Program-made: the position numbers and the translations under genes
NCBI GenBank assembly: GCA_041640655.1
Contig: JBEPZV010000001.1
Location: forward strand, 154,845-218,844
Reading direction: 5' to 3'
From: a bacterium
GTDB taxonomy: Bacteria; Acidobacteriota; Blastocatellia; HR10
Length of the DNA stretch: 64,000 bases
In this document: positions 1 through 64,000 of the stretch, piece by piece
Layout of the letters: each line of letters begins with the position of its first letter
Position numbering within the stretch: position 1 is the first letter of the stretch
Notes under the pieces: generated by a model
What the model was told of the DNA's origin: nothing
Database searches by the model: none
Seen by the model: the letters and a program-made list of their open reading frames with translations, nothing else

Positions 1-1
1 C

Positions 2-403
2 GCCGTGGGGATGGCTCAGGCGTGCCTGGACGAGGTCATCGCGTATGCGCGCGAGCGCGTCGTCTTCGGTCAGCCCATCGGGAAGTTCCAACTGGTCCAG
101 TCCAAGATCACCGATATGGTCGTGGGGATCGAGAGCGCGCGCTATCTGACTTACCGGCTGGCCTGGCTCAAGGACCAAGGCGTTCAGGATGTTCGCCGCG
201 AGGCCTCCATCGCCAAGATGGTCGCCACCGATGTCGCCCTCATGGCGGCCACTCACGCCGTGCAGATCTTCGGCGCCTACGGCTGTTCGGCCGAATATCC
301 CGTCAGCCGATACTATCGCGACGCCAAGGTCTTTCAGATCGTCGAGGGCGTCAATGAGCTGCATCGCGTGCTCATCGCCGAGTATACTCTGGGCTATCGC
401 TGA
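2..403 (+). CDS. acyl-CoA dehydrogenase, C-terminal fragment (5' end lies outside window)
   Basis: ORF 5..403; reading frame is open to the window edge; C-terminal ACAD helical-domain motifs (FGQPIGKFQ, IFGAYG, YRDAKVFQIVEG). Confidence 0.8.
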   Translation, partial: AVGMAQACLDEVIAYARERVVFGQPIGKFQLVQSKITDMVVGIESARYLTYRLAWLKDQGVQDVRREASIAKMVATDVALMAATHAVQIFGAYGCSAEYPVSRYYRDAKVFQIVEGVNELHRVLIAEYTLGYR

Positions 404-420
404 CGTGAGGGAGAGGGCTT

Positions 421-1818
421 ATGGCGAAGTACGACGTCGTCATCATCGGCGCCGGAGCCGCCGGACTGACGGCCGGAGCCCTGTTGGCCAAGTTCGGGAA
501 GCGGGTGCTCATCCTGGAACGCGACGCCTATCTCGGCGGCCGCGCTATGGCCATCCCTTATGAGGGGTATCGGCTCAACCTCGGTGGCCATCTCCTCGAG
601 GATAGCGGATCGGGCATCACCCGGATCTTCCAGTTCCTCGGGAAGCGGCTCGAGCACGGTGTCGTCAATCAGGGCCTCCCCTTCTGGGACAATCGCGACG
701 GACGATGGCGGCCCATCCAGGAGCGCTATCGCGTGGAGAAGGGCGAGCTGAAGAAGATCATCCGCATCCTCTGCGAGACCGATTTCTCGGAGTTCGACCG
801 CTACGATCATCTCCCCCTGCGAGCGTGGCTCCTGGAGCATACGCGCAGCGAGGGCATCATCGAGCTGTTCGAGTACATCGCCATGGCGGAATGTCTCACC
901 GAGCGGTGGTACGATCACTCGGCCAGCGATAATCTCTACGTGCGCAAGATGCATTATCAGGAGAAGCAAACGGCAGGATATTCCTTCTGGCCCGTCGGCG
1001 GATGGGACGGGATGTTCCACACCCTCGCCGAGGCCGTTCGCGAACGTGGGGGAGAGATCCGACTGCACACGCGCGCCCATCGCGTGCTCATCGAGAACGG
1101 GCGCGTGACGGCCGTGGCCCTGGAGCCGGTAGAGAAGGCCATCCCCACGGAAGCCTTCAACCTGGAGTATGTGGAGACAGATGTGGTCATCTCCACCCTG
1201 CCCGTCTGGAACGTCCTGGAGGTCGTGCGCGAGCAGGATCTGCCCGATTGGTACGTGGCCCAGGTGAAGACGCTCGCGCAGGATCGCTTCCGCGTCTGCT
1301 GGCTGGGCTTTTACGTCGCCTGTCACGAGCCGATCACCACGGGCACGTCGCTCACGGAGCTGGCCGTGTGGTTCGAAGCCCCATACAGCCGATTGCCCGG
1401 ATGGGCGTTTCTGGTCTCGGGGATGGATCCGACGACGGCTCCCGAGGGGAAACACTTGTTCAACTGCGGATTCGCGTTCCAGGGCGTGCGCGACCGGGAA
1501 TGGATCGAGCGGAAGTTCGAGGAGGCCGAGCGCGACCTGGCCGCCATGTACCCGACGACGTTCACGCCGAGGAACATCATCTGGAAGAAGCGCCACCTGG
1601 TGATGTATCCCCCCTTCGGCGTCATTCAAAAGCCGTGTCTGGTCGGTCGCTACCGACCCGATTATCGCGCACCGAACGTGGAGGGGTTATACTTCGCCTC
1701 GGAGACCTTTCGCTCGCGTGGCATCGGCGTGGATCGCGCCGCGCGCGCGGCCTTGACCTGCGTCGAACAGATCCTGGGCTTTCGCATCCCGGAGTTCGCC
1801 GATTCATGGCATTACTGA
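421..1818 (+). CDS. NAD(P)/FAD-dependent oxidoreductase (phytoene-desaturase-like family)
   Basis: N-terminal Rossmann dinucleotide motif VVIIGAGAAGLTAG; ATG at 421 preceded by GAGGGAGAGG ribosome-binding site; 465 aa. Confidence 0.75.
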   Translation: MAKYDVVIIGAGAAGLTAGALLAKFGKRVLILERDAYLGGRAMAIPYEGYRLNLGGHLLEDSGSGITRIFQFLGKRLEHGVVNQGLPFWDNRDGRWRPIQERYRVEKGELKKIIRILCETDFSEFDRYDHLPLRAWLLEHTRSEGIIELFEYIAMAECLTERWYDHSASDNLYVRKMHYQEKQTAGYSFWPVGGWDGMFHTLAEAVRERGGEIRLHTRAHRVLIENGRVTAVALEPVEKAIPTEAFNLEYVETDVVISTLPVWNVLEVVREQDLPDWYVAQVKTLAQDRFRVCWLGFYVACHEPITTGTSLTELAVWFEAPYSRLPGWAFLVSGMDPTTAPEGKHLFNCGFAFQGVRDREWIERKFEEAERDLAAMYPTTFTPRNIIWKKRHLVMYPPFGVIQKPCLVGRYRPDYRAPNVEGLYFASETFRSRGIGVDRAARAALTCVEQILGFRIPEFADSWHY

Positions 1819-1832
1819 GCAGGGGCGCGCCC

Positions 1833-2735
1833 ATGAGGAGCATCGAGCGAAAATCGCTGATCATCGACGAGCGGGAGGCCGCCTCCTGGATCCGCGATGG
1901 GATGACCATCGCCATCGGCGGCTTCATCAATTCGAGCCATCCGATGGCCATCGTGCGCCAGATCATCCGTCGGGGAGTGCGCGATCTCACGGTCATTGGA
2001 CCGGCCTCGGGCGGCCTCGATCTGGATCTCCTCATCGGAGCCGGATGCGTCCGGAAGCTCGTGACGGCTTACATGGGGGGCGAACACTACTGTCCGGTCG
2101 CCCCGATGTTCCGCGCCGCCGTCGAACGCGGGGAGCTCCAGGTTTGGGAGTGCGATGAGGGGATGTATTACTGCGCCCTGCGCGCGGCAGCCCAGCGCCT
2201 GCCCTTCACGCCGTGGAAGGCCGGGATCGGGACGTCGTTCCCCGACGTCAACCCGGACATCAAGGTCTTCCCCGATCCGATCACGGGCGAGCCGCTTCTG
2301 GCCATCCCGGCCATCAAGCCCGACATCGCCCTCATCTACGCCGCCCACGCCGATCCATACGGGAACATCCAACACATCGGGACGGGATTCGGCGATCGGG
2401 CCCTCTGGCGCGCCGCCGATCGGACGATCGTGCAGGTCGAGCGGATCATCCCCAACGAGGAGGTGCGGAAGAATCCGTTGGCGACATCCCTCTACGGCGT
2501 GGACGCGATCGTGCGCGCCCCCTACGGCTCGCATCCGTTCGCCGCGCCGGGCTACTACATCGAGGATGCCGAGCATCTGCGCGAATATGTGGCCGCGGCC
2601 ACCGCCTACGCCAAGCACGGCGATCGCGGACCCTTCGAGGCGTACCTGCGGCAATATGTCCTCGAGCCGGAGACGCATGCCGATTACCTGGAGGTCATCG
2701 GGATTCGCCGCCTCATCAGCTTGCACGAGTATTGA
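1833..2735 (+). CDS. CoA-transferase subunit A (glutaconate/3-oxoacid CoA-transferase family)
   Basis: Internal ATG at 1833 in ORF 1002..2735; the upstream part of that ORF overlaps the previous gene in another frame. CoA-transferase A motifs (IAIGGF, DPYGNIQ). Confidence 0.7.
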   Translation: MRSIERKSLIIDEREAASWIRDGMTIAIGGFINSSHPMAIVRQIIRRGVRDLTVIGPASGGLDLDLLIGAGCVRKLVTAYMGGEHYCPVAPMFRAAVERGELQVWECDEGMYYCALRAAAQRLPFTPWKAGIGTSFPDVNPDIKVFPDPITGEPLLAIPAIKPDIALIYAAHADPYGNIQHIGTGFGDRALWRAADRTIVQVERIIPNEEVRKNPLATSLYGVDAIVRAPYGSHPFAAPGYYIEDAEHLREYVAAATAYAKHGDRGPFEAYLRQYVLEPETHADYLEVIGIRRLISLHEY

Positions 2736-2738
2736 CCT

Positions 2739-3536
2739 ATGGCCAAGACGTCCGCCAGAGACTTCACGACCAAAGAACTCATCGCCGCCTTCATCGCCCA
2801 TCAGGTGCGCGATGGAGAGCGCGTGGCCGTCGGCGCCGGACTTCACGTGCCGCGCGCCGGGATCCTGCTGGCGCACCTGCTCTATTGCCCCAACGTGCGG
2901 CTCTACATCGTCATGACATTCACCAATCTGCTCAAGGAGCCGCGGATGGAGCCCTTCTACACGGTGACCGATTTCCGCCCGGCGAAATGGGCCGAAGCCT
3001 ACGTCCTGCACGACGATTTCCAAGAGAACCCCCGCCTGGTCTCAAATATGTTCGTCGTGGGCGCTCTGCAGATTGATCCCTACGGGAATTCGAACCTCAT
3101 CGGCGTCGGCCGGGACTATCACCGACTGAGCTTTCGTGGGCCCGGGGCGGTGGGCACGACCTCGATGGCCCATTACGTGGATCGCTACTACCTCTACGTG
3201 CAATCTCACGATCGGCGCATCTTCGTCGAGAAGTGCGACTTCATCTCCACCCTCGGTTGGGGAGAGGGGGGTCCCGATGGGCGCCGACGACTCGGCCTCC
3301 CCGATAACGGGCCGATCTATTGCATCACCCCGCTGGGCATCATGGACTTCGAGCCGCAGACCAAGCGCATGCGACTCAAGTCCGTCCATCCCGGCGTGAC
3401 CGTGGACGACGTGGTGCGAAACACGGGATTTGAGCTGATCATCCCCGATGTGGTGCCGGAGACCGAACCACCGACGGTCGAAGAGCTGCGCGTGCTTCGC
3501 GAGCGCATTGACGTGGAGGGGATGCTGCGACGATGA
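2739..3536 (+). CDS. CoA-transferase subunit B
   Basis: Adjacent to subunit A; subunit-B-like sequence (DPYGNSNLIG, conserved Glu region); 265 aa. Confidence 0.7.
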   Translation: MAKTSARDFTTKELIAAFIAHQVRDGERVAVGAGLHVPRAGILLAHLLYCPNVRLYIVMTFTNLLKEPRMEPFYTVTDFRPAKWAEAYVLHDDFQENPRLVSNMFVVGALQIDPYGNSNLIGVGRDYHRLSFRGPGAVGTTSMAHYVDRYYLYVQSHDRRIFVEKCDFISTLGWGEGGPDGRRRLGLPDNGPIYCITPLGIMDFEPQTKRMRLKSVHPGVTVDDVVRNTGFELIIPDVVPETEPPTVEELRVLRERIDVEGMLRR

Positions 3537-5443
3537 CCTGGAAACTCCTGGAGCCGATCACCTTCAGCGGTCTGCGCGTGAAGAATCGGATCGTCATGCC
3601 CCCCATGGGGATGGGGTATGCGAACGAGGACGGTACCGTCTCCGATCGCATGATCCGCTATTACCTCCGGCGGGCGCAAAGCGGCGTCGGCATGATCGTC
3701 ATCGAGAACTGCATCGTGGACCCTCAGGTCGTCGGCGTGGGACCGGAGCTGCGCATTCACGACGATCTCTACATCGAGGGATTGCGCCGGCTCGTGCGCG
3801 CGCTCAAGCCCTACGACGTCATCGTCGGCTTGCAGTTGAACCACATGGGGCGGCAAACGACCTTGGGCACGCCCGTCGCCCCCTCGCCCATCCCCATCTC
3901 GCCCAAAGGGCCGATCCCGCGCGCCCTCACGACGGAGGAGATTCGCGTCGTCGTGAGCGAATTCGTCGAGGGAGCGCGGCGCGCGCGCGAGGCCGGCTTC
4001 GACTTCGTCGAGATCCACGGCGCGCACGGATACCTCGTCTGCGAATTCCTCTCCCCGGCCTCCAATCGCCGGGAGGACGAGTATGGAGGCTCCCTGGAGG
4101 GCCGACTGCGCTTCCCCCTGGAGATCGTCGCGGGCATCCGCGAACGTGTGGGCGCGGATTTCCCCATTCAGTTTCGCCTCTCCGCTCAGGAATACGTGCC
4201 CGAGGGGTTGACGCTGGAGGAGACCCGCCAGGTCGCGCGGCGTCTGGAGCAGGCTGGCGTCAGCGCGATCAGCGTCTCCGCGGGGAATTGGCAAACGCTC
4301 CATTACATCATGGCGCCCATGTTCATGCCCAAGGGGTACCTCGTCGAGGACGCCGCGGCGATCAAATCCGCCGTGCACATCCCGGTCATCGCCGTCGGCC
4401 GCCTGCATGACGTCGCCGTGGCCGAGCGCGTCCTGCGCGAGGGGAAGGCCGATCTCATCGCCGTCGGCCGCGGGCTCATCGCCGATCCCGAATGGGCGAA
4501 GAAGGTGAGGGAAGACCGCATCGAGGACATCCGACCCTGCATCTCCTGCAACTATTGCGTGGACTTCGTCTCGCGGGCGCTAGAGGCGCGCTGTACGGTC
4601 AATGCCGAACTCGGCGAGGAGTTCACGTTCCATGTTCGACCGGCGCGACAGCGCAAGCGCATCGTCATCATCGGTGGCGGACCGGCCGGACTGGAGGCGG
4701 CGCGCGTGGCGGCCGAACGCGGGCACGAGGTCTGGCTCTTCGAGAAGGATCGGCGCCTGGGCGGGAAGCTCCACGTCTCGGCCGCCGCGCCCTCCAAGGC
4801 GGAGATCCATCGGTTCACGGAATATCTGATCCGCCAGATCCAGAAGCATCGCGTCCGCGTCGAATTGGGCGTGACGCTCACGCGCGAGGAGCTGCTCGGA
4901 GGACATCCCGACATCATCATCCTGGCGACGGGGAGCGTGCCCGCGATCCCTCCGCTTGTGGGCGCGGACCTCCCCATGGTGGCGCTCGCCGAAGACGTGC
5001 TGCTTGGGCGCACCACCGTGGGCCCTCGCGTGGTGATCGTGGGCGGAGGCGGAACCGGGTGCGACGTGGCCGAATATCTGCTCCATCGCGGCCACGAGCT
5101 GACGATCCTCGAACTGCTCTCGCATATCGGCCGGGGCGTGGAAGCCATCACCCGCCGCTACCTGTACTATGCGTTCAAAAAGGCGGGCGTGCGCCTGCTG
5201 ACGCGACACCGTATCGCGCGAATCGAGCCAGGACGGGCCATCGCACTCGATGAGCAGGATCGCGAACACCTCATCCCATGCGACTCCGTCGTCCTCGCCA
5301 TGGGATACCGGCCGAATGACGAGATGGCCTTCTGTCTGGAAGAGGACTTCCCCGTACCCGTGTATCGGATCGGGGATTGCGTCCGTCCGGGGACGATCCT
5401 GGACGCGGTGACCCAGGGCGCTCACCTGGCGGCGAAGCTGTGA
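3533..5443 (+). CDS. 2,4-dienoyl-CoA reductase-like flavoenzyme (OYE-type FMN domain fused to FAD/NAD(P)-binding domain)
   Basis: N-terminal old-yellow-enzyme TIM-barrel motifs, central Cys cluster CISCNYC, second Rossmann motif IVIIGGGPAGLEAA; ATGA overlap with upstream stop. Confidence 0.8.
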   Translation: MTWKLLEPITFSGLRVKNRIVMPPMGMGYANEDGTVSDRMIRYYLRRAQSGVGMIVIENCIVDPQVVGVGPELRIHDDLYIEGLRRLVRALKPYDVIVGLQLNHMGRQTTLGTPVAPSPIPISPKGPIPRALTTEEIRVVVSEFVEGARRAREAGFDFVEIHGAHGYLVCEFLSPASNRREDEYGGSLEGRLRFPLEIVAGIRERVGADFPIQFRLSAQEYVPEGLTLEETRQVARRLEQAGVSAISVSAGNWQTLHYIMAPMFMPKGYLVEDAAAIKSAVHIPVIAVGRLHDVAVAERVLREGKADLIAVGRGLIADPEWAKKVREDRIEDIRPCISCNYCVDFVSRALEARCTVNAELGEEFTFHVRPARQRKRIVIIGGGPAGLEAARVAAERGHEVWLFEKDRRLGGKLHVSAAAPSKAEIHRFTEYLIRQIQKHRVRVELGVTLTREELLGGHPDIIILATGSVPAIPPLVGADLPMVALAEDVLLGRTTVGPRVVIVGGGGTGCDVAEYLLHRGHELTILELLSHIGRGVEAITRRYLYYAFKKAGVRLLTRHRIARIEPGRAIALDEQDREHLIPCDSVVLAMGYRPNDEMAFCLEEDFPVPVYRIGDCVRPGTILDAVTQGAHLAAKL

Positions 5444-5552
5444 GCCGATGCCGGGGCCTCAAGCGTTCCCTCGACGCGCGCGGGCTTGCCCGGCGCCGGC
5501 GCCGTGCGGCAAGCTTGAAGCGCGGGGCATCTTCGCGAAAGGAGGAGAAGAC

Positions 5553-6233
5553 GTGGTCGTCGCACGAGGACGCGCCAGACGACACCCCGGCGAAGAGGGG
5601 GAACGCTTCGAGGAGATCTTGAGGGCCGCCGCCGAACTCTTCTATGAGAAGGGATATCACGCGACAACGATGCAGGACGTCGCCGATCGGGTGGGGATGC
5701 TCAAGGGATCGCTCTACTACTACATCGACTCCAAAGAGGACCTGCTCTACATCACGCTCGATCAGGTCATCAAAAAGGGCGACGATTATTTCCTGCAGAA
5801 GGTCGCTTCAGCGCGCGATCCGATCGAGAAGCTGCGCCGCGCCATCGAGGCCGAGATCGAATACGTCATCCGAGATCAGGTGACCGTCGGGCTTTTCCTG
5901 CATGAGTTCGACACGCTCTCGGATCGGCGCCGCCGTCGTATCCTCGCCCGCATGCGCCGGTTCCAGAATCGCTACATCGAGATCATCCGCGAGGGACAAG
6001 CGGCGGGCGTCTTCCGCGAGCTCGATCCTCGGCTGGTGGTCTACGGGATCCTCGGCATGTGCAATTGGGTGTATCGGTGGTATCGGCCCGATCTCGGGTT
6101 CCCGCTCGAGCAGATCACCGCCGTCTTCACCCGCCTCATCCTCGACGGCATCGTGAAGCCGGACGCCAGGCCGGATTCGTCCAGAGCGCGGAGACGATCG
6201 GGGCGGACACCGAGATCGCGTCCCTCGAGATGA
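5553..6233 (+). CDS. TetR/AcrR family transcriptional regulator
   Basis: TetR helix-turn-helix region (ILRAAAELFYEKGYHATTMQDVADRVGMLKGSLYYY). GTG start at 5553 chosen because of upstream AAAGGAGGA; the ORF could begin further upstream. Confidence 0.65.
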   Translation: MVVARGRARRHPGEEGERFEEILRAAAELFYEKGYHATTMQDVADRVGMLKGSLYYYIDSKEDLLYITLDQVIKKGDDYFLQKVASARDPIEKLRRAIEAEIEYVIRDQVTVGLFLHEFDTLSDRRRRRILARMRRFQNRYIEIIREGQAAGVFRELDPRLVVYGILGMCNWVYRWYRPDLGFPLEQITAVFTRLILDGIVKPDARPDSSRARRRSGRTPRSRPSR

Positions 6234-6302
6234 CGTGGGCGCGCCCGTCCCGAATCGCGAGACGGGACGCCGTGAGAGAATCCGCATGAGGAGGTGAGGG
6301 CC

Positions 6303-7508
6303 ATGGTCGCGCACCGTTCGGAGAAGAACGTCCCCCTCGACGGGGGATTGAATTTCGACCTCGGCAAGGAGAAGGAGCTGCTGCGACAGAATATCCGCGC
6401 GTTCGTCGAACGCGAGTGTCCGCGCGAGTACGTGCGCGAGCTGGATGAGCGGGAGGAATATCCGGAGCGCATCTGGCAGAAGCTCGCCGAATACGGGTTT
6501 CTGCAACTCCCCGTTCCGGAATCCTACGGGGGAATCGGGGGGGATATCGTGGATCTGGCCATCGTCACCGAGGAGCTGGCGCGACGCAGCGGGGCCATCG
6601 CCCTGACGTTCTGGATGTCCGCATGCTTCGGCGCCATGACGCTGAATCTGGTGGGGACCGAGGAGCAGAAGCGGCGGTATCTGCCCCTGCTCGCCGAGGG
6701 GAAGATCAAGTTCGCTATCTCCCTGACCGAGCCCGATGGTGGGACTGACGTGGCCGGAGCCATGAAGACGCGCGCGGTCGAGGATGGCGACGGATACGTG
6801 ATCACGGGACAGAAGGTGTGGACGACGGCGGCTCACGTCTCCGATTACCTGATCGTCTTCGCGCGCACAAACGAGAACGTCGCGAAGCGGGTGGATGGCA
6901 TCTCGGCCTTCCTCGTGGACCGGCGCACGCCGGGCATCACGCTGCGGAGGTTGGAGAAGATCGGTATCCGCGCCACGCCATCCTTCGAGGTCTTCTACGA
7001 TCAGGTGCGCGTCCCGCGGGAGAATCTGCTCGGAGAGCGGGATAAGGGGCTCTATCAGTTGTTCGGCATGCTCAACGAGGAGCGCATCCTCACGGCCGCC
7101 ATGTGCGTGGGCGAAGCTCAAGGGGCCTTCGAGGACGCGCTCGCGTACGCCAAGCAGCGGCAGGCCTTCGGCAAGCCGATCGGCCAATTTCAAGCCATTC
7201 AGCACAAGCTCTCGTGGATGTACACGAAGCTGGAGCTGGCGCGGTTGATCACCTACAAGGCGGCCTGGCTGCAATCGCAGGGACGAGACTGCGCCCTCGA
7301 GGCCAATATGGCGAAGCTCGTGGCGGCCAACTTCGGTTTCGAGATCGCCGACATGGGGATGCAGATTCTCGGCGGATACTGCTACAGCCGCGAATACGAT
7401 ATGCAGCGCTACTGGCGCGACGTGCGGCTGCATCGCGTCGGCCCGATCTCCGACGAGATGGTGCTGAATTTCATCGGAGAGCGCCTGGGCTTGCCGCGCA
7501 GCTATTGA
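6303..7508 (+). CDS. acyl-CoA dehydrogenase
   Basis: Full ACAD architecture, 400 aa; ATG at 6303 after GGAGGTGAGGG. Confidence 0.85.
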   Translation: MVAHRSEKNVPLDGGLNFDLGKEKELLRQNIRAFVERECPREYVRELDEREEYPERIWQKLAEYGFLQLPVPESYGGIGGDIVDLAIVTEELARRSGAIALTFWMSACFGAMTLNLVGTEEQKRRYLPLLAEGKIKFAISLTEPDGGTDVAGAMKTRAVEDGDGYVITGQKVWTTAAHVSDYLIVFARTNENVAKRVDGISAFLVDRRTPGITLRRLEKIGIRATPSFEVFYDQVRVPRENLLGERDKGLYQLFGMLNEERILTAAMCVGEAQGAFEDALAYAKQRQAFGKPIGQFQAIQHKLSWMYTKLELARLITYKAAWLQSQGRDCALEANMAKLVAANFGFEIADMGMQILGGYCYSREYDMQRYWRDVRLHRVGPISDEMVLNFIGERLGLPRSY

Positions 7509-7521
7509 TGCGGGGGAGGCG

Positions 7522-8346
7522 ATGCTCTCGCTCGAGGGGAAGGTCGCCATCGTGACCGGATCGGGACGCGGGATCGGACGCGCCACGGTCCTGACCCTGG
7601 CGGCGCTCGGCGCCCGCGTCGTCATCAATGATGTGGACGAGGAGCCGGCGCGCGAGACCGAAGCCCTCGTGCGCCAGCGGGGCGGACACGCGGTCGTCCT
7701 GATCGGGAGCGTCGCGCGCTCGGACGTGGCTCCGGCGCTTGTGCGCGCGGCCCTCACGCACTTCGGAGAGCTCGATATCCTCGTCAATAACGCCGGAGTC
7801 ACCGCCGATGCCATGCTCCACCGGATGACCGACGAACAATACGACCGCGTCATGGACGTCGTGCTGCGCGGCACGTTCTACGGCATGCGCGCGGCGGCGG
7901 CTTATTTCCGGGAGGCCTTCCGACAGGACCAGCAGCGCGGCGCGCGCGTGCACCGCAAGATCATCAACGTCAGCTCGATCGCCGGTATTCACGGGGCCGT
8001 CGGCAACGCCAACTACGCCGCGGCCAAGGCCGGAGTGATCGGCTTGACCAAGGCCGCCGCCCGCGAGCTGGCGCCCTTTCTGGTCAACGTGAACGCGGTC
8101 GCCCCCGGCTTCATCGAAACCCGTTTGACCGCTGCGCGCGACGCGACCGCCTCACCCGAGCTTGGCCTTCCCCCATCGGTGCGCGAGCGCATCCTGCAAC
8201 AGATGCCTTTCGGGCGTCCCGGATATCCGGAGGATGTGGCCGCGGCCATCGCGTTCCTGGCCTCTCCGCATGCCGATTTCATCACCGGACAGGTCCTGCA
8301 GATTGATGGCGGATTGGAGTTCATCAATCCCGTCTCCGGGACATAA
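7522..8346 (+). CDS. SDR family oxidoreductase (3-oxoacyl-ACP reductase-like)
   Basis: TGSGRGIGRA glycine motif, NNAG, catalytic YAAAK. Confidence 0.85.
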   Translation: MLSLEGKVAIVTGSGRGIGRATVLTLAALGARVVINDVDEEPARETEALVRQRGGHAVVLIGSVARSDVAPALVRAALTHFGELDILVNNAGVTADAMLHRMTDEQYDRVMDVVLRGTFYGMRAAAAYFREAFRQDQQRGARVHRKIINVSSIAGIHGAVGNANYAAAKAGVIGLTKAAARELAPFLVNVNAVAPGFIETRLTAARDATASPELGLPPSVRERILQQMPFGRPGYPEDVAAAIAFLASPHADFITGQVLQIDGGLEFINPVSGT

Positions 8347-8380
8347 CCGATCCTCACATCGCCGCAGGGAGGACGTCACC

Positions 8381-8869
8381 ATGCCGAAACTGAAGTTCGA
8401 TCACATCGCTTTTCTAGTGCGCGATCTGGATCAGGCCGTGCGGGATTATCAGCAGATCCTGAGCGTCCTCGACCCGGAACAGGCGGAGCAGGTCGTCTGG
8501 GACGAGGGCGAAGCCGATGGCTATAAGCTCCGCTGGGCAACCTTCGTCAATCCCCACGGGACCTCGATCCAATTCTTCGAGAGTCAGCACCCGGCCGATC
8601 AAAAGCTCTTGGAGAAGTACGGCGAGCGCGTGCATCATCTGGCGTTCACGACGAGCGATCTCCCGCAGACGATCGCGGAGTTGCAAAAGGCGGGCATTCC
8701 GCTGATCAGCGCCGAGCCCACGGGGCCATCGCATATCCCCTGGTTGAAGTGGGTCTTCGTTCCTCCGCGCAAGGCGCACGGCGTGCTCATCGAGGTCGCC
8801 ACGCGCTATCGCGTGGAGAATAACCGATGGGTGCCCGATGTGGAGGGAGGAGACGAGGCATCGTCCTGA
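8381..8869 (+). CDS. VOC/glyoxalase-family protein (methylmalonyl-CoA-epimerase-like)
   Basis: Internal ATG at 8381 after GGGAGG; motifs HIAFLVRDLDQAV and HHLAF typical of the VOC fold. Confidence 0.6.
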   Translation: MPKLKFDHIAFLVRDLDQAVRDYQQILSVLDPEQAEQVVWDEGEADGYKLRWATFVNPHGTSIQFFESQHPADQKLLEKYGERVHHLAFTTSDLPQTIAELQKAGIPLISAEPTGPSHIPWLKWVFVPPRKAHGVLIEVATRYRVENNRWVPDVEGGDEASS

Positions 8870-8883
8870 GCGGAGGACCGAGC

Positions 8884-10260
8884 ATGGCGTCGGGGGAGCA
8901 CCGATCCGAGGCGTACTTCGAACCGCAGTGGGAGTTGATGCCGCGCGAACAGCTCGAGGCCGTGCGGCTGCAGAAGTTGCACCGGCAACTCCGCTACGCG
9001 TACGAGGCGTCGGCCTTCTACCGGGAGAAGTTTCATCAGGCGGGGGCGCGCCCCCAGGACATCCGCACGCTCGAGGATCTCCGCCGGTTGCCGATCTTCA
9101 TCACGCCGGAGATTCATCGGGAGAGCCAGGAGCAGTCGCTGCGCGAGGAGGGACATCCCTTCGGGATGTTCCTCTGCGCGCCCCCGGAGCAGGTCATCGC
9201 CGTGGCGGCGACCTCGGGGACCACGGGAGAGCCCACCTTCTACGCCTTCACCCGACAAGATGTGGAGGTGACCAACCGCCTCTGGGCGCGCGCCTTCTGG
9301 CGCGCGGGGATCAGACCGGGCGATACGGTGATGCACGCCTTCGGCTTGAGCATGTTCCTGGCCGGAGTCCCCGTCGTCCGCGCCCTGGAATGGATGGGCG
9401 CGCGCCCCATCCCCTGCGGGGCCGAGGCCGGAAGCGAGCGCTTGCTGAAGCTCATCCGGTGGACGCGCCCGCGCGCGCTGCTGTGCACGCCCTCATACGC
9501 CGAGTATCTGATCGAGGTCGCCCCCAAGGTCCTCGGCTGCGACGTCGGCGATCTGGGCATCGAGATCATCTGCTGCGCGGGCGAGCCGGGAGCCGGATTG
9601 CCGGAGGTTCGCCGCAAGATTCAGGACGCCTACGGCGCGCGCCTCTACGATATGCTCGGGGGCGCTCATGGGATCATGAACGTCTCCTGCGAGGCCTCCG
9701 AATACCAGGGGATGCATGTCCTCGGCGATGACTTCTCCGTCTCCGACGACCTCGTGGATCCGGAGACGAAGGAGCCCATCCCCCTCACAGAGGGAGCCAT
9801 CGGCGAGCGGGTGAAGACGGCACTGCAGTGGGAGGCGCAGCCGCCGATCCGATACTCCGTCGGGGACATCTATCAGGTGTTCACCGAGCCGTGCCCCTGC
9901 GGGCGACCGGGACCGCGGATCAAGGTGCTCGGGCGCGTGGATGATCTGCTGATCGTCAAGGGCGTCAAGGTGTACCCGGCGGCCGTGAAGAACCTCGTGG
10001 AATCGTTCGGCCCACGCACGACCGGAGAGATGCGCATCGTGCTCGAGGCACCGGGACCACGGGTGACGCCCCCGCTGCGGCTGCGCGTCGAATATCGCGC
10101 TGGTCTGGAGGGCGAACAGATCGAGCGCCTCAAGGCGGAGATCGCCGAGGCTATGCACCACCGATTGCGCGTGCGCCCGGAGATCGAGATGGTCCCCGAA
10201 GGGACGCTCCCGCGCACGGCCCATAAGACGACGCTCATCGAACGACGATACGCCAGATGA
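8884..10260 (+). CDS. phenylacetate-CoA ligase-like adenylate-forming enzyme (PaaK/F390-synthetase family)
   Basis: AMP-binding motif SSGTTGEPT and PaaK-like overall organisation; start at internal ATG 8884. Confidence 0.7.
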   Translation: MASGEHRSEAYFEPQWELMPREQLEAVRLQKLHRQLRYAYEASAFYREKFHQAGARPQDIRTLEDLRRLPIFITPEIHRESQEQSLREEGHPFGMFLCAPPEQVIAVAATSGTTGEPTFYAFTRQDVEVTNRLWARAFWRAGIRPGDTVMHAFGLSMFLAGVPVVRALEWMGARPIPCGAEAGSERLLKLIRWTRPRALLCTPSYAEYLIEVAPKVLGCDVGDLGIEIICCAGEPGAGLPEVRRKIQDAYGARLYDMLGGAHGIMNVSCEASEYQGMHVLGDDFSVSDDLVDPETKEPIPLTEGAIGERVKTALQWEAQPPIRYSVGDIYQVFTEPCPCGRPGPRIKVLGRVDDLLIVKGVKVYPAAVKNLVESFGPRTTGEMRIVLEAPGPRVTPPLRLRVEYRAGLEGEQIERLKAEIAEAMHHRLRVRPEIEMVPEGTLPRTAHKTTLIERRYAR

Positions 10261-11924
10261 CGAACCGAACGGAGAAGATCCTCACGCTCGCCGAAGCCGT
10301 CCGGCAGATCGAGGACGGGAGCACGATCGCCCTCGGCGGTCTCTCCTACTTCAACGCGCCAATGGCGCTGGTGCGCGAATTGATCCGCCAGCGAAAGCGC
10401 GGGCTGACGGTGATCACCTCCGCCGTGACGGGCCTGCAGGCGGATCTGCTCATCGCCGCCGGAGGCGTGCGCCGGCTCATCAGCCCCTACGTGGGCCTGG
10501 AAGAGCTGGGCATGGCGCCGAATTTCCGGCGCGCGGCCGAGCGCGGGGAGATCGAGATCTGCGAGATCGGAGAGGCCTTCCTCGCCTTCGGTCTGAAGGC
10601 GGGAGCAGCCGGCGCGCCCTTCTTCCCCCTCCCTCGCGCGCTCGCCCGCACGGATCTCGTTCGGGTGAATACCGACTATCGCTTCACCCGAGACCCATTC
10701 ACCGGCGAGGAGGTCCTCTGCGTGCCGGCGCTTGTGCCCGATTGGGCGCTGCTGCACGCGCAGCAGAGCGATCCGTTCGGAAACGCGCGCCATCTCGGAT
10801 CGGCTTACATGGACCTGCTGTTGGCGCGCGCCGCGCGCCGCTGTATCGTGAGCTGCGATGAGGTGATCCCTCAAGAGGCCGTGCGCGCGGAGCCGCAGCG
10901 CACGACGCTGCCGGCAGTTCTCGTGGACCACGTCGTCCCGCTCTTCGGGAGCGCGCATCCGACGGCGAGCGAGCCGCTCTACGATGTGGACCGCGAGCAC
11001 CTGCGGCTCTATCTCGAACTCAGCCGGACGCCCGAAGGCGCGGCGCAATATCTCCAGGAATTCGTGCGCTCCTCCGACGAATCGGCGTATCTCCAGAAGG
11101 TGAGGGGGACTGCGCAGGTCTCCGCATCCCGAGTGGAATCGACCGCGTGCGAACCCGAGGAAGCGCCGCCATCGGTCGGAGAACTCTTGGCCATCATCTT
11201 CTCGCGCCTGGTCGAGGATGGGGACGTCGTGGGCGTCGGCACGGGATGTATGGAGGTCGCGGCCGGACTTCGATTGGCGCAGCTCACACACGCTCCCAAC
11301 CTCTCCTTCATCATGGGCGGAACGGGGGCGCTCAATCCGGACGCGGAGGAGTTGCCCCCCTCGGTGAACTCGGCGCGGGCGATCTCCCGAGCCGAAGCCG
11401 TGCTGCGGCTGGAGGATCTGTTCGATCTGGAGCTGAAGGGCGATCTCGATGTGATGTTCCTGAGCGGCTTGCAGATTGATCGGCACGGGAACGTGAACCT
11501 CGTGGGCATTGGTCCGTGGTCGGCACCGCGACGCCGAGGGCCGGGAAGCGTGGGATTGGAGCTGGCTCCCCGCGCGCGACGCCGCGTGGCCTTCTTCCGT
11601 CGGCACACGCGCCAGATCTTCGTCGAACGGGTTGATTTCATCTCGGCCCCGGGTTATGTTCCCCAGGTGATCGAAGGCGGAGCCTACTGGGTCATCACCG
11701 ATCTGGCCGTGATGGATTTCGATGACGAGGGGCGAATGCGGCTGGCCTCCCTCCATCCCGGCGCGACGGTGGAGCAGGTTCGAGAGCGAACGGGCTTTGA
11801 ACTCCTCATCCCGGCCTCGGTGCCGACGACGCCACCGCCGACGCACGAGGAGCTTCACTTGTTACGCACCCAGGTGGACCGCCGAGGGCTCCTGCGGGCG
11901 GGTCCCCGCATGGGGTGTCCGTGA
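10257..11924 (+). CDS. fused CoA-transferase (subunit A-like N-terminal half plus subunit B-like C-terminal half)
   Basis: N-terminal half is paralogous to 1833..2735 and C-terminal half to 2739..3536 (both end ...TGFELLIP...EEL..LR); 555 aa. Confidence 0.7.
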   Translation: MTNRTEKILTLAEAVRQIEDGSTIALGGLSYFNAPMALVRELIRQRKRGLTVITSAVTGLQADLLIAAGGVRRLISPYVGLEELGMAPNFRRAAERGEIEICEIGEAFLAFGLKAGAAGAPFFPLPRALARTDLVRVNTDYRFTRDPFTGEEVLCVPALVPDWALLHAQQSDPFGNARHLGSAYMDLLLARAARRCIVSCDEVIPQEAVRAEPQRTTLPAVLVDHVVPLFGSAHPTASEPLYDVDREHLRLYLELSRTPEGAAQYLQEFVRSSDESAYLQKVRGTAQVSASRVESTACEPEEAPPSVGELLAIIFSRLVEDGDVVGVGTGCMEVAAGLRLAQLTHAPNLSFIMGGTGALNPDAEELPPSVNSARAISRAEAVLRLEDLFDLELKGDLDVMFLSGLQIDRHGNVNLVGIGPWSAPRRRGPGSVGLELAPRARRRVAFFRRHTRQIFVERVDFISAPGYVPQVIEGGAYWVITDLAVMDFDDEGRMRLASLHPGATVEQVRERTGFELLIPASVPTTPPPTHEELHLLRTQVDRRGLLRAGPRMGCP

Positions 11925-11947
11925 CGAACGAGAGAGGACGCTCTCGG

Positions 11948-13351
11948 ATGATCGGGATCACAGGATACGCCGTATATCTGCCGCGCCATCGGATCGAGCG
12001 GGAGAAGATCGCAGCCGCTCATGGGACGAAGCCGATTCTGGGAGGAGAGCGAACGGCCATCGGCTTCGATGAGGATGCGCTGACGCTGGCTCTGGAAGCC
12101 GTGCAGGCTCTGGAGCTCCCCGAATGCCGGGGGATATATTTCGCGTCCACGACGGCGCCCTACCTGGAGCGCATGAACGCGGCGCTTCTGGCCACGGCGT
12201 GCGATCTCCCGGAAGAGGTCGCCGTGGCCGACTTCGCGCATTCGCTGCGAGCGGGGACGGTGGCGCTCGCCGCGGCCCTGGATCGCGTAGCAGTCGGCGG
12301 CCAGGACCCCATCGTGGTGGTGGCCGCCGACGCGCGCGAAGCGCCACCGGAATCACCCGAAGAGCAATGGTTCGGCGATGGCGCGGCGGCCCTGGCCATC
12401 GGGCGGGGAGCAGAGGTCTTGGCCGCAGTGCGAGCGCGGACGAGCGTGACCGATGATTTCCTCGATTTCGTCCGGCGCGATAAGGATGAGCAGATCACGA
12501 GCTTCGCCTCCCGATTCACCCTGGAGGGGTATCGGCGAATCGTCGGTCGAGCCATCACGCAGGTCCTCGAACACAGTGGGGTGAATCCGTCGGAGATCGC
12601 GCGCGTCATCCTGCCACCTCTGGATCCGAAAGCCTCCATTCGCACGGCCATGGAGTTGGGATTTCGGGCCGATCAGGTTCAGGAGACGTTCCTCGACCGC
12701 GTGGGGATGATCGGATGCGCCATGCCGCTCTTCCTCTTGAGCGCGGCCTTGGAGACGGCACGGCCTGGCGATCTGATCCTCCTGGTGGGCTACGGGAGCG
12801 GCGCCGATGCCTTGCTCTTCGAGGTGACACCCGCTCTGGAGCGCTCCCGCAGATGTCCCTCGATCGCGGATCACTTGGAGGGCGGACTCCGATTCCCATC
12901 ATACGAATTGTTCCGGAAAGCCCGGGCCTACTTCCGACGCCACGACGACGGGCCGGTGGTGTCGAACATCTTCTATGAGAAGGAAGAGGTGCGCACGATT
13001 CGGCTCCGAGGGACCGAATGCGGAGAATGCGGGCTGCGACAGTTCCCGCCGACGGCCGTGTGTCAGCGCTGTCGGAGCACAGAGGGATTGCGAGAGGTGA
13101 AGCTCGGGCGGCGCGGAGCCGTGTTCACCTATACCGTGGATTGGCTGGCGACTTCGCCCATGCCGCCGACGATCCTGGCCGTCGTGGATGTGGAGGGGGG
13201 AGGACGGCTCTATCTGCAAATGACCGACGTCGAGCCATCGGCAGTGCGCATCGGCATGCCCGTGCGCGTGACGCTGCGACGGCTCGGAGCCGGTGGCGGT
13301 TTGTACCATTACTACTGGAAGTGCCGACCGGAGGGACGAAGCGATGGGTGA
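11948..13351 (+). CDS. HMG-CoA-synthase-like thiolase-fold protein fused to C-terminal DUF35 (Zn-ribbon/OB-fold) domain
   Basis: N-terminal ~340 aa resemble archaeal-type HMGCS/KAS-III fold (GITGYAVYLP...). C-terminal domain has the Cys4 ribbon CGECG...CQRC followed by an OB-fold-like region, as in DUF35 proteins. Confidence 0.6.
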   Translation: MIGITGYAVYLPRHRIEREKIAAAHGTKPILGGERTAIGFDEDALTLALEAVQALELPECRGIYFASTTAPYLERMNAALLATACDLPEEVAVADFAHSLRAGTVALAAALDRVAVGGQDPIVVVAADAREAPPESPEEQWFGDGAAALAIGRGAEVLAAVRARTSVTDDFLDFVRRDKDEQITSFASRFTLEGYRRIVGRAITQVLEHSGVNPSEIARVILPPLDPKASIRTAMELGFRADQVQETFLDRVGMIGCAMPLFLLSAALETARPGDLILLVGYGSGADALLFEVTPALERSRRCPSIADHLEGGLRFPSYELFRKARAYFRRHDDGPVVSNIFYEKEEVRTIRLRGTECGECGLRQFPPTAVCQRCRSTEGLREVKLGRRGAVFTYTVDWLATSPMPPTILAVVDVEGGGRLYLQMTDVEPSAVRIGMPVRVTLRRLGAGGGLYHYYWKCRPEGRSDG

Positions 13352-14507
13352 GAGCCTCAAGGACAGAGTGGCCATCATCGGGATCGGTTGCACGAAGTTC
13401 GGCGAGCTGCACGAGAAGAGCCTTCAAGACCTGATGGTCGAGGCGAGCTTCGCCGCTTACGCGGACGCGGGGATCGAGCCCGATCGCGTGGAAGCGGCGT
13501 GGCTGGGAACGTTCTCACCGGGTTTCGGGGGAGGGAAGGCGAGCGTCACCCTGGCCGACGCGCTGCGACTCTATGGCAAGCCGATCACCCGCGTGGAGAA
13601 CTACTGCGCCACGGGGACCGATGCCTTCCGAAACGCGTGCCTGGCCGTGGCCGCCGGCGTCTACGAAGTGGCCTTGGTCGTCGGAGCGGAGAAGTTGCGA
13701 GATCGGCCCGTGCGGGGATTGCAACGCGAGGGGACGCATCCGTACTTGGAAGCGGGCTCGACCCCACCGGGACTTTTCGCCCTGGCAGCGAATCGGTATT
13801 TCCATCGCTTCGGCGGGGATCGGCGGACGTTGGCCAAGGTCGCCGTCAAGAATCATCACAACGGAGCCCTCAATCCGAAAGCCCATTTTCAGATGGAGGT
13901 GACCGAGGAGCAGGTCCTCAACGCGCCGCTCATCGCCTATCCGTTCGGTCTGTATGACTGCTGCCCCACGACAGACGGAGCCGCGGCCGTCATCATCTGT
14001 CGGGCCGATCTGGCGCGGCAGTTTCGAGACGATCCGGTCTACGTGAAGGGCATCGGATTGGCCGTGGAGACGGGATGGCCTTTCTTCGATCCCACGTTCG
14101 AGTACATCGGGTTCCCGGCGACGACGGCGGCGGCGGCCGAAGCCTATCGCATGGCGGGAATCCGCCACCCGGCGCGGGAGATCTCCGTGGCCGAAGTGCA
14201 TGATTGTTTCACGTGGACCGAGATCGCCAATTATGAGGACCTGGGCTTCTGTCGGAAGGGCGAGGGGAGGTACTTCATCGAGGAGGGACGGAGCGCGCTC
14301 ACGGGCGATCTGCCCGTGAATCCGAGCGGCGGATTGAAATCGTTCGGCCATCCGATCGGAGCCAGCGGCGTGCGCATGCTCACGGAGATCGTCCTGCAGT
14401 TGCGCGGTCAAGCCGGAGCTCGCCAGGTGAAGAACGCCGAGCTGGGACTCGTGCATAATCTGGGCGGACCCGGCTCGGTCGCCTGCGTCGTCATTCTCGG
14501 ACGGTGA
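13344..14507 (+). CDS. SCP2/nsLTP-type thiolase
   Basis: Thiolase-like (CATGTDAFRNA; active-site Cys region; C-terminal NPSGG.KSFGHPIGASG). Start overlaps upstream stop (ATGGGTGA). Confidence 0.75.
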   Translation: MGESLKDRVAIIGIGCTKFGELHEKSLQDLMVEASFAAYADAGIEPDRVEAAWLGTFSPGFGGGKASVTLADALRLYGKPITRVENYCATGTDAFRNACLAVAAGVYEVALVVGAEKLRDRPVRGLQREGTHPYLEAGSTPPGLFALAANRYFHRFGGDRRTLAKVAVKNHHNGALNPKAHFQMEVTEEQVLNAPLIAYPFGLYDCCPTTDGAAAVIICRADLARQFRDDPVYVKGIGLAVETGWPFFDPTFEYIGFPATTAAAAEAYRMAGIRHPAREISVAEVHDCFTWTEIANYEDLGFCRKGEGRYFIEEGRSALTGDLPVNPSGGLKSFGHPIGASGVRMLTEIVLQLRGQAGARQVKNAELGLVHNLGGPGSVACVVILGR

Positions 14508-14552
14508 ACATCGTTCGGGCAACCCCGCGGGGGATCCCTGAAGGAGTCGAGG

Positions 14553-15404
14553 ATGCGTATCGTCGTCTGCCTGACGCAGATTCTCGATCCGGAGATGCCG
14601 CCGAGTGAATTTCGACTGGATCCGCAACGAAAGGCGGCCGCCGAGGGGATCGGACAGCTCGTCGTCAGCATCTTCGATGAGAACGCGCTCGAGGTGGCGC
14701 TGCAGGTGCGCGAGCGCATAGCCGAGCGCGAGGGAGCACCCCACGCGATCTCTCGATCGCGTGAGGACCCCGGCCCGGTGGAGATCGTCGCGCTCACCGT
14801 CGGTCCTCCTTCGGCCGCCGACGTCCTGCGGAAGGCGCTCAGTCTGCGCGCCGATCGCGCCATTTTGATCTCCAGCGAGGGATGGCCTCCGCTGGAAGGC
14901 GCCATCGTCGCCCGCCTTCTGGCCGCCGCCGTGAGACGGCTCCATCCGGTGGACCTCGTGCTCTGCGGGCGCGAGACGGGAGATTGGCATGGGGGACAGG
15001 TCGGCGCCTTCCTGGCCGAAGCGCTCGGATGGGCGAGCGTGAGCTTCGTCTCCCGCATCGAGGTGGAGGGGGAGACCTTCCTCATGCGACGCCAATCGGA
15101 CGAAGGATGGGAGATCGTGCGCGCGAGACGACCCGCCGTGGCGACGATCACCAACGATGAGACGAACGTCCCGCGCTTGCCGAAGGTCAGAGATACGATG
15201 CTGGCCGCCCGCGCGTCGCTCCCCGTGTGGACGATCCCGGAACTGGTCGAAGATCCGAGAGAGCTGTGGCAGGCGAATGCCCTGCAGGTGCGCGAGTTGT
15301 TCATTCCGAGCAGCTCGAAGGCGTGCGAGGTGATCGAGGGGGAGACGGTTCAGGAGAAAGCCGTTCGGCTTCTCCAGGCGCTGCGCCGACGACGGATTCT
15401 CTGA
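14553..15404 (+). CDS. etfB: electron transfer flavoprotein beta subunit, carrying an in-frame 38-nt palindromic-element insertion
   Basis: EtfB family sequence (MRIVVCLTQILDP...). An extra loop GAPHAISRSREDPGP coincides with the palindromic element at 14734..14771. Confidence 0.85.
   Translation: MRIVVCLTQILDPEMPPSEFRLDPQRKAAAEGIGQLVVSIFDENALEVALQVRERIAEREGAPHAISRSREDPGPVEIVALTVGPPSAADVLRKALSLRADRAILISSEGWPPLEGAIVARLLAAAVRRLHPVDLVLCGRETGDWHGGQVGAFLAEALGWASVSFVSRIEVEGETFLMRRQSDEGWEIVRARRPAVATITNDETNVPRLPKVRDTMLAARASLPVWTIPELVEDPRELWQANALQVRELFIPSSSKACEVIEGETVQEKAVRLLQALRRRRIL
14734..14771 (+). repeat. 38-nt palindromic element copy a (GAGCA-CCCCACGCGATC-TCTC-GATCGCGTGAGG-ACCCC), inside etfB
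   Basis: Matches the consensus GGGCA CCCCACGCGATC TCCG GATCGCGTGGGG ACCCC found in four other copies; 12-bp arms. Confidence 0.8.
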
Positions 15405-15424
15405 GCTGAGAGGAGGACGTCCTC

Positions 15425-16420
15425 ATGCGCACCGTGATGGTTCTCCTGCCGACATCCCGCATCGAGCGGGCCGAGCGCGAGGCCATCGGCGCCGCGCGCG
15501 CGTTGTCGCGGGAATGGTCGGCGAACGTGCAGGTGGCCCTCATCGCCCCAACGGCGGAGGGAATCGAAGGCCTCCGAGGGAGGACGGAGGCCTCTGGAGA
15601 TGTGCGCCTGTGGATCGCCGCCCATCCGCAGCTGGCGGCGTATTCGCCCGAGCTGTATGTGAGCGCCAGCGAACAGCTCATCACACGCGCGCGACCGGAC
15701 GTGATTGTCTTCCCCAGTCGGACGATCCCGCTTGAGATCGCGCCGCGTCTCGCATACCGGATCGGGGCGGCGATGGCGACCGATGTCATCGAGCTGCGCG
15801 CCGAGGATGAGACCGTCCGCATCACGAAGCCCGTCTACGGCGGCAAGGCGCACGCGGTGTTGATGGCGCAACGGTTCCCCCTCGTCCTCTGCGTGCGCCC
15901 GCGCGCGTTCGATCCGTTTGAGGGGGAGCTGCGCGACGATGCGGCGATGCGCGTCCAGGTGACGCTCGATCCCTCGTCCGTCCGCACGCAGCTCGTCCGA
16001 CGGATTCAAGAGGACGCCGCGGCGGGAGTGTCGCTCGAAGAGGCGCGCGTCATCGTCAGCGGCGGGCGCGGCCTCGGCGGACCCGAGGGCTTCCGATTGC
16101 TCGAAGAATTGGCGCGGTGGCTCGGCGGCGCCGTCGGCGCTTCGCGCGCGGCGTGCGACGCCGGGTGGGTGCCGGCCAGCTGGCAAATCGGGCAAACGGG
16201 AAAGAAGGTCGCCCCCGATCTCTATATCGCCGTCGGGATCTCCGGAGCCAGCCAGCACATCGTCGGCATCTCCGGGGCCAAGTGCATCGTCGCCATCAAC
16301 ACGGACCCCAAAGCGCCGATCTTCACAGTGGCGGATCTCGGGATCGTCGGCGATTATCGAGCGGTCGTCCCCGCTCTGATCGCGGAGGTCAAACGGATGC
16401 GTGAGGAAGCAGAGGGATGA
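15425..16420 (+). CDS. etfA: electron transfer flavoprotein alpha subunit
   Basis: EtfA FAD-binding C-terminal motifs ([22 protein letters not shown]). Confidence 0.85.
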
Positions 16421-16458
16421 ACGCTTGAACGCGACGAGACCTTCTGGGAGGACGCGAC

Positions 16459-17256
16459 ATGAGTGAGCCGACGGTGCAGCTTGTCGTGGACGATGGCGTG
16501 GCCACGGTGACGCTCAACCGGCCCGAGGCGTTGAACGCTATTGACGCGACGTTGGCGGCCGAGTTGCGCGAGGTCTTTCGAACGTTGGGAGCGCGAGAGG
16601 ATGTTCGGGCCGTGATCCTGACGGGAGCGGGACGGGCGTTCTCGGCGGGTGCGGATTTGAAGTACCTTCACCGGAGATTGGAGGAGGGCGCTTCGGCCGA
16701 ACAGTTGCTGGACGAGTTGCTCGGGCCGTTGAACGATACAATTCGACTCATTCGGGGCATGCCGAAGATCATCATCGCGGCCATTCACGGGGTCGCCAGC
16801 GGTGGCGGCTGTAACCTCGCGCTGGCGTGCGATTATCGGGTGGCGGCTGTGGGGACGCGGTTCAACCAGGCGTTCGTGCGACTCGGGATCGCTCCGGATT
16901 GCGGAGGGACGTTCATTGTGCCGCGCCTGATCGGCTGGACGAAGGCGTTCGAATGGATGGTGAGTGGAGCGTTGATCGAGGCTGAGGAGGCGGCCGCCTG
17001 GGGACTCGTGCATCGCGTCGTCCCCGAGGATCGCGTGCTCGAAGAGGCGCGCGCCTTCGCGCGCTCCGTGTGCGAAGGGCCGACACGAGCGATCGTGACC
17101 ATCAAACACTTGCTCGCGATGAGCCTCGGAGCCTCCCTGGATGAGCAGCTGGAGCGGGAGCGGCAGCTCGTGGGCTTGCTCGCCGGCACCGAGGATTTCC
17201 GCGAAGGCGTGCGCGCCTTCCTCGAGAAGCGCCCCCCGCGCTTCTCCGGGCGATGA
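16459..17256 (+). CDS. enoyl-CoA hydratase/isomerase (crotonase family)
   Basis: Crotonase motifs (LNRPEALNA, GAGRAFSAGADL, GGGCNLALACD). Confidence 0.85.
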   Translation: MSEPTVQLVVDDGVATVTLNRPEALNAIDATLAAELREVFRTLGAREDVRAVILTGAGRAFSAGADLKYLHRRLEEGASAEQLLDELLGPLNDTIRLIRGMPKIIIAAIHGVASGGGCNLALACDYRVAAVGTRFNQAFVRLGIAPDCGGTFIVPRLIGWTKAFEWMVSGALIEAEEAAAWGLVHRVVPEDRVLEEARAFARSVCEGPTRAIVTIKHLLAMSLGASLDEQLERERQLVGLLAGTEDFREGVRAFLEKRPPRFSGR

Positions 17257-17276
17257 CGCGTCGCCCCGATCCTCCC

Positions 17277-17314
17277 GGGGTCCCCACGCGATCCGGAGAT
17301 CGCGTGGGGTGCCC
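17277..17314 (-). repeat. 38-nt palindromic element copy b (intergenic, reverse orientation)
   Basis: GGGGTCCCCACGCGATCCGGAGATCGCGTGGGGTGCCC is the exact reverse complement of copy d; perfect 12-bp arms with a 4-nt spacer. Confidence 0.85.
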
Positions 17315-17335
17315 GAACTCCCCGAACGGAGGACT

Positions 17336-18292
17336 ATGTCGAGCGCATTCGAATTCGTTCCCCCCGGTCTCGATCTCGCCGATGATGACATCCATCCCAT
17401 CGGTCCGGAACCCTGGTGGCGCGAGGCCTGGTACTTCGAATTCTTCGACCCGGCTTCGCGCGTTCAGTTCCAGGTCTATCAAGGCATCTTCCCGAACGCC
17501 GGTCGAGGGGATCTGACCTGCTACGTGTTCGTGGAGGGACGCCTGCGATACGAGCTGATGAAGATGGACTTCGCGATTCCGTCCGACATCGGGCGGGAGC
17601 GCTTGTGCTTCGGCCCCTTGAAATTAGAGATGCTCGAGCCCTTCGTCCGATGGCGCTTGCGCTACGATAGCCCGAGGATGCAGTGCGATCTCTCCTTCCG
17701 CGCGCTCCATCGCGCCTTCAGTTGGGCGGAGACCCGGCTCTGGATGGAAGACGCTCCGGTCGGGCAGCAGAGCCGCCATTTCGATCAGGTGGGATGGTAC
17801 GAGGGATGGCTGCATCTGGATGACGAGCAGCTCTCCATCTCGGCGATCGGGATGCGCGATCGGATGTGGGGGTGGGGAGGGCGCGCTCTCTGGCGCGGGT
17901 ATCTGGTCCTGTGGGCGCCCTTCTCCGAAGCCTTCGTCGTCAATGTGGCGGCCATGAACTTCGCCGACGGTCGACGCCACCTCTGCGGATATCTCCATCG
18001 CGAGGGCGAACGCACCTATCTCGACTCCGCGCGCCTGACCATCACCTGGAGCGAGCAGCGATGGAAGTCGGTCGAACGTGTGCACGCGCAGCTCACCGAT
18101 CGGCGCGGGCGGTCGCTCGCGCTCTCGGCCCGACCGCTCGGCATCATTGATACATCGCATCATTGGCCGCACCGATTCGATCACCTCCTCTTCTCCATCG
18201 GCGAATATGAGTGCCAGGGGATGACCGGCTACGGATGCCTGACGTGGAGCTTCGTCACGGCGGAGGAGAAGATGCGCGCCATCGAGTTCTGA
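17336..18292 (+). CDS. hypothetical protein, possibly CrtC/AttH-like (lipocalin-like hydratase family)
   Basis: ATG 17336 after GGAGG; Trp-rich N-terminal motif PEPWWREAWYFEFFD resembles the EWWY signature of CrtC/AttH family proteins. Weak by-eye assignment. Confidence 0.35.
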   Translation: MSSAFEFVPPGLDLADDDIHPIGPEPWWREAWYFEFFDPASRVQFQVYQGIFPNAGRGDLTCYVFVEGRLRYELMKMDFAIPSDIGRERLCFGPLKLEMLEPFVRWRLRYDSPRMQCDLSFRALHRAFSWAETRLWMEDAPVGQQSRHFDQVGWYEGWLHLDDEQLSISAIGMRDRMWGWGGRALWRGYLVLWAPFSEAFVVNVAAMNFADGRRHLCGYLHREGERTYLDSARLTITWSEQRWKSVERVHAQLTDRRGRSLALSARPLGIIDTSHHWPHRFDHLLFSIGEYECQGMTGYGCLTWSFVTAEEKMRAIEF

Positions 18293-18316
18293 GAGGCGAA
18301 GCTCGGAGACGTGGCC

Positions 18317-19528
18317 ATGAAGTCGACCGACCTCACCGGGATCCTCCCGCGATCTCTCGATCGCGTGGCGTGCCTGAACGCGCTGCTCCATCGGTTCGGG
18401 GAGAGCGTCCGTCACTTCTTCCGCGCCGAGCAACGCTCGCACCTGTTCTCCCCCCTCTTTCATCTCCCCGGGCGATTGATCGCGGGGAGCTATTGCTACT
18501 ACGAGCACCTGGTGCCCTTGTTGCGACAGGTGGCGCGACAGATGCCGCCGGAAGCCCTCGCGCATCGGGTGAAGCGACTCGGGGCGCGACCCAACGAGAT
18601 CAACGCCAATTCTCTGCTGCTCGGGTATCTGAACGGGCGGGAGCAGCGGCGGCTGCTCGGCCATCGCGTGGCAGATGATCCGGAGGAGATCGCCTTCCTC
18701 CTGGACTTCTGGGCGCGCTTCCTCGCCGCCTATCGCGCCGATGGTCGGCTCTTGCCGGAGGAGAGCGGATTCGTTCTGCCGGTGCTCGAAGCGCGAGCGC
18801 TCGAAGTGCTCCTGCCGGAACTCCATCCGGAACCGGAGCACGCACGACGCCAGCGAGGTCCCCATGTGATCGGGAGATCGCGTGGGGTGCCCGAGCGGAT
18901 GCGTCGCGCCCTGGCCACGCTCGAGCTCTTCGCCTTCGTCTTCAACGGCGAGGCGCGCGTCGGCCTCTTTCACCACGGGCCCTATCCCCGACCCGACGGC
19001 ACGTGCGTGCTCGTCAAGGAGCTGGTGGGGTTGCAGGACGATTTCTATTCCTGGGCGGAGGAGTCCGTGCGACTCCCCGTGGCCCATGTGGCCTGCCTCT
19101 TGCTCGTGAAGGACGTCGAAGTGAGAATCGGTTTATTCGGATCGCTCCGGACGGAGCCCCGGGAGTACGCTCAGAACGTCGTGGCCTGTGGCCTCTTCAC
19201 CGCCACGGGGGAAGACGTTCGTCCTCTCACGCTCGAGGAGCTGGAGGAGATCGCCGCGCACGCGGCTGAGGCGCAGATGCGCCTCTATCGCCACTTCCTC
19301 ACATGGGATGATCGGCGTCGCATCGCCTATGGAGCGGAGCTCTACGGGAACCTGCTGCGCGTCTTCGGCGATCAGGCGGGACTCGGGCCGGATTTCCATC
19401 GGGAGATCCGAGAGCGCTTCCGGGAGAGCACGGACCGACATCTACAAGCCATACTCGCTGGCGAGCCTCCGGCCATCCTGCGGCATATCGCGGAGACGGC
19501 GGGAGAGATCTACAGCCCCCTCGCATGA
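18317..19528 (+). CDS. conserved hypothetical protein (paralog P1), carries an in-frame palindromic-element insertion
   Basis: About 400 aa, tandem paralog of 19541..20770 (shared blocks ATLEL.AF, GLF.HGPY, LYGNLL/LYLFAN). Insertion RGPHVIGRSRGVP maps to element copy c. Confidence 0.5.
   Translation: MKSTDLTGILPRSLDRVACLNALLHRFGESVRHFFRAEQRSHLFSPLFHLPGRLIAGSYCYYEHLVPLLRQVARQMPPEALAHRVKRLGARPNEINANSLLLGYLNGREQRRLLGHRVADDPEEIAFLLDFWARFLAAYRADGRLLPEESGFVLPVLEARALEVLLPELHPEPEHARRQRGPHVIGRSRGVPERMRRALATLELFAFVFNGEARVGLFHHGPYPRPDGTCVLVKELVGLQDDFYSWAEESVRLPVAHVACLLLVKDVEVRIGLFGSLRTEPREYAQNVVACGLFTATGEDVRPLTLEELEEIAAHAAEAQMRLYRHFLTWDDRRRIAYGAELYGNLLRVFGDQAGLGPDFHREIRERFRESTDRHLQAILAGEPPAILRHIAETAGEIYSPLA
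18855..18892 (-). repeat. 38-nt palindromic element copy c (inside P1 coding sequence, slightly degenerate)
   Basis: GAGGTCCCCATGTGATCGGGAGATCGCGTGGGGTGCCC; left arm carries 2 substitutions. Confidence 0.8.
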
Positions 19529-19540
19529 AGACCGGGTCGG

Positions 19541-20770
19541 ATGAGGCGCATGACCCTCGAGGAGATCAATCGCCACATCCGGCTGATCGCGGAACAGCTG
19601 AAGGCGTTCATGCGCTCGGAGCAACGCGCGCTCCTGCGATCGGCGCTTTTTGACGTCCCCCGCCGCTCCTCGCTCGGATGGGAATGCCTCTACCGCACGG
19701 CCTATCCGCTGCTGGCGGACCTCACGTCGGTCGTCACGCCTGAGGAGATCGGACGCCGGATGAAGCGCGTGTGCGCGCGCCCGAATTTCCTCACGCTGAG
19801 CATTCTGATCTGCTGCTACCTCGGGGGACGCCAGCAGCGGATCCTCGATCTCGGCGTGCGACCGGGAGAGCCCTTCCCCGAGGATGATCCCGAGCAGATC
19901 GGCTTCGTCCTCGACTTCTGGTGGCGCGTCTGCCGCACCTATCGCGAGGATGGTGCCCTCTTGCCGGAAGAGCGAGGAGGGACGATGCCGATCCTGCCGG
20001 CCGGAACGATCGCTCGACTCCGCGCGCTGCTGGTCGAGACGGATCCGCTCACGGTGAAACGCCTTCGTCGTCTGGCGGCGACGCTGGAGCTGTACGCGTT
20101 CATCCTGCACGGGGAGCAACGCGATGGCCTCTTCGCGCACGGCCCGTACGCGCTGCAGGAGCGGGCGGGCACCCCACGCGATCTCCGGATCGCGTGGGGA
20201 CCCCGGGAGGTGCTCGTCATTCGCGAGTTCACCGACCTGCAGAACAGTTATCTCCCCTGGGCGCAGACGCGCGCGCGGAACCTCTACCCGAATCTGGCGC
20301 TCGCGCTCCAGCTTCGGGACGTGACGGCTCAGTTCGATCTCTTCGGAGGGGTGCGATTCGATCCCCCGGAATATGCTGATCGCGTTCGCGCCGTCGCGTT
20401 GGTGACCGTGGCCGACAATGGGGAGATCCGAGCCGTCCCTTTCGAGGAGATCGAGGAGATCGAACGCCGCGCGGCCGACGCCCAGATGGAGCTGTATCAA
20501 CGCGCGCTCTGCTGGTCGCCGCGCTTCAAGATCGAATACGGCCTCTACCTGTTCGCGAACCACGTGAAGGCGTTCTTCGATCTGGCGGGGGTGGAGGCGG
20601 GCGAGCGCATTCGTCGGGCGTTCGAAGAGGCCGCCGCTCCGTTCCTGCAGCGGTTGCTCGCCGATGCCGAACCACCATTCATCTGGCGGTTCATGGCGAC
20701 GACAGAAGGCGATTTCTTCTATCCGATCTCCGCGCAGATGCCCGAACGTGAGGGAGGAGAGGGGCGATGA
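19541..20770 (+). CDS. conserved hypothetical protein (paralog P2), carries an in-frame palindromic-element insertion
   Basis: Paralog of P1. Insertion GTPRDLRIAWGPRE (copy d) lies at a site where P1 has no insertion. Confidence 0.5.
   Translation: MRRMTLEEINRHIRLIAEQLKAFMRSEQRALLRSALFDVPRRSSLGWECLYRTAYPLLADLTSVVTPEEIGRRMKRVCARPNFLTLSILICCYLGGRQQRILDLGVRPGEPFPEDDPEQIGFVLDFWWRVCRTYREDGALLPEERGGTMPILPAGTIARLRALLVETDPLTVKRLRRLAATLELYAFILHGEQRDGLFAHGPYALQERAGTPRDLRIAWGPREVLVIREFTDLQNSYLPWAQTRARNLYPNLALALQLRDVTAQFDLFGGVRFDPPEYADRVRAVALVTVADNGEIRAVPFEEIEEIERRAADAQMELYQRALCWSPRFKIEYGLYLFANHVKAFFDLAGVEAGERIRRAFEEAAAPFLQRLLADAEPPFIWRFMATTEGDFFYPISAQMPEREGGEGR
20167..20204 (+). repeat. 38-nt palindromic element copy d (inside P2 coding sequence)
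   Basis: GGGCACCCCACGCGATCTCCGGATCGCGTGGGGACCCC; perfect 12-bp inverted arms. Confidence 0.85.
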
Positions 20771-22923
20771 GAGAGGAGAGCCTCTTGATGGTTCACCAGC
20801 AGGAGCCGCTTGGTCAGAGCGAGCCCGCTCGGGAATACTCCTGCGCTGTGGATACGGGGGGGACGTTCACCGACTGCGTCGTCGGCGATTCGGAGGGGAA
20901 TCTGGTCTTCGCCAAGAGCCCCTCGACGCCGCACGATTTTTCGGCGGGCTTCTTCGCCGCACTCGCCCTGGCGGCGGAGCAGCTTGGGCTCACGCTCACC
21001 GAACTGATGGCGCGCACGCGACGGCTCATGCACGGGACGACGGTGGGCACCAACGCCATGGTGGAGCTCAAAGGGGCGCGCGTGGGGTTGATCACGACGC
21101 GGGGGCATGGGGATGCCATCCTCATCATGCGCTCGGTGGGCCGCTCGGCGGGATTGCCGATCGAGCGGTTGCTGCATGTCTCCCGTCATCAGAAACCCCG
21201 GCCCCTCGTCCCCCGCCACCTCATTCGCGAGGTGAGCGAACGCGTGGACTGGCGCGGCGAGGTCATCGTGCCTCTGAATCGAGAAGAGGCGCGTCGCGCC
21301 ATCGAGGAGTTGCTGGAGCAGAAGGTCGAGGCCATCGCCATCGCCTTCCTCTGGGGATTCGTGAATCCCATCCACGAGCGCGAGGTTCGCCGCATGGTCG
21401 AGGAGATAGCGCCCGACCTCTTCGTCACCTGCGCGCACGAGTTGATCGCGAAGCCGGGCGAGTATGAGCGGACGGCGGCGACCGTGATCAATTGTTTCAT
21501 CGGGCCGAAGACGACGCAGTACATCCGCCGGGTGGAAGAGCGGGCTCGCGCGCTCGGCTGCACGGCTCCCCTCCTCATCATGCAAGCATCAGGTGGCGTC
21601 GCGCCGGCCCGGGAGATCCTGCGCGCGCCGTTGTTCACCATCGGCTCGGGGCCGGCAGGGGGCTTGATGGGATGCCAGTTCCTGGCCGAGACCCTCGGAC
21701 ATCCCCACGTCATCGCCACGGACATGGGGGGGACGAGCTTCGACGTCGGCCTCATCGTGGACGGGATGCCGCTGTCGGCGTCCGAGACCACACTCGAGCA
21801 GTACACCTTCTTCATGCCTCGCTTGGACATCCTCTCCATCGGCGCGGGCGGAGGATCCATCATCTGGATCGATGAGCGGAGCGGAACCCTGAAAGTCGGT
21901 CCGGAATCAGCGGGGGCAGACCCGGGACCCGCCTGCTACGGACGCGGAGGCACACGACCCACGGTGACCGATGCGGACCTCATCCTCGGCTATTACAATC
22001 CGGAGTTCTTCCTGGGGGGGAGGCTGACGCTCAATCCTGAAGCGGCTCACCACGCGATGCGCACGGTCGCCGACCCCCTCGGGTTGGACATCACCGAGGC
22101 GGCCGACGGAGCCACGCGGATCGTTGAGATGCAGATGGCCGATCTCATCCGGCAGATGACCATCCAGCGGGGATACGATCCGCGCGATTTCGTCATCTAC
22201 GCCTACGGCGGAGCCGCCGGCGCCCATGCGGCTGTCTACGCGCGGGAGTTGGGATGCCGCACGGTCGTCATCCCGCGCGGAGTCCTGGCCGCCACCTGGT
22301 CGGCCTTCGGGATCCTCTCGACGGATGTCCAGCACGTCTTCGAGAGATCGGAGCTGCTCATCGCACCCCTGGATGCGACGCGCGTCACGGAGATCTTCCT
22401 CGAGCTGGAAGAGCGAGCCCGCCGACAATTGTGCGAGGAGGGGGTGGCCGAGGATCAGATCCTCCTGCGCCGCTTCGCGGAGATGAAGTTCCGACTGCAG
22501 ATCCATCGCGTCGAGATCCCCGTCCCCGGTGGGATTCTGACCGATCAGGACATGCGCGATCTGGAGCAGGCATTCGTACAAAAGTACGAGACGCTCTATG
22601 GACGCGGATCGGCATTCACGGCGGCGGGCATGGAGATCGGCCTGCTGCGCGTGGTGGCGCTCGGGCGCATCGCTCGCGGGCCGTTGAAGCAGCTCTCCAC
22701 CGAGCACCGCAGCGGATGGACGCCCGTCGGACGGCGCCAGGTCTACTGGCGGGAACTCGGACGACGGATTCAAACGCCCATCTTCTCCGGGGAAGGGATC
22801 CCCCCTGAGACATCTCTGGAGGGTCCGGCGATCGTCGAACTGCCCGTGACGACCATCGTCGTCCGCCCGGGCGACCGCCTCACCACCGATGCATATGGGA
22901 ATTTCATCCTCACCCTCCCCTGA
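20767..22923 (+). CDS. hydantoinase A / acetone-carboxylase beta-like subunit (HyuA family)
   Basis: 718 aa; N-terminal AVDTGGTFTDCVV and ASKHD-superfamily ATPase motifs of hydantoinase A/oxoprolinase. Confidence 0.8.
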   Translation: MREESLLMVHQQEPLGQSEPAREYSCAVDTGGTFTDCVVGDSEGNLVFAKSPSTPHDFSAGFFAALALAAEQLGLTLTELMARTRRLMHGTTVGTNAMVELKGARVGLITTRGHGDAILIMRSVGRSAGLPIERLLHVSRHQKPRPLVPRHLIREVSERVDWRGEVIVPLNREEARRAIEELLEQKVEAIAIAFLWGFVNPIHEREVRRMVEEIAPDLFVTCAHELIAKPGEYERTAATVINCFIGPKTTQYIRRVEERARALGCTAPLLIMQASGGVAPAREILRAPLFTIGSGPAGGLMGCQFLAETLGHPHVIATDMGGTSFDVGLIVDGMPLSASETTLEQYTFFMPRLDILSIGAGGGSIIWIDERSGTLKVGPESAGADPGPACYGRGGTRPTVTDADLILGYYNPEFFLGGRLTLNPEAAHHAMRTVADPLGLDITEAADGATRIVEMQMADLIRQMTIQRGYDPRDFVIYAYGGAAGAHAAVYARELGCRTVVIPRGVLAATWSAFGILSTDVQHVFERSELLIAPLDATRVTEIFLELEERARRQLCEEGVAEDQILLRRFAEMKFRLQIHRVEIPVPGGILTDQDMRDLEQAFVQKYETLYGRGSAFTAAGMEIGLLRVVALGRIARGPLKQLSTEHRSGWTPVGRRQVYWRELGRRIQTPIFSGEGIPPETSLEGPAIVELPVTTIVVRPGDRLTTDAYGNFILTLP

Positions 22924-22955
22924 GCAGGGGGCTATCCCTTCGGAGGAGGACGACT

Positions 22956-25220
22956 ATGTCATCCATCGCGTGGGACGGCCGGCAATACCCCTACGTCTAT
23001 GGCCGAGAGCTGAAGATCGCTCCCGGCCTGAAACTCCACACGGAGGCGGTCGAGCGTATAGACCCGATCACCTACGAGGTCATCCGCCACGCCCTCTGGA
23101 ATATCAACGTCGAACACGGGCTGACCATCATGAAGATCTCCGGCTCCCCCATCTGCGCCTACGGGCATGACTTCAATCCCTGCCTCCTTGACGAGAAGGG
23201 GGATTTCGTCTTCTTCGGCCCGTTCCTTCAGTATCTCTCCTCGGCGACCAGCTCGGCGGTGAAGTGGACGCTGGAGTATCGCTCGGAGAATCCGGGGATC
23301 GAGGAGGACGACATCTTCTTGACGAACGATCCGTGGATCGGCGCGACCCATCAATCGGATGTGACGTTGATCGCGCCCGTCTTCTGGGAGGGGGAGCTGT
23401 TCTGCTGGGTGGGGAATACGCTGCACCAGTGGGATTTAGGGGGGACATCGCCCGGAGGGTTCAATCCCATGGCCCCCGATGTCTATTGGGAGGCCGGATG
23501 CATCCCCCCGATCAAGATCGTCGAACGCGGACGCTTGCGGCGCGATCTGGAGGAAGAGTACATCCGCCGGTCGCGAATGCCGGAACTGGTGGCCCTGGAT
23601 CTGCGCGCGGAGATCGCCGGCTGCCACGTCGCCCGCGAGCGCATCAAACAGTTGCTCGCGCGATACGGAGCCGCGACCGTCAAGGGCGTCATGCGCAAGC
23701 TTCAGGAGGATTCGGAGCGCGCCTTCGTGCGACGCTTGGCGACCATCCCCGATGGGACGTGGCGCGAGGTCGGATGGGTGGAGTGGGCGCACCCGGGCGA
23801 TCGGCGCGTGTACCGGAATTGCCTGACGCTCACCAAGCGCGGCGATCAGTTGATCTTCTCCAACGAGGGGACTGACCCACAAGCCGGCACGCTCAATTGC
23901 ACGCTCGTCGCCTGGAGGGGGGCCATCATGGCCATGGTCTCGGCGCAACTGCTCTTCGATCAGATGTTCGTCGTCGAAGGCGCCTATCGGCATGTCCAGT
24001 TCCAGGTGCAGCCGGGGACGCTCACGTGCGCGCTCTTTCCGGCCGCGGTGAGCGCTGCCCCCGCGCTCACGCTCCTTCAGACGATCGCCCTCTCGGGACT
24101 CGTGATCTCCAAGATGCTCGCCTGTTCGGACGATCCCGAGTTGCGGATGGAAGTCCAAAGCTGCATGGGCGCACCCATGTATCCGATCGCGGCCGTGAGC
24201 GGCCTCAATCAGCGGGGATCGCCCTACGTCTCCTTCCTGCTCGATCCGGTGGGAGCCGCCCTGGCCGGACTCTCCTGGCGAGATGGCGTGGATACGGGCG
24301 GCTGGCCCTGGGATCTGCAAAGCACCATGCCCAATGTCGAGGAGAACGAGTGGTTCTATCCGATCCTCTACCTCTGGCGTCGCGAGCTGCCCGATTCAGG
24401 CGGAGCGGGAATGTTCCGCGGTGGGAACGCCGCCGAATTGGCCTTCCTCCCTCATGGGACGGAACGCATCACGCTCTTCACCGCGACCGGACATTGCGCC
24501 GTCCCGGGACCGGGGCTGTTCGGCGGCTTCCCCACTTCGACGACGCGGTATGCCCTTGTTCGCAACACTCGCGCGCGATCACTCTTGTCCGCCGGACACG
24601 TGCCAGATCGCCTGGAGGTTCTCGGAGGACATGTGGAATATCTCCCGCCCAAGGCCTTCGACATCGTTCAGAATCCCGACGACGTCTTCATCATGTCCTG
24701 GGCCTCAGCGGGCGGCTACGGGGATCCGTTGCGGCGCGATCCTGAGCGCGTGGCCGAGGACTATCGCGAAGGGCGCTTGACCCGGGAGTGGGCGCAACGA
24801 GCCTATGGGGTCGTGCTCGATGAGACCGGAGCTGTCCTCGCGCCGGAGACGGAGCAGCTGCGCCAGCAGATGCGCCGGCATCGTATAGGAGCCGAGCCGA
24901 AGCCGCAAACGGCTCCTGATGAACCCGAGGCGCGCCTCTTGGCTGAAGGTCTGAAACTCGTCGGGGGATGGATCCGCTGCCGGTATTGCGATCATCCCCT
25001 CTCACCCCCGACGGAGAACTATAAGCGCCACTGCCTCCGAAAAAGCCTCTCCATTCAGGACGCGAACCCGCATATCCGCGATCCGAAGCTCTACATCGAA
25101 GAGACTCTGGAGTGGCGCCACTTCTACTGCCCGGGATGCGGCGCGCTCCTTCAGACGGAATTGGCGCGACCTTCGGATCCTCCCCTCTGGGACCTGCAGC
25201 TTGATCTCGGCGCGAAGTGA
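22956..25220 (+). CDS. hydantoinase B / acetone-carboxylase alpha-like subunit (HyuB family) with C-terminal Cys4 motif
   Basis: 754 aa HyuB-like. C-terminal CRYCDHP...CPGCGA resembles Zn-binding motifs of ATP-dependent ketone carboxylases. Confidence 0.8.
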   Translation: MSSIAWDGRQYPYVYGRELKIAPGLKLHTEAVERIDPITYEVIRHALWNINVEHGLTIMKISGSPICAYGHDFNPCLLDEKGDFVFFGPFLQYLSSATSSAVKWTLEYRSENPGIEEDDIFLTNDPWIGATHQSDVTLIAPVFWEGELFCWVGNTLHQWDLGGTSPGGFNPMAPDVYWEAGCIPPIKIVERGRLRRDLEEEYIRRSRMPELVALDLRAEIAGCHVARERIKQLLARYGAATVKGVMRKLQEDSERAFVRRLATIPDGTWREVGWVEWAHPGDRRVYRNCLTLTKRGDQLIFSNEGTDPQAGTLNCTLVAWRGAIMAMVSAQLLFDQMFVVEGAYRHVQFQVQPGTLTCALFPAAVSAAPALTLLQTIALSGLVISKMLACSDDPELRMEVQSCMGAPMYPIAAVSGLNQRGSPYVSFLLDPVGAALAGLSWRDGVDTGGWPWDLQSTMPNVEENEWFYPILYLWRRELPDSGGAGMFRGGNAAELAFLPHGTERITLFTATGHCAVPGPGLFGGFPTSTTRYALVRNTRARSLLSAGHVPDRLEVLGGHVEYLPPKAFDIVQNPDDVFIMSWASAGGYGDPLRRDPERVAEDYREGRLTREWAQRAYGVVLDETGAVLAPETEQLRQQMRRHRIGAEPKPQTAPDEPEARLLAEGLKLVGGWIRCRYCDHPLSPPTENYKRHCLRKSLSIQDANPHIRDPKLYIEETLEWRHFYCPGCGALLQTELARPSDPPLWDLQLDLGAK

Positions 25221-25252
25221 CCGCCCGACCTTCGCCGACAAGGAGACCGACG

Positions 25253-25597
25253 ATGAGGAAAATCGGGGAAGGGGAGCCGACGTCCGGACACGGCGCCGTC
25301 GGCATCTTGCGCAAAGTCGAAACCTTGGAGGACGTCCTGCGGTTGATGGAGATCGATCTCTCGGAGACGATCGTCTTCACTCCCTCGGCCTCGGTGACGG
25401 CCATCACGCCGATCCTTCCCAAGATCCGAGGGCTCATCTGCGCTTCCGGAGGCTTCACGTCGCATCTGGCGATCGTCGCCCGGGAGTTCGATCTGCCGTG
25501 CCTGATGGGAAGCCACCTCGAGGAGGTGAGCGCCCTCGAAGGACGTCGCGTGCGATTCACGGCCCAAGGGGAGATCTTTCTCGAGGACGATGTCTGA
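25253..25597 (+). CDS. PEP-utilizing enzyme mobile (phosphohistidine) domain protein, stand-alone
   Basis: GGFTSHLAIVAREFDLPCL matches the phosphohistidine swivel-domain signature; ATG 25253 after AAGGAGA. Confidence 0.7.
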   Translation: MRKIGEGEPTSGHGAVGILRKVETLEDVLRLMEIDLSETIVFTPSASVTAITPILPKIRGLICASGGFTSHLAIVAREFDLPCLMGSHLEEVSALEGRRVRFTAQGEIFLEDDV

Positions 25598-26468
25598 ACG
25601 GCGCCCGAAGATTTACCTGAATCTGAGCTTCCCCCAATTGGCCGCTCGGTACGCGCATCTTCCCGCCGATGGCGTCGGGCTCTTGCGCGCCGAATTCCTC
25701 GCCCTCTCGCTGGGTGTCCATCCGAAGCAGCTCCTCGCCGAAGGGGGGGCGGAGACCTTCATCCGAGCCTTCGCCGAGGGAGTGATCGAGGTCGCGCGCC
25801 AGTTCTGGCCCCGACCGGTCACCTATCGCGCGCTCGACCTGAAATCGAACGAATATCGCGGCCTGCGCGGAGGCCAGCAGCTCGAGGAGCCGGAAGAGAA
25901 CCCCGCGCTCGGTCTGCGCGGATGCCGCCGCTATCTGGATGATCCGGAGCTCCTCCGCCTCCAAGCGCGCGCCGTACGAAGCGTCCATGAGGCCGGATGG
26001 ACCAACGTGCGCCTGATGCTCCCCTTCGTGCGCACCGTGTCGGAGGTCCTCGCCTGCCGCGAGATCCTTCAGCAGGAGGGGCTCTTCGAGAGAGGTATCC
26101 CCCTCTGGATCATGGTCGAAGTGCCCTCGGTCGTCTTCCTCATCGAACGATTCCTCCCGTTGGTGGACGGCGTCTCCATCGGAACCAACGATCTCACGCA
26201 GCTCATCCTCGGCGTGGATCGAGATAACCCGCGATTGATCCCCCTGTGGGATGAGCGCGACGACGCCATCATGCGCGCTATCGAATGGGTCGCGCGCGCA
26301 TGCCGGGAGAGCGCCCTGGAGTGCTGCGTCTGCGGCGATGCCCCCTCGCGACGCCCGGAGCTGATCCCCCAGCTGCTGCAACTGGGCCTCACGGCCCTCT
26401 CGGTCTCCCCCGAGGCCTTTGAGCGAACGCTTCGAATCGTGCGCGAGAGAGAGCCCGGCTCAGGGTGA
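25590..26468 (+). CDS. PEP-utilizing enzyme C-terminal TIM-barrel (PEP/pyruvate-binding) domain protein, stand-alone
   Basis: PEP-synthase C-terminal domain motifs (GLLRAEFL, SIGTNDLTQ, CGDAPS); no ATP-grasp domain present. Confidence 0.7.
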   Translation: MSERRPKIYLNLSFPQLAARYAHLPADGVGLLRAEFLALSLGVHPKQLLAEGGAETFIRAFAEGVIEVARQFWPRPVTYRALDLKSNEYRGLRGGQQLEEPEENPALGLRGCRRYLDDPELLRLQARAVRSVHEAGWTNVRLMLPFVRTVSEVLACREILQQEGLFERGIPLWIMVEVPSVVFLIERFLPLVDGVSIGTNDLTQLILGVDRDNPRLIPLWDERDDAIMRAIEWVARACRESALECCVCGDAPSRRPELIPQLLQLGLTALSVSPEAFERTLRIVREREPGSG

Positions 26469-27120
26469 GCCGCTAGCGTACGTCGCTCGCCCAGAGCCGC
26501 GAGCCTTCTTGCTCCCATCACCCTCCCCGGGTTCCCCACCCTATCCCCCATCGCCACGATTTCCGCCTCATCTCAGTCCGTGCGGGGACGTCCGCTGCTG
26601 CTCTCGCTCTTGTTTCGTCCGTCGGCCCGCCGGATCCCCGGTCACCTCTCCATCCCCTCTGAATCCGACGCCTTTCAGGAACCGCCGCTGTGCCGGAAGC
26701 CACGACAGGCTCGATCGCGCATCATCGGGCGAAAATCCCTATATCCACATGAGCCTCCGCACGCTCATACCCGAAGCAGACGGCATCGGAACGTAGATCC
26801 CAGGTCGACCGCCTCGCCCACAACCTGCGAGGCAGCTCCCGCAGCAGATGCCTCAGCCTTCGACCATATCGGGGGCATCGGGTTTGGGCCGCGTCCTCCG
26901 ACAGGCGAAGCGCGCTCCCCATCCCACATCGGGGGGAGGGAGTCGGTCCGAGGATCCGCTCTTCGGGCTTTAAAACGAGCTTCGGTATGCCTTATGATTG
27001 ATCTTCCACAGGAGCGAGCACGATGTGTGAGCTGGACATGGAGAGAATGGCTCAGCGTGGGCATCCTGTGATCGGCGCGCGCTTCGCTCCGAGCGCGCTC
27101 TCTCAATAGGGAGGATCGCG

Positions 27121-28371
27121 ATGGCCTTCACCATGAAGGATCTCCACGATTTGATTCGGATCTTGGAGAAGCATCCGGAGTGGCGCACGGAACTGCGGCG
27201 GCTCCTTCTGACCGATCAGCTGCTGGAGCTGCCCGTCATCGTTCGCGAGTTGGCCGAAGCACAGCGACGAACGGAGGAACGCGTGGAGGCGTTGGCCGAG
27301 GCGCAGCGGCGGACGGAAGAACAGGTGCGGGCCTTGACGCAGCAGGTGCAGGCCTTGGCCGAGGCGCAACGGCGGACGGAGGAGCGGGTCAGTCGGGTGG
27401 AGGAAGAGCTGGCCAAGTTGGCCGAAGCGCAACGGCGGACGGAAGAACAGGTGCGGGCCTTGACGCAGCAGGTGCAGGCCTTGGCCGAGGCGCAACAGCG
27501 GACGGAGGAGCGGGTCAGTCGGGTGGAGGAAGAGCTGGCCAAGTTGGCCGAAGCGCAACGGCGGACGGAAGAACAGGTGCGGGCCTTGACGCAGCAGGTG
27601 CAGGCCTTGGCCGAGGCGCAACAGCGGACGGAGGAGCGGGTCAGTCGGGTGGAGGAAGAGCTGGCCAAGTTGGCCGAAGCGCAACGGCGGACGGAAGAAC
27701 AGGTCCGGGCCTTGACCGAGGCGCAGCGACGAACGGAAGAACAGGTGCGAGCCTTGACTGAAGCGCAGCGGCGGACGGAGGAGCAGGTGCAAGCCTTGAC
27801 CGAAGCGCAGCGGCGGATCGAACAGCAAGTCGCCGATCTGGTGGCCGCTCAACAGCGCACCGAGCGCACCTTGCAACGCCTCCTCGAATGGCAACAGGGC
27901 GAAGCGGGACGGCGCGAGGGCGAGCGATACGAGCGGCGCATCGTGGTGCGCGCGCCCAACCTGTTCTTCGGTGGCGAGGGCGGTGCACCCGGGGAGCCGG
28001 ATGTGCGTCGTCAACTCAGCCGGTGGCTTCACCCGTTCTATCGAGAGGGTCGAGCCCCGGATCCCCCCGCCGATCCTCTCCTGGCCGACCTCATTTGGTG
28101 GAAAGGAGAGGAAGTGTTCGTCGTGGAGGTGTCGCAGAAAGTGGACCCTCAGGACATCCACCGCGCCCGTCAACGAGCCGATACCTTGCGCGAAGCGGGC
28201 GTGAACGCCACACCGGCTGTGATCGGCGAGGAGTGGGCGACGCCGGAGTCACAGGCGCTGGCCCAACAGGAATCGGTGGAATGGTTGGTCGGCGGAGGCC
28301 TTTCCCAGGGGTTCCTGCGCTTCCGCCGCCTGTCAGCCGAGACGCTGGAAAATCCCCCACGCGAAGGATGA
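27121..28371 (+). CDS. coiled-coil repeat protein (paralog A) with C-terminal putative PD-(D/E)xK-like domain
   Basis: N-terminal conserved block [22 protein letters not shown], then repeats of AEAQRRTEE(R/Q)V..., C-terminal FVVEVSQK block; ribosome-binding site GGGAGG. Confidence 0.6.
   Translation: MAFTMKDLHDLIRILEKHPEWRTELRRLLLTDQLLELPVIVRELAEAQRRTEERVEALAEAQRRTEEQVRALTQQVQALAEAQRRTEERVSRVEEELAKLAEAQRRTEEQVRALTQQVQALAEAQQRTEERVSRVEEELAKLAEAQRRTEEQVRALTQQVQALAEAQQRTEERVSRVEEELAKLAEAQRRTEEQVRALTEAQRRTEEQVRALTEAQRRTEEQVQALTEAQRRIEQQVADLVAAQQRTERTLQRLLEWQQGEAGRREGERYERRIVVRAPNLFFGGEGGAPGEPDVRRQLSRWLHPFYREGRAPDPPADPLLADLIWWKGEEVFVVEVSQKVDPQDIHRARQRADTLREAGVNATPAVIGEEWATPESQALAQQESVEWLVGGGLSQGFLRFRRLSAETLENPPREG
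27292..27810 (+). repeat. intragenic tandem repeat: 126-nt unit x3 followed by about 42-nt units x3
   Basis: Near-identical nucleotide units gccgaggcgcaacggcggacggaggagcgggtcagtcgggtggaggaagagctggccaagttg... Confidence 0.8.
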
Positions 28372-29028
28372 GCCCCAAAACTCGCGCCGCCAAACCCTGA
28401 GACCCGGCGGAGCAGTCATCCCCGTGGCAACCCGGTGACCTCTCTCGCTCGCGCATCCTCCCCTCACGATCCAGGTCAGGCGTTGAATTCGGCTTCACTC
28501 GAATGGAGTCCGGATGCCTGCCCTGGCACGTGCTGCGCCTCTTCTCCATCCCTGCCTCTTCGTCCACGGCCCTGAGGGGTTCCTCTCACACCCGGAGCGC
28601 GACGCTTGATCTCAACGATGGATCGAGCCCTCTCAGCCTCTCCCCCTTCCGGAGCGAACCCGCGCTGTCGGGAGATCGCTATGCGTCCTGAAAATGTCAA
28701 TAGGTATCTCCGGCACATAGCAGAAGAGCATGCGGCGGTTCTGGCGAGCGGTGCGATTATACGCGTGACTGAAGTGCGTATCCAGATTCGCACTCTCCCC
28801 TTGCGAACAGAGGAGTAGTCGCCATGGCGCAGAAGCCTAACACTCGCTCCAGCCGACCCGCCGCGGCAGGCGGCTGAGCCTGGTCGTTAGGCGGCATTCC
28901 GGGTGCCAAAGGAGGAGCGCGATGAACCATCCACGGCAATCGGTGATGGACATTTGGATCATACGGGTTGGAATCCGGCGAATCACAAGAGTTGTCGGGT
29001 TCTAGAAAATCTCACGAAAGGAGGGAGT

Positions 29029-29664
29029 ATGCGACGGAGAACGTTTCACTCGATGACGAAAGTGGGGGCGATGATCGCGCTCATGGGGATGTATGCTTGG
29101 GGTGTGGAGGCCCGTCTCTCCCAAGCGCCGCCCGTCCAGGATTCACGCCTGGAGCCGGCGCTCCAGCAAGCCCGGCAGGTGGCCAATGAGTTGGCCGACA
29201 CAGTTCGCCGCCTGCTGTTCAAAGAGCTGGAGAAAGGAGGATATGCTGATGCGGTGCGCGTTTGCTCGGAAGTGGCCCAGGACATCCCGCGCGAGTTCAC
29301 CGCTCGCACCGGTCATTCTGTTCGCCGCGTGAGCCTCGGCTATCGCAATCCCAAGGATGTGCCCGATGACTATGAGCGGCAGAAGCTCGAAGAATTCGAC
29401 CGCCTCAATCGGGGGAAGAAGCTAGAGAACGATTACTTTGAGGTTGTGAAAGAAGGCGAGCGTGAGTATCTCCGTTATCTCAAGCCACTCATTGCCGGGC
29501 CGATGTGTCTCACCTGTCACGGCGAGACGGCGAACATCCCGCCGGAGGTGAGGGCGATTCTCGCTGAGAAGTACCCTGAGGACCGAGCGACCGGCTATCA
29601 CACGGGCGACGTGCGCGGAGCTATCAGTGTGAAGATCGCCTTGCCGCCGGGCAAGCCTCAATGA
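29029..29664 (+). CDS. DUF3365-like secreted protein with CXXCH heme-binding motif
   Basis: ATG 29029 after AAAGGAGGG; signal peptide; motif PMCLTCHGE. Confidence 0.45.
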   Translation: MRRRTFHSMTKVGAMIALMGMYAWGVEARLSQAPPVQDSRLEPALQQARQVANELADTVRRLLFKELEKGGYADAVRVCSEVAQDIPREFTARTGHSVRRVSLGYRNPKDVPDDYERQKLEEFDRLNRGKKLENDYFEVVKEGEREYLRYLKPLIAGPMCLTCHGETANIPPEVRAILAEKYPEDRATGYHTGDVRGAISVKIALPPGKPQ

Positions 29665-29681
29665 TGTCTGGAGGAAGATGA

Positions 29682-29891
29682 ATGGTGACCAAAGAGACGC
29701 TCATTGAAGACATCGTCAGCCAGCACCCGGAGTCGGTGCGGTTTTTGTTCGAGAAGGGAATCAAGTGCATCGAGTGCGGCGAGCCGGCGTGGGGAACGCT
29801 GGAGGAAAACGCGCGGCGGAAAGGTCTGGATGAGGCGGCAATTGAGCGCCTCGTCCAGGAGTTGAATCAGTGGCTGGTTGAACACCCGTGA
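29682..29891 (+). CDS. DUF1858-like small protein
   Basis: 69 aa with CIECGE motif, resembling DUF1858 small redox-associated proteins; ribosome-binding site GGAGGAAG. Confidence 0.5.
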   Translation: MVTKETLIEDIVSQHPESVRFLFEKGIKCIECGEPAWGTLEENARRKGLDEAAIERLVQELNQWLVEHP

Positions 29892-30613
29892 CGCTGCTTG
29901 GTGAAAGTATCACCCGTGTCCAGCTTCACCAGGACTGTCGGCTGATTCGGCAGTTGATAGACGATGTAGCGGAAGCCGGTTGCCACGTGACAGCCGTTAC
30001 AGAAATTGACCATGTTGGTGAAATTGGTCTGGAAAGCGTTGAAACCCTGGTTGACGATGCCTTCAGTCCGCCCCTGCACACTCGGTCTTCAACCGAGCCA
30101 TCGTCTGCTCTAGCTCGGCCAGATGGTGCTTGAGCTGCTTTGTATGCTTTCGTACCACTTTGGGAGCCATCCGGTTGACATCTTTCCTGAGGCGCTCCAG
30201 ATCATTCAACACCGTGCTCATCTCCTTCATCGTGGATTCCGAACCTGGTTGTTTACCCCTACCGGCAATAGCGTTCTTTCCAAGAGCCGAGGGAACAAAG
30301 TCAGGAAAAGCACGACACGCTGCTGACGCTGTTTGTACTGCCTGTGCTCTACCGCCGGTTTGAGAAGGAGTGGGCCGAGGTGGAGATCGAGCTGGATTTT
30401 GTTGACACGACAAGCCGCGCCAGTTGACCCACCAACGGCGGCAAATGCCCCGACCGACTCGGCCCTCGACGCATCTGGCTTGGCCGGTTGTGAAATCGGG
30501 CGCGTGCCACATCACCAACGAGATCCATGCGTTAATTGGTCTCTCTAAATTTGCCTACGGCGTTCATTCCTCGCTGGCATGATATTTGCTTATCCGCATA
30601 GGCGGAGGAAGAA

Positions 30614-31009
30614 ATGAAAGAATTGGAGAAAACACTCAAAGCGTTGGCTGATCCAAGCCGATTGAGAATCTTGAACATCTTGTTCCACCAAGAAGTCTGT
30701 GTTTGCGATCTGCAATCGGTGTTGGGATTGCCCCAACCATTGCTTTCCCGGCACTTGGCGTATCTCCGAAACGCGCACCTGGTGCGAGACCGTCGAGACG
30801 GTCCGCGCGTGTGGTATTCGCTGGCGCTCGATGACGAAGTGGGACGCGCAGTTCGAGAGTTTCTTCAGAGAGTGTTTCCACTTTTTGAAACCTTTCAGAC
30901 AGATTCAGCGAGAATGCGGCAATTTACGGAGAGTTGCGCCACCCCGCGAGGACATCAAAAGCTCCATCGGCGGGCCAATAGCTTAGCATTCGAGGAGATG
31001 ACATCATGA
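30614..31009 (+). CDS. arsR: ArsR/SmtB family metalloregulator
   Basis: LADPSRLRILNIL winged-helix motif plus metal-binding CVCDL; lower-GC segment. Confidence 0.85.
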   Translation: MKELEKTLKALADPSRLRILNILFHQEVCVCDLQSVLGLPQPLLSRHLAYLRNAHLVRDRRDGPRVWYSLALDDEVGRAVREFLQRVFPLFETFQTDSARMRQFTESCATPRGHQKLHRRANSLAFEEMTS

Positions 31010-32052
31010 TGAAGGACCTCATCCTGGCCGGTGTCGTGGCGCTCAAAGATTACATCGCGCTGCATGTGATCACCTGTCTTATCCCGGCCTTTCTGCTGGC
31101 GGGCGCGCTGGTGACGTTCATCTCGCGCGAGGCCATCATCCGGTATCTGGGTGCGGCGGCGCGCAGGATCACCTCGTTTGGGCTGGCGTCGGTGGCGAGC
31201 TTTTTCGTGGCGGCCTGTTCGTGCACGGTCATTCCCGTGTCGAGCGGAATTTACTATGGCGGAGCAGGCATCGGGCCGGCCTTCATCATCCTGTGGGTCG
31301 CACCCGCGGCCAACATCCTGGCGCTCGTCTACACGGGAGCGATCTTGGGCGGGCAGATGGTGGCCGCGCGCATCGCCGCAGCGCTCACCATGGCCTTTGT
31401 AGTGGGCACCGTCATGAGCCTGGCCTTTCGGCGGGAAGAGTCCACTCGGGCTTCAGCCTTTGTCGCCCATCCGGGCGAGAAGGTCATGTCCCGGAAAGAT
31501 GTGATCTTGATTCTGCTCATTGTGGCCGACTTGCTGGCGCCGAACTACCTCATTCGCAGCGGGCCGTATCTTCACAAGGTTTACGTATGGGCCGTGGGCA
31601 TGGTGGTGATCGCGATCTATGCCTACTTGACCAAGAGCAGAGAGGACATCCTCGCCTGGGTGAAGGAGACCTGGTGGTTTGTGCGCGTGATCTTTCCGCT
31701 GTTGCTTGTCGGTGTGTTCATCGTCGGCGTCATCGGCGCGATTCTGCCCCAGTGGTGGATTCAGAACTGGCTGGGTGGTTCAGGGATTTTCGCTTCGTTT
31801 CTGGCCACTCTGATCGGTGCCATCAGCTATTTTGCCACCCTGACCGAAGCGCCGTTTGTGGACAAACTCATGAGCTTGGGCATGGGCAAAGGGCCGGCCC
31901 TGGCGCTGTTGCTGACGGGGCCGGGCTTGAGCCTGCCCAATTGGCTCGCCATCGGGCGTGTGTTCGGAGTGAAGAAGGCCGTCATCTACGTCATCACCAT
32001 CGTCGTTCTCGGCACATGTGTGGGATGGTTTGCCGGGAACGTGATTTTCTAA
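31006..32052 (+). CDS. arsP: DUF318/ArsP-like permease
   Basis: Multi-TM permease with the conserved CSC motif (AACSCTVIP), as in organoarsenical efflux permease ArsP; ATGA overlap with arsR. Confidence 0.65.
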   Translation: MMKDLILAGVVALKDYIALHVITCLIPAFLLAGALVTFISREAIIRYLGAAARRITSFGLASVASFFVAACSCTVIPVSSGIYYGGAGIGPAFIILWVAPAANILALVYTGAILGGQMVAARIAAALTMAFVVGTVMSLAFRREESTRASAFVAHPGEKVMSRKDVILILLIVADLLAPNYLIRSGPYLHKVYVWAVGMVVIAIYAYLTKSREDILAWVKETWWFVRVIFPLLLVGVFIVGVIGAILPQWWIQNWLGGSGIFASFLATLIGAISYFATLTEAPFVDKLMSLGMGKGPALALLLTGPGLSLPNWLAIGRVFGVKKAVIYVITIVVLGTCVGWFAGNVIF

Positions 32053-32155
32053 ATGGAGCTTCGTAGCGCCGCCCTCTTGGTGGCATGCCGGGAGAGAGAC
32101 GGGCGCTACGGTGATAGGCGACGAAAATCTTGAACGTGAAGGGGAGGGAGCCGAG

Positions 32156-32440
32156 ATGAGAATCGAAGTGTTAGGTCCGGGATGCTCTCGCTGCCATAAC
32201 ACGTTGAGGACTATTGAACACGCGCTCCAGGCGCTCGGCGTCGCCGCCGAGGTCGTTCATATCCACGACCCACGAGAGTTTGCCACCCGGGGAGTGCTTT
32301 TCACCCCCGCCGTCTTCATCAACGGTGTGATGAAAGCATCGGGGCGAATTCCCAAGCTGGAAGAAGTGAAACAGTGGTTGATGGAGTGCCAAGAAACGAA
32401 CACACAGAAGGGCGAAAGATCGAGCGAGGAGTCGCCGTGA
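32156..32440 (+). CDS. thioredoxin-like redox-active disulfide protein (small, CXXC)
   Basis: MRIEVLGPGCSRCH motif, about 94 aa; this family commonly pairs with DUF318 permeases. Confidence 0.65.
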   Translation: MRIEVLGPGCSRCHNTLRTIEHALQALGVAAEVVHIHDPREFATRGVLFTPAVFINGVMKASGRIPKLEEVKQWLMECQETNTQKGERSSEESP

Positions 32441-32939
32441 CGCCGTGAGGTTTCACCAACGACGAGGGACTCCATGGAGTTGAGCATGTCGCCTGACCGA
32501 TGCGAAGAAACGATGAAAAATTGGTGTGCCTCTCCCCCACGGCAAGCCCGATTTTCGATGACTACATCGCCGAGGCTCAGGTATTGAGGCTGCTTTTCTT
32601 CTACCCGCGACCATCACGTTCGACATTCGCGCCGTGCGGCCACGCAAGCTGGCGGCCATGCGAGCGTATCGCAGCCAAAGCCACCTCGTGAAAGCGTTGC
32701 GACAGGATCATGTGGCGTGGCACGCGCCGCAGGAATACTTTCATCGGGCGTTCCCTGCGTTGTCCGAACAACATCAAGAAAGCACGGAGGCTGTCATGTG
32801 CGCGTAATCGTGAGTCGGAAGTATGACGGAGCGATTGGAGCAACAAGCTGAGGCGTTACACCAGATGGTCACCGAGTTGGTGAAGGAATACCCCTTTCGC
32901 GACCATCAAGAAATCTGCTGTCATGGTATTTCCGTCTCG

Positions 32940-33206
32940 CCGGACGATGCGCTGGCAGCTCTCAATGAGTCAAAGAAACTGACGAAGGGGAATTGGCCGA
33001 GCCGATGCACCGGATTATCGCTCGATGCGATTGATCTGTTTGAAATCAACGAAGCGTTTGCGGTGGTAGAGCTGGCGGCGATTCGACCGCTCAAACTCGA
33101 TCCCCAGAAGGGGAACGTCAATGGCGGCGCGGTCGCCTTTGGTCCTCTGACGCTCTGCATCGGCGGCGGCGAGGCCGTGGCGATGGTGGTGGAACGAGCA
33201 TCCTGA
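32940..33206 (+). pseudogene. thiolase C-terminal remnant
   Basis: [36 protein letters not shown]...[13 protein letters not shown] matches the thiolase C-terminal domain; no N-terminal part present. Confidence 0.5.
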
Positions 33207-33330
33207 GGTTAGCCTGGAGGGCGGCGCGCGCTCACCGTGGAGCGCTACTGGTGTAATCACAGCCGACATTTCAGTAAGGCGGCTGTTGAACGATAGAGAG
33301 TCATCACCCAGGACACGGTAAGCGATGGCC

Positions 33331-36300
33331 TTACACCTTCACCACGTTCACGCGCGTGTCGTAGAACGAGACGCTGCCGCCGACGGTGTCAACCATGCAC
33401 GTGTTCTTCAAGTAGTCGTCCACGCGCATGGCCGCATTGGCGTGGACGCCCTGAGCGCGACGCTCGTCGCCGGGAATGCGCACACCGTCAATCATGATGT
33501 CGCTTGAGCCGACGGCCCAGTGGCCAAAGCCCAGCGCAAAGCTGACCACTCCAGGACGTATTCCCAGGACCGGTTTGACCGTGCCGATCATCGGCACGCG
33601 CCGTCCGTTCTTCAGATCCCACACCCCATTGGGATTCGTCGCCGAGACGATCTTCACCCGGTCACCGTCTGCCAACCCCATTCGGTACGCGTCCTCAACG
33701 TTCATCAAGACGAAGTTCTCCGGCATCAGATCGAGCAGCCAGTAATCCACCACCGTGCGCGATTTGGTGTGGAAGATCTCGCGGTGCGTGATCAGATGCA
33801 GGGCGAACCCTTCATCCCTGACCTCGCGCCCCAGCGCATCGCGAATGGGCAGGTACACGGCTACGCCCGGCAGGTACTCTCCCGTCATGGCGCTCCTGGT
33901 GGTCGCCACTTTCTCCAGGTAAATGCTGGCCAGCTTGCCGTACTTGGATTTCGCCTGATCGCCGACCCAAGCATCGCTGTAGTTCTCGAAGCGCCCCCCG
34001 CGATTGAGCACGTAGATGACCTTGCGCCACCACCGGGAGCCGACGATCTGCTCCCATCGCGCGGGATCGAAGACCGTTGGCGGCAAGTGCCGCCGGGCTT
34101 TCAGGAACAGCTCGACCTCCTCATCGCTGGCATCCGGCACCGCATCCGTGCCATCGGATTTGTCGCCGAAGGCGATGTTGGCGACCACGCGGAGATGAAA
34201 ATCCTCCGGACGCTTCAAATCTTTCCCCGGCTCGAATCCGTTCGGACCGAATCCCGGCAATCCCATCTTCTCGGCCAGGCCGAGCAACAAGGCTTCCAAC
34301 GAGAGCGGCATCTCCTCGCCGAACACGGTGACGGTTTCCGTGAGCGGTGCGACGACCGGCTGGCGCACCGGCGAAACCTTCTGCGGAATGGAGGGATGCG
34401 AGCCGTGAAATTCCCAGCGCTCCAGGTAGGAGAGGTCGGGGAAGATATAATCGGCGTACATCGAGGTCTCGCCGATGATGATGTCGCTGGCCACGATGAG
34501 GGGAATCTTGTTCGGATCGGCGAGGATCTCGATGTTGGTGTGACCGGCCGGCAGCGCATAGACCGGCGATCCCATGTAGATGAAGAGCGCCTTGATGGGA
34601 TAGGGATAGCCATCACCTGCTGACGGGATGATCTCCTGATAAATGTCGCTCGCAAACGGATACCAGTTGCGCGGTGCCGGATAGCCCGAGAAGAGGGTCG
34701 TCTTCTCGTAATTCACCTCATGCCGGATGATACTGATCCCAAACGGCGTCAGCTTCGCCGGATGCTTGCCCAGGTTGAACGGCTTGCCCGGCGTCGAACC
34801 CATCTGATCATACGTCCCACCGCCATAGATCATGCCGCCTTTCCAATCGAAGTTACCGATGAGCAGGTTGACGGTCATCACCGCCAGCACGTTGTAGAAC
34901 CCGTTGGTGTGCTGTGCGACGCCGCGATGCGGCTCCATGACGGCGCGTTTGCCGTGAGCGGTGAACTCGCGAGCGAGATCAACGATGTCTTGAGCAGCAA
35001 TGCCGCAGATCTGGGCCCACTCCTCAATCGTTCGCGAGGCCGCCGATTCGTAAACGAGTTGCAGCGCGCTCTTGACGCGAATGCCGCCGACCACCGCATC
35101 GACAAAGAGGTCGCCCTCCACCACCGTCTGCTCATCGTCAACCTTGAACGCCCGTGGCTGGCCATTTCGGAGCACGACGAAACTATCGGCGTCGCCCAGT
35201 CCAATTTCATCGGCTCGCAGGAATTTCGAGGGCCGCCCATCGGCCTCGATCTTGACGAGCCAGGACGCATTGGTCCAGGTCGGTTCATTGTCGGCTCTGG
35301 CCGCGCCTCGGTTGGCGTTCTCCAGGAACCTTCGATCATACCGCTCGTTTTCGATGATCCAGCGGATCATGCCCAGGGCGAGAGCCGCTTCCGTGCCCGG
35401 TTTGATCGGCACCCACTTCCAGGCTTTCGCGGCGGTCTTGGAGAAACGGGGATCAACAACGGCGATCTTCAGCCGGTTGTCCACGGCCCCTTTGGTGATC
35501 TTCCCGGCCTTGAACGGCGGGCCGTAGTTGGCTTCCAGCGGGCTCGCGCCGATGTAGATGATGAACTCGGCGTGGGCCGTGTCCGCCATCCAGTAGGCTT
35601 TGCGCCCGCCCGTCCATTTGCCGCCGGTGTACTGATCGCTCATCGCCTTGCCGGTGAAATAGAGCGACCCCTGACACACCGTCGTGTGGCCGTGCGCGTT
35701 GATCGAACCGAAGCTATCGCGGACGAACCGGCTGATGAATTCCGCCCTTCCGGCTTTGAGTCGGCCCCACATGAAGACGAGTTGATTATTCTTCGGGCCG
35801 AGATCGGGATGATCGGGGTCAATCAGCTTGTCCAAGTGCGCGGCGTACTTGGCCTTGAACTCCTCGACGGTCATTTTCTTGTCCCAGATCCGGGCCACAT
35901 CATCGGCCATGGATTTCATCAACGCCGGGTCGCGCACGGCCCACAGCTCCCGCAGTCCGGTGACCACGCGATTCTCTTCACCGGGGACATGGGCGAACAG
36001 CAGGCCGCCGTTGACGATCTCCTCGATGGCTTGTTCAAACGGAATCGTCATCCACTTGTTCTCGCCGCGACGGCCCGCTCGCTTGAGCACTTTGACGACA
36101 CGATACGGATCGTAGTGCGTTTGAATGCCCGCCTGACCTTTGGGGCAGATGTGTCCGTCCACGGTGGCCATGTCCAGCGGCGAGCTGTCATACGCCACAT
36201 GCGGCCACATCGCGCGCGGCCCGTAGGGGCTGCCGTCAATCTTCACCACCACGCCGTCGAGAATCTTGGCTTTGATCTCGCAGCCGGTGTTGCACTGGAG

Positions 36301-36555
36301 GCAAGTGGTGTAGAGGACATTCTCCGCCTTCGCCAGTTCGTACTCCGGTCCCGGAGCCTGCGCCTGAGCCGGCGCGAAGATGTTGTGCATCCATTTCGCT
36401 CGGCTGGCCAGGAGCGCGGAGCCACCGAGCAGGGCCGAGGTTTTCAGCACAGCTCGCCGCGTCGCGCAAAAGGTCGGATCACTGATGTTCTCGCTCGACG
36501 GCGTCGGCGACGAGTTTTGAGAAGCGGTGCTGTCGGTGAGCATTCTCTCTTTCAT
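33331..36555 (-). CDS. molybdopterin oxidoreductase catalytic subunit (PsrA/TtrA/ArrA-type), TAT-exported
   Basis: Twin-arginine signal TRRAVLKTS; 4Fe-4S motif C-x2-C-x3-C (CLQCNTGC); about 1075 aa. Start at MKERML after AAGGAGG. Confidence 0.8.
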   Translation of the reverse strand: MKERMLTDSTASQNSSPTPSSENISDPTFCATRRAVLKTSALLGGSALLASRAKWMHNIFAPAQAQAPGPEYELAKAENVLYTTCLQCNTGCEIKAKILDGVVVKIDGSPYGPRAMWPHVAYDSSPLDMATVDGHICPKGQAGIQTHYDPYRVVKVLKRAGRRGENKWMTIPFEQAIEEIVNGGLLFAHVPGEENRVVTGLRELWAVRDPALMKSMADDVARIWDKKMTVEEFKAKYAAHLDKLIDPDHPDLGPKNNQLVFMWGRLKAGRAEFISRFVRDSFGSINAHGHTTVCQGSLYFTGKAMSDQYTGGKWTGGRKAYWMADTAHAEFIIYIGASPLEANYGPPFKAGKITKGAVDNRLKIAVVDPRFSKTAAKAWKWVPIKPGTEAALALGMIRWIIENERYDRRFLENANRGAARADNEPTWTNASWLVKIEADGRPSKFLRADEIGLGDADSFVVLRNGQPRAFKVDDEQTVVEGDLFVDAVVGGIRVKSALQLVYESAASRTIEEWAQICGIAAQDIVDLAREFTAHGKRAVMEPHRGVAQHTNGFYNVLAVMTVNLLIGNFDWKGGMIYGGGTYDQMGSTPGKPFNLGKHPAKLTPFGISIIRHEVNYEKTTLFSGYPAPRNWYPFASDIYQEIIPSAGDGYPYPIKALFIYMGSPVYALPAGHTNIEILADPNKIPLIVASDIIIGETSMYADYIFPDLSYLERWEFHGSHPSIPQKVSPVRQPVVAPLTETVTVFGEEMPLSLEALLLGLAEKMGLPGFGPNGFEPGKDLKRPEDFHLRVVANIAFGDKSDGTDAVPDASDEEVELFLKARRHLPPTVFDPARWEQIVGSRWWRKVIYVLNRGGRFENYSDAWVGDQAKSKYGKLASIYLEKVATTRSAMTGEYLPGVAVYLPIRDALGREVRDEGFALHLITHREIFHTKSRTVVDYWLLDLMPENFVLMNVEDAYRMGLADGDRVKIVSATNPNGVWDLKNGRRVPMIGTVKPVLGIRPGVVSFALGFGHWAVGSSDIMIDGVRIPGDERRAQGVHANAAMRVDDYLKNTCMVDTVGGSVSFYDTRVNVVKV

Positions 36556-36568
36556 CGTCACCCCCTCC

Positions 36569-37516
36569 TTATCGGTGACACACGCGGCAGGATAGCAGTC
36601 GGCGCACATTGGGCAATTCGTCCTCGATATAGAAGACGCGCGGCTGAGTCCCGGCGCTGGCCTTCACCTGCATCACCTTGTGCGTGGCCAGCAATTCGGA
36701 GACGAGACTCTGCGGATCATTCCTGTCGCCGAAGGACATCGCCCCGCCGATGCAGGTGGTCACGCAGGCCGGCAACATCCCGGCGTTGAGCCGATGCAAA
36801 CAGAAGTGGCACTTGCGCGCGCGGCCGACCGGCGTCTGACCGCCCGCGCGCGTGTACTCGCCTTCGTATTCGTAGAACCTGCGCGTCTCGTAGGGCTGCG
36901 TCCCGCCGGGTGTATCGCTCGTGTAGAAATCACCGTCGTCGAAATAGAGGGCCGTGTATGGACAGGCCTGACGCGCGGCCTCGAACGCTTCGCGCGAAGT
37001 GAATTTCGTGTAATCAATCGCCACGATGCCGTCGGGCCGCTTGGTGATCGCCCCCGGCGGGGCCGCTCTCATACAAGGCGGGTTGTCGCATTGCATGCAG
37101 TTGGTCGGCATGAACACGCGATTGAGGTTCGGGTACGTCCCGAATTCGATTTCGGGAACCGTTCGATAGGAAACGCCCGGCGGCGTCACATTCTCGGCTT
37201 TGCACGAGACGACGCACGCCTGACAACCGATGCAACGGCGCGGATCAATCACCATCACCCAGCTTCGCTCGGCGACCGGCTTGGCCAACGCCCGCTTCAA
37301 ATCTTGTTGCATGCGTAAAAGGGCATTTTCGATCTGGGCCTGGTCGAGTCGGGTCTCTCGGGCCAGACCGGCAGCGGCTGTCTTCAGCGATGCGCGGTTG
37401 TCCCGGGCGACTTCGGCCAGTAGCGCTCCGGCCGCTCCCACCCCCACCAGTTTCAAGAACTTCCTCCTTTTGGCACGGCGCGTAGGCTCGTTCATCGTCG
37501 CCTCCTTCTGTGCCAT
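36569..37516 (-). CDS. 4Fe-4S ferredoxin-type iron-sulfur (beta) subunit of molybdopterin oxidoreductase, TAT signal
   Basis: RRKFLKLVGVGAA TAT motif; multiple CxxCxxCxxxCP clusters. Confidence 0.8.
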   Translation of the reverse strand: MAQKEATMNEPTRRAKRRKFLKLVGVGAAGALLAEVARDNRASLKTAAAGLARETRLDQAQIENALLRMQQDLKRALAKPVAERSWVMVIDPRRCIGCQACVVSCKAENVTPPGVSYRTVPEIEFGTYPNLNRVFMPTNCMQCDNPPCMRAAPPGAITKRPDGIVAIDYTKFTSREAFEAARQACPYTALYFDDGDFYTSDTPGGTQPYETRRFYEYEGEYTRAGGQTPVGRARKCHFCLHRLNAGMLPACVTTCIGGAMSFGDRNDPQSLVSELLATHKVMQVKASAGTQPRVFYIEDELPNVRRLLSCRVCHR

Positions 37517-37779
37517 CCTGAAATAGAGCCGCCCTCATGGGCGACCTGCAGTTCAGGGTTTAGCAACATCCATGCCACGCCATCACTCTCCACGAGAGCG
37601 TGATAAAACTGACGGCATTCGCGTGAGTTGGAGATCCCGGTGGATCCGAAAGAGCGGACGAACACGGGGTATTTCGCCCAACCCGTGCGCGAAATCGCAT
37701 AGGTTCAGGTTCGGGGTCGGTGATCCGGTGCGATTATCATTCAGGGTGTGTGGTTTGAGCGCATGTGCGAGGAGGGGGT

Positions 37780-38057
37780 ATGCGCTTGGCGCGGTATCGT
37801 TGGCAGGGCCGGGAATCGGCAATGCGGGACGAAACCTCCTGCCGGGTCCGGGGTGGGTGAACTTCGATTTCTCCGTGATCAAAAACACCTATGTGACCGA
37901 GAGCGTCAATCTTCAGTTCCGAGCCGAGATCTTCAATCTCTTCAACCATCCGAACTTCTTCAACCCGGAGCGCTTCTTCGACACGCCGCTTTTCGGGAAG
38001 GTGACGGCGGCGGCGGATCCTCGGCTCGTCCAGTTGGCGCTGAAGGTGATCTTTTAA
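37780..38057 (+). pseudogene. TonB-dependent receptor C-terminal remnant
   Basis: GNAGRNLLPGPGWVNFDFSVIK...LQFRAEIFNLFNHPNF...LALKVIF is the typical last ~90 aa of Acidobacterial TonB-dependent receptors; no upstream barrel or plug. Confidence 0.55.
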
Positions 38058-39138
38058 ACGCAGCGCCTTCGCCGGGAGTGACGGCTCGTGCGCCTCGGTG
38101 GGAGGCGGGTCGTCACCCCCTGGTGTGGTTCGCCGGATCTCGCGCGGGGGCCTCATGAGGATCGCGGCAAGAGGCGCGTCCCGGATCAAGAGCAGGGCGT
38201 GGACGAGCCCGCTGTCAGATACAGGCGCAGGGAGCGCGCAGGCCGCTTGCCGATCATACCACAGCCGGAGCCGACGCAAGGGGAAAGGGTCCGGGCAGCG
38301 GTTCGCCGTCCGCGCATCCGGTCCCAGACGGCGCGCCAGCTCGCTCGCGTCAAGGCCGATGCTATGGGGAGGGGGGTGAGGGTGCTCGTTGGATTGGTCG
38401 TCGGCGAGCGGCCGAGGGCCAGGTCCAGGCTCTGTGTGAAGGCACGAGTGGCTGTCCAGATTGTGGAGCCGTTTTGCTGGGAGCGGGGGGCTGATGAAGG
38501 TCCCCATCTGGGGCTGTGCTCTCGATGGGGTTCCCTGAAGGTCCCCTCCGTTTCGACCTTTGGGCGGATCATCGTGCGCGACCCTCAGAAGATGTGGGTC
38601 AGTTGGGGGCGCTTGGACGCGTGGGGGGTGAAAAGGATGGACTTTTGGTGCCCGGACACGATCGTGCGGGTACTGGAAGGGTCGAGGCGAGACATTCTGA
38701 TTCATAGTCCTTGCCGATGGTGCCGGCGTGTGCGCGCCGGTCGCTAGTGCAAGAGGGTGGGGGGGGGTCTTTCAAAAGCTTCTCCGAAGTGCTGGCCGTA
38801 GGCGGATTCGGCCATGCCTCTGGGGGGCTTGCGGGCGTCGTGGACGCCGACAACGGGCCGGAGATTAGGGAGGCCAGGCTCACGGGCGGCGAAGGCCTAG
38901 GGCACTTCGCCCTCCACCCTTGCTCGCCCAAACAAGACGCCGCTCTCGCTTCAATCGCACCCTGCGGGGAACCTTCGTAGACTTCCACGAAGAGCTGCTC
39001 CTTACGGACCACAACGCCTTCAGCCGCCGCCTCGCCGCCTTCCTGATCGCTTCCAACATTTCTATCTCCCCCTCAATCTGCAACCCCCGTCCGGGCCTTC
39101 GCCCGTTAATCTGTCCCAAAGATACAGATCCAACCCTC

Positions 39139-39166
39139 TTGACAGGAGATCGGGGCGTGCTATAAT
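39139..39166 (+). promoter_or_regulatory. consensus sigma70-type promoter TTGACA-N16-TATAAT
   Basis: cTTGACAggagatcggggcgtgcTATAATtg, immediately upstream of the truncated P-type ATPase at the GC-content transition. Confidence 0.4.
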
Positions 39167-39289
39167 TGTTTTGCCAAACGAAAATAAGTTTTATTGTACG
39201 AAACATGAAACGGCTGCGCGCGACGTCGGATCGGTACGTGGTCGAGGCCGTTGTGAAGGCGCTCGAGCTGTTGGATGCCTTCCAAGAGG

Positions 39290-40266
39290 CCATCGAAGTG
39301 ATGCGGAAAGTGGACACGCTCATCGGGGATAAAACGGGCACGCTGACGGAGGGCAAGCCCAAACTCGTCACGGTGGTTCCCGCAGAAGGCTGGGACGAGC
39401 GGACGGTGCTGCGACTGGCCGCCAGCTTGGAGCGCGGCAGCGAGCATCCACTGGCGGCAGCCATCGTCGCGGGAGCGCGCGAGCGGGCGGTTGAGCTGAC
39501 CGACGCGGAGTCCTTTGAATCAGTCCCGGGCAAGGGCGTGAAGGGTCGAGTTGACGGTTGTGCCGTCAGTTTGGGCAATCACAAGCTGCTCGGCGATCTC
39601 GGGATTGATCCGGACGATCTGACGACGACAGCGGAGGCCTTGCGGGCCGACGGTCAAACGGTGATGTTCCTGGCGGTAGAAGGCGCGGTGGCCGGTCTGC
39701 TCGGTGTGACTGACCCGATCAAGGCGACGACGCCGGAGGCTATTCGGCAGCTTCACGACGAAGGCATCCGCATCGTCATGGTCACCGGCGACAATCATAC
39801 GACGGCACAGGCGGTCGCCGGGAAGCTCAATATTGACGAGGTGGTCGCCGAAGTCCTGCCCGACCAGAAGGTCGAAGTGGTCAAGAAGCTCCAGGCCGAA
39901 GGCCGAATTGTGGCGATGGCCGGGGATGGCATCAACGATGCTCCGGCGTTGGCTCAAGCTCACGTGGGGATTGCCATGGGCACGGGCACGGATGTGGCGA
40001 TGGAGAGCGCGGGAGTGACATTGGTCAAGGGAGACCTCCGGGGCATTGTCCGGGCGCGGCGTCTGAGCCGGGCGACCATGCGCAACATCAAAGAGAACCT
40101 TTTCTTCGCCTTCATCTACAGCTTGCTCGGCGTGCCGATTGCGGCCGGAGTGCTCTATCCGTTCTTCGGCATCCTGCTCAGTCCGATCATCGCGGCGGCG
40201 GCGATGAGCTTCAGTTCGGTGTCTGTAGTGGGCAACGCGCTGCGGCTGCGGCGGGTGCGCTTATAA
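39290..40266 (+). pseudogene. heavy-metal P-type ATPase, 5'-truncated (C-terminal half only)
   Basis: Homology starts at the phosphorylation motif DKTGTLT and continues through [10 protein letters not shown] and the C-terminal TMs. No N-terminal metal-binding, TM or actuator domains; the first ~40 codons of ORF 39166 are unrelated. Confidence 0.7.
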
Positions 40267-40291
40267 AAGGATTGTGCGATAGGGGTACGGT

Positions 40292-40660
40292 GTGGTAATC
40301 TTATCATCTATGATCCGAGTGGCGGTGGTCATTATCCTGCTCTTGATTCCGGCAACCGATTTGCTGACGCCGGGACTCTGCCCCGAGGATCTCCAAGGGA
40401 CGCCGATGCTGGCGATGGTCAACCAAAGCTGTGCAAGCCAGAGCGTCACTTCAACTACGCTCGCTGAACAACAGCAACATCCTCACCACTCGAATTCTCC
40501 TCCGGAAGATGAATGTTTTTGCTGCTGCCATCATGTTGTGCTGCAATTGATCTTTGTTCCTCCAAACCATGAAACTTCCGTCAAAGTAATCCCAGAGGCG
40601 GTTGAAGATTTGGTGTCACCCACGGGCGACCCACCCTATCATCCCCCCCGCTTCTCCTAA
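40292..40660 (+). CDS. small secreted Cys/His-rich hypothetical protein
   Basis: Hydrophobic N-terminus; HPHHS and ECFCCCHH clusters suggest metal binding; no recognised family. Confidence 0.3.
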   Translation: MVILSSMIRVAVVIILLLIPATDLLTPGLCPEDLQGTPMLAMVNQSCASQSVTSTTLAEQQQHPHHSNSPPEDECFCCCHHVVLQLIFVPPNHETSVKVIPEAVEDLVSPTGDPPYHPPRFS

Positions 40661-40839
40661 TCTCGCTGCTCAACACTCGACAACTGTTCACCCTGCTGCG
40701 ATAAGCAGCGGTGCGTGAATCCATTTAACGGAGGTGTGCTCTGGGCATGGCGCCCTTCATCCATCGAATGAAGGAAGCGCCGGGCTGCCTCCGGCGATGG
40801 CCGAGCAACCCGCTCGGTGAGCAGAATGACGAGGTGAGT

Positions 40840-42240
40840 ATGAAACTCAAATCATTCAGAAAATTTGTTCGCATGGCATTCGTTTTCTGTCTGATCATTC
40901 GGCTGGTTGCGCTTCATGTTTGGGCGCAATCTCAGTCGGTTAGCCAGACACCGGATCAAGAAACTTTGGATTTTTCAGTGCGCCCGAACATAACCGTTTC
41001 TTTCACGAAGTATGTTGATCCTGTCCAGGGCACCGGCGTGGAAGAACTGGTGCAAAGGGCGCTCACGCGGAACGCCGAATTGCTGGCCGCTCGCCAACGA
41101 GCGACCGAAGCGCAAGGACTCCTTCTTCAAGCTGGATTCCGCCCCAATCCCGGATTTGAAGTCAGCATGACCAATGGCTCTATCCTGGGCAGCCGAGGCG
41201 AGCGCGAACTGACGCTCGGCTACGCCCATACATTTGAACTGGGTGGGAAACGGGAGCGCCGAGTTGAAGTGGCTCAGATCGGGTTGGAACTCGCTCAGCT
41301 TGAAATCGCTGACCGTGAGCGTCAACTGAAAGCAGACATCAAAGCCCGTTATGGCGAAGCGCTGGCGGCGGTGCGGAATCTGGAAATCGCCGAGCGATTG
41401 TTGCAACTGAATCAGCAAGTCTATCACCTGACCCAAGCGCGCGTGCGCGAAGGCGAAGCCGCACCGGTTGAACAAGGACTGCTCCAGGTGGAGGTCGGTC
41501 GTATCGAGTCAGATCGGCTGCTGTTTGAGAATCAGGTCGCCCGCGCCATCCTGGAGTTAAAGACGCTCGCGGGAATGAGTCTGGACGAACCACTTCGGCT
41601 GAGGGGCGATCTGAGCACGCCGCCGGTCACGATCTCGCTTGTCGAGGCGATCGAGCGGGCGCTCAGCGAACGACCTGATCTGAAAATCGCTCGTCTGGAA
41701 GAAAACCTCGGAGAGGCCGAAGTTCGGCTGGCCCGCGCCGAAGCTACTCCCAATCTGATCGGCTTTGCCCGCTACACGCGGGTCAACTCGCGCTTCGATC
41801 AGTTTGGGCTGAGGGGAGCAGGAGGACTTGTTCCGATCCGGGATACGGATAATTTGTTCACTGCCGGTGTGTCCATCACACTGCCTACACGCAACCGCAA
41901 TCAAGGTAACATTCAAGCCGCCATTGCCCGACGAGAAGCGGCGCGGTTGCGCCGGCAGTTTATTGAACAGGTCGTGCGGCGCGAAGTCCAGGCGGCTTAC
42001 AGCCGGTATGAGACGGCGCGCCGGGCACTGGAGATTTTCGATCAAAGAGTCATTGGGCAGGCCCAGGATAATCTGCGCATCATTCGGGCCGCCTACAGCC
42101 TCGGCGAATTGCGCATCTTTGACGTGATCAATGAGCAACGGCGGTTGATTGATACGCAGAAAGCGTACACCGAGGTACTCAAGGAATACTACCTGGCGCT
42201 GGTGGAGCTCGAGCGCGCCGTTGGAGCACCGATCAGGTAA
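40840..42240 (+). CDS. outer-membrane efflux protein (TolC/CzcC family)
   Basis: Signal peptide, two OEP-type repeats, coiled-coil alpha-barrel regions; first gene of a CBA efflux operon. Confidence 0.8.
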   Translation: MKLKSFRKFVRMAFVFCLIIRLVALHVWAQSQSVSQTPDQETLDFSVRPNITVSFTKYVDPVQGTGVEELVQRALTRNAELLAARQRATEAQGLLLQAGFRPNPGFEVSMTNGSILGSRGERELTLGYAHTFELGGKRERRVEVAQIGLELAQLEIADRERQLKADIKARYGEALAAVRNLEIAERLLQLNQQVYHLTQARVREGEAAPVEQGLLQVEVGRIESDRLLFENQVARAILELKTLAGMSLDEPLRLRGDLSTPPVTISLVEAIERALSERPDLKIARLEENLGEAEVRLARAEATPNLIGFARYTRVNSRFDQFGLRGAGGLVPIRDTDNLFTAGVSITLPTRNRNQGNIQAAIARREAARLRRQFIEQVVRREVQAAYSRYETARRALEIFDQRVIGQAQDNLRIIRAAYSLGELRIFDVINEQRRLIDTQKAYTEVLKEYYLALVELERAVGAPIR

Positions 42241-42252
42241 AAGGAGGTTCAG

Positions 42253-43560
42253 ATGAAGAGCGAGAAAGTTTCAAAAATCAAAACGTGGATGGAAGGGAGG
42301 AGCAAAACCCGGACGATGGTCATTCTTTGGGTGGTATTTCTCCTGATCGTGATCGTTGCCAGAGTGTGGTGGAGCTCACATCAGTCGGACATAAACGACG
42401 AAGCGAGCGGTCGTGAGGAAACCTTGGAAGCGGCTGCTCCAAATGTGGTGACGCTCGACGCTGCCGCTCAGCGCAACATTGGTCTGAGGGTGGAAGCCGC
42501 GCAGATCAGGACCATCGTGCAAACGATTCAAACGACCGGTGTCGTCGGCCCGAACGAGACGCGGGTGGCGCATATTCGTCCGCTGGCGCGGGGTCGGATC
42601 GAGAAGGTCTACGTGCGGCTGGGCGACCGCGTGCGCGCCGGGCAGCCGCTGGTCGCCTATGACAATATCGAACTCGGCGAATTGATCGGGGAGTATCTGA
42701 GTGCGGTGGCCGCGCTGGAGAAGGCGAATGCGGAGGCTGAAGTGGCGAAACGTTCACTCGAGAGGGCGCAAAATCTGGTCGAACTCGGGGCCATCGCGAG
42801 AGCCGAATATGAGAGGCGAAATGCGGAGTACAAAAACGCGCTGGCTGCAATCAACAGCCAGAAGGCCGAGATCGCCAAGATCGAGGAGAAACTGCATCGC
42901 TTTGGGCTCACTGATGCAGATATCGCGCAAGTTACCAACCTGCGCCACACGCCATTTCACCGGGAAGCCTCCCACAGCGTCCTGCGCGCTCCCTTCGATG
43001 GCGTCGTGATCAAGTCCGATGTGGCCGAAGGCGAGGTGGTGGAAACGGACCGCGAACTCTTCACGATCGCTGATCTCTCAACTGTCTGGGTGCAGGCGGA
43101 TGTCTATGAAAAGGACATCGCCTCGATCCGCGAAGGTCAGGAGGTGAAGGTTCTTGTGGATGCTTATCCAGGCGAAACGTTCGTCGGGAAGATCACCTAC
43201 GTGAGCGATTTTCTTGATCCGAAGACGCGCACGGCCAAAGTCCGCTGTGAAGTGCCCAACCCCGATGGTCGGCTGAAACTGGAGATGTTTGCCACGATTC
43301 AAATTCCTACGCCGATAGGCCGAGAAGCGGTGATGATTCCCACGGCGGCAGTTCAGCAGATTGATGACAAGCCAGTTGTGTTTGTGAAAACCGGCGACAC
43401 ACAGTTTCAAAAACGCGATGTTCAACTTGGGAATCAAAGTGATGGTTGGGTTGAGGTCAAGAGCGGGTTGAAAGCGGGCGAGGTCGTGGTGACGCAAGGA
43501 AGCTTTTACTTGAAATCCATGCTACTGCGAGAGCAGATCGGTGGGGAGGAGGGGCACTGA
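42253..43560 (+). CDS. efflux RND periplasmic adaptor (CzcB/CusB, HlyD family)
   Basis: N-terminal TM, coiled-coil hairpin, beta-barrel and MP domains; AAGGAGG ribosome-binding site. Confidence 0.85.
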   Translation: MKSEKVSKIKTWMEGRSKTRTMVILWVVFLLIVIVARVWWSSHQSDINDEASGREETLEAAAPNVVTLDAAAQRNIGLRVEAAQIRTIVQTIQTTGVVGPNETRVAHIRPLARGRIEKVYVRLGDRVRAGQPLVAYDNIELGELIGEYLSAVAALEKANAEAEVAKRSLERAQNLVELGAIARAEYERRNAEYKNALAAINSQKAEIAKIEEKLHRFGLTDADIAQVTNLRHTPFHREASHSVLRAPFDGVVIKSDVAEGEVVETDRELFTIADLSTVWVQADVYEKDIASIREGQEVKVLVDAYPGETFVGKITYVSDFLDPKTRTAKVRCEVPNPDGRLKLEMFATIQIPTPIGREAVMIPTAAVQQIDDKPVVFVKTGDTQFQKRDVQLGNQSDGWVEVKSGLKAGEVVVTQGSFYLKSMLLREQIGGEEGH

Positions 43561-43562
43561 CC

Positions 43563-46500
43563 ATGCATCGGATCATTGAACTCTCACTCAAGTATCGCTT
43601 TTTGGTCATCGTGCTCACGCTGCTGATGATTGGTGTCGGCATCTATAACTTGCGGCGGCTGCCCATTGATGCCGTGCCCGACATCACACCCAATCAGGTG
43701 TTAATCCTGACGCGCGCGCCCGGTCTTGGGCCGGTCGAGGTCGAACGCTTCATCACCTTTCCCGTCGAAACAGCGATGAGCGGACTGCCCGGCGTTACCG
43801 AGATTCGCTCTATCTCTCGCTTTGGACTCTCCGTAGTTTATGTCTTCTTTGAGGAGTCCATGGACATCTACTTCGCACGGCGTCTGGTAATGGAACGGCT
43901 GCCGCAGGCGCGGGAGATGATACCGCCAGGCTTCGGCAGCCCTGAGATGGGGCCGATATCGACGGGCCTGGGCGAAATCTATCAGTTCGAGGTGAGGGGA
44001 GAGGGCTATTCGCTGATGGAGCTGCGCTCAATCCTGGAATGGGATATTGCGTTCAAACTCCGTTCGGTGCCCGGCGTCGTCGAGGTCAATACATACGGCG
44101 GCGAACTGAAGACCTATGAGGTGCAGCTCGATGCCAACAAGCTCGTCGGTTACAACATCTCGCTTGAACAAGTGATGGAGGCGCTGGAGCGTAACAACTT
44201 CTCGACCGGCGGCGCCTACATTGAACACAATCAAGAACAACAGGTCATACGGGGAGAAGGGCTTGTTGAAAATCTTCAGGACATCGAGAACATCGTGGTG
44301 GCGGCCACTCCGGAAGGCGTCCCGATTTACATTAAGAACATCGGGAAGGTTGCTTTCGCTCCGCGGGTGCGCCAGGGTGCAGTAACTCGTGATGGTCGAG
44401 GCGAAGTAGTCACCGGCGTGGTAATGATGCTCACCGGCGAGAACTCGCGGGTCGTAGTCCAGCGGGTAAAAGAGAGACTTGAGGAGATCAAGAAATCGCT
44501 GCCGCCGGGCGTGGTTCTTGACGGCTACTATGATCGCACCGATTTGGTACGCAAGACCATTAACACTGTCACCAAGAATCTCACCGAAGGCGCGTTATTG
44601 GTGATTGCCGTGTTGCTTTTGCTGCTGGGCAATCTGCGCGGCGGCCTGATCGTGGCCTCGGCCATCCCGCTCTCGATGCTGGTGGCATTCACCGGCATGA
44701 TGTACGCCAAGTTGTCAGGCAACCTGATGAGCCTCGGGGCAATTGATTTCGGACTCATCGTTGATGGATCGGTGGTGATGATTGAAAACATCGTGCGGAA
44801 GCTGGCGGAGCGGAATAAAGAGAATCCAGGGGATCCCATGGCGGCCATCTTGGAGGCGGGGCGTGAGGTCGCGCGGCCCGTCTTCTTCGCCGTGGGCATT
44901 ATCATCATCGTCTACCTGCCCATTCTCACCCTACAGGGCGTGGAAGGCAAGATGTTTCGGCCAATGGCGTTGACGGTGATCTTTGCGCTCTGCGCCGCGC
45001 TGGTGTTGTCGCTCACGTTGATGCCGGTGCTCGCCTCGATCGTCTTCCGGCGCGGGGTAGAAGAGCATGAGACCTGGGTCATTCGCAAGGTGAAACAGGC
45101 GTATCTGCCGATTCTGAGGAAAGCCGTTGATCACCCTCGCCTCACGGTATCCATAGCCGCTACGATCTTCCTGCTGAGCGTGGTTGTGGCCTTGACGATG
45201 GGGGCGGAGTTCATTCCCCGTCTGGATGAAGGAGTCATCGCCCTGCAAGCGTGGCGGCTGCCGAGCGTGGCGCTCTCGGAAGCAGTCAAGAATACAACTC
45301 TGATCGAAAAGACGTTGAAACAATTTCCTGAAGTCACATCCGTTATCTCCCGGACCGGACAAGCGGAGATTCCCACCGACCCGATGGGGGTTGAGGTCAG
45401 TGACATTTACGTACTGCTCAAACCTCGCGACGAATGGACGACGGCCAAGACCCGTGAGGAGTTGATTAAAAAAATAGATCGGGCTTTGAAAGAAAACGTA
45501 CCGGGCACGATCTTCAGCTACTCCCAGCCGATTGAACTCCGGATGCAAGAGCTGATTGCCGGTGTGCGCTCCGACATCGCTATCAAGCTCTATGGCGATG
45601 ACCTGGAGGTGCTGAAACAGAAAGCCGACGAGATCGTGCGGGTGATCTCACGAATTCCCGGCGCGGCTGACACCAAGGCCGAGCAAGTGGCTGGGCTGCC
45701 GTTCTTACGCATTCGCATCAACCGCGAGGCCATCGCCCGCTATGGCATCAACGCCGCACAAATTCTCGATGTGGTGGAGGCGATGGGCGGCAAGATCGTC
45801 GGGCAAGTCCTCGAAGGCCAGCGCCGCTTTTTCTTGCAAGTGCGATTTCAAGAGAGCGACCGACAAGACGTGGAGCAAATCAAGAACATCAAAGTGGCTG
45901 ACCCGCAAGGGCGACTCATTCCCATCAGCCAACTGGCTGACGTGTGGGTTGAACAAGGCCCGGCGCAGATCAGCCGGGAGAACCTTCACCGGCGCATCAC
46001 AGTCGAGACGAACGTTCGCGGGCGAGACATTGCCAGTTTTGTCGCTGAGGCCCGGCGAGCCATTGAGCAAAAGGTTAAACTACCACCCGGCTACTGGCTG
46101 GAGTGGGGCGGCCAGTTTGAGAACTTGCAGCGGGCCAGCGCGCGGCTCGCCCTTGTCGTGCCGCTGGCGCTCTTTCTCATCTTCGTCTTGCTCTACACGA
46201 CCTTTAACTCAGCACGGCTCGCCGCGCTCATCTTCATCAACGTCCCAATGGCGGCAACGGGTGGCGTCTTCGCGCTGTTTGTGCGCGGCATGCCGTTCAG
46301 CATCTCGGCAGGCGTTGGATTCATTGCGCTGTTCGGCGTCGCTGTGCTCAACGGCGTCGTGCTCGTCAGTTACATCAAGAAGATGCGAGAGGAAGGCGCA
46401 CCACCCATCGAAGCGGCAATGAAAGCCGCCGAGATTCGCCTTCGTCCGGTGCTGATGACAGCACTTGTGGCCAGTCTGGGGTTCGTGCCAATGGCGCTCT

Positions 46501-46643
46501 CAACGAGCGCCGGGGCCGAAGTGCAACGACCGCTGGCGACGGTGGTCATCGGCGGACTCATCACCTCGACCTTGCTCACCTTGCTCGTCTTGCCAGCGAT
46601 CTATCGCTGGTTTGAGAAAGAGCGGCCTGAGGTGGAGATTTGA
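43563..46643 (+). CDS. heavy-metal efflux RND transporter (CzcA/CusA family)
   Basis: 1026 aa, 12-TM HME-RND architecture with two large periplasmic loops. Confidence 0.9.
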   Translation: MHRIIELSLKYRFLVIVLTLLMIGVGIYNLRRLPIDAVPDITPNQVLILTRAPGLGPVEVERFITFPVETAMSGLPGVTEIRSISRFGLSVVYVFFEESMDIYFARRLVMERLPQAREMIPPGFGSPEMGPISTGLGEIYQFEVRGEGYSLMELRSILEWDIAFKLRSVPGVVEVNTYGGELKTYEVQLDANKLVGYNISLEQVMEALERNNFSTGGAYIEHNQEQQVIRGEGLVENLQDIENIVVAATPEGVPIYIKNIGKVAFAPRVRQGAVTRDGRGEVVTGVVMMLTGENSRVVVQRVKERLEEIKKSLPPGVVLDGYYDRTDLVRKTINTVTKNLTEGALLVIAVLLLLLGNLRGGLIVASAIPLSMLVAFTGMMYAKLSGNLMSLGAIDFGLIVDGSVVMIENIVRKLAERNKENPGDPMAAILEAGREVARPVFFAVGIIIIVYLPILTLQGVEGKMFRPMALTVIFALCAALVLSLTLMPVLASIVFRRGVEEHETWVIRKVKQAYLPILRKAVDHPRLTVSIAATIFLLSVVVALTMGAEFIPRLDEGVIALQAWRLPSVALSEAVKNTTLIEKTLKQFPEVTSVISRTGQAEIPTDPMGVEVSDIYVLLKPRDEWTTAKTREELIKKIDRALKENVPGTIFSYSQPIELRMQELIAGVRSDIAIKLYGDDLEVLKQKADEIVRVISRIPGAADTKAEQVAGLPFLRIRINREAIARYGINAAQILDVVEAMGGKIVGQVLEGQRRFFLQVRFQESDRQDVEQIKNIKVADPQGRLIPISQLADVWVEQGPAQISRENLHRRITVETNVRGRDIASFVAEARRAIEQKVKLPPGYWLEWGGQFENLQRASARLALVVPLALFLIFVLLYTTFNSARLAALIFINVPMAATGGVFALFVRGMPFSISAGVGFIALFGVAVLNGVVLVSYIKKMREEGAPPIEAAMKAAEIRLRPVLMTALVASLGFVPMALSTSAGAEVQRPLATVVIGGLITSTLLTLLVLPAIYRWFEKERPEVEI

Positions 46644-46680
46644 TGCTATGAAGTGAAACCATAAAAGGAGAGATTCGATT

Positions 46681-47685
46681 ATGAGACCAGATAGAAGAAC
46701 CTTTCTAAAATGGAGTATTTCGGGGACCACGTTTTTCGCCGCAGCCTCTTTGCTTGATTTACGTGGAGACCGAGCGGCGGCTGTCGTAGGAACCCTGAGC
46801 GAAGCTCATGCAAGCGCCAGGCGCCCCTTGTTTGTTGCCCCGCAACGCGAATTCGTTCTTCGTGTGCGTGAGGGATTCCGCCGGATGGTGGATGGCCGCA
46901 GCCTCTACGCGTGGGGATATACAGATGAGAGTGGTGTGATTCAAGGCGTCGGACCGCCGCTCACGGTTCGTGAGGGTGAGCGAATCACAGTGACGCTGGT
47001 GAATGAGGGCCGCGATGGGCATAGCTTCCATATCAAGGACATTCTCTCAGATCAAACGGTGGTTCCGCCGGGAGGGCAACATACGTATGAGTTCATGGCT
47101 CCGCTGGCGGGGACTTACCTCTACTACGATTCGGCCAATGATCCGCTTGGTCGGGCGCTGGGGCTGTGCGGCGCATTGGTGGCGTTGCCTGCTGATGGCC
47201 GTCAGACAGCGTGGACTGGCGGCCCGGCGTTCGATCAGCAATTCCTCTGGGTGCTCAGCGAGCTGGATGAGCGATGGAACGTGGCCCGGCAAAACGCCCA
47301 ACCGGTCGACCTGCGGGACTATCGGCCCAACTATTTCTTCATCAATGGCCGGAGTTTCCCCGAGACCATGTCTGATCCAAACGCGATGATGGCAGGTCGC
47401 GTCGGGCAGACCGTTTTGATCCGCACCGTCAACGGCGGACTCATCTCGCACGCGATGCACTTTCACGGGTATCACTTCAGAATCATCGCCCGAAATGGGC
47501 AGCCGCAAGCTGCGTTCATCGAGAAAGATACTTTCGTCGTCTATCCCGGCGAAACGATGGACGTGCTCGTCACACTCGACCAGCCGGGCCGATACCCGGT
47601 GCATGATCACTCGCTGATGGCGGTGACCGCCAATGGCGTTTATCCCAACGGCATGATGGCCGAATTTGATGTGAGGGAGGCGTAA
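46681..47685 (+). CDS. multicopper-oxidase-family cupredoxin protein, TAT signal
   Basis: RRTFLKW TAT motif; HxH copper motifs (HSFH, HFHGYH, HDH). Confidence 0.7.
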   Translation: MRPDRRTFLKWSISGTTFFAAASLLDLRGDRAAAVVGTLSEAHASARRPLFVAPQREFVLRVREGFRRMVDGRSLYAWGYTDESGVIQGVGPPLTVREGERITVTLVNEGRDGHSFHIKDILSDQTVVPPGGQHTYEFMAPLAGTYLYYDSANDPLGRALGLCGALVALPADGRQTAWTGGPAFDQQFLWVLSELDERWNVARQNAQPVDLRDYRPNYFFINGRSFPETMSDPNAMMAGRVGQTVLIRTVNGGLISHAMHFHGYHFRIIARNGQPQAAFIEKDTFVVYPGETMDVLVTLDQPGRYPVHDHSLMAVTANGVYPNGMMAEFDVREA

Positions 47686-47687
47686 CG

Positions 47688-48569
47688 ATGGCAATTCGAG
47701 ATTTCACACTCTTTGCTGGTTTCGGTAGCACGACGATGCCCGACGGAAACACGTTTCCGGTTTGGGGCTTCTCCACCACGCCTGGACGGGTAGTCGTTCC
47801 TGCTCCCACGCTCACGGTGAACGAAGGCGACTGGGTCAGGCTCACGCTGCGCAACATGACGATGATGGAACACACCATTCATCCCCACGGCCTCGATGTT
47901 GACACACTCAACGACGGAGTTCCCCACACTTCCTTCACCGTGCCGCCCATGGGCAGTTACACCTATCAGTTCACGGCCAGGCACGCCGGAACGTATGCTT
48001 ATCATTGTCACGTCAACACCGTGCTTCATCAGCAGATGGGGATGTATGGCGCGTTCATTGTGATGCCTGCTGATGGAAGTCAGCGGGCATGGACGGGCGG
48101 GCCTGCGTTTGACAAGCAATACGTTTGGGTGCTGAGCGAATTCGATAGCGCGTGGCATCGAGCGGCGGGCATGATGGGTGGTCCTCCCGTGGGCAACGTC
48201 AATTTCGCTTCCTACAATCCCGACTACTTTCTTATAAACGGCAAGGCTGATCCGGAGACGCTCAGCGACGCGTCGACGGCCATCGTCGCGGATCGAGGCC
48301 AACGGGTGCTCGTCCGGTTGATCAACATGGGGTACTTAAACCAACGAGTCTCGCTTGGCGCATTGCTGTTTCGAGTGATCGCCTCCGATGGCCGACCTCT
48401 GCCGCGAAGTTATGAAGCGAGCCGTATCGTTCTCGCTCCGGGTGAGCGATATGATGTTCTTGTGGCGGTGCCTCAAGAGCCAGGCGTGCATACAGCGCAG
48501 GTGGATTATCTGTCGCTGTACGACGGCTCAGTCTTAGGAGTAGCCAGAACCCAGATTCGGGTCGCGTGA
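47688..48569 (+). CDS. multicopper-oxidase-family protein (paralog, no signal peptide)
   Basis: HPHGLDV and HCHVNTVLHQQM (type-1/trinuclear Cu ligands); shares AWTGGPAFD block with upstream paralog. Confidence 0.7.
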   Translation: MAIRDFTLFAGFGSTTMPDGNTFPVWGFSTTPGRVVVPAPTLTVNEGDWVRLTLRNMTMMEHTIHPHGLDVDTLNDGVPHTSFTVPPMGSYTYQFTARHAGTYAYHCHVNTVLHQQMGMYGAFIVMPADGSQRAWTGGPAFDKQYVWVLSEFDSAWHRAAGMMGGPPVGNVNFASYNPDYFLINGKADPETLSDASTAIVADRGQRVLVRLINMGYLNQRVSLGALLFRVIASDGRPLPRSYEASRIVLAPGERYDVLVAVPQEPGVHTAQVDYLSLYDGSVLGVARTQIRVA

Positions 48570-48595
48570 CGCGGCTCGACAGAAGAGGTGAAACC

Positions 48596-48937
48596 ATGAA
48601 AGAAATCAAAGCGATCATTCAACCGTTCATGCTCTCGAAGGTGATTAACGCCTTGAAAGAGCTGGAAGGATTGCCCGGTCTGACTGTCTCTGAGGTGAAA
48701 GGCTTTGGAAAAAGTCAGGCGGAGGATGCGGAACACAAGATCGTTGAAGACTTCGTCGGGTATGTCAAGAAAGCCAAGCTGGAGATCGTCGTCCCCGATC
48801 ATCTGGTCGGAGCGGTCGCTGAGATCATCCAGACGCACGCACACACAGGCAATCCGGGCGACGGGAAAATCTTCATCTCGACAGTGGATGATGTGATTAA
48901 GATCCGCACCGGCGAACGAGGTGAAGGAGCGATCTAG
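48596..48937 (+). CDS. P-II family signal-transduction protein (GlnB-like)
   Basis: MKEIKAIIQPF...TVSEVKGFG...IVV...TG..GDGKIFI matches the PII fold; located in the metal efflux operon. Confidence 0.7.
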   Translation: MKEIKAIIQPFMLSKVINALKELEGLPGLTVSEVKGFGKSQAEDAEHKIVEDFVGYVKKAKLEIVVPDHLVGAVAEIIQTHAHTGNPGDGKIFISTVDDVIKIRTGERGEGAI

Positions 48938-48999
48938 AACATGTGAAAGCGAGCAAGCTCTTGCGCGGCAGGTAACAGCCAACCCAAAGGAGGACAACG

Positions 49000-49386
49000 A
49001 TGAACGCATTTGAGCGAACAGTCACAACTGACAAATCGTTTGAAGAGGCCGTTGCGGCCATTGAGCAGAAGGCCGCTGAGAAGGGTTTCCGGGTGCTGCA
49101 CACGCACGATGTGGCGGCGACGTTGGCGGAAAAGGGCTTCCCACGCGAGCCCCTGAAGATTATTGAAATCTGCAACGCCAAGTACGCGAGCCAGGTGCTC
49201 AACAGGGATGTGAAGATTTCCCTCATGCTCCCCTGCCCGATCAGTGTGTATGTCGAAGGCGGCCAGACGCACATCAGCACGCTGCTCCCGACTTCGATTG
49301 TGCAGTTCTTTCCCCACGCCGGGATTGAGGATCTCGCGTCGGAGGTGGAGAGCATTGTGCTCCGGATTATAGAAGAGGCGCGTTGA
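49000..49386 (+). CDS. DUF302 domain protein
   Basis: 128 aa; family commonly found beside metal-resistance genes. Confidence 0.55.
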   Translation: MNAFERTVTTDKSFEEAVAAIEQKAAEKGFRVLHTHDVAATLAEKGFPREPLKIIEICNAKYASQVLNRDVKISLMLPCPISVYVEGGQTHISTLLPTSIVQFFPHAGIEDLASEVESIVLRIIEEAR

Positions 49387-49391
49387 GGAAA

Positions 49392-51305
49392 ATGAAAGAG
49401 GATAAGAAAATGAAAGAGGACAAGAAGGAAGAAATCTTTGAGGGGAAATGGTACGCTCACCCCCCAATGCGAAACGCATTGATAGCCGCCGTGCTCGCAG
49501 GCACCGCATTTGGGTTGGCTCATCTTGGGAGTATTCCTTCGCTGGTCGAGACCGCTCTCTATCTGGTGGCCATCCCATTGGGTGGCTACCACTGGGCTCG
49601 CGAAGGGATTGAAGAGTTGATCGAAGAGAACGAGATCGGCATAGAAATCCTGATGCTGGCGGCTACGCTTGGTTCAGCGGTGTTGGGCATGTTGGATGAA
49701 GCCGCCTTCCTGGTCGTCCTCTACGGGGCGGCTGAGGGATTGGAGGAGTACACCTACGCCAGAACCAGGGCTTCCATCAGGAAACTTCTCGACCTCGCTC
49801 CCAAAGAGGCGAGAGTCATCAGGAATGGGGAAGAAATAATCATACCCGCTGAAGAGATAGCTGTCGGAGATGTCTTCGTCGTCCGGCCCGGCGAGTCCAT
49901 CCCAACAGATGGCATTATTGTCAAAGGTCGGTCCAGCATCAATGAGGCTCCTGTGACCGGCGAATCCATCCCGGTTGAAAAGAAAGAGGGAATGAAGGTC
50001 TTTGCCGCTACTATCAATCAAGAAGGAGCGTTGGAGATCAGGGCCACAGCGACGTTTGAAGATAATACCCTCGCCAAAATGGTCCATCTGGTCGAGGAAG
50101 CACAGGAACAAAAGAGCAAGACTCAGCTCTTCATTGAAACGTTTGGGCGGAGATACTCTCCGTTAGTCCTCTTGAGTTCCTTGCTTCTCATCGTCATCCC
50201 TCCTCTGATCGGAGCGTCTTTTTCGGAATGGGCAACAAGGGCGGTGGTCCTTTTAGTCGCCGCTGCCCCTTGTGCTTTGGTGATGTCTACGCCCGTCGCC
50301 ATTGCCGCTGGGATTGGTCGGGCGGGCCGATCTGGCGTGCTGATTAAGGGAGGAATTCATCTCGAAAATCTGGGCAAGATCAAGGCGGTGGCGTTCGATA
50401 AGACAGGAACGCTCACCAGAGGCAAACCCATTGTAACCGACGTGGTGCCCCTGAATGGAGACGAATCTCAACTGCTGGCGTTCGCTTACAGTGTGGAGAG
50501 ATTTTCTGAGCATCCCCTGGCCCAGGCCATTGTGGAAAAGGCGAAAGAATCTCATGTCGAGGCTCTGGAAGCCACCGACTTTAGCGCTCTTGTTGGTTCG
50601 GGCGCGAAGGCCAAGATTGCCGGCAGAACGATTTACGTTGGCAAACCAGGGCTATTTGAAGAGCTGGGTCTGAAGGTCCGGGGCATTCCAGACGCTGAGA
50701 GGCTCAGGGACGAAGGGAAGACGGTGATTCTCGTGGGCACAGAAGAAAGTATTGCAGGGTTCATTGCCATCCGAGATGAGGTGAGACCCCAAGCCAAAGA
50801 GGTCGTAGATCAGCTTCACCGGATGGGTGTGAGAGTCGTCATGCTGACTGGCGACAATGAGGTGACGGCCAAAGCGATTGCTAAGGAACTGGGTATAGAT
50901 GAAGTGAAGGCCGATCTCAAGCCAGAAGATAAGATCAAAGCGGTGGAAGAATTGGAAAAGAAGTATGGGTCTGTGGCGATGGTTGGTGATGGTATCAACG
51001 ATGCGCCGGCATTGGCCAGAGCGACCGTTGGCATAGCTATGGGCGTAGCCGGGACCGATGCCGCCATCGAAGCCGCCGATATTGCTCTTATGGCCGATGA
51101 TCTCACCAAGGTGGTTTATGCGATCAATCTTGGCAAGAGAGCCAGACGGATCAGCTTGCAGAACATTGTCTTTTCGCTCCTCATTCTGGCGGTTCTGATA
51201 CCCTCAGCTCTCATTGGCATCATGACAGTGGCCATTGCGGTTGTGGCGCATGAGGGCTCAGAGCTTTTGGCGGTGGCCAATGGTTTGCGGGTAGCAAGGG
51301 GGTAG
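49392..51305 (+). CDS. heavy-metal translocating P1B-type ATPase (P1B-4-like; APC transmembrane motif, HEG C-terminal motif)
   Basis: [19 protein letters not shown]6 APC, C-terminal HEGSELL, no N-terminal HMA domain. An 18-nt tandem duplication encodes MKEDKK x2 at the N-terminus. Confidence 0.85.
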   Translation: MKEDKKMKEDKKEEIFEGKWYAHPPMRNALIAAVLAGTAFGLAHLGSIPSLVETALYLVAIPLGGYHWAREGIEELIEENEIGIEILMLAATLGSAVLGMLDEAAFLVVLYGAAEGLEEYTYARTRASIRKLLDLAPKEARVIRNGEEIIIPAEEIAVGDVFVVRPGESIPTDGIIVKGRSSINEAPVTGESIPVEKKEGMKVFAATINQEGALEIRATATFEDNTLAKMVHLVEEAQEQKSKTQLFIETFGRRYSPLVLLSSLLLIVIPPLIGASFSEWATRAVVLLVAAAPCALVMSTPVAIAAGIGRAGRSGVLIKGGIHLENLGKIKAVAFDKTGTLTRGKPIVTDVVPLNGDESQLLAFAYSVERFSEHPLAQAIVEKAKESHVEALEATDFSALVGSGAKAKIAGRTIYVGKPGLFEELGLKVRGIPDAERLRDEGKTVILVGTEESIAGFIAIRDEVRPQAKEVVDQLHRMGVRVVMLTGDNEVTAKAIAKELGIDEVKADLKPEDKIKAVEELEKKYGSVAMVGDGINDAPALARATVGIAMGVAGTDAAIEAADIALMADDLTKVVYAINLGKRARRISLQNIVFSLLILAVLIPSALIGIMTVAIAVVAHEGSELLAVANGLRVARG

Positions 51306-51430
51306 AGGCGAACCATGAGTTCAAAGTGCGCATTGACCGCTTCCTGACAGGCAAAGGAACACGCATGCAGGGTTGTTGGACATGGCGGAGATCAAGTCGC
51401 TTTTGTCGCTGGACACTTTCACTTGCCGTC

Positions 51431-51460
51431 TCTAGAATAGTTGAGCAATTGTTCAATTAT
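51431..51460 (+). promoter_or_regulatory. imperfect inverted repeat, putative ArsR/SmtB operator
   Basis: ATAGTTGAGCAATTG / CAATTGTTCAATTAT centred on CAATTG, about 20 nt upstream of the CadC-like gene start. Confidence 0.35.
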
Positions 51461-51475
51461 GATTATGAGGTGAAT

Positions 51476-51874
51476 ATGCCGAAAGCGACTGTCACTAAGA
51501 AGCGAACCAGCGCCCGGCTCCCAGTGCGCGACACGTGCGAGCAAGTTTGCTACGATGCGCCGCTTGTGCGCACGCTCAAGCGAGAGATGCTCGCCGACGA
51601 TACTGTGATGGAACTGGTGGCGACCTTCGAGGTTTTGGCCGACCCAACACGCCTCCGAATTATCTACGCGCTCGGCCGGGGCGAATTGTGCGTGTGCGAC
51701 CTGGCGCATGTGCTGGGGATGAGCTTGTCTGCCACGTCGCACCAACTGCGGCGACTGCGCGATCTTCGGCTGGTCAAGTACCGATACGAGGGCCGGATGG
51801 CCTTCTATTCGCTCGATGACGAGTTCATCAAGAAGATGGTGGAAGATGCGGTGCAGCACGTAGAGAGTGATTGA
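51476..51874 (+). CDS. ArsR/SmtB family metal-sensing repressor (CadC-like)
   Basis: LADPTRLRIIYAL helix-turn-helix and CVCDL metal site; GAGGTG ribosome-binding site. Confidence 0.8.
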   Translation: MPKATVTKKRTSARLPVRDTCEQVCYDAPLVRTLKREMLADDTVMELVATFEVLADPTRLRIIYALGRGELCVCDLAHVLGMSLSATSHQLRRLRDLRLVKYRYEGRMAFYSLDDEFIKKMVEDAVQHVESD

Positions 51875-51875
51875 G

Positions 51876-52994
51876 ATGACGAATCAAGAGCCGATTGAGA
51901 AAATCCGATCCGAACTGCAAGAGGGCATGAGCCTGGCCAAATGCCGGAAGTGTGGATGCATGAAGGAGACCCTGGAAAATCTCGGGACTTCGCTTTCTTC
52001 AATCGAAACTCCGGCTTCTTCAGATTTGCGTCAACAGATCGGAGCCTGGCTAAAGCAAATGGAACCGATCAAGTATGCGTGCCTGGGGTGCGAGTATTGC
52101 TTCCCGGCGGTGGCGATGAATGTTTTTCACCAAGCCTTTCCTGAAGCCGCACAGGGTCCATCGCTAGGGTGCGCCTTTGAAGTGAGAGTGCGAACCTGGC
52201 CCCCTGTGCCAGGGGAATATTTCGCTTTCTGTGATGGCCCAGCTTGTCCAGTCGCCGTCTCCACTCTGGCCAGTGTGGAACTGGCCGAAACGCTGGCCGG
52301 CATAAGACCAAAAGAGCTTTGCATTGTCGGCAAGACAGAGACAGAAAACATCGGCATTGACAAGGTCATCAAGAACACGATCACCAATCCCACGATTCGC
52401 TTTCTTCTGTTGGTGGGGGAAGACCCTCAAGGCCATCAGCCCGGCAGGACATTTCTTGCTCTGTCGAAAAATGGTGTTGATGAGAACGGGCGGGTGATAG
52501 GCTCTCCTGGCAAGCGCCCTATTTTAAGAAACGTGACCCCTGAAGAGGTGGAAACCTTTCGGAAACAGGTGCGGGTTGTGGACCTAATTGGATGTGAAGA
52601 TGTGAAGACCATCATTGAGAAACTCAAAGAACTCTCACAGAGTCTCAGCCTGTCCTGCAACTGTGCGGAGTCCACTAAGGAAACCATGCCTGTTCAGAAT
52701 TCCACCGTGCCAGTCATTCAGGCAGAAGAGCCCACGAAAGTTGAGATGGATAAGGCCGGCTATTTCGTGATCATTCCACAGCCAGAGAAGGGGATCATCG
52801 CGGTAGAACATTACTCTTACGACAACCGGCTTTTAAGAGTCATTGAGGGCAAGAATGCCAGAAGCATCTCCTGGACAATCATTGAAAACGGTTGGGTGAC
52901 GCAGCTCTCTCACGCCGCTTATCTCGGAAGGGAATTGGCTAAGGCAGAACTTTCAATGAGACTGAGATTCAAATACATTCAGGACGGAGCATAA
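51876..52994 (+). CDS. MtrA-like (tetrahydromethanopterin S-methyltransferase subunit A family) corrinoid-type protein with N-terminal Cys-rich domain and DUF4346-like C-terminus
   Basis: N-terminal CRKCGC...CLGCEYC cluster; central region resembles bacterial MtrA homologs; family assignment by eye only. Confidence 0.45.
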   Translation: MTNQEPIEKIRSELQEGMSLAKCRKCGCMKETLENLGTSLSSIETPASSDLRQQIGAWLKQMEPIKYACLGCEYCFPAVAMNVFHQAFPEAAQGPSLGCAFEVRVRTWPPVPGEYFAFCDGPACPVAVSTLASVELAETLAGIRPKELCIVGKTETENIGIDKVIKNTITNPTIRFLLLVGEDPQGHQPGRTFLALSKNGVDENGRVIGSPGKRPILRNVTPEEVETFRKQVRVVDLIGCEDVKTIIEKLKELSQSLSLSCNCAESTKETMPVQNSTVPVIQAEEPTKVEMDKAGYFVIIPQPEKGIIAVEHYSYDNRLLRVIEGKNARSISWTIIENGWVTQLSHAAYLGRELAKAELSMRLRFKYIQDGA

Positions 52995-52999
52995 AAACG

Positions 53000-53686
53000 A
53001 TGGAAAGGGGAACTTCAACCATAGTGAAACAAGTTTTGGACGCGCAGCGCCAACATTGGGAAAATACATTTTCAAAGAAGCCTGATATGTTTGGGAGCGA
53101 GCCCAGTGATTGCGCTCGAAAAGCAGCAGAGCTATTCAAAAAAGAAGGTCAAACCAAGATTCTCGAACTCGGAGGCGGACAGGGGCGAGATACCATCTTC
53201 TTTGCTCAAAGTGGTTTTCACGTTCACGTACTTGATTATTCTGGGAACGCAGTTGAAGCCATCACCCAAAAAGCCCGAGCATTGGGCTTGTCTCAGTCCG
53301 TCAGAGCGATATGTCACGATGTTAGAGAACCCCTCCCCTTCGATAATGAATCTTTCGATGGTTGCTATTCGCATATGTTGTATTGTATGGCGCTCACAAC
53401 TTCGGAGCTCGAATTTCTTTCAGACGAAGTCAGGCGGGTATTAAAACCAGGTGGACTCAACATTTACACAGTTAGGCATACAGGTGACCCCCATTATGGA
53501 ACAGGCATTCATCGAGGGGAGGGTATGTATGAGGTTGACGGATTTATTGTGCATTTTTTTAGTAAAGAAAAAGTACAACATTTAGCCAAAGGATATGAAA
53601 TCGTTGGCGTTGATGAATTTGAAGAAGGTGGACTTCCCAGAAAACTATTCCGAGTAACACTGAGAAAGAAAGGAGGCGAATCATGA
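53000..53686 (+). CDS. class I SAM-dependent methyltransferase (TehB/thiopurine-MT-like)
   Basis: ILELGGGQGRD motif I, acidic motif II VLDYS, 228 aa, several Cys. Confidence 0.75.
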   Translation: MERGTSTIVKQVLDAQRQHWENTFSKKPDMFGSEPSDCARKAAELFKKEGQTKILELGGGQGRDTIFFAQSGFHVHVLDYSGNAVEAITQKARALGLSQSVRAICHDVREPLPFDNESFDGCYSHMLYCMALTTSELEFLSDEVRRVLKPGGLNIYTVRHTGDPHYGTGIHRGEGMYEVDGFIVHFFSKEKVQHLAKGYEIVGVDEFEEGGLPRKLFRVTLRKKGGES

Positions 53687-54189
53687 CGAAGACAAAACTT
53701 GCAGTGCTCACTACCGCCTGCTTAATCTTAGGTGGCATTTGGCTGTCCAGTTATGCTCAACAGAGCGAAGTGCACAAAAAAGCAACGGAAGGACAGTCTC
53801 AAATGCAAATGGGACCGGAGATGATGCAGCAAATGATGAAGGACATGGGCAACAATCCTATGATGGCCCAATGCCAGCACATGATGCGCACCGTCATCTA
53901 TCCCGATAGTGCATCGAGCATCCTTGCCTTGAAGGAACAACTTGACCTTTCCGAAAAGCAGACGAAAGAGCTCATAGCCATTCAGGAAAAGGCCAATGCC
54001 GAGGCAAAGAGAGTCCTTACCGAGGAGCAGGGTAAGAAGTTTGAAGCGCTGACCAAAGACTGGAAGCCACAATCCATGATGCAATGCATGCAAACCATGA
54101 TGTCTCAGATGCAGAAGATGATGGGAGGCCAGATGCCTGCCTGTCCTATGATGCAAATGATGCAAGGAAAGGAGCGACGAACAAAGTAA
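53683..54189 (+). CDS. periplasmic Met-rich LTXXQ-motif protein (Spy/CpxP/ZraP-like)
   Basis: Signal peptide; MxxM-rich N- and C-terminal tracts (MQMGPEMMQQMMKDM, MMQCMQTMMSQMQKMM); central LSEKQ...LTEEQ helices. Confidence 0.6.
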   Translation: MTKTKLAVLTTACLILGGIWLSSYAQQSEVHKKATEGQSQMQMGPEMMQQMMKDMGNNPMMAQCQHMMRTVIYPDSASSILALKEQLDLSEKQTKELIAIQEKANAEAKRVLTEEQGKKFEALTKDWKPQSMMQCMQTMMSQMQKMMGGQMPACPMMQMMQGKERRTK

Positions 54190-54302
54190 CGGGACAAAAG
54201 TTCGGGGCGCTTTTTGCTGGTGCCTTGACAGCTATTCAAGAGCGTTCCTTTGGTTTAAAAGTGTTCCCGAACTTTTGTCCACCTACTAAGGAGCATTGAA
54301 TC

Positions 54303-54728
54303 ATGAAGCGAGTCATCCTCGTGCTGATCATTGTGGCTGTAGCCGCCGTCGTGACCGTGAAGCTGGTAAGCAGAAAGCAAAAGCCTCAACCGCCATCGGC
54401 AGTGGTGACCGCACCATCATCGGCCAGCACCCAAGGCAAGCCAATTCTTTATCTGTTTCACGATCCGTCTGATCAGGATGCCGGTTGTCGGCGCATTTAC
54501 GCCTATCTGGATCAGGCCGAGAGAGAACTGGCTGGGCAAGTGGAAGTGCGGCGGCCGGATGTTGAGCGTGAGAAGAATCTTGTCGAGCAGTTTCAGGTGC
54601 GGGTGCTGCCGACGGTCTTGCTCGTATCGCCAACCGGTGCTGTTGAGCAACGCTTTGAAGGTGAGGACAGTTCAACCGCCGAGCACATCGAGCAGGCGCT
54701 CGAACGATTGAAAGGGATGCCACAGTGA
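54303..54728 (+). CDS. membrane-anchored thioredoxin-fold protein
   Basis: N-terminal TM followed by a thioredoxin-like fold; paired with the CcdA gene by ATGA overlap. Confidence 0.45.
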   Translation: MKRVILVLIIVAVAAVVTVKLVSRKQKPQPPSAVVTAPSSASTQGKPILYLFHDPSDQDAGCRRIYAYLDQAERELAGQVEVRRPDVEREKNLVEQFQVRVLPTVLLVSPTGAVEQRFEGEDSSTAEHIEQALERLKGMPQ

Positions 54729-55384
54729 ATCCACCGAACATTGAAGAGATTTCTTTGACAGCTTTTGTGCTGACCTTTATGGGCGGGATCGTGACCGGCT
54801 TCAATCCCTGCTGCTATACGATGGTCCCAGCACTGGTTGGCTACCTGAGCGGGTACTGTGAGCCATCGGTGAAGCGATGCGCGTGGCTGTCGGGCTGGTT
54901 TGCCATCGGGCTTGCTACGGCCACTGCGATGTTGGGATTAATCGCTGTGCTTGCTGGTGGAATATTCGGCGGCGTGCATCCAGCGGTGCGTTATCTTCTC
55001 GCCGTGATACCGATTGTAATGGGTTTGCACCTGTTGGGGATTATCAATATCAAAGTGCCAGCGGTTCGCCATTGGCGGCCTATCCGCTCTGGTACACTCG
55101 GCGCGTATCTCACCGGCTTGCTATTTTCTCTGGCGATCCTTCCTTGTGCTACTCCTATTTTGGCTTCAATTCTCGCGTATACTGCCAGTCATGGCAGTGT
55201 GCTTTATGGCTCAGCATTGCTCTTCATCTATGGCACAGGAATCGGTGTGCCAATTGTACTTGTCGGTACAAGCCTCGGCATTCTTTCATCACTGCGACTA
55301 CTGGCTTGCTGGTGGTCGGTGGTTCACCGCCTCAGCGGCGTAATCCTCATTGGGCTGGGCTTCTACTTGCTCTGGCAAGCATAA
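54725..55384 (+). CDS. ccdA: cytochrome c biogenesis protein CcdA / DsbD transmembrane-domain family
   Basis: Six TMs, conserved Cys pair (FNPCC...C); 219 aa. Confidence 0.8.
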   Translation: MNPPNIEEISLTAFVLTFMGGIVTGFNPCCYTMVPALVGYLSGYCEPSVKRCAWLSGWFAIGLATATAMLGLIAVLAGGIFGGVHPAVRYLLAVIPIVMGLHLLGIINIKVPAVRHWRPIRSGTLGAYLTGLLFSLAILPCATPILASILAYTASHGSVLYGSALLFIYGTGIGVPIVLVGTSLGILSSLRLLACWWSVVHRLSGVILIGLGFYLLWQA

Positions 55385-55611
55385 TTCGCTATGGACCACA
55401 AAGAAAAAAGCTGGTCGTTCCAGGCAATAGCCACACTCACCACAACGCCAGCGGGCAGACGGTCAAAGACCTTGTCTGGGGGAACCCTTTGAAGAAATGG
55501 CTCGACATGATGCGCCAATTCTGGGCGAGATTTGTCCTGACGGCTCCGATTCTCCACATCCACTGGCCCGATGAGTTGACCATCTCCCAAGTATCGCTCT
55601 AACGTCGTATC

Positions 55612-56688
55612 GTGGGGCAGCTCGCCGCCTATACGCTCTTTCTGTTTAATGGTCGTCTGGCCTTCCAACTGGCGGACGCTGTGGGAACCGGATTTACCAA
55701 CTACATCTCGAACGCCTCGGTGAATGATGGGCAGTGGCATCATGTTGCGGCGACGGTTCAGCGAACGAGCGGGCCCCCCATGCTCACGCTCTACGTGGAT
55801 GGCATGTCAGTTCTCACCAATCCGAATCCGAGAATGGGCAATCTGACGAACACGAATCCATTATGGATCGGACGGCGGCATCCTGTTCCTGGCGCTACGA
55901 CGGACCGGTTCTTCGTCGGAGACATTGACGAAGTGGAACTCTTCAACCGGGCGCTGACTCAGCAAGAGATTCAAGCCATCGTCCAGGCGGGCGCGGCGGG
56001 CAAATGCAAGGGGTGCATCGAAGGCATGAAGTGGAACGATGCCAACGGCAACGGTGTGAAAGATCCCAATGAGTCAGGGCTGTCGGGCTGGACGATTCAG
56101 CTCAGCGGTCCTTCTGGTGTGATTGCCACGACCACCGGCACCGGCGGCACCTATCGCTTCTGCGGATTGCCGCCGGGCACCTACACGGTGGCAGAAGTGT
56201 TAGTGTTGCAGCCTTTCTGGGTGCGCACGTTCCCGCCGCCACCGGGCACGCACACGGTCACGCTCGGCGTCAATCAGACGGTGTCCAACATCAACTTCGG
56301 CAATCGGCGGGTGATCGTTCTGCCTGATTTCGTGGTGAAGAATCTGCGCGTGCTGCCGCCCGTGATTCCGCGGGGAGGGACGGCCATTGTTTCGTTTGAC
56401 ATCGTCAATCAAGGTGAAGGGGAAGCCGGTCCGGCGACCCATCAGGTGCGGCTCTTCATCCGGCGTCCCGGTCTTCCCGACCTTGATGTGTTGCTCGCCA
56501 CGGTGGCGACGGGAACGCTGGCTGCCGGCGGCTCGCAATCGTTCACCGTGGCGATCCGGTTGCCGCAAGAGGTTCCGACCGGCACGGCCCTGATTCGCGT
56601 CCTGGCCGATGCAGGGAGAACGGTCAACGAGTCGAACGAGGAGAACAACGTGGCCGAAGTTCAGATCACCATCACCGGAGGACCGTAG
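55612..56688 (+). CDS. LamG-like / Cna-B / CARDB domain surface protein, N-terminally truncated fragment
   Basis: Begins inside a concanavalin-like domain (no signal peptide or start context); an out-of-frame LamG-like stretch lies upstream at 55400-55600; sits at the GC transition. Confidence 0.45.
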   Translation: MGQLAAYTLFLFNGRLAFQLADAVGTGFTNYISNASVNDGQWHHVAATVQRTSGPPMLTLYVDGMSVLTNPNPRMGNLTNTNPLWIGRRHPVPGATTDRFFVGDIDEVELFNRALTQQEIQAIVQAGAAGKCKGCIEGMKWNDANGNGVKDPNESGLSGWTIQLSGPSGVIATTTGTGGTYRFCGLPPGTYTVAEVLVLQPFWVRTFPPPPGTHTVTLGVNQTVSNINFGNRRVIVLPDFVVKNLRVLPPVIPRGGTAIVSFDIVNQGEGEAGPATHQVRLFIRRPGLPDLDVLLATVATGTLAAGGSQSFTVAIRLPQEVPTGTALIRVLADAGRTVNESNEENNVAEVQITITGGP

Positions 56689-56722
56689 TTGGGAAAATCA
56701 TTCCGTACGGGCGACGGTCTCC

Positions 56723-56750
56723 GGCCGTCCCCCATCGGCGGGGGGGACGG
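56723..56750 (+). terminator. GC-rich stem-loop downstream of the LamG/CARDB fragment
   Basis: GCCGTCCCCC-atcggcgg-GGGGGACGGC; 10-bp stem, no U-tract. Confidence 0.25.
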
Positions 56751-57313
56751 CGAGACCTCCGTACAGCGGCCCGCGCTCTTAACAGGGAAGCGGAATTGTG
56801 GGATCGTTCAAATCCCACCTGCTCTCTCAACGCCTTGCGGGGCGCCCCACGGGGACCCTCTCTGACGACGGAACTCTACGCCTCATTCGCAGCGAAGACT
56901 CTCTCCGCCGCCTCTGTAGCTCGGATTGCGGCGCCGGCATCCGACCGGCTCGGCGCGAATCCTGGGGAAAGGCCAGGCTCATCTCGCCGCCCGTCCGGCT
57001 AAAGGTGAGGGACGTTTTGTCCACATCACCGGGAGCATCAAAGTCGGGAGCGTATCGGCGACGCCGCTGCCTGGCGGTGATTCGAGACGGGCGACCGGCC
57101 GGATCCTCACCGAACCTTCGGATCCAGGAAGGCCAGCCGATTGTCTGCGGCGATCACCGCCAGTCGCCCCGTGGACGAGCGGGTGAGGGAAACGGCCGCC
57201 CCCCCCGTGCTCACCCGATCCCGCTCCTTCCCCTCCAGATCGTAGGTCACGACCGCTCCGTTCACGAGAAAACAGCGTGACGCGCGGATCTCGCATTCGT
57301 TTGAGGCCACGCC

Positions 57314-58156
57314 TCAAAAGTGATAACTCAAGCCGAAGACGCCGTGATGGGAGCGAAGGAGCGCTTCGGCGTGACCAGCGAAGATTGCGCCGCGCTGCCG
57401 CGTGCGCGTGAATTTGTATTCGCTGAGCACGTAGAGGCCGCGCCAGAGGTGAACCTCCCCGCCGACAGCCCACTGCCACGCGAGGCGTCCCCACTGGTAC
57501 TGCTCCTGCTCATGGCCCTCGATGGTGCTCTCCGTATGCGGGATTGTGGGGCCGAGGCCAAATCGCGTGGTCACCATCAGGGGGCTTCGACGGGCATCGG
57601 CGCGTTGACCGAGCGGCGCGCGGGCGACGACGTTCAGGAGCAGGAGGTTCGCTCCATGAGAGATCGCGTAGCGCTGGACGATCTCCGAGAGCGCGAGTTC
57701 TCGCTCCAGTCGCGCGCCGCGATGCAACCCGGCCACGCGCACGCGCTGTTGCGGATCGGCGTAGACTTTCATGTGGATGAACTCGGCTTCAAAGCCGAAG
57801 AACCGGAGGCGTCCGGGAAAGTAGCCTCCCCGAACGCCATAATAAAGCGGCGGATCGAAGGAACGGCCTTCGAAGCGAACCCCCTCGAAATCGAGCTCGG
57901 TCTTCAGCGTCGGTTGCCGGATGCGCAATCTGGACGGGGTCGTGTGCGCGCCTCCGAGATAAAGGGCGATGACCCAGCGGCTGCGCTCCGGGCGAGGGGA
58001 TTGGCTGCCGTCGCGGGCTGGAAACGTCGGTCCGAGTGGGTTCGAGCCCGTTGCTTCATGGGGGGACTGGGTTTGGTGCGTTGCTTGAGCGAATGCGGTG
58101 GGGAAGGTCGGCGCGAGCGCGAGCAAGGCGGTGAGCGCGAGCCGTTCGATCTTCAT
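57314..58156 (-). CDS. outer-membrane beta-barrel protein (signal peptide)
   Basis: ATG 58156 after GGAGGAAG; signal MKIERLALTALLALAPTFPTAFAQA; alternating amphipathic strands; C-terminal aromatic residue (YHF). Confidence 0.5.
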   Translation of the reverse strand: MKIERLALTALLALAPTFPTAFAQATHQTQSPHEATGSNPLGPTFPARDGSQSPRPERSRWVIALYLGGAHTTPSRLRIRQPTLKTELDFEGVRFEGRSFDPPLYYGVRGGYFPGRLRFFGFEAEFIHMKVYADPQQRVRVAGLHRGARLERELALSEIVQRYAISHGANLLLLNVVARAPLGQRADARRSPLMVTTRFGLGPTIPHTESTIEGHEQEQYQWGRLAWQWAVGGEVHLWRGLYVLSEYKFTRTRQRGAIFAGHAEALLRSHHGVFGLSYHF

Positions 58157-58805
58157 GGCGCTTCCTCCGTTCGCCGAGCTCACCCACATTGTGCCACGAG
58201 TAGCGGTGTTTGTGAACTGAGCAGGCGAACCGCTGTCGGTGTGCGCCGGATGCGAATCGGAGACGACGCGAACGGACCGAAGGAGGGACACCCTGTTGTG
58301 AGAACGGCGCAGCCAGAATCCGGGAGCGTCAATGGCGGATACTTCGAGCTTGCCGAACTTCGAGATCCTCCGCGAGCGGCTGGCTCGGGAACTGATCCTC
58401 TGCCTCAGTCTGGACCATTTGACGCTCTGGACTGCCTGAGAGGGGGATCGCGAGCGGTGGAGGGGCCAGCTCGTGGCTGAACTGCGCACCGATGACTTGT
58501 CGTGATGGATGCGGAGCTGGCACGTGTGAAGAAGAGAACCGCAAGCGACATCGGGTGATCAATGGAGGGGGAGCGGAGCCTGGGGAGAGGTGCTCGGTCT
58601 CAGGAAGCCCATTGAGTCCGATAATTCGACGAGGACCGAGCGTCTGGCGAGGGCTCGGTCGTCGTTGTTTTGTTTGTTTGCGGTGTCCGCTTCCACGCCA
58701 TTTCATGTGAAGGAGGCGTGGCTTATCCCGGGCGTGTTTCGGCGCTTGAGGCGTGTGGCCTCGTCGTGTATAGTGTTGGTGATTGGGCGGAGGTCATGTG
58801 GCACT

Positions 58806-60002
58806 ATGGCTTTTGAGGTGGACGATTATCTGGATCTGATTCGACTGCTGCAGGAGCATCCGGAGTGGCGGGCAGAGCTGCGCCGTCTGCTGCTGACGGA
58901 GGAGCTGCTGGCGCTACCGGAGCTGGTCCGTGATCTGGTCCACGCCCAGCGGCAGACGCAAGAACACCTGGCGGCGTTGGCCGAGGCGCAACGGCGGATC
59001 GAACAACAGGTGGAGGCGTTGACGCAACAGGTGCAGGCCTTGGCCGAGGCACAACGGCGGACGGAGGAGCGGGTCAGTCGGGTGGAGGAAGAGCTGGCCA
59101 AGCTGGCCGAAGCGCAACGGCGGACGGAGGAGCGGGTCAGTCGGGTGGAGGAAGAACTGGTCAAGCTGGCCGAGGCACAACGGCGGACGGAGGAGCGGGT
59201 CAGTCGGGTGGAGGAAGAACTGGTCAAGCTGGCCGAGGCACAACGGCGGACGGAGGAGCGGGTCAGTCGGGTGGAGGAAGAGCTGGCCAAGCTGGCCGAG
59301 GCACAACGGCGGACAGAAGAGCGGGTCAGTCGGGTGGAGGAAGAGCTGGCCAAGCTGGCCGAGGCACAACGGCGGACGGAGGAGCGGGTCAGTCGGGTGG
59401 AGGAAGAACTGGTCAAGCTGGCCGAGGCACAACGGCGGACGGAGGAAGAGGTGCGTGCTCTGGCCGAGGCCCAGCGCCGGACCGAGCAGCGTGTTGGCCA
59501 TCTGGAAGAAGCGCTGCAGGTCCTGATCGAGAGCCACAAACGCTTGACGGATGTGGTGGGCGATCTCAGGGGGCGCGTGTTGGAACAGACCTACCGCGAC
59601 CGGGCCGGCGCATACTTCGGTCCGTTGCTGCAGCGGCTCCGGGTCGTGGACCCGTATGCGCTGGAGGAGGTGTTGCGCGTCCATCTCACGGCGGACGAGT
59701 TTTACGATCTGCTGCGCGTAGACCTGCTCGTTTGTGGGCAGCCGCGGTTGCGGCCGGAGATGATGGAGGTCTGGCTGGTGGTGGAGATCTCGGCCGTCGT
59801 GGATCAGGGTGATGTCGAGCGCGCCCAACGGCGGGCCAAACACTTGCGCCGAGCCGGCTATCGGGCGATTCCGATGGTGGCTGGGGAGCGCGTGACGTCG
59901 GGCGCAGAGGACGAGGTCCGCCGGCACCGCGTGGCGGTCTTGCAGGATGGGAGCGTGTCCTTCTGGGAGGAAGCCCTGGAGGCGTGGGCGGGCAGCGCCT
60001 GA
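58806..60002 (+). CDS. coiled-coil repeat protein (paralog B) with C-terminal putative PD-(D/E)xK-like domain
   Basis: Same N-terminal block as paralog A ([22 protein letters not shown]); 21-aa repeats [18 protein letters not shown](A/V)KL; C-terminal VVEISAVVD block. Confidence 0.6.
59040..59417 (+). repeat. intragenic tandem repeat, 63-nt unit x6
   Basis: Nearly identical 63-nt units (ctggccgaggcacaacggcggacggaggagcgggtcagtcgggtggaggaagaactggtcaag). Confidence 0.85.
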
Positions 60003-60154
60003 GGAGCCGATGGTGTGTCGTTGTCCCTTCCTTCTGTGCGAGGAGCCCGTCCCCGGTTCGTGGCAGCCCGCTGCCTGCCCACGAGTGAGGACCGCGCCGT
60101 CCGTGGGTCGGTGGGATTCACCGAGGCCGGAGTCAAGCGGTGCGCTGTGCTGCT

Positions 60155-60192
60155 GGGCACCCCGCGCAATCTCCCGATCACGTGGGAACCCC
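60155..60192 (+). repeat. 38-nt palindromic element copy e (intergenic, degenerate)
   Basis: GGGCACCCCGCGCAATCTCCCGATCACGTGGGAACCCC; about 6 substitutions relative to consensus. Confidence 0.65.
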
Positions 60193-60310
60193 GTAGGGTC
60201 GAGGATCGCCTGAATGCGCAGGCGGTGCGGCACGCCTTCAGGACGATCAACCGGGGGCTACTCGGCCGGCCCCGAGCCAACGCCTCACCTGTCCTGGAGA
60301 GAAGCACATC

Positions 60311-62557
60311 ATGAAACGCTCCTTCACTCGTGCCATCTTGGTGTTGGTGGTGATCCTGGTTTCCGTTCAGGAGGGAGTGGCCGGGCAAAGCCATCCGGCG
60401 GATTCCATGCCTTCCCCGGTGCGCATCGCCACCGCGCGGCGGCTCACGGCGGAGATCACGCTGGATGGCCGGCTCGATGAACCGATCTGGAACGAGATCG
60501 AGCCGATCACCGATTTCACCCAGACGGAACCCGACGAAGGCCAACCGGCAACCGAACGAACCGAAGTTCGGATCTTTTACGATCGCAAGAAGCTCTATTT
60601 CGGCTTTCGCTGCTTCGACTCGGAGCCGAGTCGAATCGTGGCTCGCCTCGATGCTCATGATGCCCGCACCTTCTCCGACAGTGTGGAGATTTTGCTCGAC
60701 ACGTTTCATGATCGTCGCACGGGCTATTTTTTCAGCGTCAATGCTCGCGGCGTTCAATTCGACGCCATTGTGTCGGAGACAACTGGAGGCGGCTCCGGCT
60801 TTGGCCTGTACGATGGGACGTGGGATGGACTGTGGGAGAGCGCGGCGACGATTGACGAATTCGGCTGGACGGCGGAAATCGCCATCCCGTTCAAGATCCT
60901 CCGATTTCCTCGCACATCGCCGCAGACCTGGGGGCTCAATCTCGGCCGGGTAATTGTGAGAAAGAACGAAACCGTGCGCTGGTATCCGGTGGCTCGGTTC
61001 GATGCGGTGATGAAGCCGTCGAAGTCCGGCGTCCTTCGAGGACTCGACGACATTGAGCCCGGACGCGATCTGGAGATCATTCCGTTCACCCTCCAGCCGG
61101 GGCGCTTTCGCACGACGGTTCCCACCCTTTCGGGCTATCATCCCACCGCCGGCGTGGACGTGCGCTATGGTCTGACGGCCAACCTGAAGGCGAACCTGAC
61201 CGTCAATCCCGATTTCGCCCAGACCGAAGCGGACGAGATCAATATCACGCTCTCCCGGTTCGAGCTGTTTTTTCCGGAAAAGCGCGCGTTTTTCGTCGAA
61301 GGGGCGAATTTTTTCCGCACGCCGCTTCGCCTCTTCTTCACCCGACGGGTGGGCCTGCGGGTGCCCGACGGATCGGAGCAGCGGATCGCCGCCGGAGCCA
61401 AGATCACCGGCAAGATCGGGCGATACAGTCTGGGTCTGCTGGAAGCCCGCACCCGCGATCAATTTTTCCTCGATCCCAAATCGGGACAACGGCGCGTGAG
61501 TCCGGGAGCCAATTTCTTCGTCCTGCGCCTGCAGCGCGACATCTTCGAGAAATCCGCGCTCGGATTCATCACGGTGAATCGGGATCAGCCGGGGAGCGAT
61601 TTTTCTCACTCGGTGCGCGCGCATGGGATTGATCTGTCGCTCGCCCGAGGACGACATGTCACCTTTTCCTCGCAGGTGGCCGTGAGTCAAAATCCCGGCG
61701 TGCGGGCGAGTCTGTGGCAGCAGGCCGGCGCCACGGCCGAGTTCCGCTATGATTCCGATCAATTCGAATACCAAGTTAAGGCGAAATATCTTGGCCGCGA
61801 CTTCGATGTCGGCGGCATCGGCTTTGAGCCCGAGACGGGGCGGGTGAGCGGGCAGATGAGTTTCACCTACAAGCCGTTTCTCAATCGCTTCGGCATCCGG
61901 CAGATTTTCCTGGAGCCCAACTACGATCACGTCGCTTTGGTGACGGGCGAGCTCGATGACTCGGGCGCCGATCTGCGCCTGCGCGTGCAATTGAAGAATT
62001 TCTGGTCGGTGCGGGCCGTCTATTCCTACGACCGGGTTCGATTCAACGAGTTCGTGAACCAAGCGGCGCTCGATCGGATGAGAGTCTACATCATGCCGCG
62101 CGTCATTCTGGGGGTGACGACCAATGAGAATCGGTCGGTTTCCCTGAGCCTTCAAGTCGTGCGGCGAAAGTTCGTGGACTTTCGTGACAACTACTACGGT
62201 CGTCTCTGGTTTTACGAAGTGGGGTTGAATGCCCGGCTGGCCGGCCGCACGAAGCTCGAACTGCGGGGCCTGCTCTTCCGCGAGTCTTTCATGAATGGGA
62301 AGCTGGAGGAGAATCGAAGTTTGATCCTCGCCCGCCTCGGCTATCAGTTCACGCCCAAGCTGCGCGCTCGATGGCTCGCCCAGTTCAACAACGACAATCG
62401 CCGCAATCAATTCAACCTCAACTTTCTGCTCTCTTACGATTTCACCGCCCGCAGCGCCCTGGCCATCGGCTACAACACGGAGACGATCTCGCCCGAGTCG
62501 CCTTTTCGCCTCGGACGGGAATTCTTCGTGAAATTCTCCTATGTGTTGGCCTTTTGA
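60311..62557 (+). CDS. DUF5916-like outer-membrane-associated protein with N-terminal CBM9-like domain
   Basis: Signal peptide; 748 aa; beta-rich; resembles DUF5916-family proteins of Acidobacteria/Bacteroidetes. Confidence 0.5.
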   Translation: MKRSFTRAILVLVVILVSVQEGVAGQSHPADSMPSPVRIATARRLTAEITLDGRLDEPIWNEIEPITDFTQTEPDEGQPATERTEVRIFYDRKKLYFGFRCFDSEPSRIVARLDAHDARTFSDSVEILLDTFHDRRTGYFFSVNARGVQFDAIVSETTGGGSGFGLYDGTWDGLWESAATIDEFGWTAEIAIPFKILRFPRTSPQTWGLNLGRVIVRKNETVRWYPVARFDAVMKPSKSGVLRGLDDIEPGRDLEIIPFTLQPGRFRTTVPTLSGYHPTAGVDVRYGLTANLKANLTVNPDFAQTEADEINITLSRFELFFPEKRAFFVEGANFFRTPLRLFFTRRVGLRVPDGSEQRIAAGAKITGKIGRYSLGLLEARTRDQFFLDPKSGQRRVSPGANFFVLRLQRDIFEKSALGFITVNRDQPGSDFSHSVRAHGIDLSLARGRHVTFSSQVAVSQNPGVRASLWQQAGATAEFRYDSDQFEYQVKAKYLGRDFDVGGIGFEPETGRVSGQMSFTYKPFLNRFGIRQIFLEPNYDHVALVTGELDDSGADLRLRVQLKNFWSVRAVYSYDRVRFNEFVNQAALDRMRVYIMPRVILGVTTNENRSVSLSLQVVRRKFVDFRDNYYGRLWFYEVGLNARLAGRTKLELRGLLFRESFMNGKLEENRSLILARLGYQFTPKLRARWLAQFNNDNRRNQFNLNFLLSYDFTARSALAIGYNTETISPESPFRLGREFFVKFSYVLAF

Positions 62558-62975
62558 GCGGGAGCCCGTCTCACGCAGCGGGCGCAACATGCTGTTGGTG
62601 GTGGGGCGGCAGGGTTCATCCGCGGGGAGGTGCTCGCGCGAGGTCCATCGAGTCCGATAAGTAATGTTACGCCTCAAATGATATCCCAAGCACCCATTCA
62701 CGCCGCGTTCGGTCTCTTCGCCCACGCCCCTCACGTCCTCATGCGGAGAACCCCTCCAAAGGTCACGCCCGCAGGCTCGCCGCTCGCATCAGGCTTGCCA
62801 CTCGCATGCGGCAATGGCCTCAAGGTCGGCCACCACATCCACAGCAGCCTACCGGAAAGCCCGCGCGCCGCGGCTTCCTCCGCGGATTACGACCCTATAA
62901 AACCGCAGGAATACAGAGTCCCGGCCCTTCCCGAATCCACGCGCACAACCCGGAACCCAGGTCATTGAGTGGCTC

Positions 62976-63557
62976 TCACTGCGCCGAGGACGACGACATT
63001 TCTCCAGGATCGGCTGTCACCATCTCCGGTTCGGGATCGACGCCGAGAGCATCTGCCACTCGGTTGATGTAGTTGAAATAGGCGATAACCTGAACCAAGT
63101 CGAGAATGTCTCGGTCGCTCAGGCCCACGCTCCGCAGCCGATCCAGATCGGAAGGCGTGACGTTCCAGGGCGTGCGCGTCACTTTCTCGGCAAATTCACA
63201 GAGCGCACGCTCGCGCTCGCTGAGCGGAGCCCGTCGGTAATCGTGCTTCACCTGGGCCACCAGATCGTTGTTGTTGGTTTCCTTACGGAGATCCTCCCCG
63301 TGCGCTTCGACTCAGTAGAAGCAGCGGTTGGCCCATGACGTGACGGTCGCCACCAGCTCCCGCTCGGCGCGCGAGAGCTTCGATTCCCCGTACATCACCG
63401 TAAGGTAGAGCTGAACGCCCGCCCGCAAGGCCGCCGGATTGAGGCTCTGTACCTTGACGATATTGAAGACCTTCCCGGCCCGTCGCCGCGCGGCTTCATA
63501 TTCTCGTGCCAGGAATCCGGTCGCTTCCTCTTCCCCGATGATCCGTATCCATGCCAT
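62976..63557 (-). CDS. AhpD/carboxymuconolactone-decarboxylase-family peroxidase-related protein; candidate selenoprotein (in-frame TGA at 63312..63314)
   Basis: ORFs 63312..63617 and 62976..63260 are in the same frame, separated only by TGA. The TGA falls at the second Cys of the family motif N-x-C-x-Y-C-x-x-x-H (here NRCFY-TGA-VEAH). GAGGAGG ribosome-binding site before the ATG at 63557. Confidence 0.5.
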
Positions 63558-63629
63558 AACTGCCTCCTCTGAGAAACACCCGCCCACCACACAAGACAAC
63601 GCCCAATGAGCGGCCATCCTCTCTGCGCC

Positions 63630-63821
63630 TCATCGGTCGCAACGCGAACCCGCCTCAAAGGACGCGAGGCCCACCACCGCGGGCTCACCCCAGTTCGACA
63701 CCATGTCGCCAGCCGCAGCGAAACGAGAGGACATACACGTCTCTGCGCCTCGCGCTCGCGCCACGGCCGGCGTGGCCGTCGCATCAATGCCGCCGCTCAG
63801 AAGAACCACGGCGTTCTTCAT
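63630..63821 (-). pseudogene. possible queC-like (PP-loop ATPase) N-terminal remnant
   Basis: MKNAVVLLSGGIDATATPAVARARGAE resembles the QueC N-terminus (MKKAVVLLSGGLDSTT...); similarity is lost after about 30 aa. Confidence 0.25.
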
Positions 63822-64000
63822 CAGAGCGACATTATACCAGGAGTCCGAAAGATGCAGATGGGCGGCCGCGTGTCACCACAGGCAGATCCGCTCTCCTTTC
63901 GCACACCGGCTCCTGCAGCTCCTGAGGACACGCCGCGCCAGTTGCCCCACCGACGGCGAGAAATTCCCCGACCGACCCGGCCCTCGACACATCCGGCCCG

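Follow-up and report, generated by a model that had tools for sequence, protein, structure and literature searches.

A metal-sensor-controlled, cysteine-rich MtrA-like protein in an acidobacterial metal-resistance island as a candidate for methyl exchange with soft metals and metalloids

Organisation of the locus

The window analysed here is a stretch of 64,000 nucleotides from a Blastocatellia bacterium of the Acidobacteriota (contig JBEPZV010000001.1), and the genes given with coordinates below lie on its forward strand. Positions 51410-54189 read as a single operon of tightly packed or overlapping genes, with a promoter-like site and a palindrome in front, encoding in order a CadC/SmtB-type thiolate sensor, an MtrA-like, putatively corrinoid-binding protein, then a SAM methyltransferase and finally a Met-rich protein that is probably secreted. 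The operon is housed in a metal-resistance island of lower GC content (0.49-0.58 between 40 and 56 kb; the preceding 26 kb are at about 0.65).

The first gene (51476..51874) encodes a 132-aa ArsR-family metalloregulator (HTH_5, 8.2e-18; NF033788, 1.2e-26, 92 bits against a cut-off of 55), whose best solved relatives are SmtB (2.7e-24) and CadC (5.1e-19; structure 1U2W, aligned from residue 18). It carries an N-terminal Cys pair, C21xxxC25 (DTCEQVCYD), and C71VC73 (ELCVCDL) in helix alpha-3, and direct reading of the alignment shows Phe in place of His106 of the SmtB alpha-5 site. Its winged-helix HTH_5 domain, together with the alpha-3 CVC and N-terminal Cys pair of a putative alpha-3N site, places it in the CadC/SmtB group. 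The sole promoter-like site in 51250-55700 is TGGACA-17-TAGAAT (51410..51438, forward strand), which is sigma-70-like as a consensus match only, at 10 of 12 positions. Directly after it comes an imperfect 24-bp palindrome, ATAGTTGAGCAATTGTTCAATTAT (51437..51460), which overlaps the -10 element and whose halves, ATAGTTGAGCAA and TTGTTCAATTAT, are 87% complementary in their arms and meet at CAATTG. It is unique in the window and had no match in 100 shuffles; with its core TGAGCA-AT-TGTTCA, it is a candidate ArsR/SmtB operator. The original prediction, made by reading the sequence, of a CVC-bearing CadC/ArsR-type repressor preceded by a CAATTG-centred palindrome is thus borne out. No matching operator was found at the upstream transcription unit of DUF302 protein and ATPase.

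Upstream of the operon are OEP-MFP-RND genes, two multicopper-oxidase ORFs, a P-II gene, and the DUF302 and heavy-metal P-type ATPase genes, in agreement with the earlier claim that the operon sits in a metal-resistance island under a metalloregulator. The DUF302 gene (49000..49386; PF03625, 2.4e-17) overlaps the start of the ATPase gene, and DUF302 recurs near MtrA-like genes, no more than three genes away in four loci. The ATPase itself (49383..51305, 640 aa) is of the P1B type (above cut-off on both TIGR01525, at 612 bits, and TIGR01512, “cadmium family”, at 527 bits), lacks an N-terminal metal-binding domain, and carries an APC motif in its transmembrane region and HEGS near its C-terminus, motifs that we take to resemble those of P1B-4 (Co/Zn/Cd) pumps.

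Downstream of the methyltransferase gene, direct reading of the sequence gives a Met-rich protein of 168 aa (53683..54189), whose start overlaps the methyltransferase stop codon (ATGA). It has an N-terminal hydrophobic segment resembling a signal peptide and a weak match, below cut-off, to the LTXXQ (CpxP/Spy/ZraP-like) family (PF07813, E = 0.016); the NCBIfam scan returned no match for it. A thioredoxin-fold protein follows (54303..54728; PF00085, 3.8e-06), with a single Cys in place of the expected CxxC and an N-terminal hydrophobic segment that is probably a membrane anchor. It is possibly associated with the operon, and is in turn followed by a CcdA/DsbD-type transmembrane thiol-disulfide transporter (DsbD_TM; 54725..55384; PF02683, 1.1e-22). 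A thioredoxin and DsbD_TM pair also lies 3' of the MtrA-like gene in another locus (L026). A search of the window found no cobalamin riboswitch, and the membrane partners of the family in other phyla (clusters c4 and c14) are absent from it.

Domain structure of the MtrA-like protein

The second gene of the operon (51876-52994) encodes a protein of 372 aa with profile matches to both PF04208 and PF14251. A Cys-rich helical N-terminal domain (aa 1-105, 51876..52190) is followed by an MtrA-type Rossmann corrinoid-binding domain (aa 106-255, 52191..52640; PF04208, 6.6e-37, 127 bits against a cut-off of 25) and a C-terminal DUF4346 domain (aa 291-370, 52746..52985; PF14251, 8e-23, 81.5 bits against a cut-off of 29.6, over the full model, 1-86). 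The three-part architecture that had been read from the sequence is confirmed.

The N-terminal domain, which has no match in Pfam or the PDB, contains C23xxC26xC28, C69xxC72xxC75 and C99, the codon of C69 lying at 52080-52082. Across 70 aligned homologues, neither KC23RKC26GC28 nor AC69LGC72EYC75 varies, except that one sequence is gapped in the first triad, and the domain is nearly confined to the MtrA-like family (232 representatives of 1.84 billion). The DUF4346 domain is modelled as three strands and two helices (AF2 pLDDT of about 80-90 there), and a Foldseek search found no solved structural relative of that region.

The central domain resembles solved MtrA (5LAA; phmmer, 3.5e-31; Foldseek, 4.6e-13, with a TM score of 0.79 on the target). 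In the residue alignment with 5LAA, E157/N158 and H187 (codon 52434-52436) correspond to MtrA Glu54/Asn55 and His84, of which the last is the cobalt ligand and the first two form part of its network (PMC4915002); E157, N158 and H187 are invariant in 70 of 70 homologues. The meander consensus GAIPF/Y-x-EN reads GKRPILRN in the window protein, with Gly, Pro and Asn kept and the other positions differing. The corrinoid-binding signature on which the original prediction depended is thus present in profile, fold and residues, and the protein is predicted to bind a corrinoid.

The protein is not assigned to the Mtr-complex MtrA subunit, as it scores 121 bits on the TIGR01111 equivalog (cut-off 249) and has DUF4346 in place of the C-terminal membrane helix; no mtr genes (mtrEDCBAFGH) are found among the neighbours of its gene. 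The full-length “MtrA” model NF002128 (PRK00964.1-6) has the matching architecture, with residues 6-372 aligning to positions 12-370 of 390, and at 442 bits against a cut-off of 568 the window protein is a relative of that family, not a member by the NCBI threshold.

The SAM methyltransferase

A class I SAM-dependent methyltransferase of 228 aa (53000..53686; Methyltransf_25, 1.3e-17) starts 5 nt past the MtrA-like stop codon, directly following as originally described. It belongs to a widespread, uncharacterised family (6,262 homologues) with the invariant motif FDxC122YSHMLYC129MALT. Its earlier description as TehB/TPMT-like holds at the level of the superfamily (Pfam TehB, 29 bits, cut-off 20.4, weaker than generic methyltransferase families) and fails at the level of TehB proper (NCBIfam equivalogs, 28-35 bits against cut-offs of 218-303). 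The best specific match is to the N-terminal domain of the methyltransferase-domain double selenoprotein MduS (NF045649, 2.7e-89). The aligned part spans only model positions 6-215 out of 338, and its 299 bits fall short of the cut-off (380); the window protein ends without the C-terminal selenocysteine-bearing part, and read-through of its TGA gives 12 codons before a TAA. ArsM models also fall far below cut-off (NF040539, 32.7 against 240; NF041537, 19.9 against 510), and the bona fide ArsM proteins of two family loci (L026 and L034) cluster apart from it. The gene has a GC content of 0.445 and an atypically low GC3 of 0.376; GC3 is 0.57 in the MtrA-like gene and 0.74 in that of the ArsR repressor.

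Distribution and genomic context of the MtrA-like family

The MtrA-like family is uncharacterised and comprises more than 2,685 proteins from bacteria and archaea, in at least 455 species genomes; the top matches, from Acidobacteriota, Thaumarchaeota and others, are 68-82% identical to the window protein. The family is horizontally mobile, occurring on plasmids and islands. Fusions join it to an ArsR domain (P0274), to a four-helix membrane domain with a CC motif, GCCGSP (P0363, P0032), and to a membrane-anchored OB domain (P0252, P0382). Three species (loci L037, L040 and L045) have an in-frame TGA at the invariant Cys69, and at least 13 metagenomic gene calls of the family stop exactly at residue 68; the TGA probably encodes selenocysteine.

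Genomic context was compared across 75 loci, several of them short and from MAGs, with genes called crudely by a greedy longest-ORF procedure and clustered by BLAST. In 22 of these, all from Nitrospirota/Thermodesulfovibrionia, the MtrA-like gene is in conserved synteny with parA and parB, a housekeeping context with metal(loid) genes nearby in just two. Among the other 53, genes of a strict metal(loid) set (ArsR, P1B ATPase, ACR3, ArsC, ArsM, RND/MFP and CDF) lie within four genes in 24, and in 16 of the 26 that have at least three genes on both sides; ArsR alone is within four genes in 17. Outside this one Nitrospirota lineage, family genes are repeatedly under ArsR-, CadC- or CmtR-type sensors and beside P1B ATPases, ACR3, ArsC, ArsM, ArsP-like permeases and CDF/RND pumps. 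Examples are the ars operons arsM-arsC-aquaporin-MtrAL (L034; MtrAL denotes the MtrA-like gene), ACR3-MtrAL-Trx-CcdA-ArsP-like-ArsM (L026) and MtrAL-ACR3-arsC (L011), a two-gene ArsR-MtrAL cassette in Blastocatellia, and the 12-17 kb Planococcus plasmids pA30H1 and pA26H3, where the gene is the last of an ArsR-HMA-P-type ATPase-MtrAL operon and its product has additional metallothionein-like CGC repeats. Short ATPases (634-638 aa, 38-46% identical to the window ATPase) adjoin MtrA-like genes in one archaeon and in the Planococcus plasmids.

The associated sensors are thiolate-rich: CadC-like with CxxxC and CVC (the window sensor and those of five Bacteroidota/Ignavibacteria loci), CmtR-like, or ArsR with CVC and C-terminal Cys. 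The family is thus linked to thiolate-type sensors and resistance genes across phyla, domains of life and plasmids, which supports the metal connection of the original prediction, and the pair of MtrA-like and methyltransferase genes was not found mainly in cofactor-biosynthesis contexts unrelated to metals. The recurrent neighbours include no pterin-binding or MtrH-like methyl donor enzyme and no C1 or methionine genes, and we found no description in the literature linking the family to metals.

Proposed function and alternatives

We tentatively favour the explanation that the operon encodes a metal-sensor-controlled corrinoid protein that exchanges methyl groups with a soft metal or metalloid, with the methyltransferase as an accessory; taken as a whole, it has a good chance of being right, short of probable. 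The repressor would be released by a soft metal or metalloid (Cd, Pb or As(III), and perhaps Hg or Zn), and the N-terminal CxxCxC/CxxCxxC cluster of the induced cytoplasmic protein would hold the metal(loid); in some species the Cys that opens the second triad gives way to a probable selenocysteine (in-frame TGA). Methyl exchange would then take place between the Cys-bound centre and the corrinoid, in its His-on state, of the MtrA domain, either as methylation by methyl-Co(III) or, in reverse, as demethylation onto the cobalt centre, and the co-located exporters would handle the product. The SAM methyltransferase would be an accessory that this island acquired separately, standing outside the core; it might use SAM to recharge the corrinoid, or have a substrate of its own. 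Judged from domain chemistry and context, metal(loid) methyl transfer by the MtrA-like protein is plausible.

The alternative that survives best, unlikely in our estimation, is that the protein is a thiol/selenol metal handler or redox protein whose corrinoid is an electron mediator or regulatory ligand and not a methyl carrier; the Cys domain would be a metallochaperone or buffer feeding the ATPases, or a UxxC/CxxC redox centre. This would suit the recurrent pairing, in a bacterium, an archaeon and plasmids, with P1B ATPases of 634-640 aa that lack an N-terminal metal-binding domain, the CGC repeats of the plasmid homologue, the in-frame TGA where a CxxC begins, a placement shared with selenoproteins of redox or heavy-metal-binding function, and neighbours that include Trx, CcdA, AhpD/CMD, OsmC and DGC proteins. 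However, it leaves the invariance of the full cobalt-ligand network unexplained, an HMA chaperone is already encoded separately in the Planococcus operon, and every MtrA-type domain studied so far carries methyl groups (PMC4915002).

Somewhat less likely is a general C1/corrinoid housekeeping protein, a folate-, methanopterin- or methionine-linked methyl carrier that hitch-hiked into metal islands. Non-methanogen MtrA-like genes have been treated as C1 remnants (PMC11291895), which counts for this reading, as do the parAB synteny and the closest homologue (P0004, 82% identity), which lies between cystathionine beta-synthase and rpmE/prfA (L31 and RF1), with IMPDH also nearby and no metal genes. 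It also weighs against the favoured reading that no MtrH-like or pterin-binding donor recurs nearby, that the window is without the membrane partners, and that all six N-terminal Cys are just as invariant in the housekeeping (Nitrospirota) subgroup; these Cys could serve a cofactor, for example an Fe-S cluster that reactivates the corrinoid, instead of binding the substrate. Against a housekeeping role, the frequency of ArsR outside Nitrospirota compares with about 1% by chance (a rough estimate, not a computed value), a fusion to an ArsR HTH domain exists, the gene is carried on small plasmids within an ArsR-HMA-ATPase unit, identity across domains of life is very high, as expected of mobile resistance cargo, and C1 and methionine genes do not recur beside it.

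The original prediction had treated the corrinoid protein and the methyltransferase as a pair, in an architecture distinct from ArsM and HgcAB. In its strict form, this would be a dedicated methylation module in which an obligate two-enzyme relay passes methyl groups from SAM to cobalt to metal(loid). Such a relay has in its favour the 5-nt spacing of the two genes in one operon, two invariant Cys beside the substrate-side motif of the methyltransferase, its weak resemblance to the “corrinoid protein-associated methyltransferase CpaM” (NF043040, 5e-11), and the occasional position of its own family next to ArsC (5 of 80 loci) or ArsR (4 of 80). Adjacency also recurs in a Syntrophorhabdales locus (L044), while in another (L076) the genes are five apart and in a third (L121) a remnant is found, which is above chance by a rough estimate. 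Nevertheless, L044 is one case among 74 other loci, and the closest homologues (P0004; L005, 79% identity; P0012, 77%) have no methyltransferase. Seen from the methyltransferase side, an MtrA-like gene is present in none of three sampled homologue contexts and in one of 80 metagenome loci (L121), merely as a 35-residue remnant. The CpaM score is 42.4 bits against a cut-off of 180, and because GC3 is 38% in the methyltransferase gene against 57% in the MtrA-like gene, the two appear to have arrived separately. The claim of a paired module is therefore not sustained: the methyltransferase is an occasional passenger and not a fixed partner, and we regard the obligate relay as improbable. Least likely of all, and very much so, is a role in cobalt/corrinoid homeostasis, with cobalamin sequestered, protected or sensed under excess cobalt or competing metals alongside a Co/Zn/Cd-type exporter, since the P1B-4-like APC/HEGS motifs of the neighbouring ATPase and the retained B12 site are set against the lack of a riboswitch in the window, the many arsenic operons among the family contexts, and the CadC-, CmtR- and ArsR-like sensors of the family, thiolate types that are not typical cobalt sensors.

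Returning to the preferred reading of methyl exchange, a broader claim may be drawn from it: that the Cys/Sec-rich MtrA-DUF4346 family represents an unrecognised corrinoid-dependent system that transfers methyl groups to toxic soft metals and metalloids, or takes them off, and works independently of HgcAB and ArsM. This we consider possible but doubtful. To our knowledge, biological metal(loid) methylation has two described systems, SAM-dependent ArsM-type enzymes and corrinoid HgcA with HgcB, and we know of no enzyme assigned to the anaerobic demethylation of methylarsenicals and methylmercury or to the methylation of Cd, Pb, Sb or Bi. The family is a testable candidate for a third route because of its different B12 fold, its wiring to metal sensors and exporters, its presence on plasmids and its probable selenocysteine. 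If true, this could explain how organisms without hgcAB or arsM methylate metal(loid)s, and how methylarsenicals or methylmercury are demethylated independently of oxygen, by a system that is mobile on plasmids and islands, with selenoprotein variants and dedicated membrane partners in many phyla. The Planococcus plasmid hosts are cultivable. A role in metal chaperoning or redox chemistry, should that prove to be the case, would for the first time put the MtrA fold to a task other than methyl carriage. At the least, a widespread misannotation is corrected, the family being routinely annotated as a methanogenesis subunit, and a probable new selenoprotein family is added.

Comparison with known systems

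The known proteins closest to the MtrA-like protein are MtrA, which is the corrinoid subunit in the N5-methyl-H4MPT:CoM methyltransferase of methanogens, and the cytoplasmic homologues of MtrA (5LAA, 5L8X). The Rossmann cobalamin domain is shared (about 44% identity over 150 residues), with the His cobalt ligand and its Glu/Asn partners. In contrast to MtrA, the protein has no C-terminal membrane helix and no accompanying mtrB-H genes, adds the Cys-rich N-domain and DUF4346 tail, falls below the TIGR01111 and NF002128 cut-offs, and is found under metal sensors in bacteria and non-methanogenic archaea.

The repressor and its surroundings resemble CadC-CadA/SmtB efflux operons in the N-terminal Cys pair and CVC, the candidate palindromic operator overlapping the promoter and the adjacent P1B ATPase. 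They differ in that the repressor's own operon carries the corrinoid protein and methyltransferase, and the pump is in the separate DUF302-ATPase unit upstream. The methyltransferase is like MduS in its aligned N-terminal part and resembles CpaM weakly, far below cut-off.

The likeness to HgcAB is by analogy only, namely that a corrinoid protein is combined with a membrane domain and with Cys-rich elements for binding metal, and that there is an association with soft metals. Selenocysteine forms exist of both HgcA and HgcB (PMC13188914), and probably of the MtrA-like family likewise. There is no homology: HgcA has a CFeSP-type domain with a Cys axial ligand, in contrast to the MtrA-type domain with His, and Pfam/NCBIfam scans of the MtrA-like protein gave no CFeSP-type corrinoid or HgcA family. 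The membrane domain of the family is a different four-helix unit (GCCGSP), absent from the window, and there is no ferredoxin partner, scans of the neighbouring genes having returned no ferredoxin family.

With ArsM and ars operons the theme of methyl transfer is held in common, and in some genomes the MtrA-like gene shares operons with ArsM, an ArsP-like permease, ACR3 and ArsC. Unlike ArsM, the window methyltransferase scores only 20-33 bits on ArsM models with cut-offs of 240-510, and the MtrA-like protein, which has no relationship to ArsM, would draw on a corrinoid in place of SAM.

Operon structure and regulator

Four tightly packed genes on the forward strand of the window (51.3-54.2 kb) encode an ArsR-family regulator (51476-51874), an MtrA-like protein of 372 aa (51876-52994), a SAM methyltransferase of 228 aa (53000-53686) and a Met-rich protein of 168 aa (53683-54189). 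The ATG of the MtrA-like ORF lies 1 nt past the ArsR stop codon, and that of the Met-rich ORF overlaps the TGA of the methyltransferase gene. Only one sigma-70-like match was found in this region. It lies in the 170-bp gap before ArsR (TGGACA-17-TAGAAT, 51410-51438) and is directly followed by an imperfect 24-bp palindrome (ATAGTTGAGCAA and TTGTTCAATTAT, 51437-51460) that is single-copy in the window and was found in none of 100 shuffles.

The regulator matches HTH_5 (8.2e-18), passes an NCBIfam metalloregulator model, and has SmtB and CadC as its nearest relatives of solved structure. It carries the motif ELCVCDL and an N-terminal DTCEQVC pair, the latter presumably comparable to the N-terminal Cys motif of CadC, and in the alignment His106 of SmtB alpha-5 is replaced by Phe. 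Judged from its sequence, this Cys set matches the alpha-3N site of CadC, which is rich in thiolates. The regulator and palindrome were correctly described in the original prediction, and we regard operon structure and sensor type as established.

Several other features of the window were recorded. In a second metal-type unit (30614-32440), an ArsR (EVCVCDL) is joined by a Thioredoxin_3 protein and by an ArsP_1-family permease (PF03773, 2.4e-70) that also has weak matches to SaoE and SO_0444 (Cu/Zn efflux). The reverse strand between this unit and the operon (33331-37516) carries a 1092-aa molybdopterin oxidoreductase and a 315-aa 4Fe-4S dicluster subunit that starts with a twin-arginine-like signal. 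A 366-aa ORF (39166-40266) just upstream of OEP-MFP-RND genes covers a P-type ATPase only in its HAD/P-domain half and is likely a truncated remnant. The genes that separate the RND pump from DUF302 (46681-48937) are two successive multicopper-oxidase ORFs of 334 and 293 aa, in place of one, and then that of a P-II-like protein. A thioredoxin-fold protein (54303-54728) has a single Cys (DAGCRR) at the expected CxxC, which is kept in its counterpart in a Desulfobacterales locus, L026.

Domains of the MtrA-like protein

Profile searches bear out the predicted corrinoid-binding region and DUF4346 tail, with Pfam matches to MtrA (PF04208, 6.6e-37, residues 106-255) and DUF4346 (PF14251, 8e-23, residues 291-370). 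MtrA proteins are the sole relatives among solved structures (5LAA: phmmer 3.5e-31; Foldseek 4.6e-13, 44% identity, TM 0.79 on the target). The protein aligns over its full length with NCBIfam NF002128, yet scores 442 against a cut-off of 568, and it fails the true MtrA equivalog TIGR01111 (121 against 249). In the MtrA structure, His84 is the cobalt ligand and is hydrogen-bonded to Glu54, while Asn55 touches the corrin (PMC4915002). The HMMER alignment places these at H187, E157 and N158 of the window protein, all kept in 70 of 70 aligned homologues, and because of this match and invariance, the predicted binding of a corrinoid is well supported by homology.

The AlphaFold model (pLDDT 73.6) has three separate domains: a helical N-domain, a Rossmann domain, and a C-domain of three strands and two helices. 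The N-domain motifs C23xxC26xC28 and C69xxC72xxC75 are invariant among the 70 aligned sequences except in one that is gapped. This domain has no relative in Pfam or the PDB, and was found in just 232 proteins among 1.84 billion representatives searched; the longer matches checked all carry the MtrA domain, and the remainder are short fragments or small stand-alone ORFs.

In-frame TGA codons at Cys69

Three species genomes, of a delta-proteobacterium (L037:8205-8207) and two Syntrophaceae (L040:2450-2452 and L045:3829-3831), have an in-frame TGA exactly at the codon for the invariant Cys69 (window 52080-52082), so that YAC-LGC-xxC becomes YT-TGA-LGC-xxC with both flanks fully conserved. At least 13 metagenomic cluster representatives are fragments of 67-81 aa that end precisely with residue 68, where a gene caller would be expected to stop at such a TGA. 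A hairpin is present 3' of the TGA, but is no better than those of shuffles. These codons probably specify a selenocysteine form (UxxCxxC) of the family, which is not among the prokaryotic selenoproteins given in a 2026 review; the review does give selenocysteine forms of HgcA and HgcB, and many of its recent selenoproteins concern Hg or As (PMC13188914).

Exchange of Cys and Sec marks a chemically active residue, metal-binding or redox-active, which suggests that the N-domain does not act solely as a structural or Fe-S scaffold, though it may have a cofactor role. A role of the protein as a thiol or selenol chaperone or in redox chemistry, with the corrinoid as an electron mediator, is a rival reading that we consider unlikely but to which we give real weight.

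A TGA of a second kind (PCG-TGA-GEC) occurs in the Cys-rich MtrA-DUF4346 linker of an Anaerolineae homologue (L041:8763-8765), and could be a selenocysteine, a pseudogene or an assembly error.

Distribution and gene neighbourhoods

More than 2,685 homologues are detectable, the best 120 of which (67-82% identity) come from Acidobacteriota, Thaumarchaeota and unclassified bacteria. The gene is present in at least 455 species-representative genomes, and the family extends to Bacteroidota, Nitrospirota, Chloroflexota, Desulfobacterota, Thermoproteota, Methanoperedenaceae and others. For the neighbourhood survey, ORFs were called in 80 genome loci and their neighbours clustered; the context counts rest on longest-ORF gene calls and BLAST/HMM clusters, in MAG contigs that vary in length.

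A subgroup made up of 22 loci, all from Nitrospirota/Thermodesulfovibrionia and 45-54% identical to the window protein, has a fixed MtrA-like-parA-parB synteny, with metal genes nearby in two loci. Among the 53 other loci, ArsR lies within four genes of the MtrA-like gene in 17, and a gene of a strict metal(loid) set (ArsR, P1B ATPase, ACR3, ArsC, ArsM, RND/MFP and CDF) in 24, or in 16 of the 26 with at least three genes on both sides. Examples are arsM-arsC-aquaporin-MtrA-like in Thermoproteota (L034), ACR3-MtrA-like-Trx-CcdA-ArsP-like-ArsM in Desulfobacterales (L026), MtrA-like-ACR3-arsC (L011), a bare ArsR-MtrA-like pair in Blastocatellia, and an archaeal locus where a short ATPase precedes the MtrA-like gene. 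The sensors near family members are of thiolate types (CadC-like, CmtR-like, and ArsR with CVC and a C-terminal Cys). The metal context proposed originally thus holds for the MtrA-like family, and we regard it as established that the family as a whole is associated with sensors and pumps for soft metal(loid)s and with ars genes. The alternative of a housekeeping C1 carrier that hitch-hikes in such islands, with which the parA-parB synteny would be consistent, seems quite unlikely beside these counts.

In the 22 parA-parB loci (within L049-L084) the MtrA-like gene lies directly upstream of parA-parB in this housekeeping-like order, and its other side carries genes for a histidine kinase whose tail is Cys-rich, for a coiled-coil protein of 248 aa that has two CxxC motifs at its C-terminus, and for an RNase H-like protein; the C119/C124 pair is missing in this subgroup. 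Five Bacteroidota/Ignavibacteria loci (L028, L030, L031, L033 and L076) share a conserved unit of five to six genes, with a CadC-like regulator, a membrane-anchored OB protein, a membrane-fused MtrA-like protein and two further proteins, one of 114 aa and one of 189 aa that is rich in aromatic residues and Gly, several partners being without family assignment; the palindrome ATTTTCGCAwATGCGAAAAT is conserved upstream of it in four of them (L028, L030, L031 and L033). A 75%-identical paralogue (P0029, L089:1970-3088) is placed a few kb past the window end, at about 65-66.5 kb, by synteny of the CBM9/DUF5916 gene (window about 60.1-62.4 kb); it has no ArsR beside it, but adjoins genes of a multihaem cytochrome and a CMD/AhpD-like protein.

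Fusions, plasmids and ATPases

Fusions join the MtrA-like protein to an ArsR HTH domain (P0274), to a membrane domain that has four helices and the motif GC-x-LLGCCGSP, at either the N- or C-terminus of the MtrA-like protein (P0032, P0363), and to a transmembrane helix plus OB domain (P0252, P0382). The membrane and OB domains also occur as separate adjoining genes (clusters c14 and c4), and we take the CCxxP motif to resemble that of MerT/MerF.

Planococcus plasmids pA30H1 and pA26H3 (12.5-16.6 kb) encode ArsR/SmtB, an HMA protein, a heavy-metal P-type ATPase and a "DUF4346 domain-containing protein", then an ISL3 transposase (units at 2441-6825 of L180, NZ_MN657150.1, and 352-4736 of L182, NZ_MN657143.1). 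Besides the MtrA motifs and DUF4346, the plasmid MtrA-like protein has the N-terminal Cys motifs of the window protein and a metallothionein-like run of ACGC(D/N)D repeats; with these plasmids, the system could be tested in a cultivable, plasmid-carrying host. The MtrA/DUF4346 gene of P. kocurii ATCC 43650 adjoins ISL3 without a pump.

The adjoining ATPases of the window (640 aa), plasmid (638 aa) and archaeon (634 aa) are 38-46% identical over nearly full length, and none of the three N-terminal sequences has an HMA-type CxxC domain at its start. The motifs of the window ATPase resemble, in our reading, those of P1B-4 pumps.

The SAM methyltransferase

The methyltransferase is a class I SAM enzyme from a family of 6,262 matches, with homologues 70-84% identical across Marinobacter, Acetohalobium, Marinimicrobia and others, and an invariant family motif FDxCYSHMLYCMALT. 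Plant phosphoethanolamine methyltransferases, though distant (3e-11), are its nearest relatives of solved structure. In the NCBIfam model MduS (2.7e-89) it corresponds to the N-terminal domain, and the selenocysteine-bearing tail of MduS is missing. It falls below the NCBIfam cut-offs for ArsM, TehB and CpaM, and the TehB-like identity first suggested holds only at superfamily level.

Across the surveyed genome loci it adjoins the MtrA-like gene only in the window and L044, and lies five genes off in L076; it is absent beside the closest MtrA-like homologues, and three sampled methyltransferase homologues have unrelated contexts. In a set of 80 metagenome loci centred on the methyltransferase, 34 of them 4 kb or longer, one contains an MtrA-like sequence, as a 35-residue remnant, while ArsC and ArsR occur in five and four. 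At a GC of 0.445 and a GC3 of 0.376, the window gene is well below its operon neighbours, with GC3 values of 0.57 for the MtrA-like gene and 0.74 for ArsR, and below the backbone at about 0.8; window 40-56 kb as a whole is GC-poorer than the upstream 26 kb (roughly 65%), and the island is mosaic in composition. The methyltransferase is no regular partner of the MtrA-like family, and because of its rarity beside the MtrA-like gene and the GC/GC3 mismatch, the pair seems to be two cargo genes of metal islands that were assembled locally, as a mosaic. Their co-occurrence does suggest an excess over chance, on expectations that are rough estimates. The fixed module of the original prediction is thus not borne out, and an obligate MtrA-like/methyltransferase pair is very unlikely.

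Proposed function

The best explanation, which we favour tentatively and at somewhat less than an even chance, is that a sensor-induced protein exchanges methyl groups between a Cys/Sec-bound metal(loid) and a His-on corrinoid. A thiophilic metal or metalloid would de-repress the operon, and the cytoplasmic MtrA-like protein would bind it on the Cys (or Sec) cluster and exchange a methyl group with the corrinoid, in the direction of either methylation or demethylation. The methyl group could come from the SAM methyltransferase in this island, while the family would generally work without such an enzyme; no pterin-binding or MtrH-type partner recurs among the neighbours of MtrA-like genes. A function in cobalt or corrinoid homeostasis is improbable, though the rival readings together keep appreciable weight.

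Comparison with known systems

Non-methanogen MtrA-like genes have been treated as C1 remnants of unknown activity (PMC4915002, PMC11291895), and we found no link of such genes to metals in the literature. That the family transfers methyl groups to or from metal(loid)s by a truly new route is possible, if doubtful. Its likeness to HgcAB is by analogy only. The domain is like that of MtrA, but the protein has no membrane helix or mtr operon, and its equivalog scores are sub-threshold; what we rate as new is the architecture and functional setting in which this corrinoid methyl-carrier fold occurs.

What the first reader, a model, noticed from the sequence alone, without database searches (positions are those of the whole stretch)
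58806..60002. Second paralog of the coiled-coil repeat protein 31 kb away, with a different repeat unit (63 nt x6)
This gene shares the N-terminal [22 protein letters not shown] block and the C-terminal VVEIS block with 27121..28371. Its repeat array is built from a 63-nt unit encoding [18 protein letters not shown](A/V)KL. Two dispersed paralogs with independently homogenised arrays suggest concerted evolution within each locus and a function where coiled-coil length matters. Neither copy is in an obvious defence or mobile context.
Basis: seen in the sequence. Interest (0 to 1): 0.55.

Follow-up and report, generated by a model that had tools for sequence, protein, structure and literature searches.

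The report
Coiled-coil stalk protein with nuclease-fold domain
The gene encodes a long rod-shaped (coiled-coil) protein ending in a nuclease-like domain, one of two copies in this stretch of a hot-spring bacterium's genome; it belongs to a large, unnamed and unstudied protein family, and its rod has been lengthened by recent repeat duplication and by exchange of repeat units with the other copy.

Summary
Gene B (58806-60002, +, 398 aa) carries six tandem 63-nt units. It is a true paralog of gene A (27121-28371, 416 aa): profile-profile probability is 99.9% and covers the N-terminal head and the whole C-terminal domain, not only the coiled coil.

The C-terminal domain is unannotated in Pfam, NCBIfam, PADLOC and PHROGs. 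AlphaFold2 models it with pLDDT 94 (B) and 92 (A), and the best structural matches are PD-(D/E)xK nucleases (NucS/EndoMS, MspJI, Hjc). Invariant residues are E260, D306 and E327-x-S329 (Ser where Lys is usual), plus D336, R339 and R343 on the next helix.

The family has at least 1,695 clusters (50% identity, E<=1e-10). It occurs mostly in thermophilic Chloroflexota, Acidobacteriota and Armatimonadota, often in several copies per genome, with no conserved neighbour. The closest described kind is DUF1626/PDDEXK_10 with a DUF3782 stalk, which has no known function.

The arrays are not independent. The 63-nt unit is also in gene A at 61/63 nt identity, while the flanking sequence is saturated at third codon positions, which points to gene conversion. 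Both stalks keep an unbroken heptad register (28 and 30 heptads) and rank in the top 1% of the family for length.

Caveat: another assembly of the same population shows three units, not six.

The parts
58746..58774 (+). sigma-70-like promoter candidate (TTGAGG-17-TATAGT), with GGAGG at 58789-58793 ahead of the ATG
   Evidence: Consensus match only; 2 sites found in the region against 0.1 expected in shuffles.
58806..60002 (+). gene B, 398 aa: head + coiled-coil stalk + C-terminal nuclease-fold domain
58806..58937 (+). N-terminal head (residues 1-44), [29 protein letters not shown] motif
   Evidence: Conserved in 106 of 304 complete family proteins. Alignment A4 has H18, P19, W21, L37 and P38 near-invariant. 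No Pfam or PHROGs match.
58938..59525 (+). coiled-coil stalk (residues 45-240): 28 uninterrupted heptads, about 29 nm. Modules of 14 or 21 residues each open with A-Q(a)-R-R-T(d)-E.
   Evidence: strong hydrophobics at 66% of a/d positions against 4% elsewhere. for the module dissection.
59043..59420 (+). six tandem 63-nt 'S' units (residues 80-205), in two variants (AKL and VKL); units 3 and 6 of the six (labelled B4 and B7) are identical
59541..59999 (+). C-terminal PD-(D/E)xK-fold domain (residues 246-398). Motif I is E260 (59583), motif II is D306 (59721), motif III is E327-I-S329 (59784-59792), and the motif IV helix carries D336, R339 and R343.
   Evidence: AF2 pLDDT 94.2; Foldseek NucS/EndoMS, MspJI, AspBHI, BbvCI, NucC; invariant columns in A3; coordinates
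27121..28371 (+). gene A, the paralog (416 aa), with the same three-part architecture but a different C-terminal subfamily
27295..27672 (+). gene A array: three Q-S pairs (126-nt period). The S units are 61/63 nt identical to those of gene B.
27883..28368 (+). gene A C-terminal nuclease-fold domain (E271, D323, E336-V-S338, D345, R348, R352)
   Evidence: AF2 pLDDT 91.7; Foldseek NucS, MspJI, R.BspD6I, AF1548, Cdn1, Hje/Hjc

Best explanation
Gene B encodes a stand-alone protein with three parts. A 44-residue helical head carries the HPEWR motif. An uninterrupted parallel coiled-coil stalk of 28 heptads is built from 2- and 3-heptad modules, each opening with a polar Q(a)/T(d) core layer (the AEAQRRTE motif). 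The C-terminal domain has the restriction-endonuclease (PD-(D/E)xK) fold.

Shown: the architecture, the fold, the conservation of the acidic metal-binding residues, homology with gene A, membership of a large unannotated family that is often multi-copy per genome, and the absence of any conserved partner gene.

Inferred: the stalk makes a homo-oligomer (dimer or trimer) that brings the C-terminal domains together into a Mg2+-dependent nuclease. The motif III lysine would be functionally replaced by the invariant Arg residues on the following helix, as was proposed for DUF1626. The interchangeable head would target or anchor the rod, about 29 nm from the active sites.

The stalk evolves by unequal recombination between in-frame, heptad-preserving units and by gene conversion between paralogs. 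The S unit, native to the gene B lineage, entered gene A. It was then amplified alone in B (x6) and together with the Q unit in A (x3).
For: [quoted passage not shown]

Active-site pattern: E, D, E, D, R and R are invariant across both subfamilies, in the canonical motif I-IV positions. The only recurrent Pfam signal is a sub-threshold match to PF07788 PDDEXK_10, over beta3 plus the following helix. The published description of DUF1626 matches: N-terminal coiled coil, Lys to Thr in motif III, basic patch on the motif IV helix (PMC1913061).

Stalk: the heptad register is unbroken over 196 residues in B and 210 in A. Across the family the AQxRTE spacing is 14 or 21 residues, and 97% of spacings are multiples of 7.

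Family: 2,905, 1,695 and 305 clusters at E<=1e-3, 1e-10 and 1e-30, with the domain always C-terminal. There are 2-3 copies in many genomes, and an intact copy next to a split copy in Thermomicrobium roseum.

Gene conversion and amplification.
Against: No experiment exists for this family or for DUF1626. The motif III lysine is Ser (or Gly in some members), so catalysis is not assured. Foldseek E-values are weak (7e-3 to 9e-3; TM 0.35-0.46), although the listed probability is 1.0 and the top hits are consistently nucleases. Oligomeric state, substrate and head function are pure inference, and no multimer model could be run. The exact number of repeat units is uncertain in short-read assemblies.
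Confidence: 0.6

Rival explanations
1. The nuclease fold is catalytically dead. The protein would be a structural rod or scaffold whose C-terminal domain only binds nucleic acid or mediates oligomerisation.
For: The motif III Lys is replaced by Ser in nearly all members. There is no partner gene or context that suggests an enzymatic pathway. RPB5, a non-catalytic restriction-endonuclease-like fold, is among the structural hits.
Against: E260, D306 and E327 are invariant across two subfamilies whose domains are only about 24-31% identical, as are D336, R339 and R343 on the adjacent helix. Such conservation of a metal-site geometry is unusual in inactivated PD-(D/E)xK domains. Knizewski et al. 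argue for Lys migration in the analogous DUF1626.
Confidence: 0.2
2. It is a single-gene conflict or defence effector. The variable head would sense an invader and the stalk-tethered nuclease would cut foreign or self nucleic acid. Rapid turnover of stalk and head would reflect an arms race.
For: The family shows modular alternative heads on the same stalk and nuclease. It is multi-copy, has a patchy distribution across unrelated phyla and sits in non-syntenic positions in close relatives. The arrays change quickly. A NERD-domain gene lies near the T. roseum copies.
Against: PADLOC gives no match for the domains. There are no relatives in viral contigs or phage records. Neighbours are housekeeping genes and none is conserved. 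Nothing shows toxicity or phage response.
Confidence: 0.15
3. The six-unit array (and the S units in gene A) are partly products of short-read assembly of near-identical repeats, not the true genomic state.
For: A contig with 100% and 99.9% identical flanks has three units, and the array units labelled B4 and B7 (third and sixth of the six) are identical, so a k-mer graph loop could be skipped or over-traversed. All five other assemblies of the gene A locus break inside the array. In 19 of 80 related loci the gene is cut by a contig end, and the head profile retrieves mostly 38-81 aa fragments.
Against: An independent JGI assembly shows the V-A-A-V order of the last four units, as in the window. 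Unit variants (A/V, silent changes) give the array internal landmarks. Expanded arrays of the same kind occur in many unrelated family members.
Confidence: 0.25
4. It is a selfish mobile gene (homing-endonuclease-like) that spreads within and between genomes.
For: Multi-copy, patchy phyletic spread, free-standing with its own promoter-like site, and different locations in HR08/HR10 relatives.
Against: DNA similarity between the two loci stops at the coding sequence (27148-27841 against 58833-59505). There are no flanking repeats, transposase or integrase, and no plasmid or viral enrichment.
Confidence: 0.05

Closest known systems
DUF1626 / PDDEXK_10 (Pfam PF07788, COG5493) with DUF3782 coiled-coil stalk
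   Same: N-terminal coiled coil plus a C-terminal PD-(D/E)xK-fold domain. The motif III Lys is replaced by a small hydroxyl residue (Thr there, Ser here), with a conserved basic patch on the next helix. Both occur in thermophilic archaea and Chloroflexi, have a patchy distribution and have no known function. It is the only recurrent Pfam signal, and it falls on the right region.
   Different: It does not reach the Pfam cut-off (13-14 bits against 21.2; 3 of 37 members). The stalk has no nonad/beta-layer motif but a strict heptad with AQxRTE modules. It also has the HPEWR head and an extra two-helix insert between beta1 and beta2.
NucS / EndoMS (PDB 2vld, 5gke, 5gkj)
   Same: Best structural match for both C-terminal domains. 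It is a dimeric PD-(D/E)xK nuclease with a separate N-terminal module.
   Different: No sequence similarity. NucS has a beta-barrel DNA-binding and dimerisation domain instead of a coiled coil, and keeps the canonical D-ExK lysine.
Archaeal Holliday junction resolvases Hjc/Hje
   Same: A minimal PD-(D/E)xK core that acts as a homodimer. They are structural hits for gene A's domain, and DUF1626 was originally linked to them.
   Different: Weak matches (probability 0.2-0.5). They have no stalk or head and keep the canonical ExK.
CoCoNuT / McrBC-type coiled-coil nuclease systems
   Same: They combine long coiled coils with nucleases of the same superfamily.
   Different: They are multi-gene systems with a McrB GTPase and McrC. 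Here there is no partner gene and no PADLOC hit for the domain.
SMC/Rad50/JetC-type coiled-coil ATPases
   Same: They give database hits to the stalk.
   Different: The hits cover only the coiled coil, far below the cut-offs. There is no ATPase head and no hinge, and the heptad register is uninterrupted, so an antiparallel fold-back is unlikely.

Membership tests
PF07788 PDDEXK_10 (DUF1626, COG5493) | Match to the Pfam HMM at or above the gathering score (21.2 bits) | tested here: not met
   Genes A and B: no hit at E<=10. Of 37 family members, 3 hit at E 0.06-0.1, 13-14 bits, covering beta3 plus the following helix (profile positions 13-49 of 74).
PF07788 PDDEXK_10 (DUF1626, COG5493) | [quoted passage not shown] | tested here: met
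   AF2 secondary-structure order and Foldseek hits to PD-(D/E)xK nucleases for both paralogs.
PF07788 PDDEXK_10 (DUF1626, COG5493) | N-terminal, mainly coiled-coil, alpha-helical region | tested here: met
   28 and 30 uninterrupted heptads.
PF07788 PDDEXK_10 (DUF1626, COG5493) | Motif III Lys often replaced (by Thr), with a conserved Lys/Arg patch on the motif IV helix | tested here: met
   E327-x-S329, with invariant D336, R339 and R343 on the next helix; the same holds in gene A. This is analogous, not identical (Ser rather than Thr).
PD-(D/E)xK phosphodiesterase superfamily | Conserved acidic residues of motifs I-III (E ... D ... D/E) | tested here: met
   E260, D306 and E327 are invariant across both subfamilies.
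PD-(D/E)xK phosphodiesterase superfamily | Catalytic Lys in motif III ((D/E)xK) | tested here: not met
   The position is Ser (Gly in some gene A-type members).
PD-(D/E)xK phosphodiesterase superfamily | Metal-dependent phosphodiester cleavage | not testable with these tools
   Needs biochemistry.
DUF3782 (PF12644) coiled-coil stalk | Match to the Pfam HMM | tested here: not met
   It is not among the 25 best of the 39 (gene B) and 30 (gene A) weak coiled-coil families listed. Hartmann et al. note that bacterial stalks lack the nonad beta-layers.
NucS/EndoMS | Sequence homology and an N-terminal beta-barrel DNA-binding domain | tested here: not met
   No PDB sequence hit with a single sequence or with the profile. 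The N-terminal part is a coiled coil.
Known anti-phage defence systems (PADLOC-DB v2) | Match of the effector domain to a defence-protein model, or a conserved defence partner gene | tested here: not met
   No hit for either C-terminal domain; full-length hits are coiled coil only (JetC, LmuB, ZorA). No conserved neighbour in 80 loci.

The most novel reading that the evidence does not exclude
The family is a previously unrecognised, widespread class of free-standing 'rod nucleases'. A swappable head binds a target, and a stalk tuned in whole heptads sets the distance (about 10-30 nm) to a paired nuclease. That would make it a molecular ruler, or an invader-sensing effector. Paralogs would trade stalk modules by gene conversion so that co-resident copies keep matched lengths or can co-assemble.
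Probability: 0.12. Interest if true: 0.7.

Novelty: new variant of a known kind. Interest (0 to 1): 0.35.

Why it matters
It gives a structural identity to a large protein family that no annotation library currently names. The family has at least 1,695 clusters at 50% identity and is common in hot-spring Chloroflexota, Acidobacteriota and Armatimonadota. It is a coiled-coil-tethered PD-(D/E)xK-fold protein related to the never-characterised DUF1626/DUF3782 group.

The locus pair is a clean natural example of how coiled-coil length evolves. Insertions are only whole multiples of seven residues. The same ancestral unit pair was amplified in two different registers, and units were exchanged between paralogs 31 kb apart.

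There is also a practical point. These genes systematically break short-read assemblies, so their copy number and length are under-reported in MAGs. The biological role remains unknown, so the value is mainly as a lead for biochemistry, not as a discovery of a new mechanism.

Tried and rejected
Pfam, NCBIfam, PADLOC and PHROGs scans of the full proteins gave only coiled-coil noise (SMC, Rad50, JetC, DUF1664, Vac_Fusion), all far below the cut-offs. I rejected these as compositional.

PDB sequence searches, with a single sequence and with the profile, gave nothing meaningful. A de novo TIM-barrel hit at 2e-5 over 36 residues reported no matched stretch passing the threshold on its own, so I rejected it as spurious.

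There were no relatives in viral contigs or phage records, and only Thermomicrobium roseum among plasmids.

Neighbour clustering over 80 loci found no partner gene. The largest non-self clusters (7-8 loci) were, where checked on locus L021, metabolic genes: aminotransferase, FGGY kinase, RuBisCO-like protein and HD hydrolase.

There is no synteny of gene B with its HR08, HR10 or J050 homologues. No DNA similarity exists between the two loci outside the coding head and stalk, so a duplicated mobile segment is rejected. Rfam finds nothing in the window.

Literature searches for the motif strings found nothing.

The head-profile search, meant to find other effector domains behind the same head, returned mostly contig-end fragments and was uninformative on that question.

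The minus-strand ORFs over the arrays were rejected as genes. The plus-strand product has hundreds of homologues and folds confidently.

Full report
**Observation**

The window holds an ORF at 58806-60002 (+). The mechanical ORF starts at a GTG at 58590. The ATG at 58806 gives MAFEVDDY..., the start shared by more than 100 relatives, and it is preceded by GGAGG and by a promoter-like site at 58746-58774. Tandem Repeats Finder reports a 63-nt period, 6.4 copies and 95% matches at 59041-59446. For the other gene (27121-28371) it reports a 126-nt period, 3.4 copies and 98% matches.

BLASTP of the two products gives 53% identity and E 4e-71. The alignment runs from the first residue through the coiled coil to the VVEIS/VVEVS block. 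HMM scans of all six frames find only these two family members in the 64 kb.

**Is the similarity more than coiled coil?**

Yes. I searched with each C-terminal part alone and obtained two sets of homologues (93 and 202 proteins). I aligned them (A1, A2) and compared the profiles. The probability is 99.94% and E is 6.6e-37 over 220 columns. These columns include the N-terminal head and the complete C-terminal domain.

**What the C-terminal domain is**

Pfam, NCBIfam, PADLOC and PHROGs give no match for it. PDB sequence searches give none either.

AlphaFold2 with the family alignments gives confident models: pLDDT 94.2 and pTM 0.85 for gene B, and pLDDT 91.7 and pTM 0.85 for gene A. The order of elements is helix, strand, (two-helix insert), strand, strand, helix, strand. 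That is the restriction-endonuclease core.

Foldseek against the PDB returns nucleases of that fold at the top for both models:
- For gene B: NucS/EndoMS (2vld, 5gke, 5gkj), MspJI, AspBHI, BbvCI and NucC.
- For gene A: NucS, MspJI, R.BspD6I small subunit, AF1548, Cdn1, Hje/Hjc, Can2, MUS81 and McrC.

E-values are modest (about 7e-3 to 9e-3), but the two independent models agree.

In a trimmed alignment of both subfamilies (A3, 37 sequences, 24-31% identity between subfamilies) the invariant residues sit exactly where motifs I-IV of the superfamily lie:
- E260 on the first helix.
- D306 at the start of the second strand.
- E327 on the third strand, followed by a near-invariant S329 where the canonical lysine would be.
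- D336, R339 and R343 on the next helix.

**Closest known family**

Scanning every A3 member against Pfam at a permissive threshold gives one recurrent family, PF07788 PDDEXK_10 (formerly DUF1626). It matches 3 of 37 members at 13-14 bits against a cut-off of 21.2, and the match lies on the third strand plus the following helix.

Knizewski et al. 2007 described DUF1626 (COG5493) in Sulfolobus, Pyrobaculum, Chloroflexus and Roseiflexus. They described a PD-(D/E)xK domain preceded by a mainly coiled-coil region. Its motif III lysine is often threonine, and they proposed that it is replaced by a basic patch on the motif IV helix (PMC1913061). Steczkiewicz et al. 2012 list its function as unknown and its distribution as patchy. 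Hartmann et al. 2016 note that Pfam groups the stalks of these endonucleases as DUF3782, and that bacterial stalks lack the crenarchaeal nonads.

The present family has the same architecture and the same motif peculiarity but falls outside the Pfam model. I therefore call it a new variant of that kind, not a member.

**Size and spread of the family**

The A3 profile finds 2,905 clusters (50% identity) at E<=1e-3, 1,695 at 1e-10 and 305 at 1e-30 among 1.84 billion representatives. The domain is always C-terminal, and protein lengths run from 142 to 441 aa.

In species-representative genomes, 134 loci encode gene B-type relatives. They come from Acidobacteriota (HR08, HR10, J050), Poribacteria, many Anaerolineae, Thermoflexales, Caldilineae and Ardenticatenales, Pirellulaceae and Armatimonadota. 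Several genomes hold 2-3 copies. Gene A-type relatives are mostly from Armatimonadota/Fimbriimonadales.

A cultured example is Thermomicrobium roseum DSM 5159. An intact copy (TRD_RS15130) lies next to a second copy that is split in two.

The window itself comes from NCBI WGS project LJSS01 (a 224-kb contig). Its housekeeping proteins cluster at >=90% identity with those of bacteria HR08 and HR10.

**Context**

Gene A follows hydantoinase A/B-like genes and a split PEP-utilising enzyme, and it precedes a Tll0287-like protein. Gene B lies between an outer-membrane-like protein and a DUF5916/CBM9 protein.

I clustered all ORFs within 4 kb of 80 related loci. No neighbour occurred in more than 8 loci; the neighbours checked in one locus of the largest syntenic group are metabolic genes. 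No relative is found in viral contigs or phage records.

**The stalk**

Both stalks keep one heptad register from end to end: 196 residues (28 heptads, about 29 nm) in B and 210 residues (30 heptads, about 31 nm) in A. Strong hydrophobic residues fill 62-66% of a/d positions and 1-4% of other positions.

Each module is 14 or 21 residues long and opens with AEAQRRTE. This places Gln at position a and Thr at position d, which gives a recurrent polar core layer.

Across 304 complete family proteins the AQxRTE spacing is 14 residues (219 times) or 21 residues (137 times), and 97% of spacings are multiples of 7. The median head-plus-stalk is 119 residues. Gene A (256) and gene B (245) are both in the top 1%.

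About a third of the family carries the HPEWR head (106 of 304). At least three other heads occur in front of the same stalk and domain. Tandem amplification of modules is common in the family.

**How the two arrays relate**

Dissection into units gives these orders:
- Gene B: 14-mer, Q, S, S, S, S, S, S, 14-mer, 21-mer.
- Gene A: 14-mer, Q, S, Q, S, Q, S, then four 14-mers.

S is [21 protein letters not shown] and Q is [21 protein letters not shown].

The first Q-S pair sits at residues 59-100 in both proteins. Nucleotide identity between the two loci differs sharply by region:

| Region | nt identity | Third-position identity |
|---|---|---|
| S unit | 61/63 | 95% |
| Q unit | 87% | 81% |
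| Head | 68% | 45% |

No similarity exists outside 27148-27841 and 58833-59505.

The S unit occurs elsewhere only in one gene B-type relative (P0010, one to two copies). Closer gene A-type proteins lack it, including a 320-aa orthologue with a nearly identical head and domain (P0354).

The simplest reading is that S belongs to the gene B lineage and entered gene A by gene conversion. It was then amplified as S alone in B and as the Q-S pair in A. The arrays are therefore locally amplified but not independent.

**Array instability and assembly caveat**

A related strain (L084, 96% nt identity over 1.3 kb) has a different module order and one extra heptad in gene A.

For gene B, a hot-spring metagenome contig (L090) is 100% identical upstream and 99.9% identical downstream, but it has three S units (335 aa). 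The array units labelled B4 and B7 (the third and sixth S units) are identical. The difference could therefore be a real recombination product or a collapsed k-mer loop. An independent assembly (L091) shows the V-A-A-V order of the last four units as in the window.

All five other assemblies of the gene A locus end inside the array. In 19 of 80 related loci the gene is cut by a contig end. A head-profile search returns mostly 38-81-aa fragments. The count 'x6' should be treated as provisional.

**Mechanism**

I commit to the following, with confidence 0.6 overall.
- The protein is a homo-oligomeric rod. This is inferred from the unbroken parallel-type heptad pattern; dimer against trimer is undecided.
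- The rod's C-terminal PD-(D/E)xK domains are brought together to cut nucleic acid in a metal-dependent way. E260, D306 and E327 would bind the metal, and R339/R343 would stand in for the missing lysine. This is inferred by analogy with the DUF1626 proposal.
- The small interchangeable head at the far end provides targeting or anchoring. This part is speculative.

The main rivals are an inactivated fold that serves as a binding or scaffold module (0.2) and a single-gene conflict effector (0.15). A selfish mobile gene is unlikely (0.05).

**Verdict**

This is a real feature, correctly spotted but under-interpreted. It is a stalk-expanded member of a large, unannotated coiled-coil/PD-(D/E)xK family akin to DUF1626/DUF3782, with evidence of module exchange between the two paralogs. 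Function is unknown experimentally. Interest is moderate to low (0.35). The novelty class is a new variant of a known kind.

Noticed in passing
window 17271-17315 and 20166-20210: A 45-nt sequence that is itself a hairpin (CCCCACGCGATC-cgga-GATCGCGTGGGG core) occurs twice, 2.9 kb apart, at 100% identity. The two copies bracket a DUF7064/DUF7065 gene and two ORFs with no Pfam match. It may be a REP-like element.
   Followed up: partly
P0473 (4.96-Mb contig), P0503 (3.75-Mb contig), P0422 (bacterium HR15), P0429: Short ORFs of 43-77 aa consist only of the HPEWR head (sometimes with one stalk module) and end in a stop, on long contigs rather than at contig ends. They could be truncated pseudogenes or free-standing head peptides.
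   Followed up: no
L097 (Thermomicrobium roseum NC_011961.1) 1988-4462: An intact family member (TRD_RS15130) is followed by a second copy whose first ~100 residues are identical but which is split into two annotated CDS (TRD_RS09850 and TRD_RS09855). A NERD-domain gene lies just upstream.
   Followed up: partly
family members P0217, P0252, P0343, P0216, P0297, P0230: At least three other N-terminal head types replace the HPEWR head in front of the same AQxRTE stalk and C-terminal domain, which suggests modular head swapping.
   Followed up: partly
window 58826-59539 (-), 58914-60233 (-), 27103-28173 (-): Long ORFs (237-439 aa) on the opposite strand of both arrays are by-products of GC-rich in-frame repeats and are not genes.
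   Followed up: yes
window 20767-26468: Hydantoinase A, hydantoinase B with an acetone-carboxylase-gamma domain, and a PEP-utilising enzyme split into 114-aa (PF00391) and 292-aa (PF02896) genes form a cluster. At least the hydantoinase B and PEP-utilising genes are shared with HR08 and HR10, where hydantoinase B is annotated 'acetophenone carboxylase' and the PEP-utilising enzyme 'PEP synthase'.
   Followed up: no
window 58160-58805 and 26469-27120: Both paralogs are preceded by unusually long (~650 nt) stretches without a convincing gene. Rfam finds nothing there, and the two stretches share no sequence.
   Followed up: partly

Follow-up and report, generated by a model that had tools for sequence, protein, structure and literature searches.

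A probable AhpD-like selenoprotein gene with a short candidate SECIS hairpin in an Acidobacteriota-type genome

Gene anatomy and genomic surroundings

Two minus-strand open reading frames (ORFs) lie in the same frame near the end of the window (the whole 64-kb stretch of DNA analyzed) and are parted only by a TGA; inspection of the sequence and its translation showed the coordinates given for them in the first-pass annotation to be right (Table 1). From an ATG (63557..63555) to the stop the frame has the TGA at codon 82 (63314..63312) as its sole interruption, and reading through it yields a product of 193 aa, in agreement with the normal length of ~193 aa proposed before, with the motif N77-R-C79-F-Y-U82-V-E-A-H86. 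The longer ORF start at 63617 that appears in the mechanical ORF list was dismissed; as the N-termini of all relatives fall at the MAWIRI position, 63557 was taken to be the true start.

Table 1. Positions of the features described in the text, in window coordinates unless a related locus is named.
Feature	Position	Strand	Remarks
AhpD-like/peroxidase-related CDS, predicted selenoprotein	62976..63557	minus	193 aa including putative Sec82; TIGR01926, CMD PF02627, PDB homologs
Stop TGA of the AhpD-like CDS	62978..62976	minus	read from sequence
Shine-Dalgarno-like GGAGG	63563..63567	minus	5 nt 5' of ATG 63557; read from sequence
In-frame UGA, putative Sec codon U82	63312..63314	minus	second position of C79-x-x-U82; H86 four residues on
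Spacer from UGA to hairpin base, 10 nt (GUCGAAGCGC)	63302..63311	minus	length constant in the 20 sequences with the GGA-triloop hairpin
Predicted bacterial SECIS hairpin	63285..63301	minus	bSECIS constraints, synonymous-site conservation; overlaps codons H86-G-E-D-L-R91
Hairpin regions of distant relatives	L018:1884-1943; L019:3244-3303; L022-L024:3247-3306
ArsP-type permease	31006..32052
Molybdopterin oxidoreductase and 4Fe-4S partner	33331..37516	minus
OEP/HlyD/AcrB-type RND efflux trio	40747..46643
Two multicopper oxidase genes	46681..48569
P-type ATPase	49383..51305
ArsR regulator	51326..51874
MtrA/pterin-binding DUF4346 protein	51867..52994
SAM methyltransferase	53000..53686

The gene stands alone and is convergent with a DUF5916/CBM9 gene (60311..62557, plus strand). 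Neither ahpC nor genes for lipoamide dehydrogenase or sucB adjoined the AhpD-like gene, and no neighbor common to all lineages was found that could serve as a clue to a redox partner: upstream neighbors were an amino-acid permease in L003-L010, a Gate-domain transporter in L012-L015 and a queuine tRNA-ribosyltransferase (TGT) in L022-L024 (L numbers denote the related loci treated below).

A queC-like remnant (63630..63821, minus strand) lies just upstream. Its N-terminus (MKNAVVLLSGGIDATA..., ~27 residues) is followed by a frameshift leading to ...DVYVLSFRCGWRHGVELG and then by a stop; nothing remains of the rest of the gene. We take this remnant to derive from queC (7-cyano-7-deazaguanine synthase), DVYVLSFRCGWRHGVELG resembling the SF(D)YGQRH motif of QueC; Pfam searches with the 63-aa ORF of the remnant gave nothing at E <= 1e-5. 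In the Planctomycetota loci L022-L024 the homologous upstream gene is 68-1250 nt off, its identity as TGT being read in L023 and extended to L022 and L024 via BLAST clustering. The presence of a queC-like remnant here and of TGT upstream in Planctomycetota may be a coincidence.

The remaining window includes two functional regions. A long co-directional acyl-CoA/aromatic catabolic cluster on the plus strand (421..28371) holds CoA-transferases, an OYE/FadH-type Fe-S flavoenzyme, a TetR regulator, an acyl-CoA dehydrogenase with EtfAB, an SDR, a PaaK-like CoA ligase, a thiolase, an HMG-CoA-synthase-like protein and an enoyl-CoA hydratase, together with caprolactamase/acetophenone-carboxylase-like subunits (20767..25220) followed by PEP-utilising domains. 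A metal/metalloid resistance region occupies 31006..56688. The only other strong TGA-interrupted candidate in the window (14505..14507) was rejected as a second selenocysteine codon, since it ends a full-length thiolase as a genuine stop, with etfB following in frame. A minus-strand ORF of 391-414 codons (57314..58705) displayed a coding-like composition without a Pfam match; in-frame TGA codons flank it (58559..58561 and 57314..57316), short coding-like segments lie beyond them, and the ORF overlaps a plus-strand ORF, of which it may be an antisense shadow.

Genes of the selenocysteine machinery were looked for in the same material. None of selA, selB and selD was found among the ~47 window ORFs with NCBIfam or Pfam, and the search for tRNA-Sec gave no tRNA genes at all in the 64-kb window, the 24 related loci or L027/L028. 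The last two contain exact copies of the gene (L027, JGI 3300014652; L028, NCBI GCA_006214125.1, VAPR01001993.1) and reach ~4.5 kb past the window end; these 4.5 kb contain a multihaem cytochrome c gene and, just beyond the window end, a second MtrA/pterin-binding (DUF4346) gene, and neither sel genes nor tRNA appeared there in the gene tables or the tRNA search.

Protein family and conservation of the in-frame TGA

For profile matching of the protein, Cys was put in at codon 82. It matched TIGR01926 'peroxidase-related enzyme' over the full profile (NCBIfam; 179.1 bits vs. a cutoff of 81.8), residues 2-178 lying on positions 1-178 of the 178 in the profile; the AhpD core domain TIGR00778 scored 39.5 bits vs. 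a cutoff of 27.8, and Pfam CMD (PF02627) also matched the AhpD-like read-through product. The full-length TIGR01926 match together with Pfam CMD bore out the earlier assignment to the AhpD/CMD family. Membership in NF041238 'AhpD_rel_CFYUT' was tried and rejected (74.6 bits, below the cutoff of 175, with only profile positions 151-341 matched); this family ('hypothetical protein 1', Sargasso Sea) shares the C-F-Y-U motif and an AhpD-like C-terminal domain with the gene product but has a two-domain profile of 357 positions, in contrast with the 193 aa found here.

Five Cys homologs of solved structure (2oyo, 6k40, 2pfx, 3c1l, and 2prr) matched at E values from 1e-24 to 1e-34, with 2oyo, 6k40 and 2pfx at about 1e-33. 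In the three alignments with these proteins codon 82 stood opposite the second Cys of N-x-C-x-Y-C-x-x-x-H-G, which is where the first-pass annotation had placed the TGA; the alignment with Cys homologs that it had proposed thus sets the TGA against the second Cys of CxxC. Cys forms for which DNA was available (P0023, P0024, and P0030; L029-L031) have a Cys codon (TGT or TGC) at position 82; P0023, the nearest of the true Cys forms, shares only 54% identity. C79, H86 and E67, the latter twelve residues before C79, were invariant (22/22 sequences). The gene accordingly presents the Sec/Cys pair by which a bacterial selenoprotein gene is judged, as well as the CxxU with His at +4 that marks an AhpD-like selenoprotein.

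The Cys 'peroxidase-related enzymes' (2oyo, 2pfx, 3c1l, 2prr, and DR1765, whose structure is 6k40) are homologous to the gene product over ~160-170 residues (E 1e-30 to 1e-34) and share with it both N-x-C-x-Y-C-x-x-x-H-G and a C-terminal Y/F-F-N-x-x-N-R-V, but have Cys where the gene product would have Sec, in the second position of CxxC. AhpD of Mycobacterium tuberculosis, the lipoamide-dependent reductant of AhpC, shares the CMD/AhpD core domain (the TIGR00778 match above) but is only distantly related to the gene product. The spacing of E67, C79, U82 and H86 is presumably that of Glu118, Cys130, Cys133 and His137 in the mycobacterial protein. The closest characterised relative is DR1765 of Deinococcus radiodurans; according to the account of Zhao et al. 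(2020) given in PMC8945050, its loss leads to H2O2 sensitivity and complementation needs the CxxC cysteines, and the same article puts this close relative of our gene product at 12% identity to M. tuberculosis AhpD.

The earlier statement that AhpD-like proteins are a known selenoprotein family with Sec in place of Cys is documented in the literature, with the motif CxxU (PMC1088965, PMC2398784, PMC13188914). 'AhpD-like protein' (COG2128, CxxU) entered the literature in 2005, when 27 Sargasso Sea sequences were described as a new selenoprotein family (PMC1088965), 'AhpD-like 1' was the fourth most abundant family in the GOS study of 2008 (299 sequences vs. 902 Cys homologs; PMC2398784), and a 2026 review has the entry 'AhpD-like protein, TIGR01926, CxxU' (PMC13188914). 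BSepDB allows AhpD-like protein to be browsed as a family. Examples from genomes were few, with two sequences in Table 1 and Alkaliphilus metalliredigenes named in Table 3 of PMC1794560. The gene reported here is like this family in its TIGR01926 score above cutoff, its CxxU and its predicted small bSECIS with a loop G directly after the UGA. Published examples come mainly from marine metagenomes whereas this copy and its relatives come from Acidobacteriota-type MAGs; nothing essential differs.

Relatives were sampled by scanning one genome per species with six peptide patterns, which gave 24 full-length sequences of 45-95% identity. They belong mostly to Acidobacteriota/Terriglobia MAGs, and also to Gemmatimonadota, Phycisphaerales, Fidelibacterota and Planctomycetota, Brocadiaceae included; the closest was 'Bacterium HR10' (BEHM01), with 95% aa identity. 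TGA was present at the homologous codon in 24/24 of these relatives, and also in L026. This is not an ascertainment artefact, because one of the six scan patterns (WANRCFYC) would favor Cys forms. Downstream of the TGA, 97-111 codons were kept at the protein level in the 24 relatives with no other stop or frameshift, ending in a conserved C-terminus (...Y-F-N-Y-I-N-R-x-A-x-x-L-G-V-D-P-E-P-E-M), while mean pairwise nucleotide identity among the relatives' genes was 65%; the frame is therefore kept on either side of the UGA in independent genomes. The first-pass annotation had considered that close relatives might show a Cys codon, this strain alone being a nonsense mutant, but near and distant relatives all carried TGA.

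Synteny with the closest relative was short. Window positions 62887..63576 aligned with L001:2982-3671 (Bacterium HR10) at 95.8% nucleotide identity, covering the gene and its immediate flanks, and outside this segment only short patches aligned (window 63932-63987, 63772-63839, and 62474-62544; the subject is assumed to be L001). L001 is without the DUF5916 gene downstream and has a different upstream spacing. As far as these alignments tell, the surroundings of the gene are rearranged between two otherwise close genomes.

The hairpin downstream of the UGA

A stem-loop within about 10 nt of the UGA had been pointed out before. It exists and begins 10 nt 3' of the UGA, but had been drawn slightly wrong: it consists of ACGGGGA (63301..63295), a GGA loop (63294..63292) and UCUCCGU (63291..63285), with 7 bp, and the distance from the UGA to the apical loop is 17 nt. 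The published bSECIS model asks for a loop of 3-9 nt with G in its first two positions, an upper stem of 4-16 bp, 16-37 nt between UGA and loop, and an MFE <= -7.5 kcal/mol (PMC13188914). The hairpin lies within all four constraints (loop GGA, 7 bp, spacing of 17, and -7.5 kcal/mol), its energy being exactly at the threshold. Hairpins of the relatives mostly reached -10.1 to -13.5 kcal/mol, with an extra C-G pair in most of them and a further G-C pair in L007.

This GGA-triloop hairpin, 17-21 nt long and near-invariant, was found 17 nt after the UGA in 20 sequences from Acidobacteriota and Gemmatimonadota. In these, third-position entropy in the six-codon window from codon 86 was 0.10 bit vs. 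a median of 1.35 bit, the lowest value of the gene, and identity across the 19-nt hairpin was 96%, as against 65% for the genes as a whole. Codon choice was nearly fixed across it in the 22 colinear sequences, L018 and L019 included (CAC in 21/22, GGG in 17/21, GAG in 20/20, GAT in 20/22, CTC in 21/21, and CGT in 21/22), whereas invariant Leu, Arg and Gly columns elsewhere in the gene take 3-6 codons in the same sequences; CGT, the Arg codon of the hairpin, makes up 5% of the Arg codons in the window's genes. When the same 19 codons were recoded synonymously with the codon usage of the window, 13 of 5000 versions (0.26%) gave a bSECIS hairpin of -7.5 kcal/mol or lower. Of the three Cys forms L029-L031 none had a hairpin that qualifies; the best values were -5.0 and -3.6 kcal/mol in two of them, and one had no hairpin. 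Taken together, these four results show that the hairpin does not simply follow from the H-G-E-D-L-R codons it overlaps but is kept by selection on the RNA. The structure that had been doubted as a SECIS for being short both fits the published bSECIS consensus and bears this mark of selection.

Compensatory changes were absent from the stem (0/8 pairs altered on both sides in 19 distinct sequences) because the stem hardly varies: 97.4% of its cells were paired in these sequences, and the variation consisted of one pair changed from G-U to A-U in three sequences and of the outermost C-G pair lost in four. The 66-nt surrounding fold was no more stable than its shuffles (z = 0.33), so the signal is that of a local hairpin and not of a large structure. 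A covariance-model match, proposed in the first-pass annotation as a check, was not obtained: no Rfam SECIS family was matched over the whole window at the gathering threshold, and at E <= 10 the region 63150..63400 gave two unrelated chance hits with no SECIS family among them. Rfam has models of bacterial SECIS elements for part of the lineages only, and the non-match was not counted against a SECIS. Support for the SECIS comes from selective conservation and consensus fit, not from covariation or a family model.

The GGA-triloop hairpin was not present in five distant relatives (L018, L019, L022, L023, and L024). In the first four of these, from Phycisphaerales, Fidelibacterota and Planctomycetota including one Brocadiaceae, the loop starts 24 nt after the UGA and is a hexaloop of the form CG[UG]G.. 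(CGUGAA, CGGGCU, CGUGCC, or CGUGAU). The conserved D-L-R codons form the 5' arm and loop in this second design, in contrast with the loop and 3' arm in the GGA-triloop design. In L024, a second Brocadiaceae relative, the best hairpin (-9.7 kcal/mol) has a loop of 9 nt and lies at a distance of 18 nt from the UGA. Three of the five distant hairpins were weak as perfect stems (-5.4, -3.5, and -0.9 kcal/mol) and by inspection become longer only with bulges. Replacement of the SECIS within one orthologous group is a tentative explanation, to which we give somewhat less than even odds, and is offered as a lead and not as a result.

Decoding of codon 82 and its meaning

In the public records L027 and L028 the gene is split into separate calls of 81 and 94 aa, and neither the gene nor its relatives were annotated as selenoproteins in the records compared. 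Protein-database matches were of three kinds: C-terminal fragments of ~106-117 aa that begin just after the TGA, several of which NCBI or JGI label 'peroxidase-related enzyme'; JGI proteins given as 'full-length', with Trp at position 82; and true Cys forms. The DNA of P0001, which has W at 82, shows TGA followed by the same hairpin (L026:322-897), and for this reason the W-82 JGI proteins, called on contigs of ~1 kb, are taken to be Sec forms translated with a wrong genetic code, presumably code 4. Mis-annotated database entries comprised P0001-P0014, P0029, P0032, P0058, P0085, P0087 and P0091.

Three other explanations of the locus were weighed. A single third-base change turns TGC or TGT into TGA, and the split of the locus by public gene callers (81 aa and 94 aa) is what a pseudogene would offer, that is, an ordinary AhpD-like gene killed by a nonsense mutation at its Cys codon, with the downstream frame decaying. 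The TGA is, however, shared across phyla by relatives that are not assembly duplicates, as their 65% mean pairwise nucleotide identity indicates, the nearest true Cys form is distant (54% identity), and the TGA is followed by a hairpin whose synonymous sites are constrained; because the TGA and the 97-111 codons beyond it are conserved in 24/24 relatives, we regard this explanation as excluded for practical purposes. The many database fragments of ~106 aa starting just after the TGA (VEAHGEDL... or MEAHGEDL...) could instead reflect a split gene, in which the N-terminal 81 aa and a C-terminal peptide with its own initiation would be two subunits and the hairpin a coupling or attenuation element. 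Neither a Shine-Dalgarno sequence nor a conserved start codon follows the TGA, though; the codon after it varies (GTC, ATC, ATT, ACC, ACG, CTT, and GAA), so that most relatives are without a start codon there, and the first listed start past the TGA in the window is GTG 63260, 17 codons on. Termination at codon 82 would also drop the second redox residue and divide CxxC...H between two chains, whereas the solved homologs are single chains, and we consider two subunits highly improbable.

A slightly larger, still very small, probability was given to insertion of a standard amino acid (Trp, Gly, or Cys) at the UGA, through a reassigned code or through SECIS-independent near-cognate read-through. 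The Trp in the JGI gene calls (P0001-P0014) and the failure to find Sec machinery in the 64-kb window would agree with it, but those calls were made on ~1 kb contigs whose DNA has TGA. Genome-wide reassignment of TGA was rejected, since TGA is the normal stop of 20/26 family-matched genes in the window, which fits neither code 4 nor code 25. In homologs, moreover, this site has the catalytic Cys of CxxC, and a Trp or Gly there would destroy the redox centre; the hairpin after it is conserved and fits the SECIS model.

We therefore favor, at a probability of roughly 0.88, the reading in which the gene encodes a 193-aa AhpD-like selenoprotein with a redox role (TIGR01926, COG2128, CMD fold), whose UGA at codon 82 would be decoded as selenocysteine, and not as a stop, by means of the hairpin. 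The ACGGGGA-GGA-UCUCCGU hairpin, 10 nt downstream, would act as a bacterial SECIS and recruit SelB-GTP-Sec-tRNA(Sec) to the ribosome. The redox centre would then be C79-x-x-U82, with H86 at +4 and E67, U82 replacing the second Cys. Such a product would most likely be a selenol/thiol oxidoreductase in peroxide defence, serving either as a direct hydroperoxidase or as the reductant of a peroxiredoxin or an OsmC/Ohr-type partner, and might cycle through an intramolecular Se-S bond between C79 and U82. Sec insertion, SelB binding, substrate and reductant are the inferred parts of this reading.

The biology is not new: the gene is an ordinary, mis-annotated member of a selenoprotein family known since 2005, and AhpD-like proteins (COG2128/TIGR01926, CxxU) have ranked since that year with the most abundant of the selenoprotein families predicted in prokaryotes. 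The practical value of the finding lies in annotation, given gene calls that are split, truncated or translated with Trp, and the near-invariant 19-nt hairpin provides a simple search signature for this AhpD-like subfamily. For the organism, an Acidobacteriota-type bacterium nearest to 'Bacterium HR10', the gene suggests the use of selenocysteine; in the 2006 survey the Sec trait in Acidobacteria comprised three families and four selenoproteins (PMC1794560). If both hairpin designs work, the relatives would constitute a natural series on the turnover of SECIS inside a conserved coding sequence, and would also bear on the minimum size of a working bacterial SECIS.
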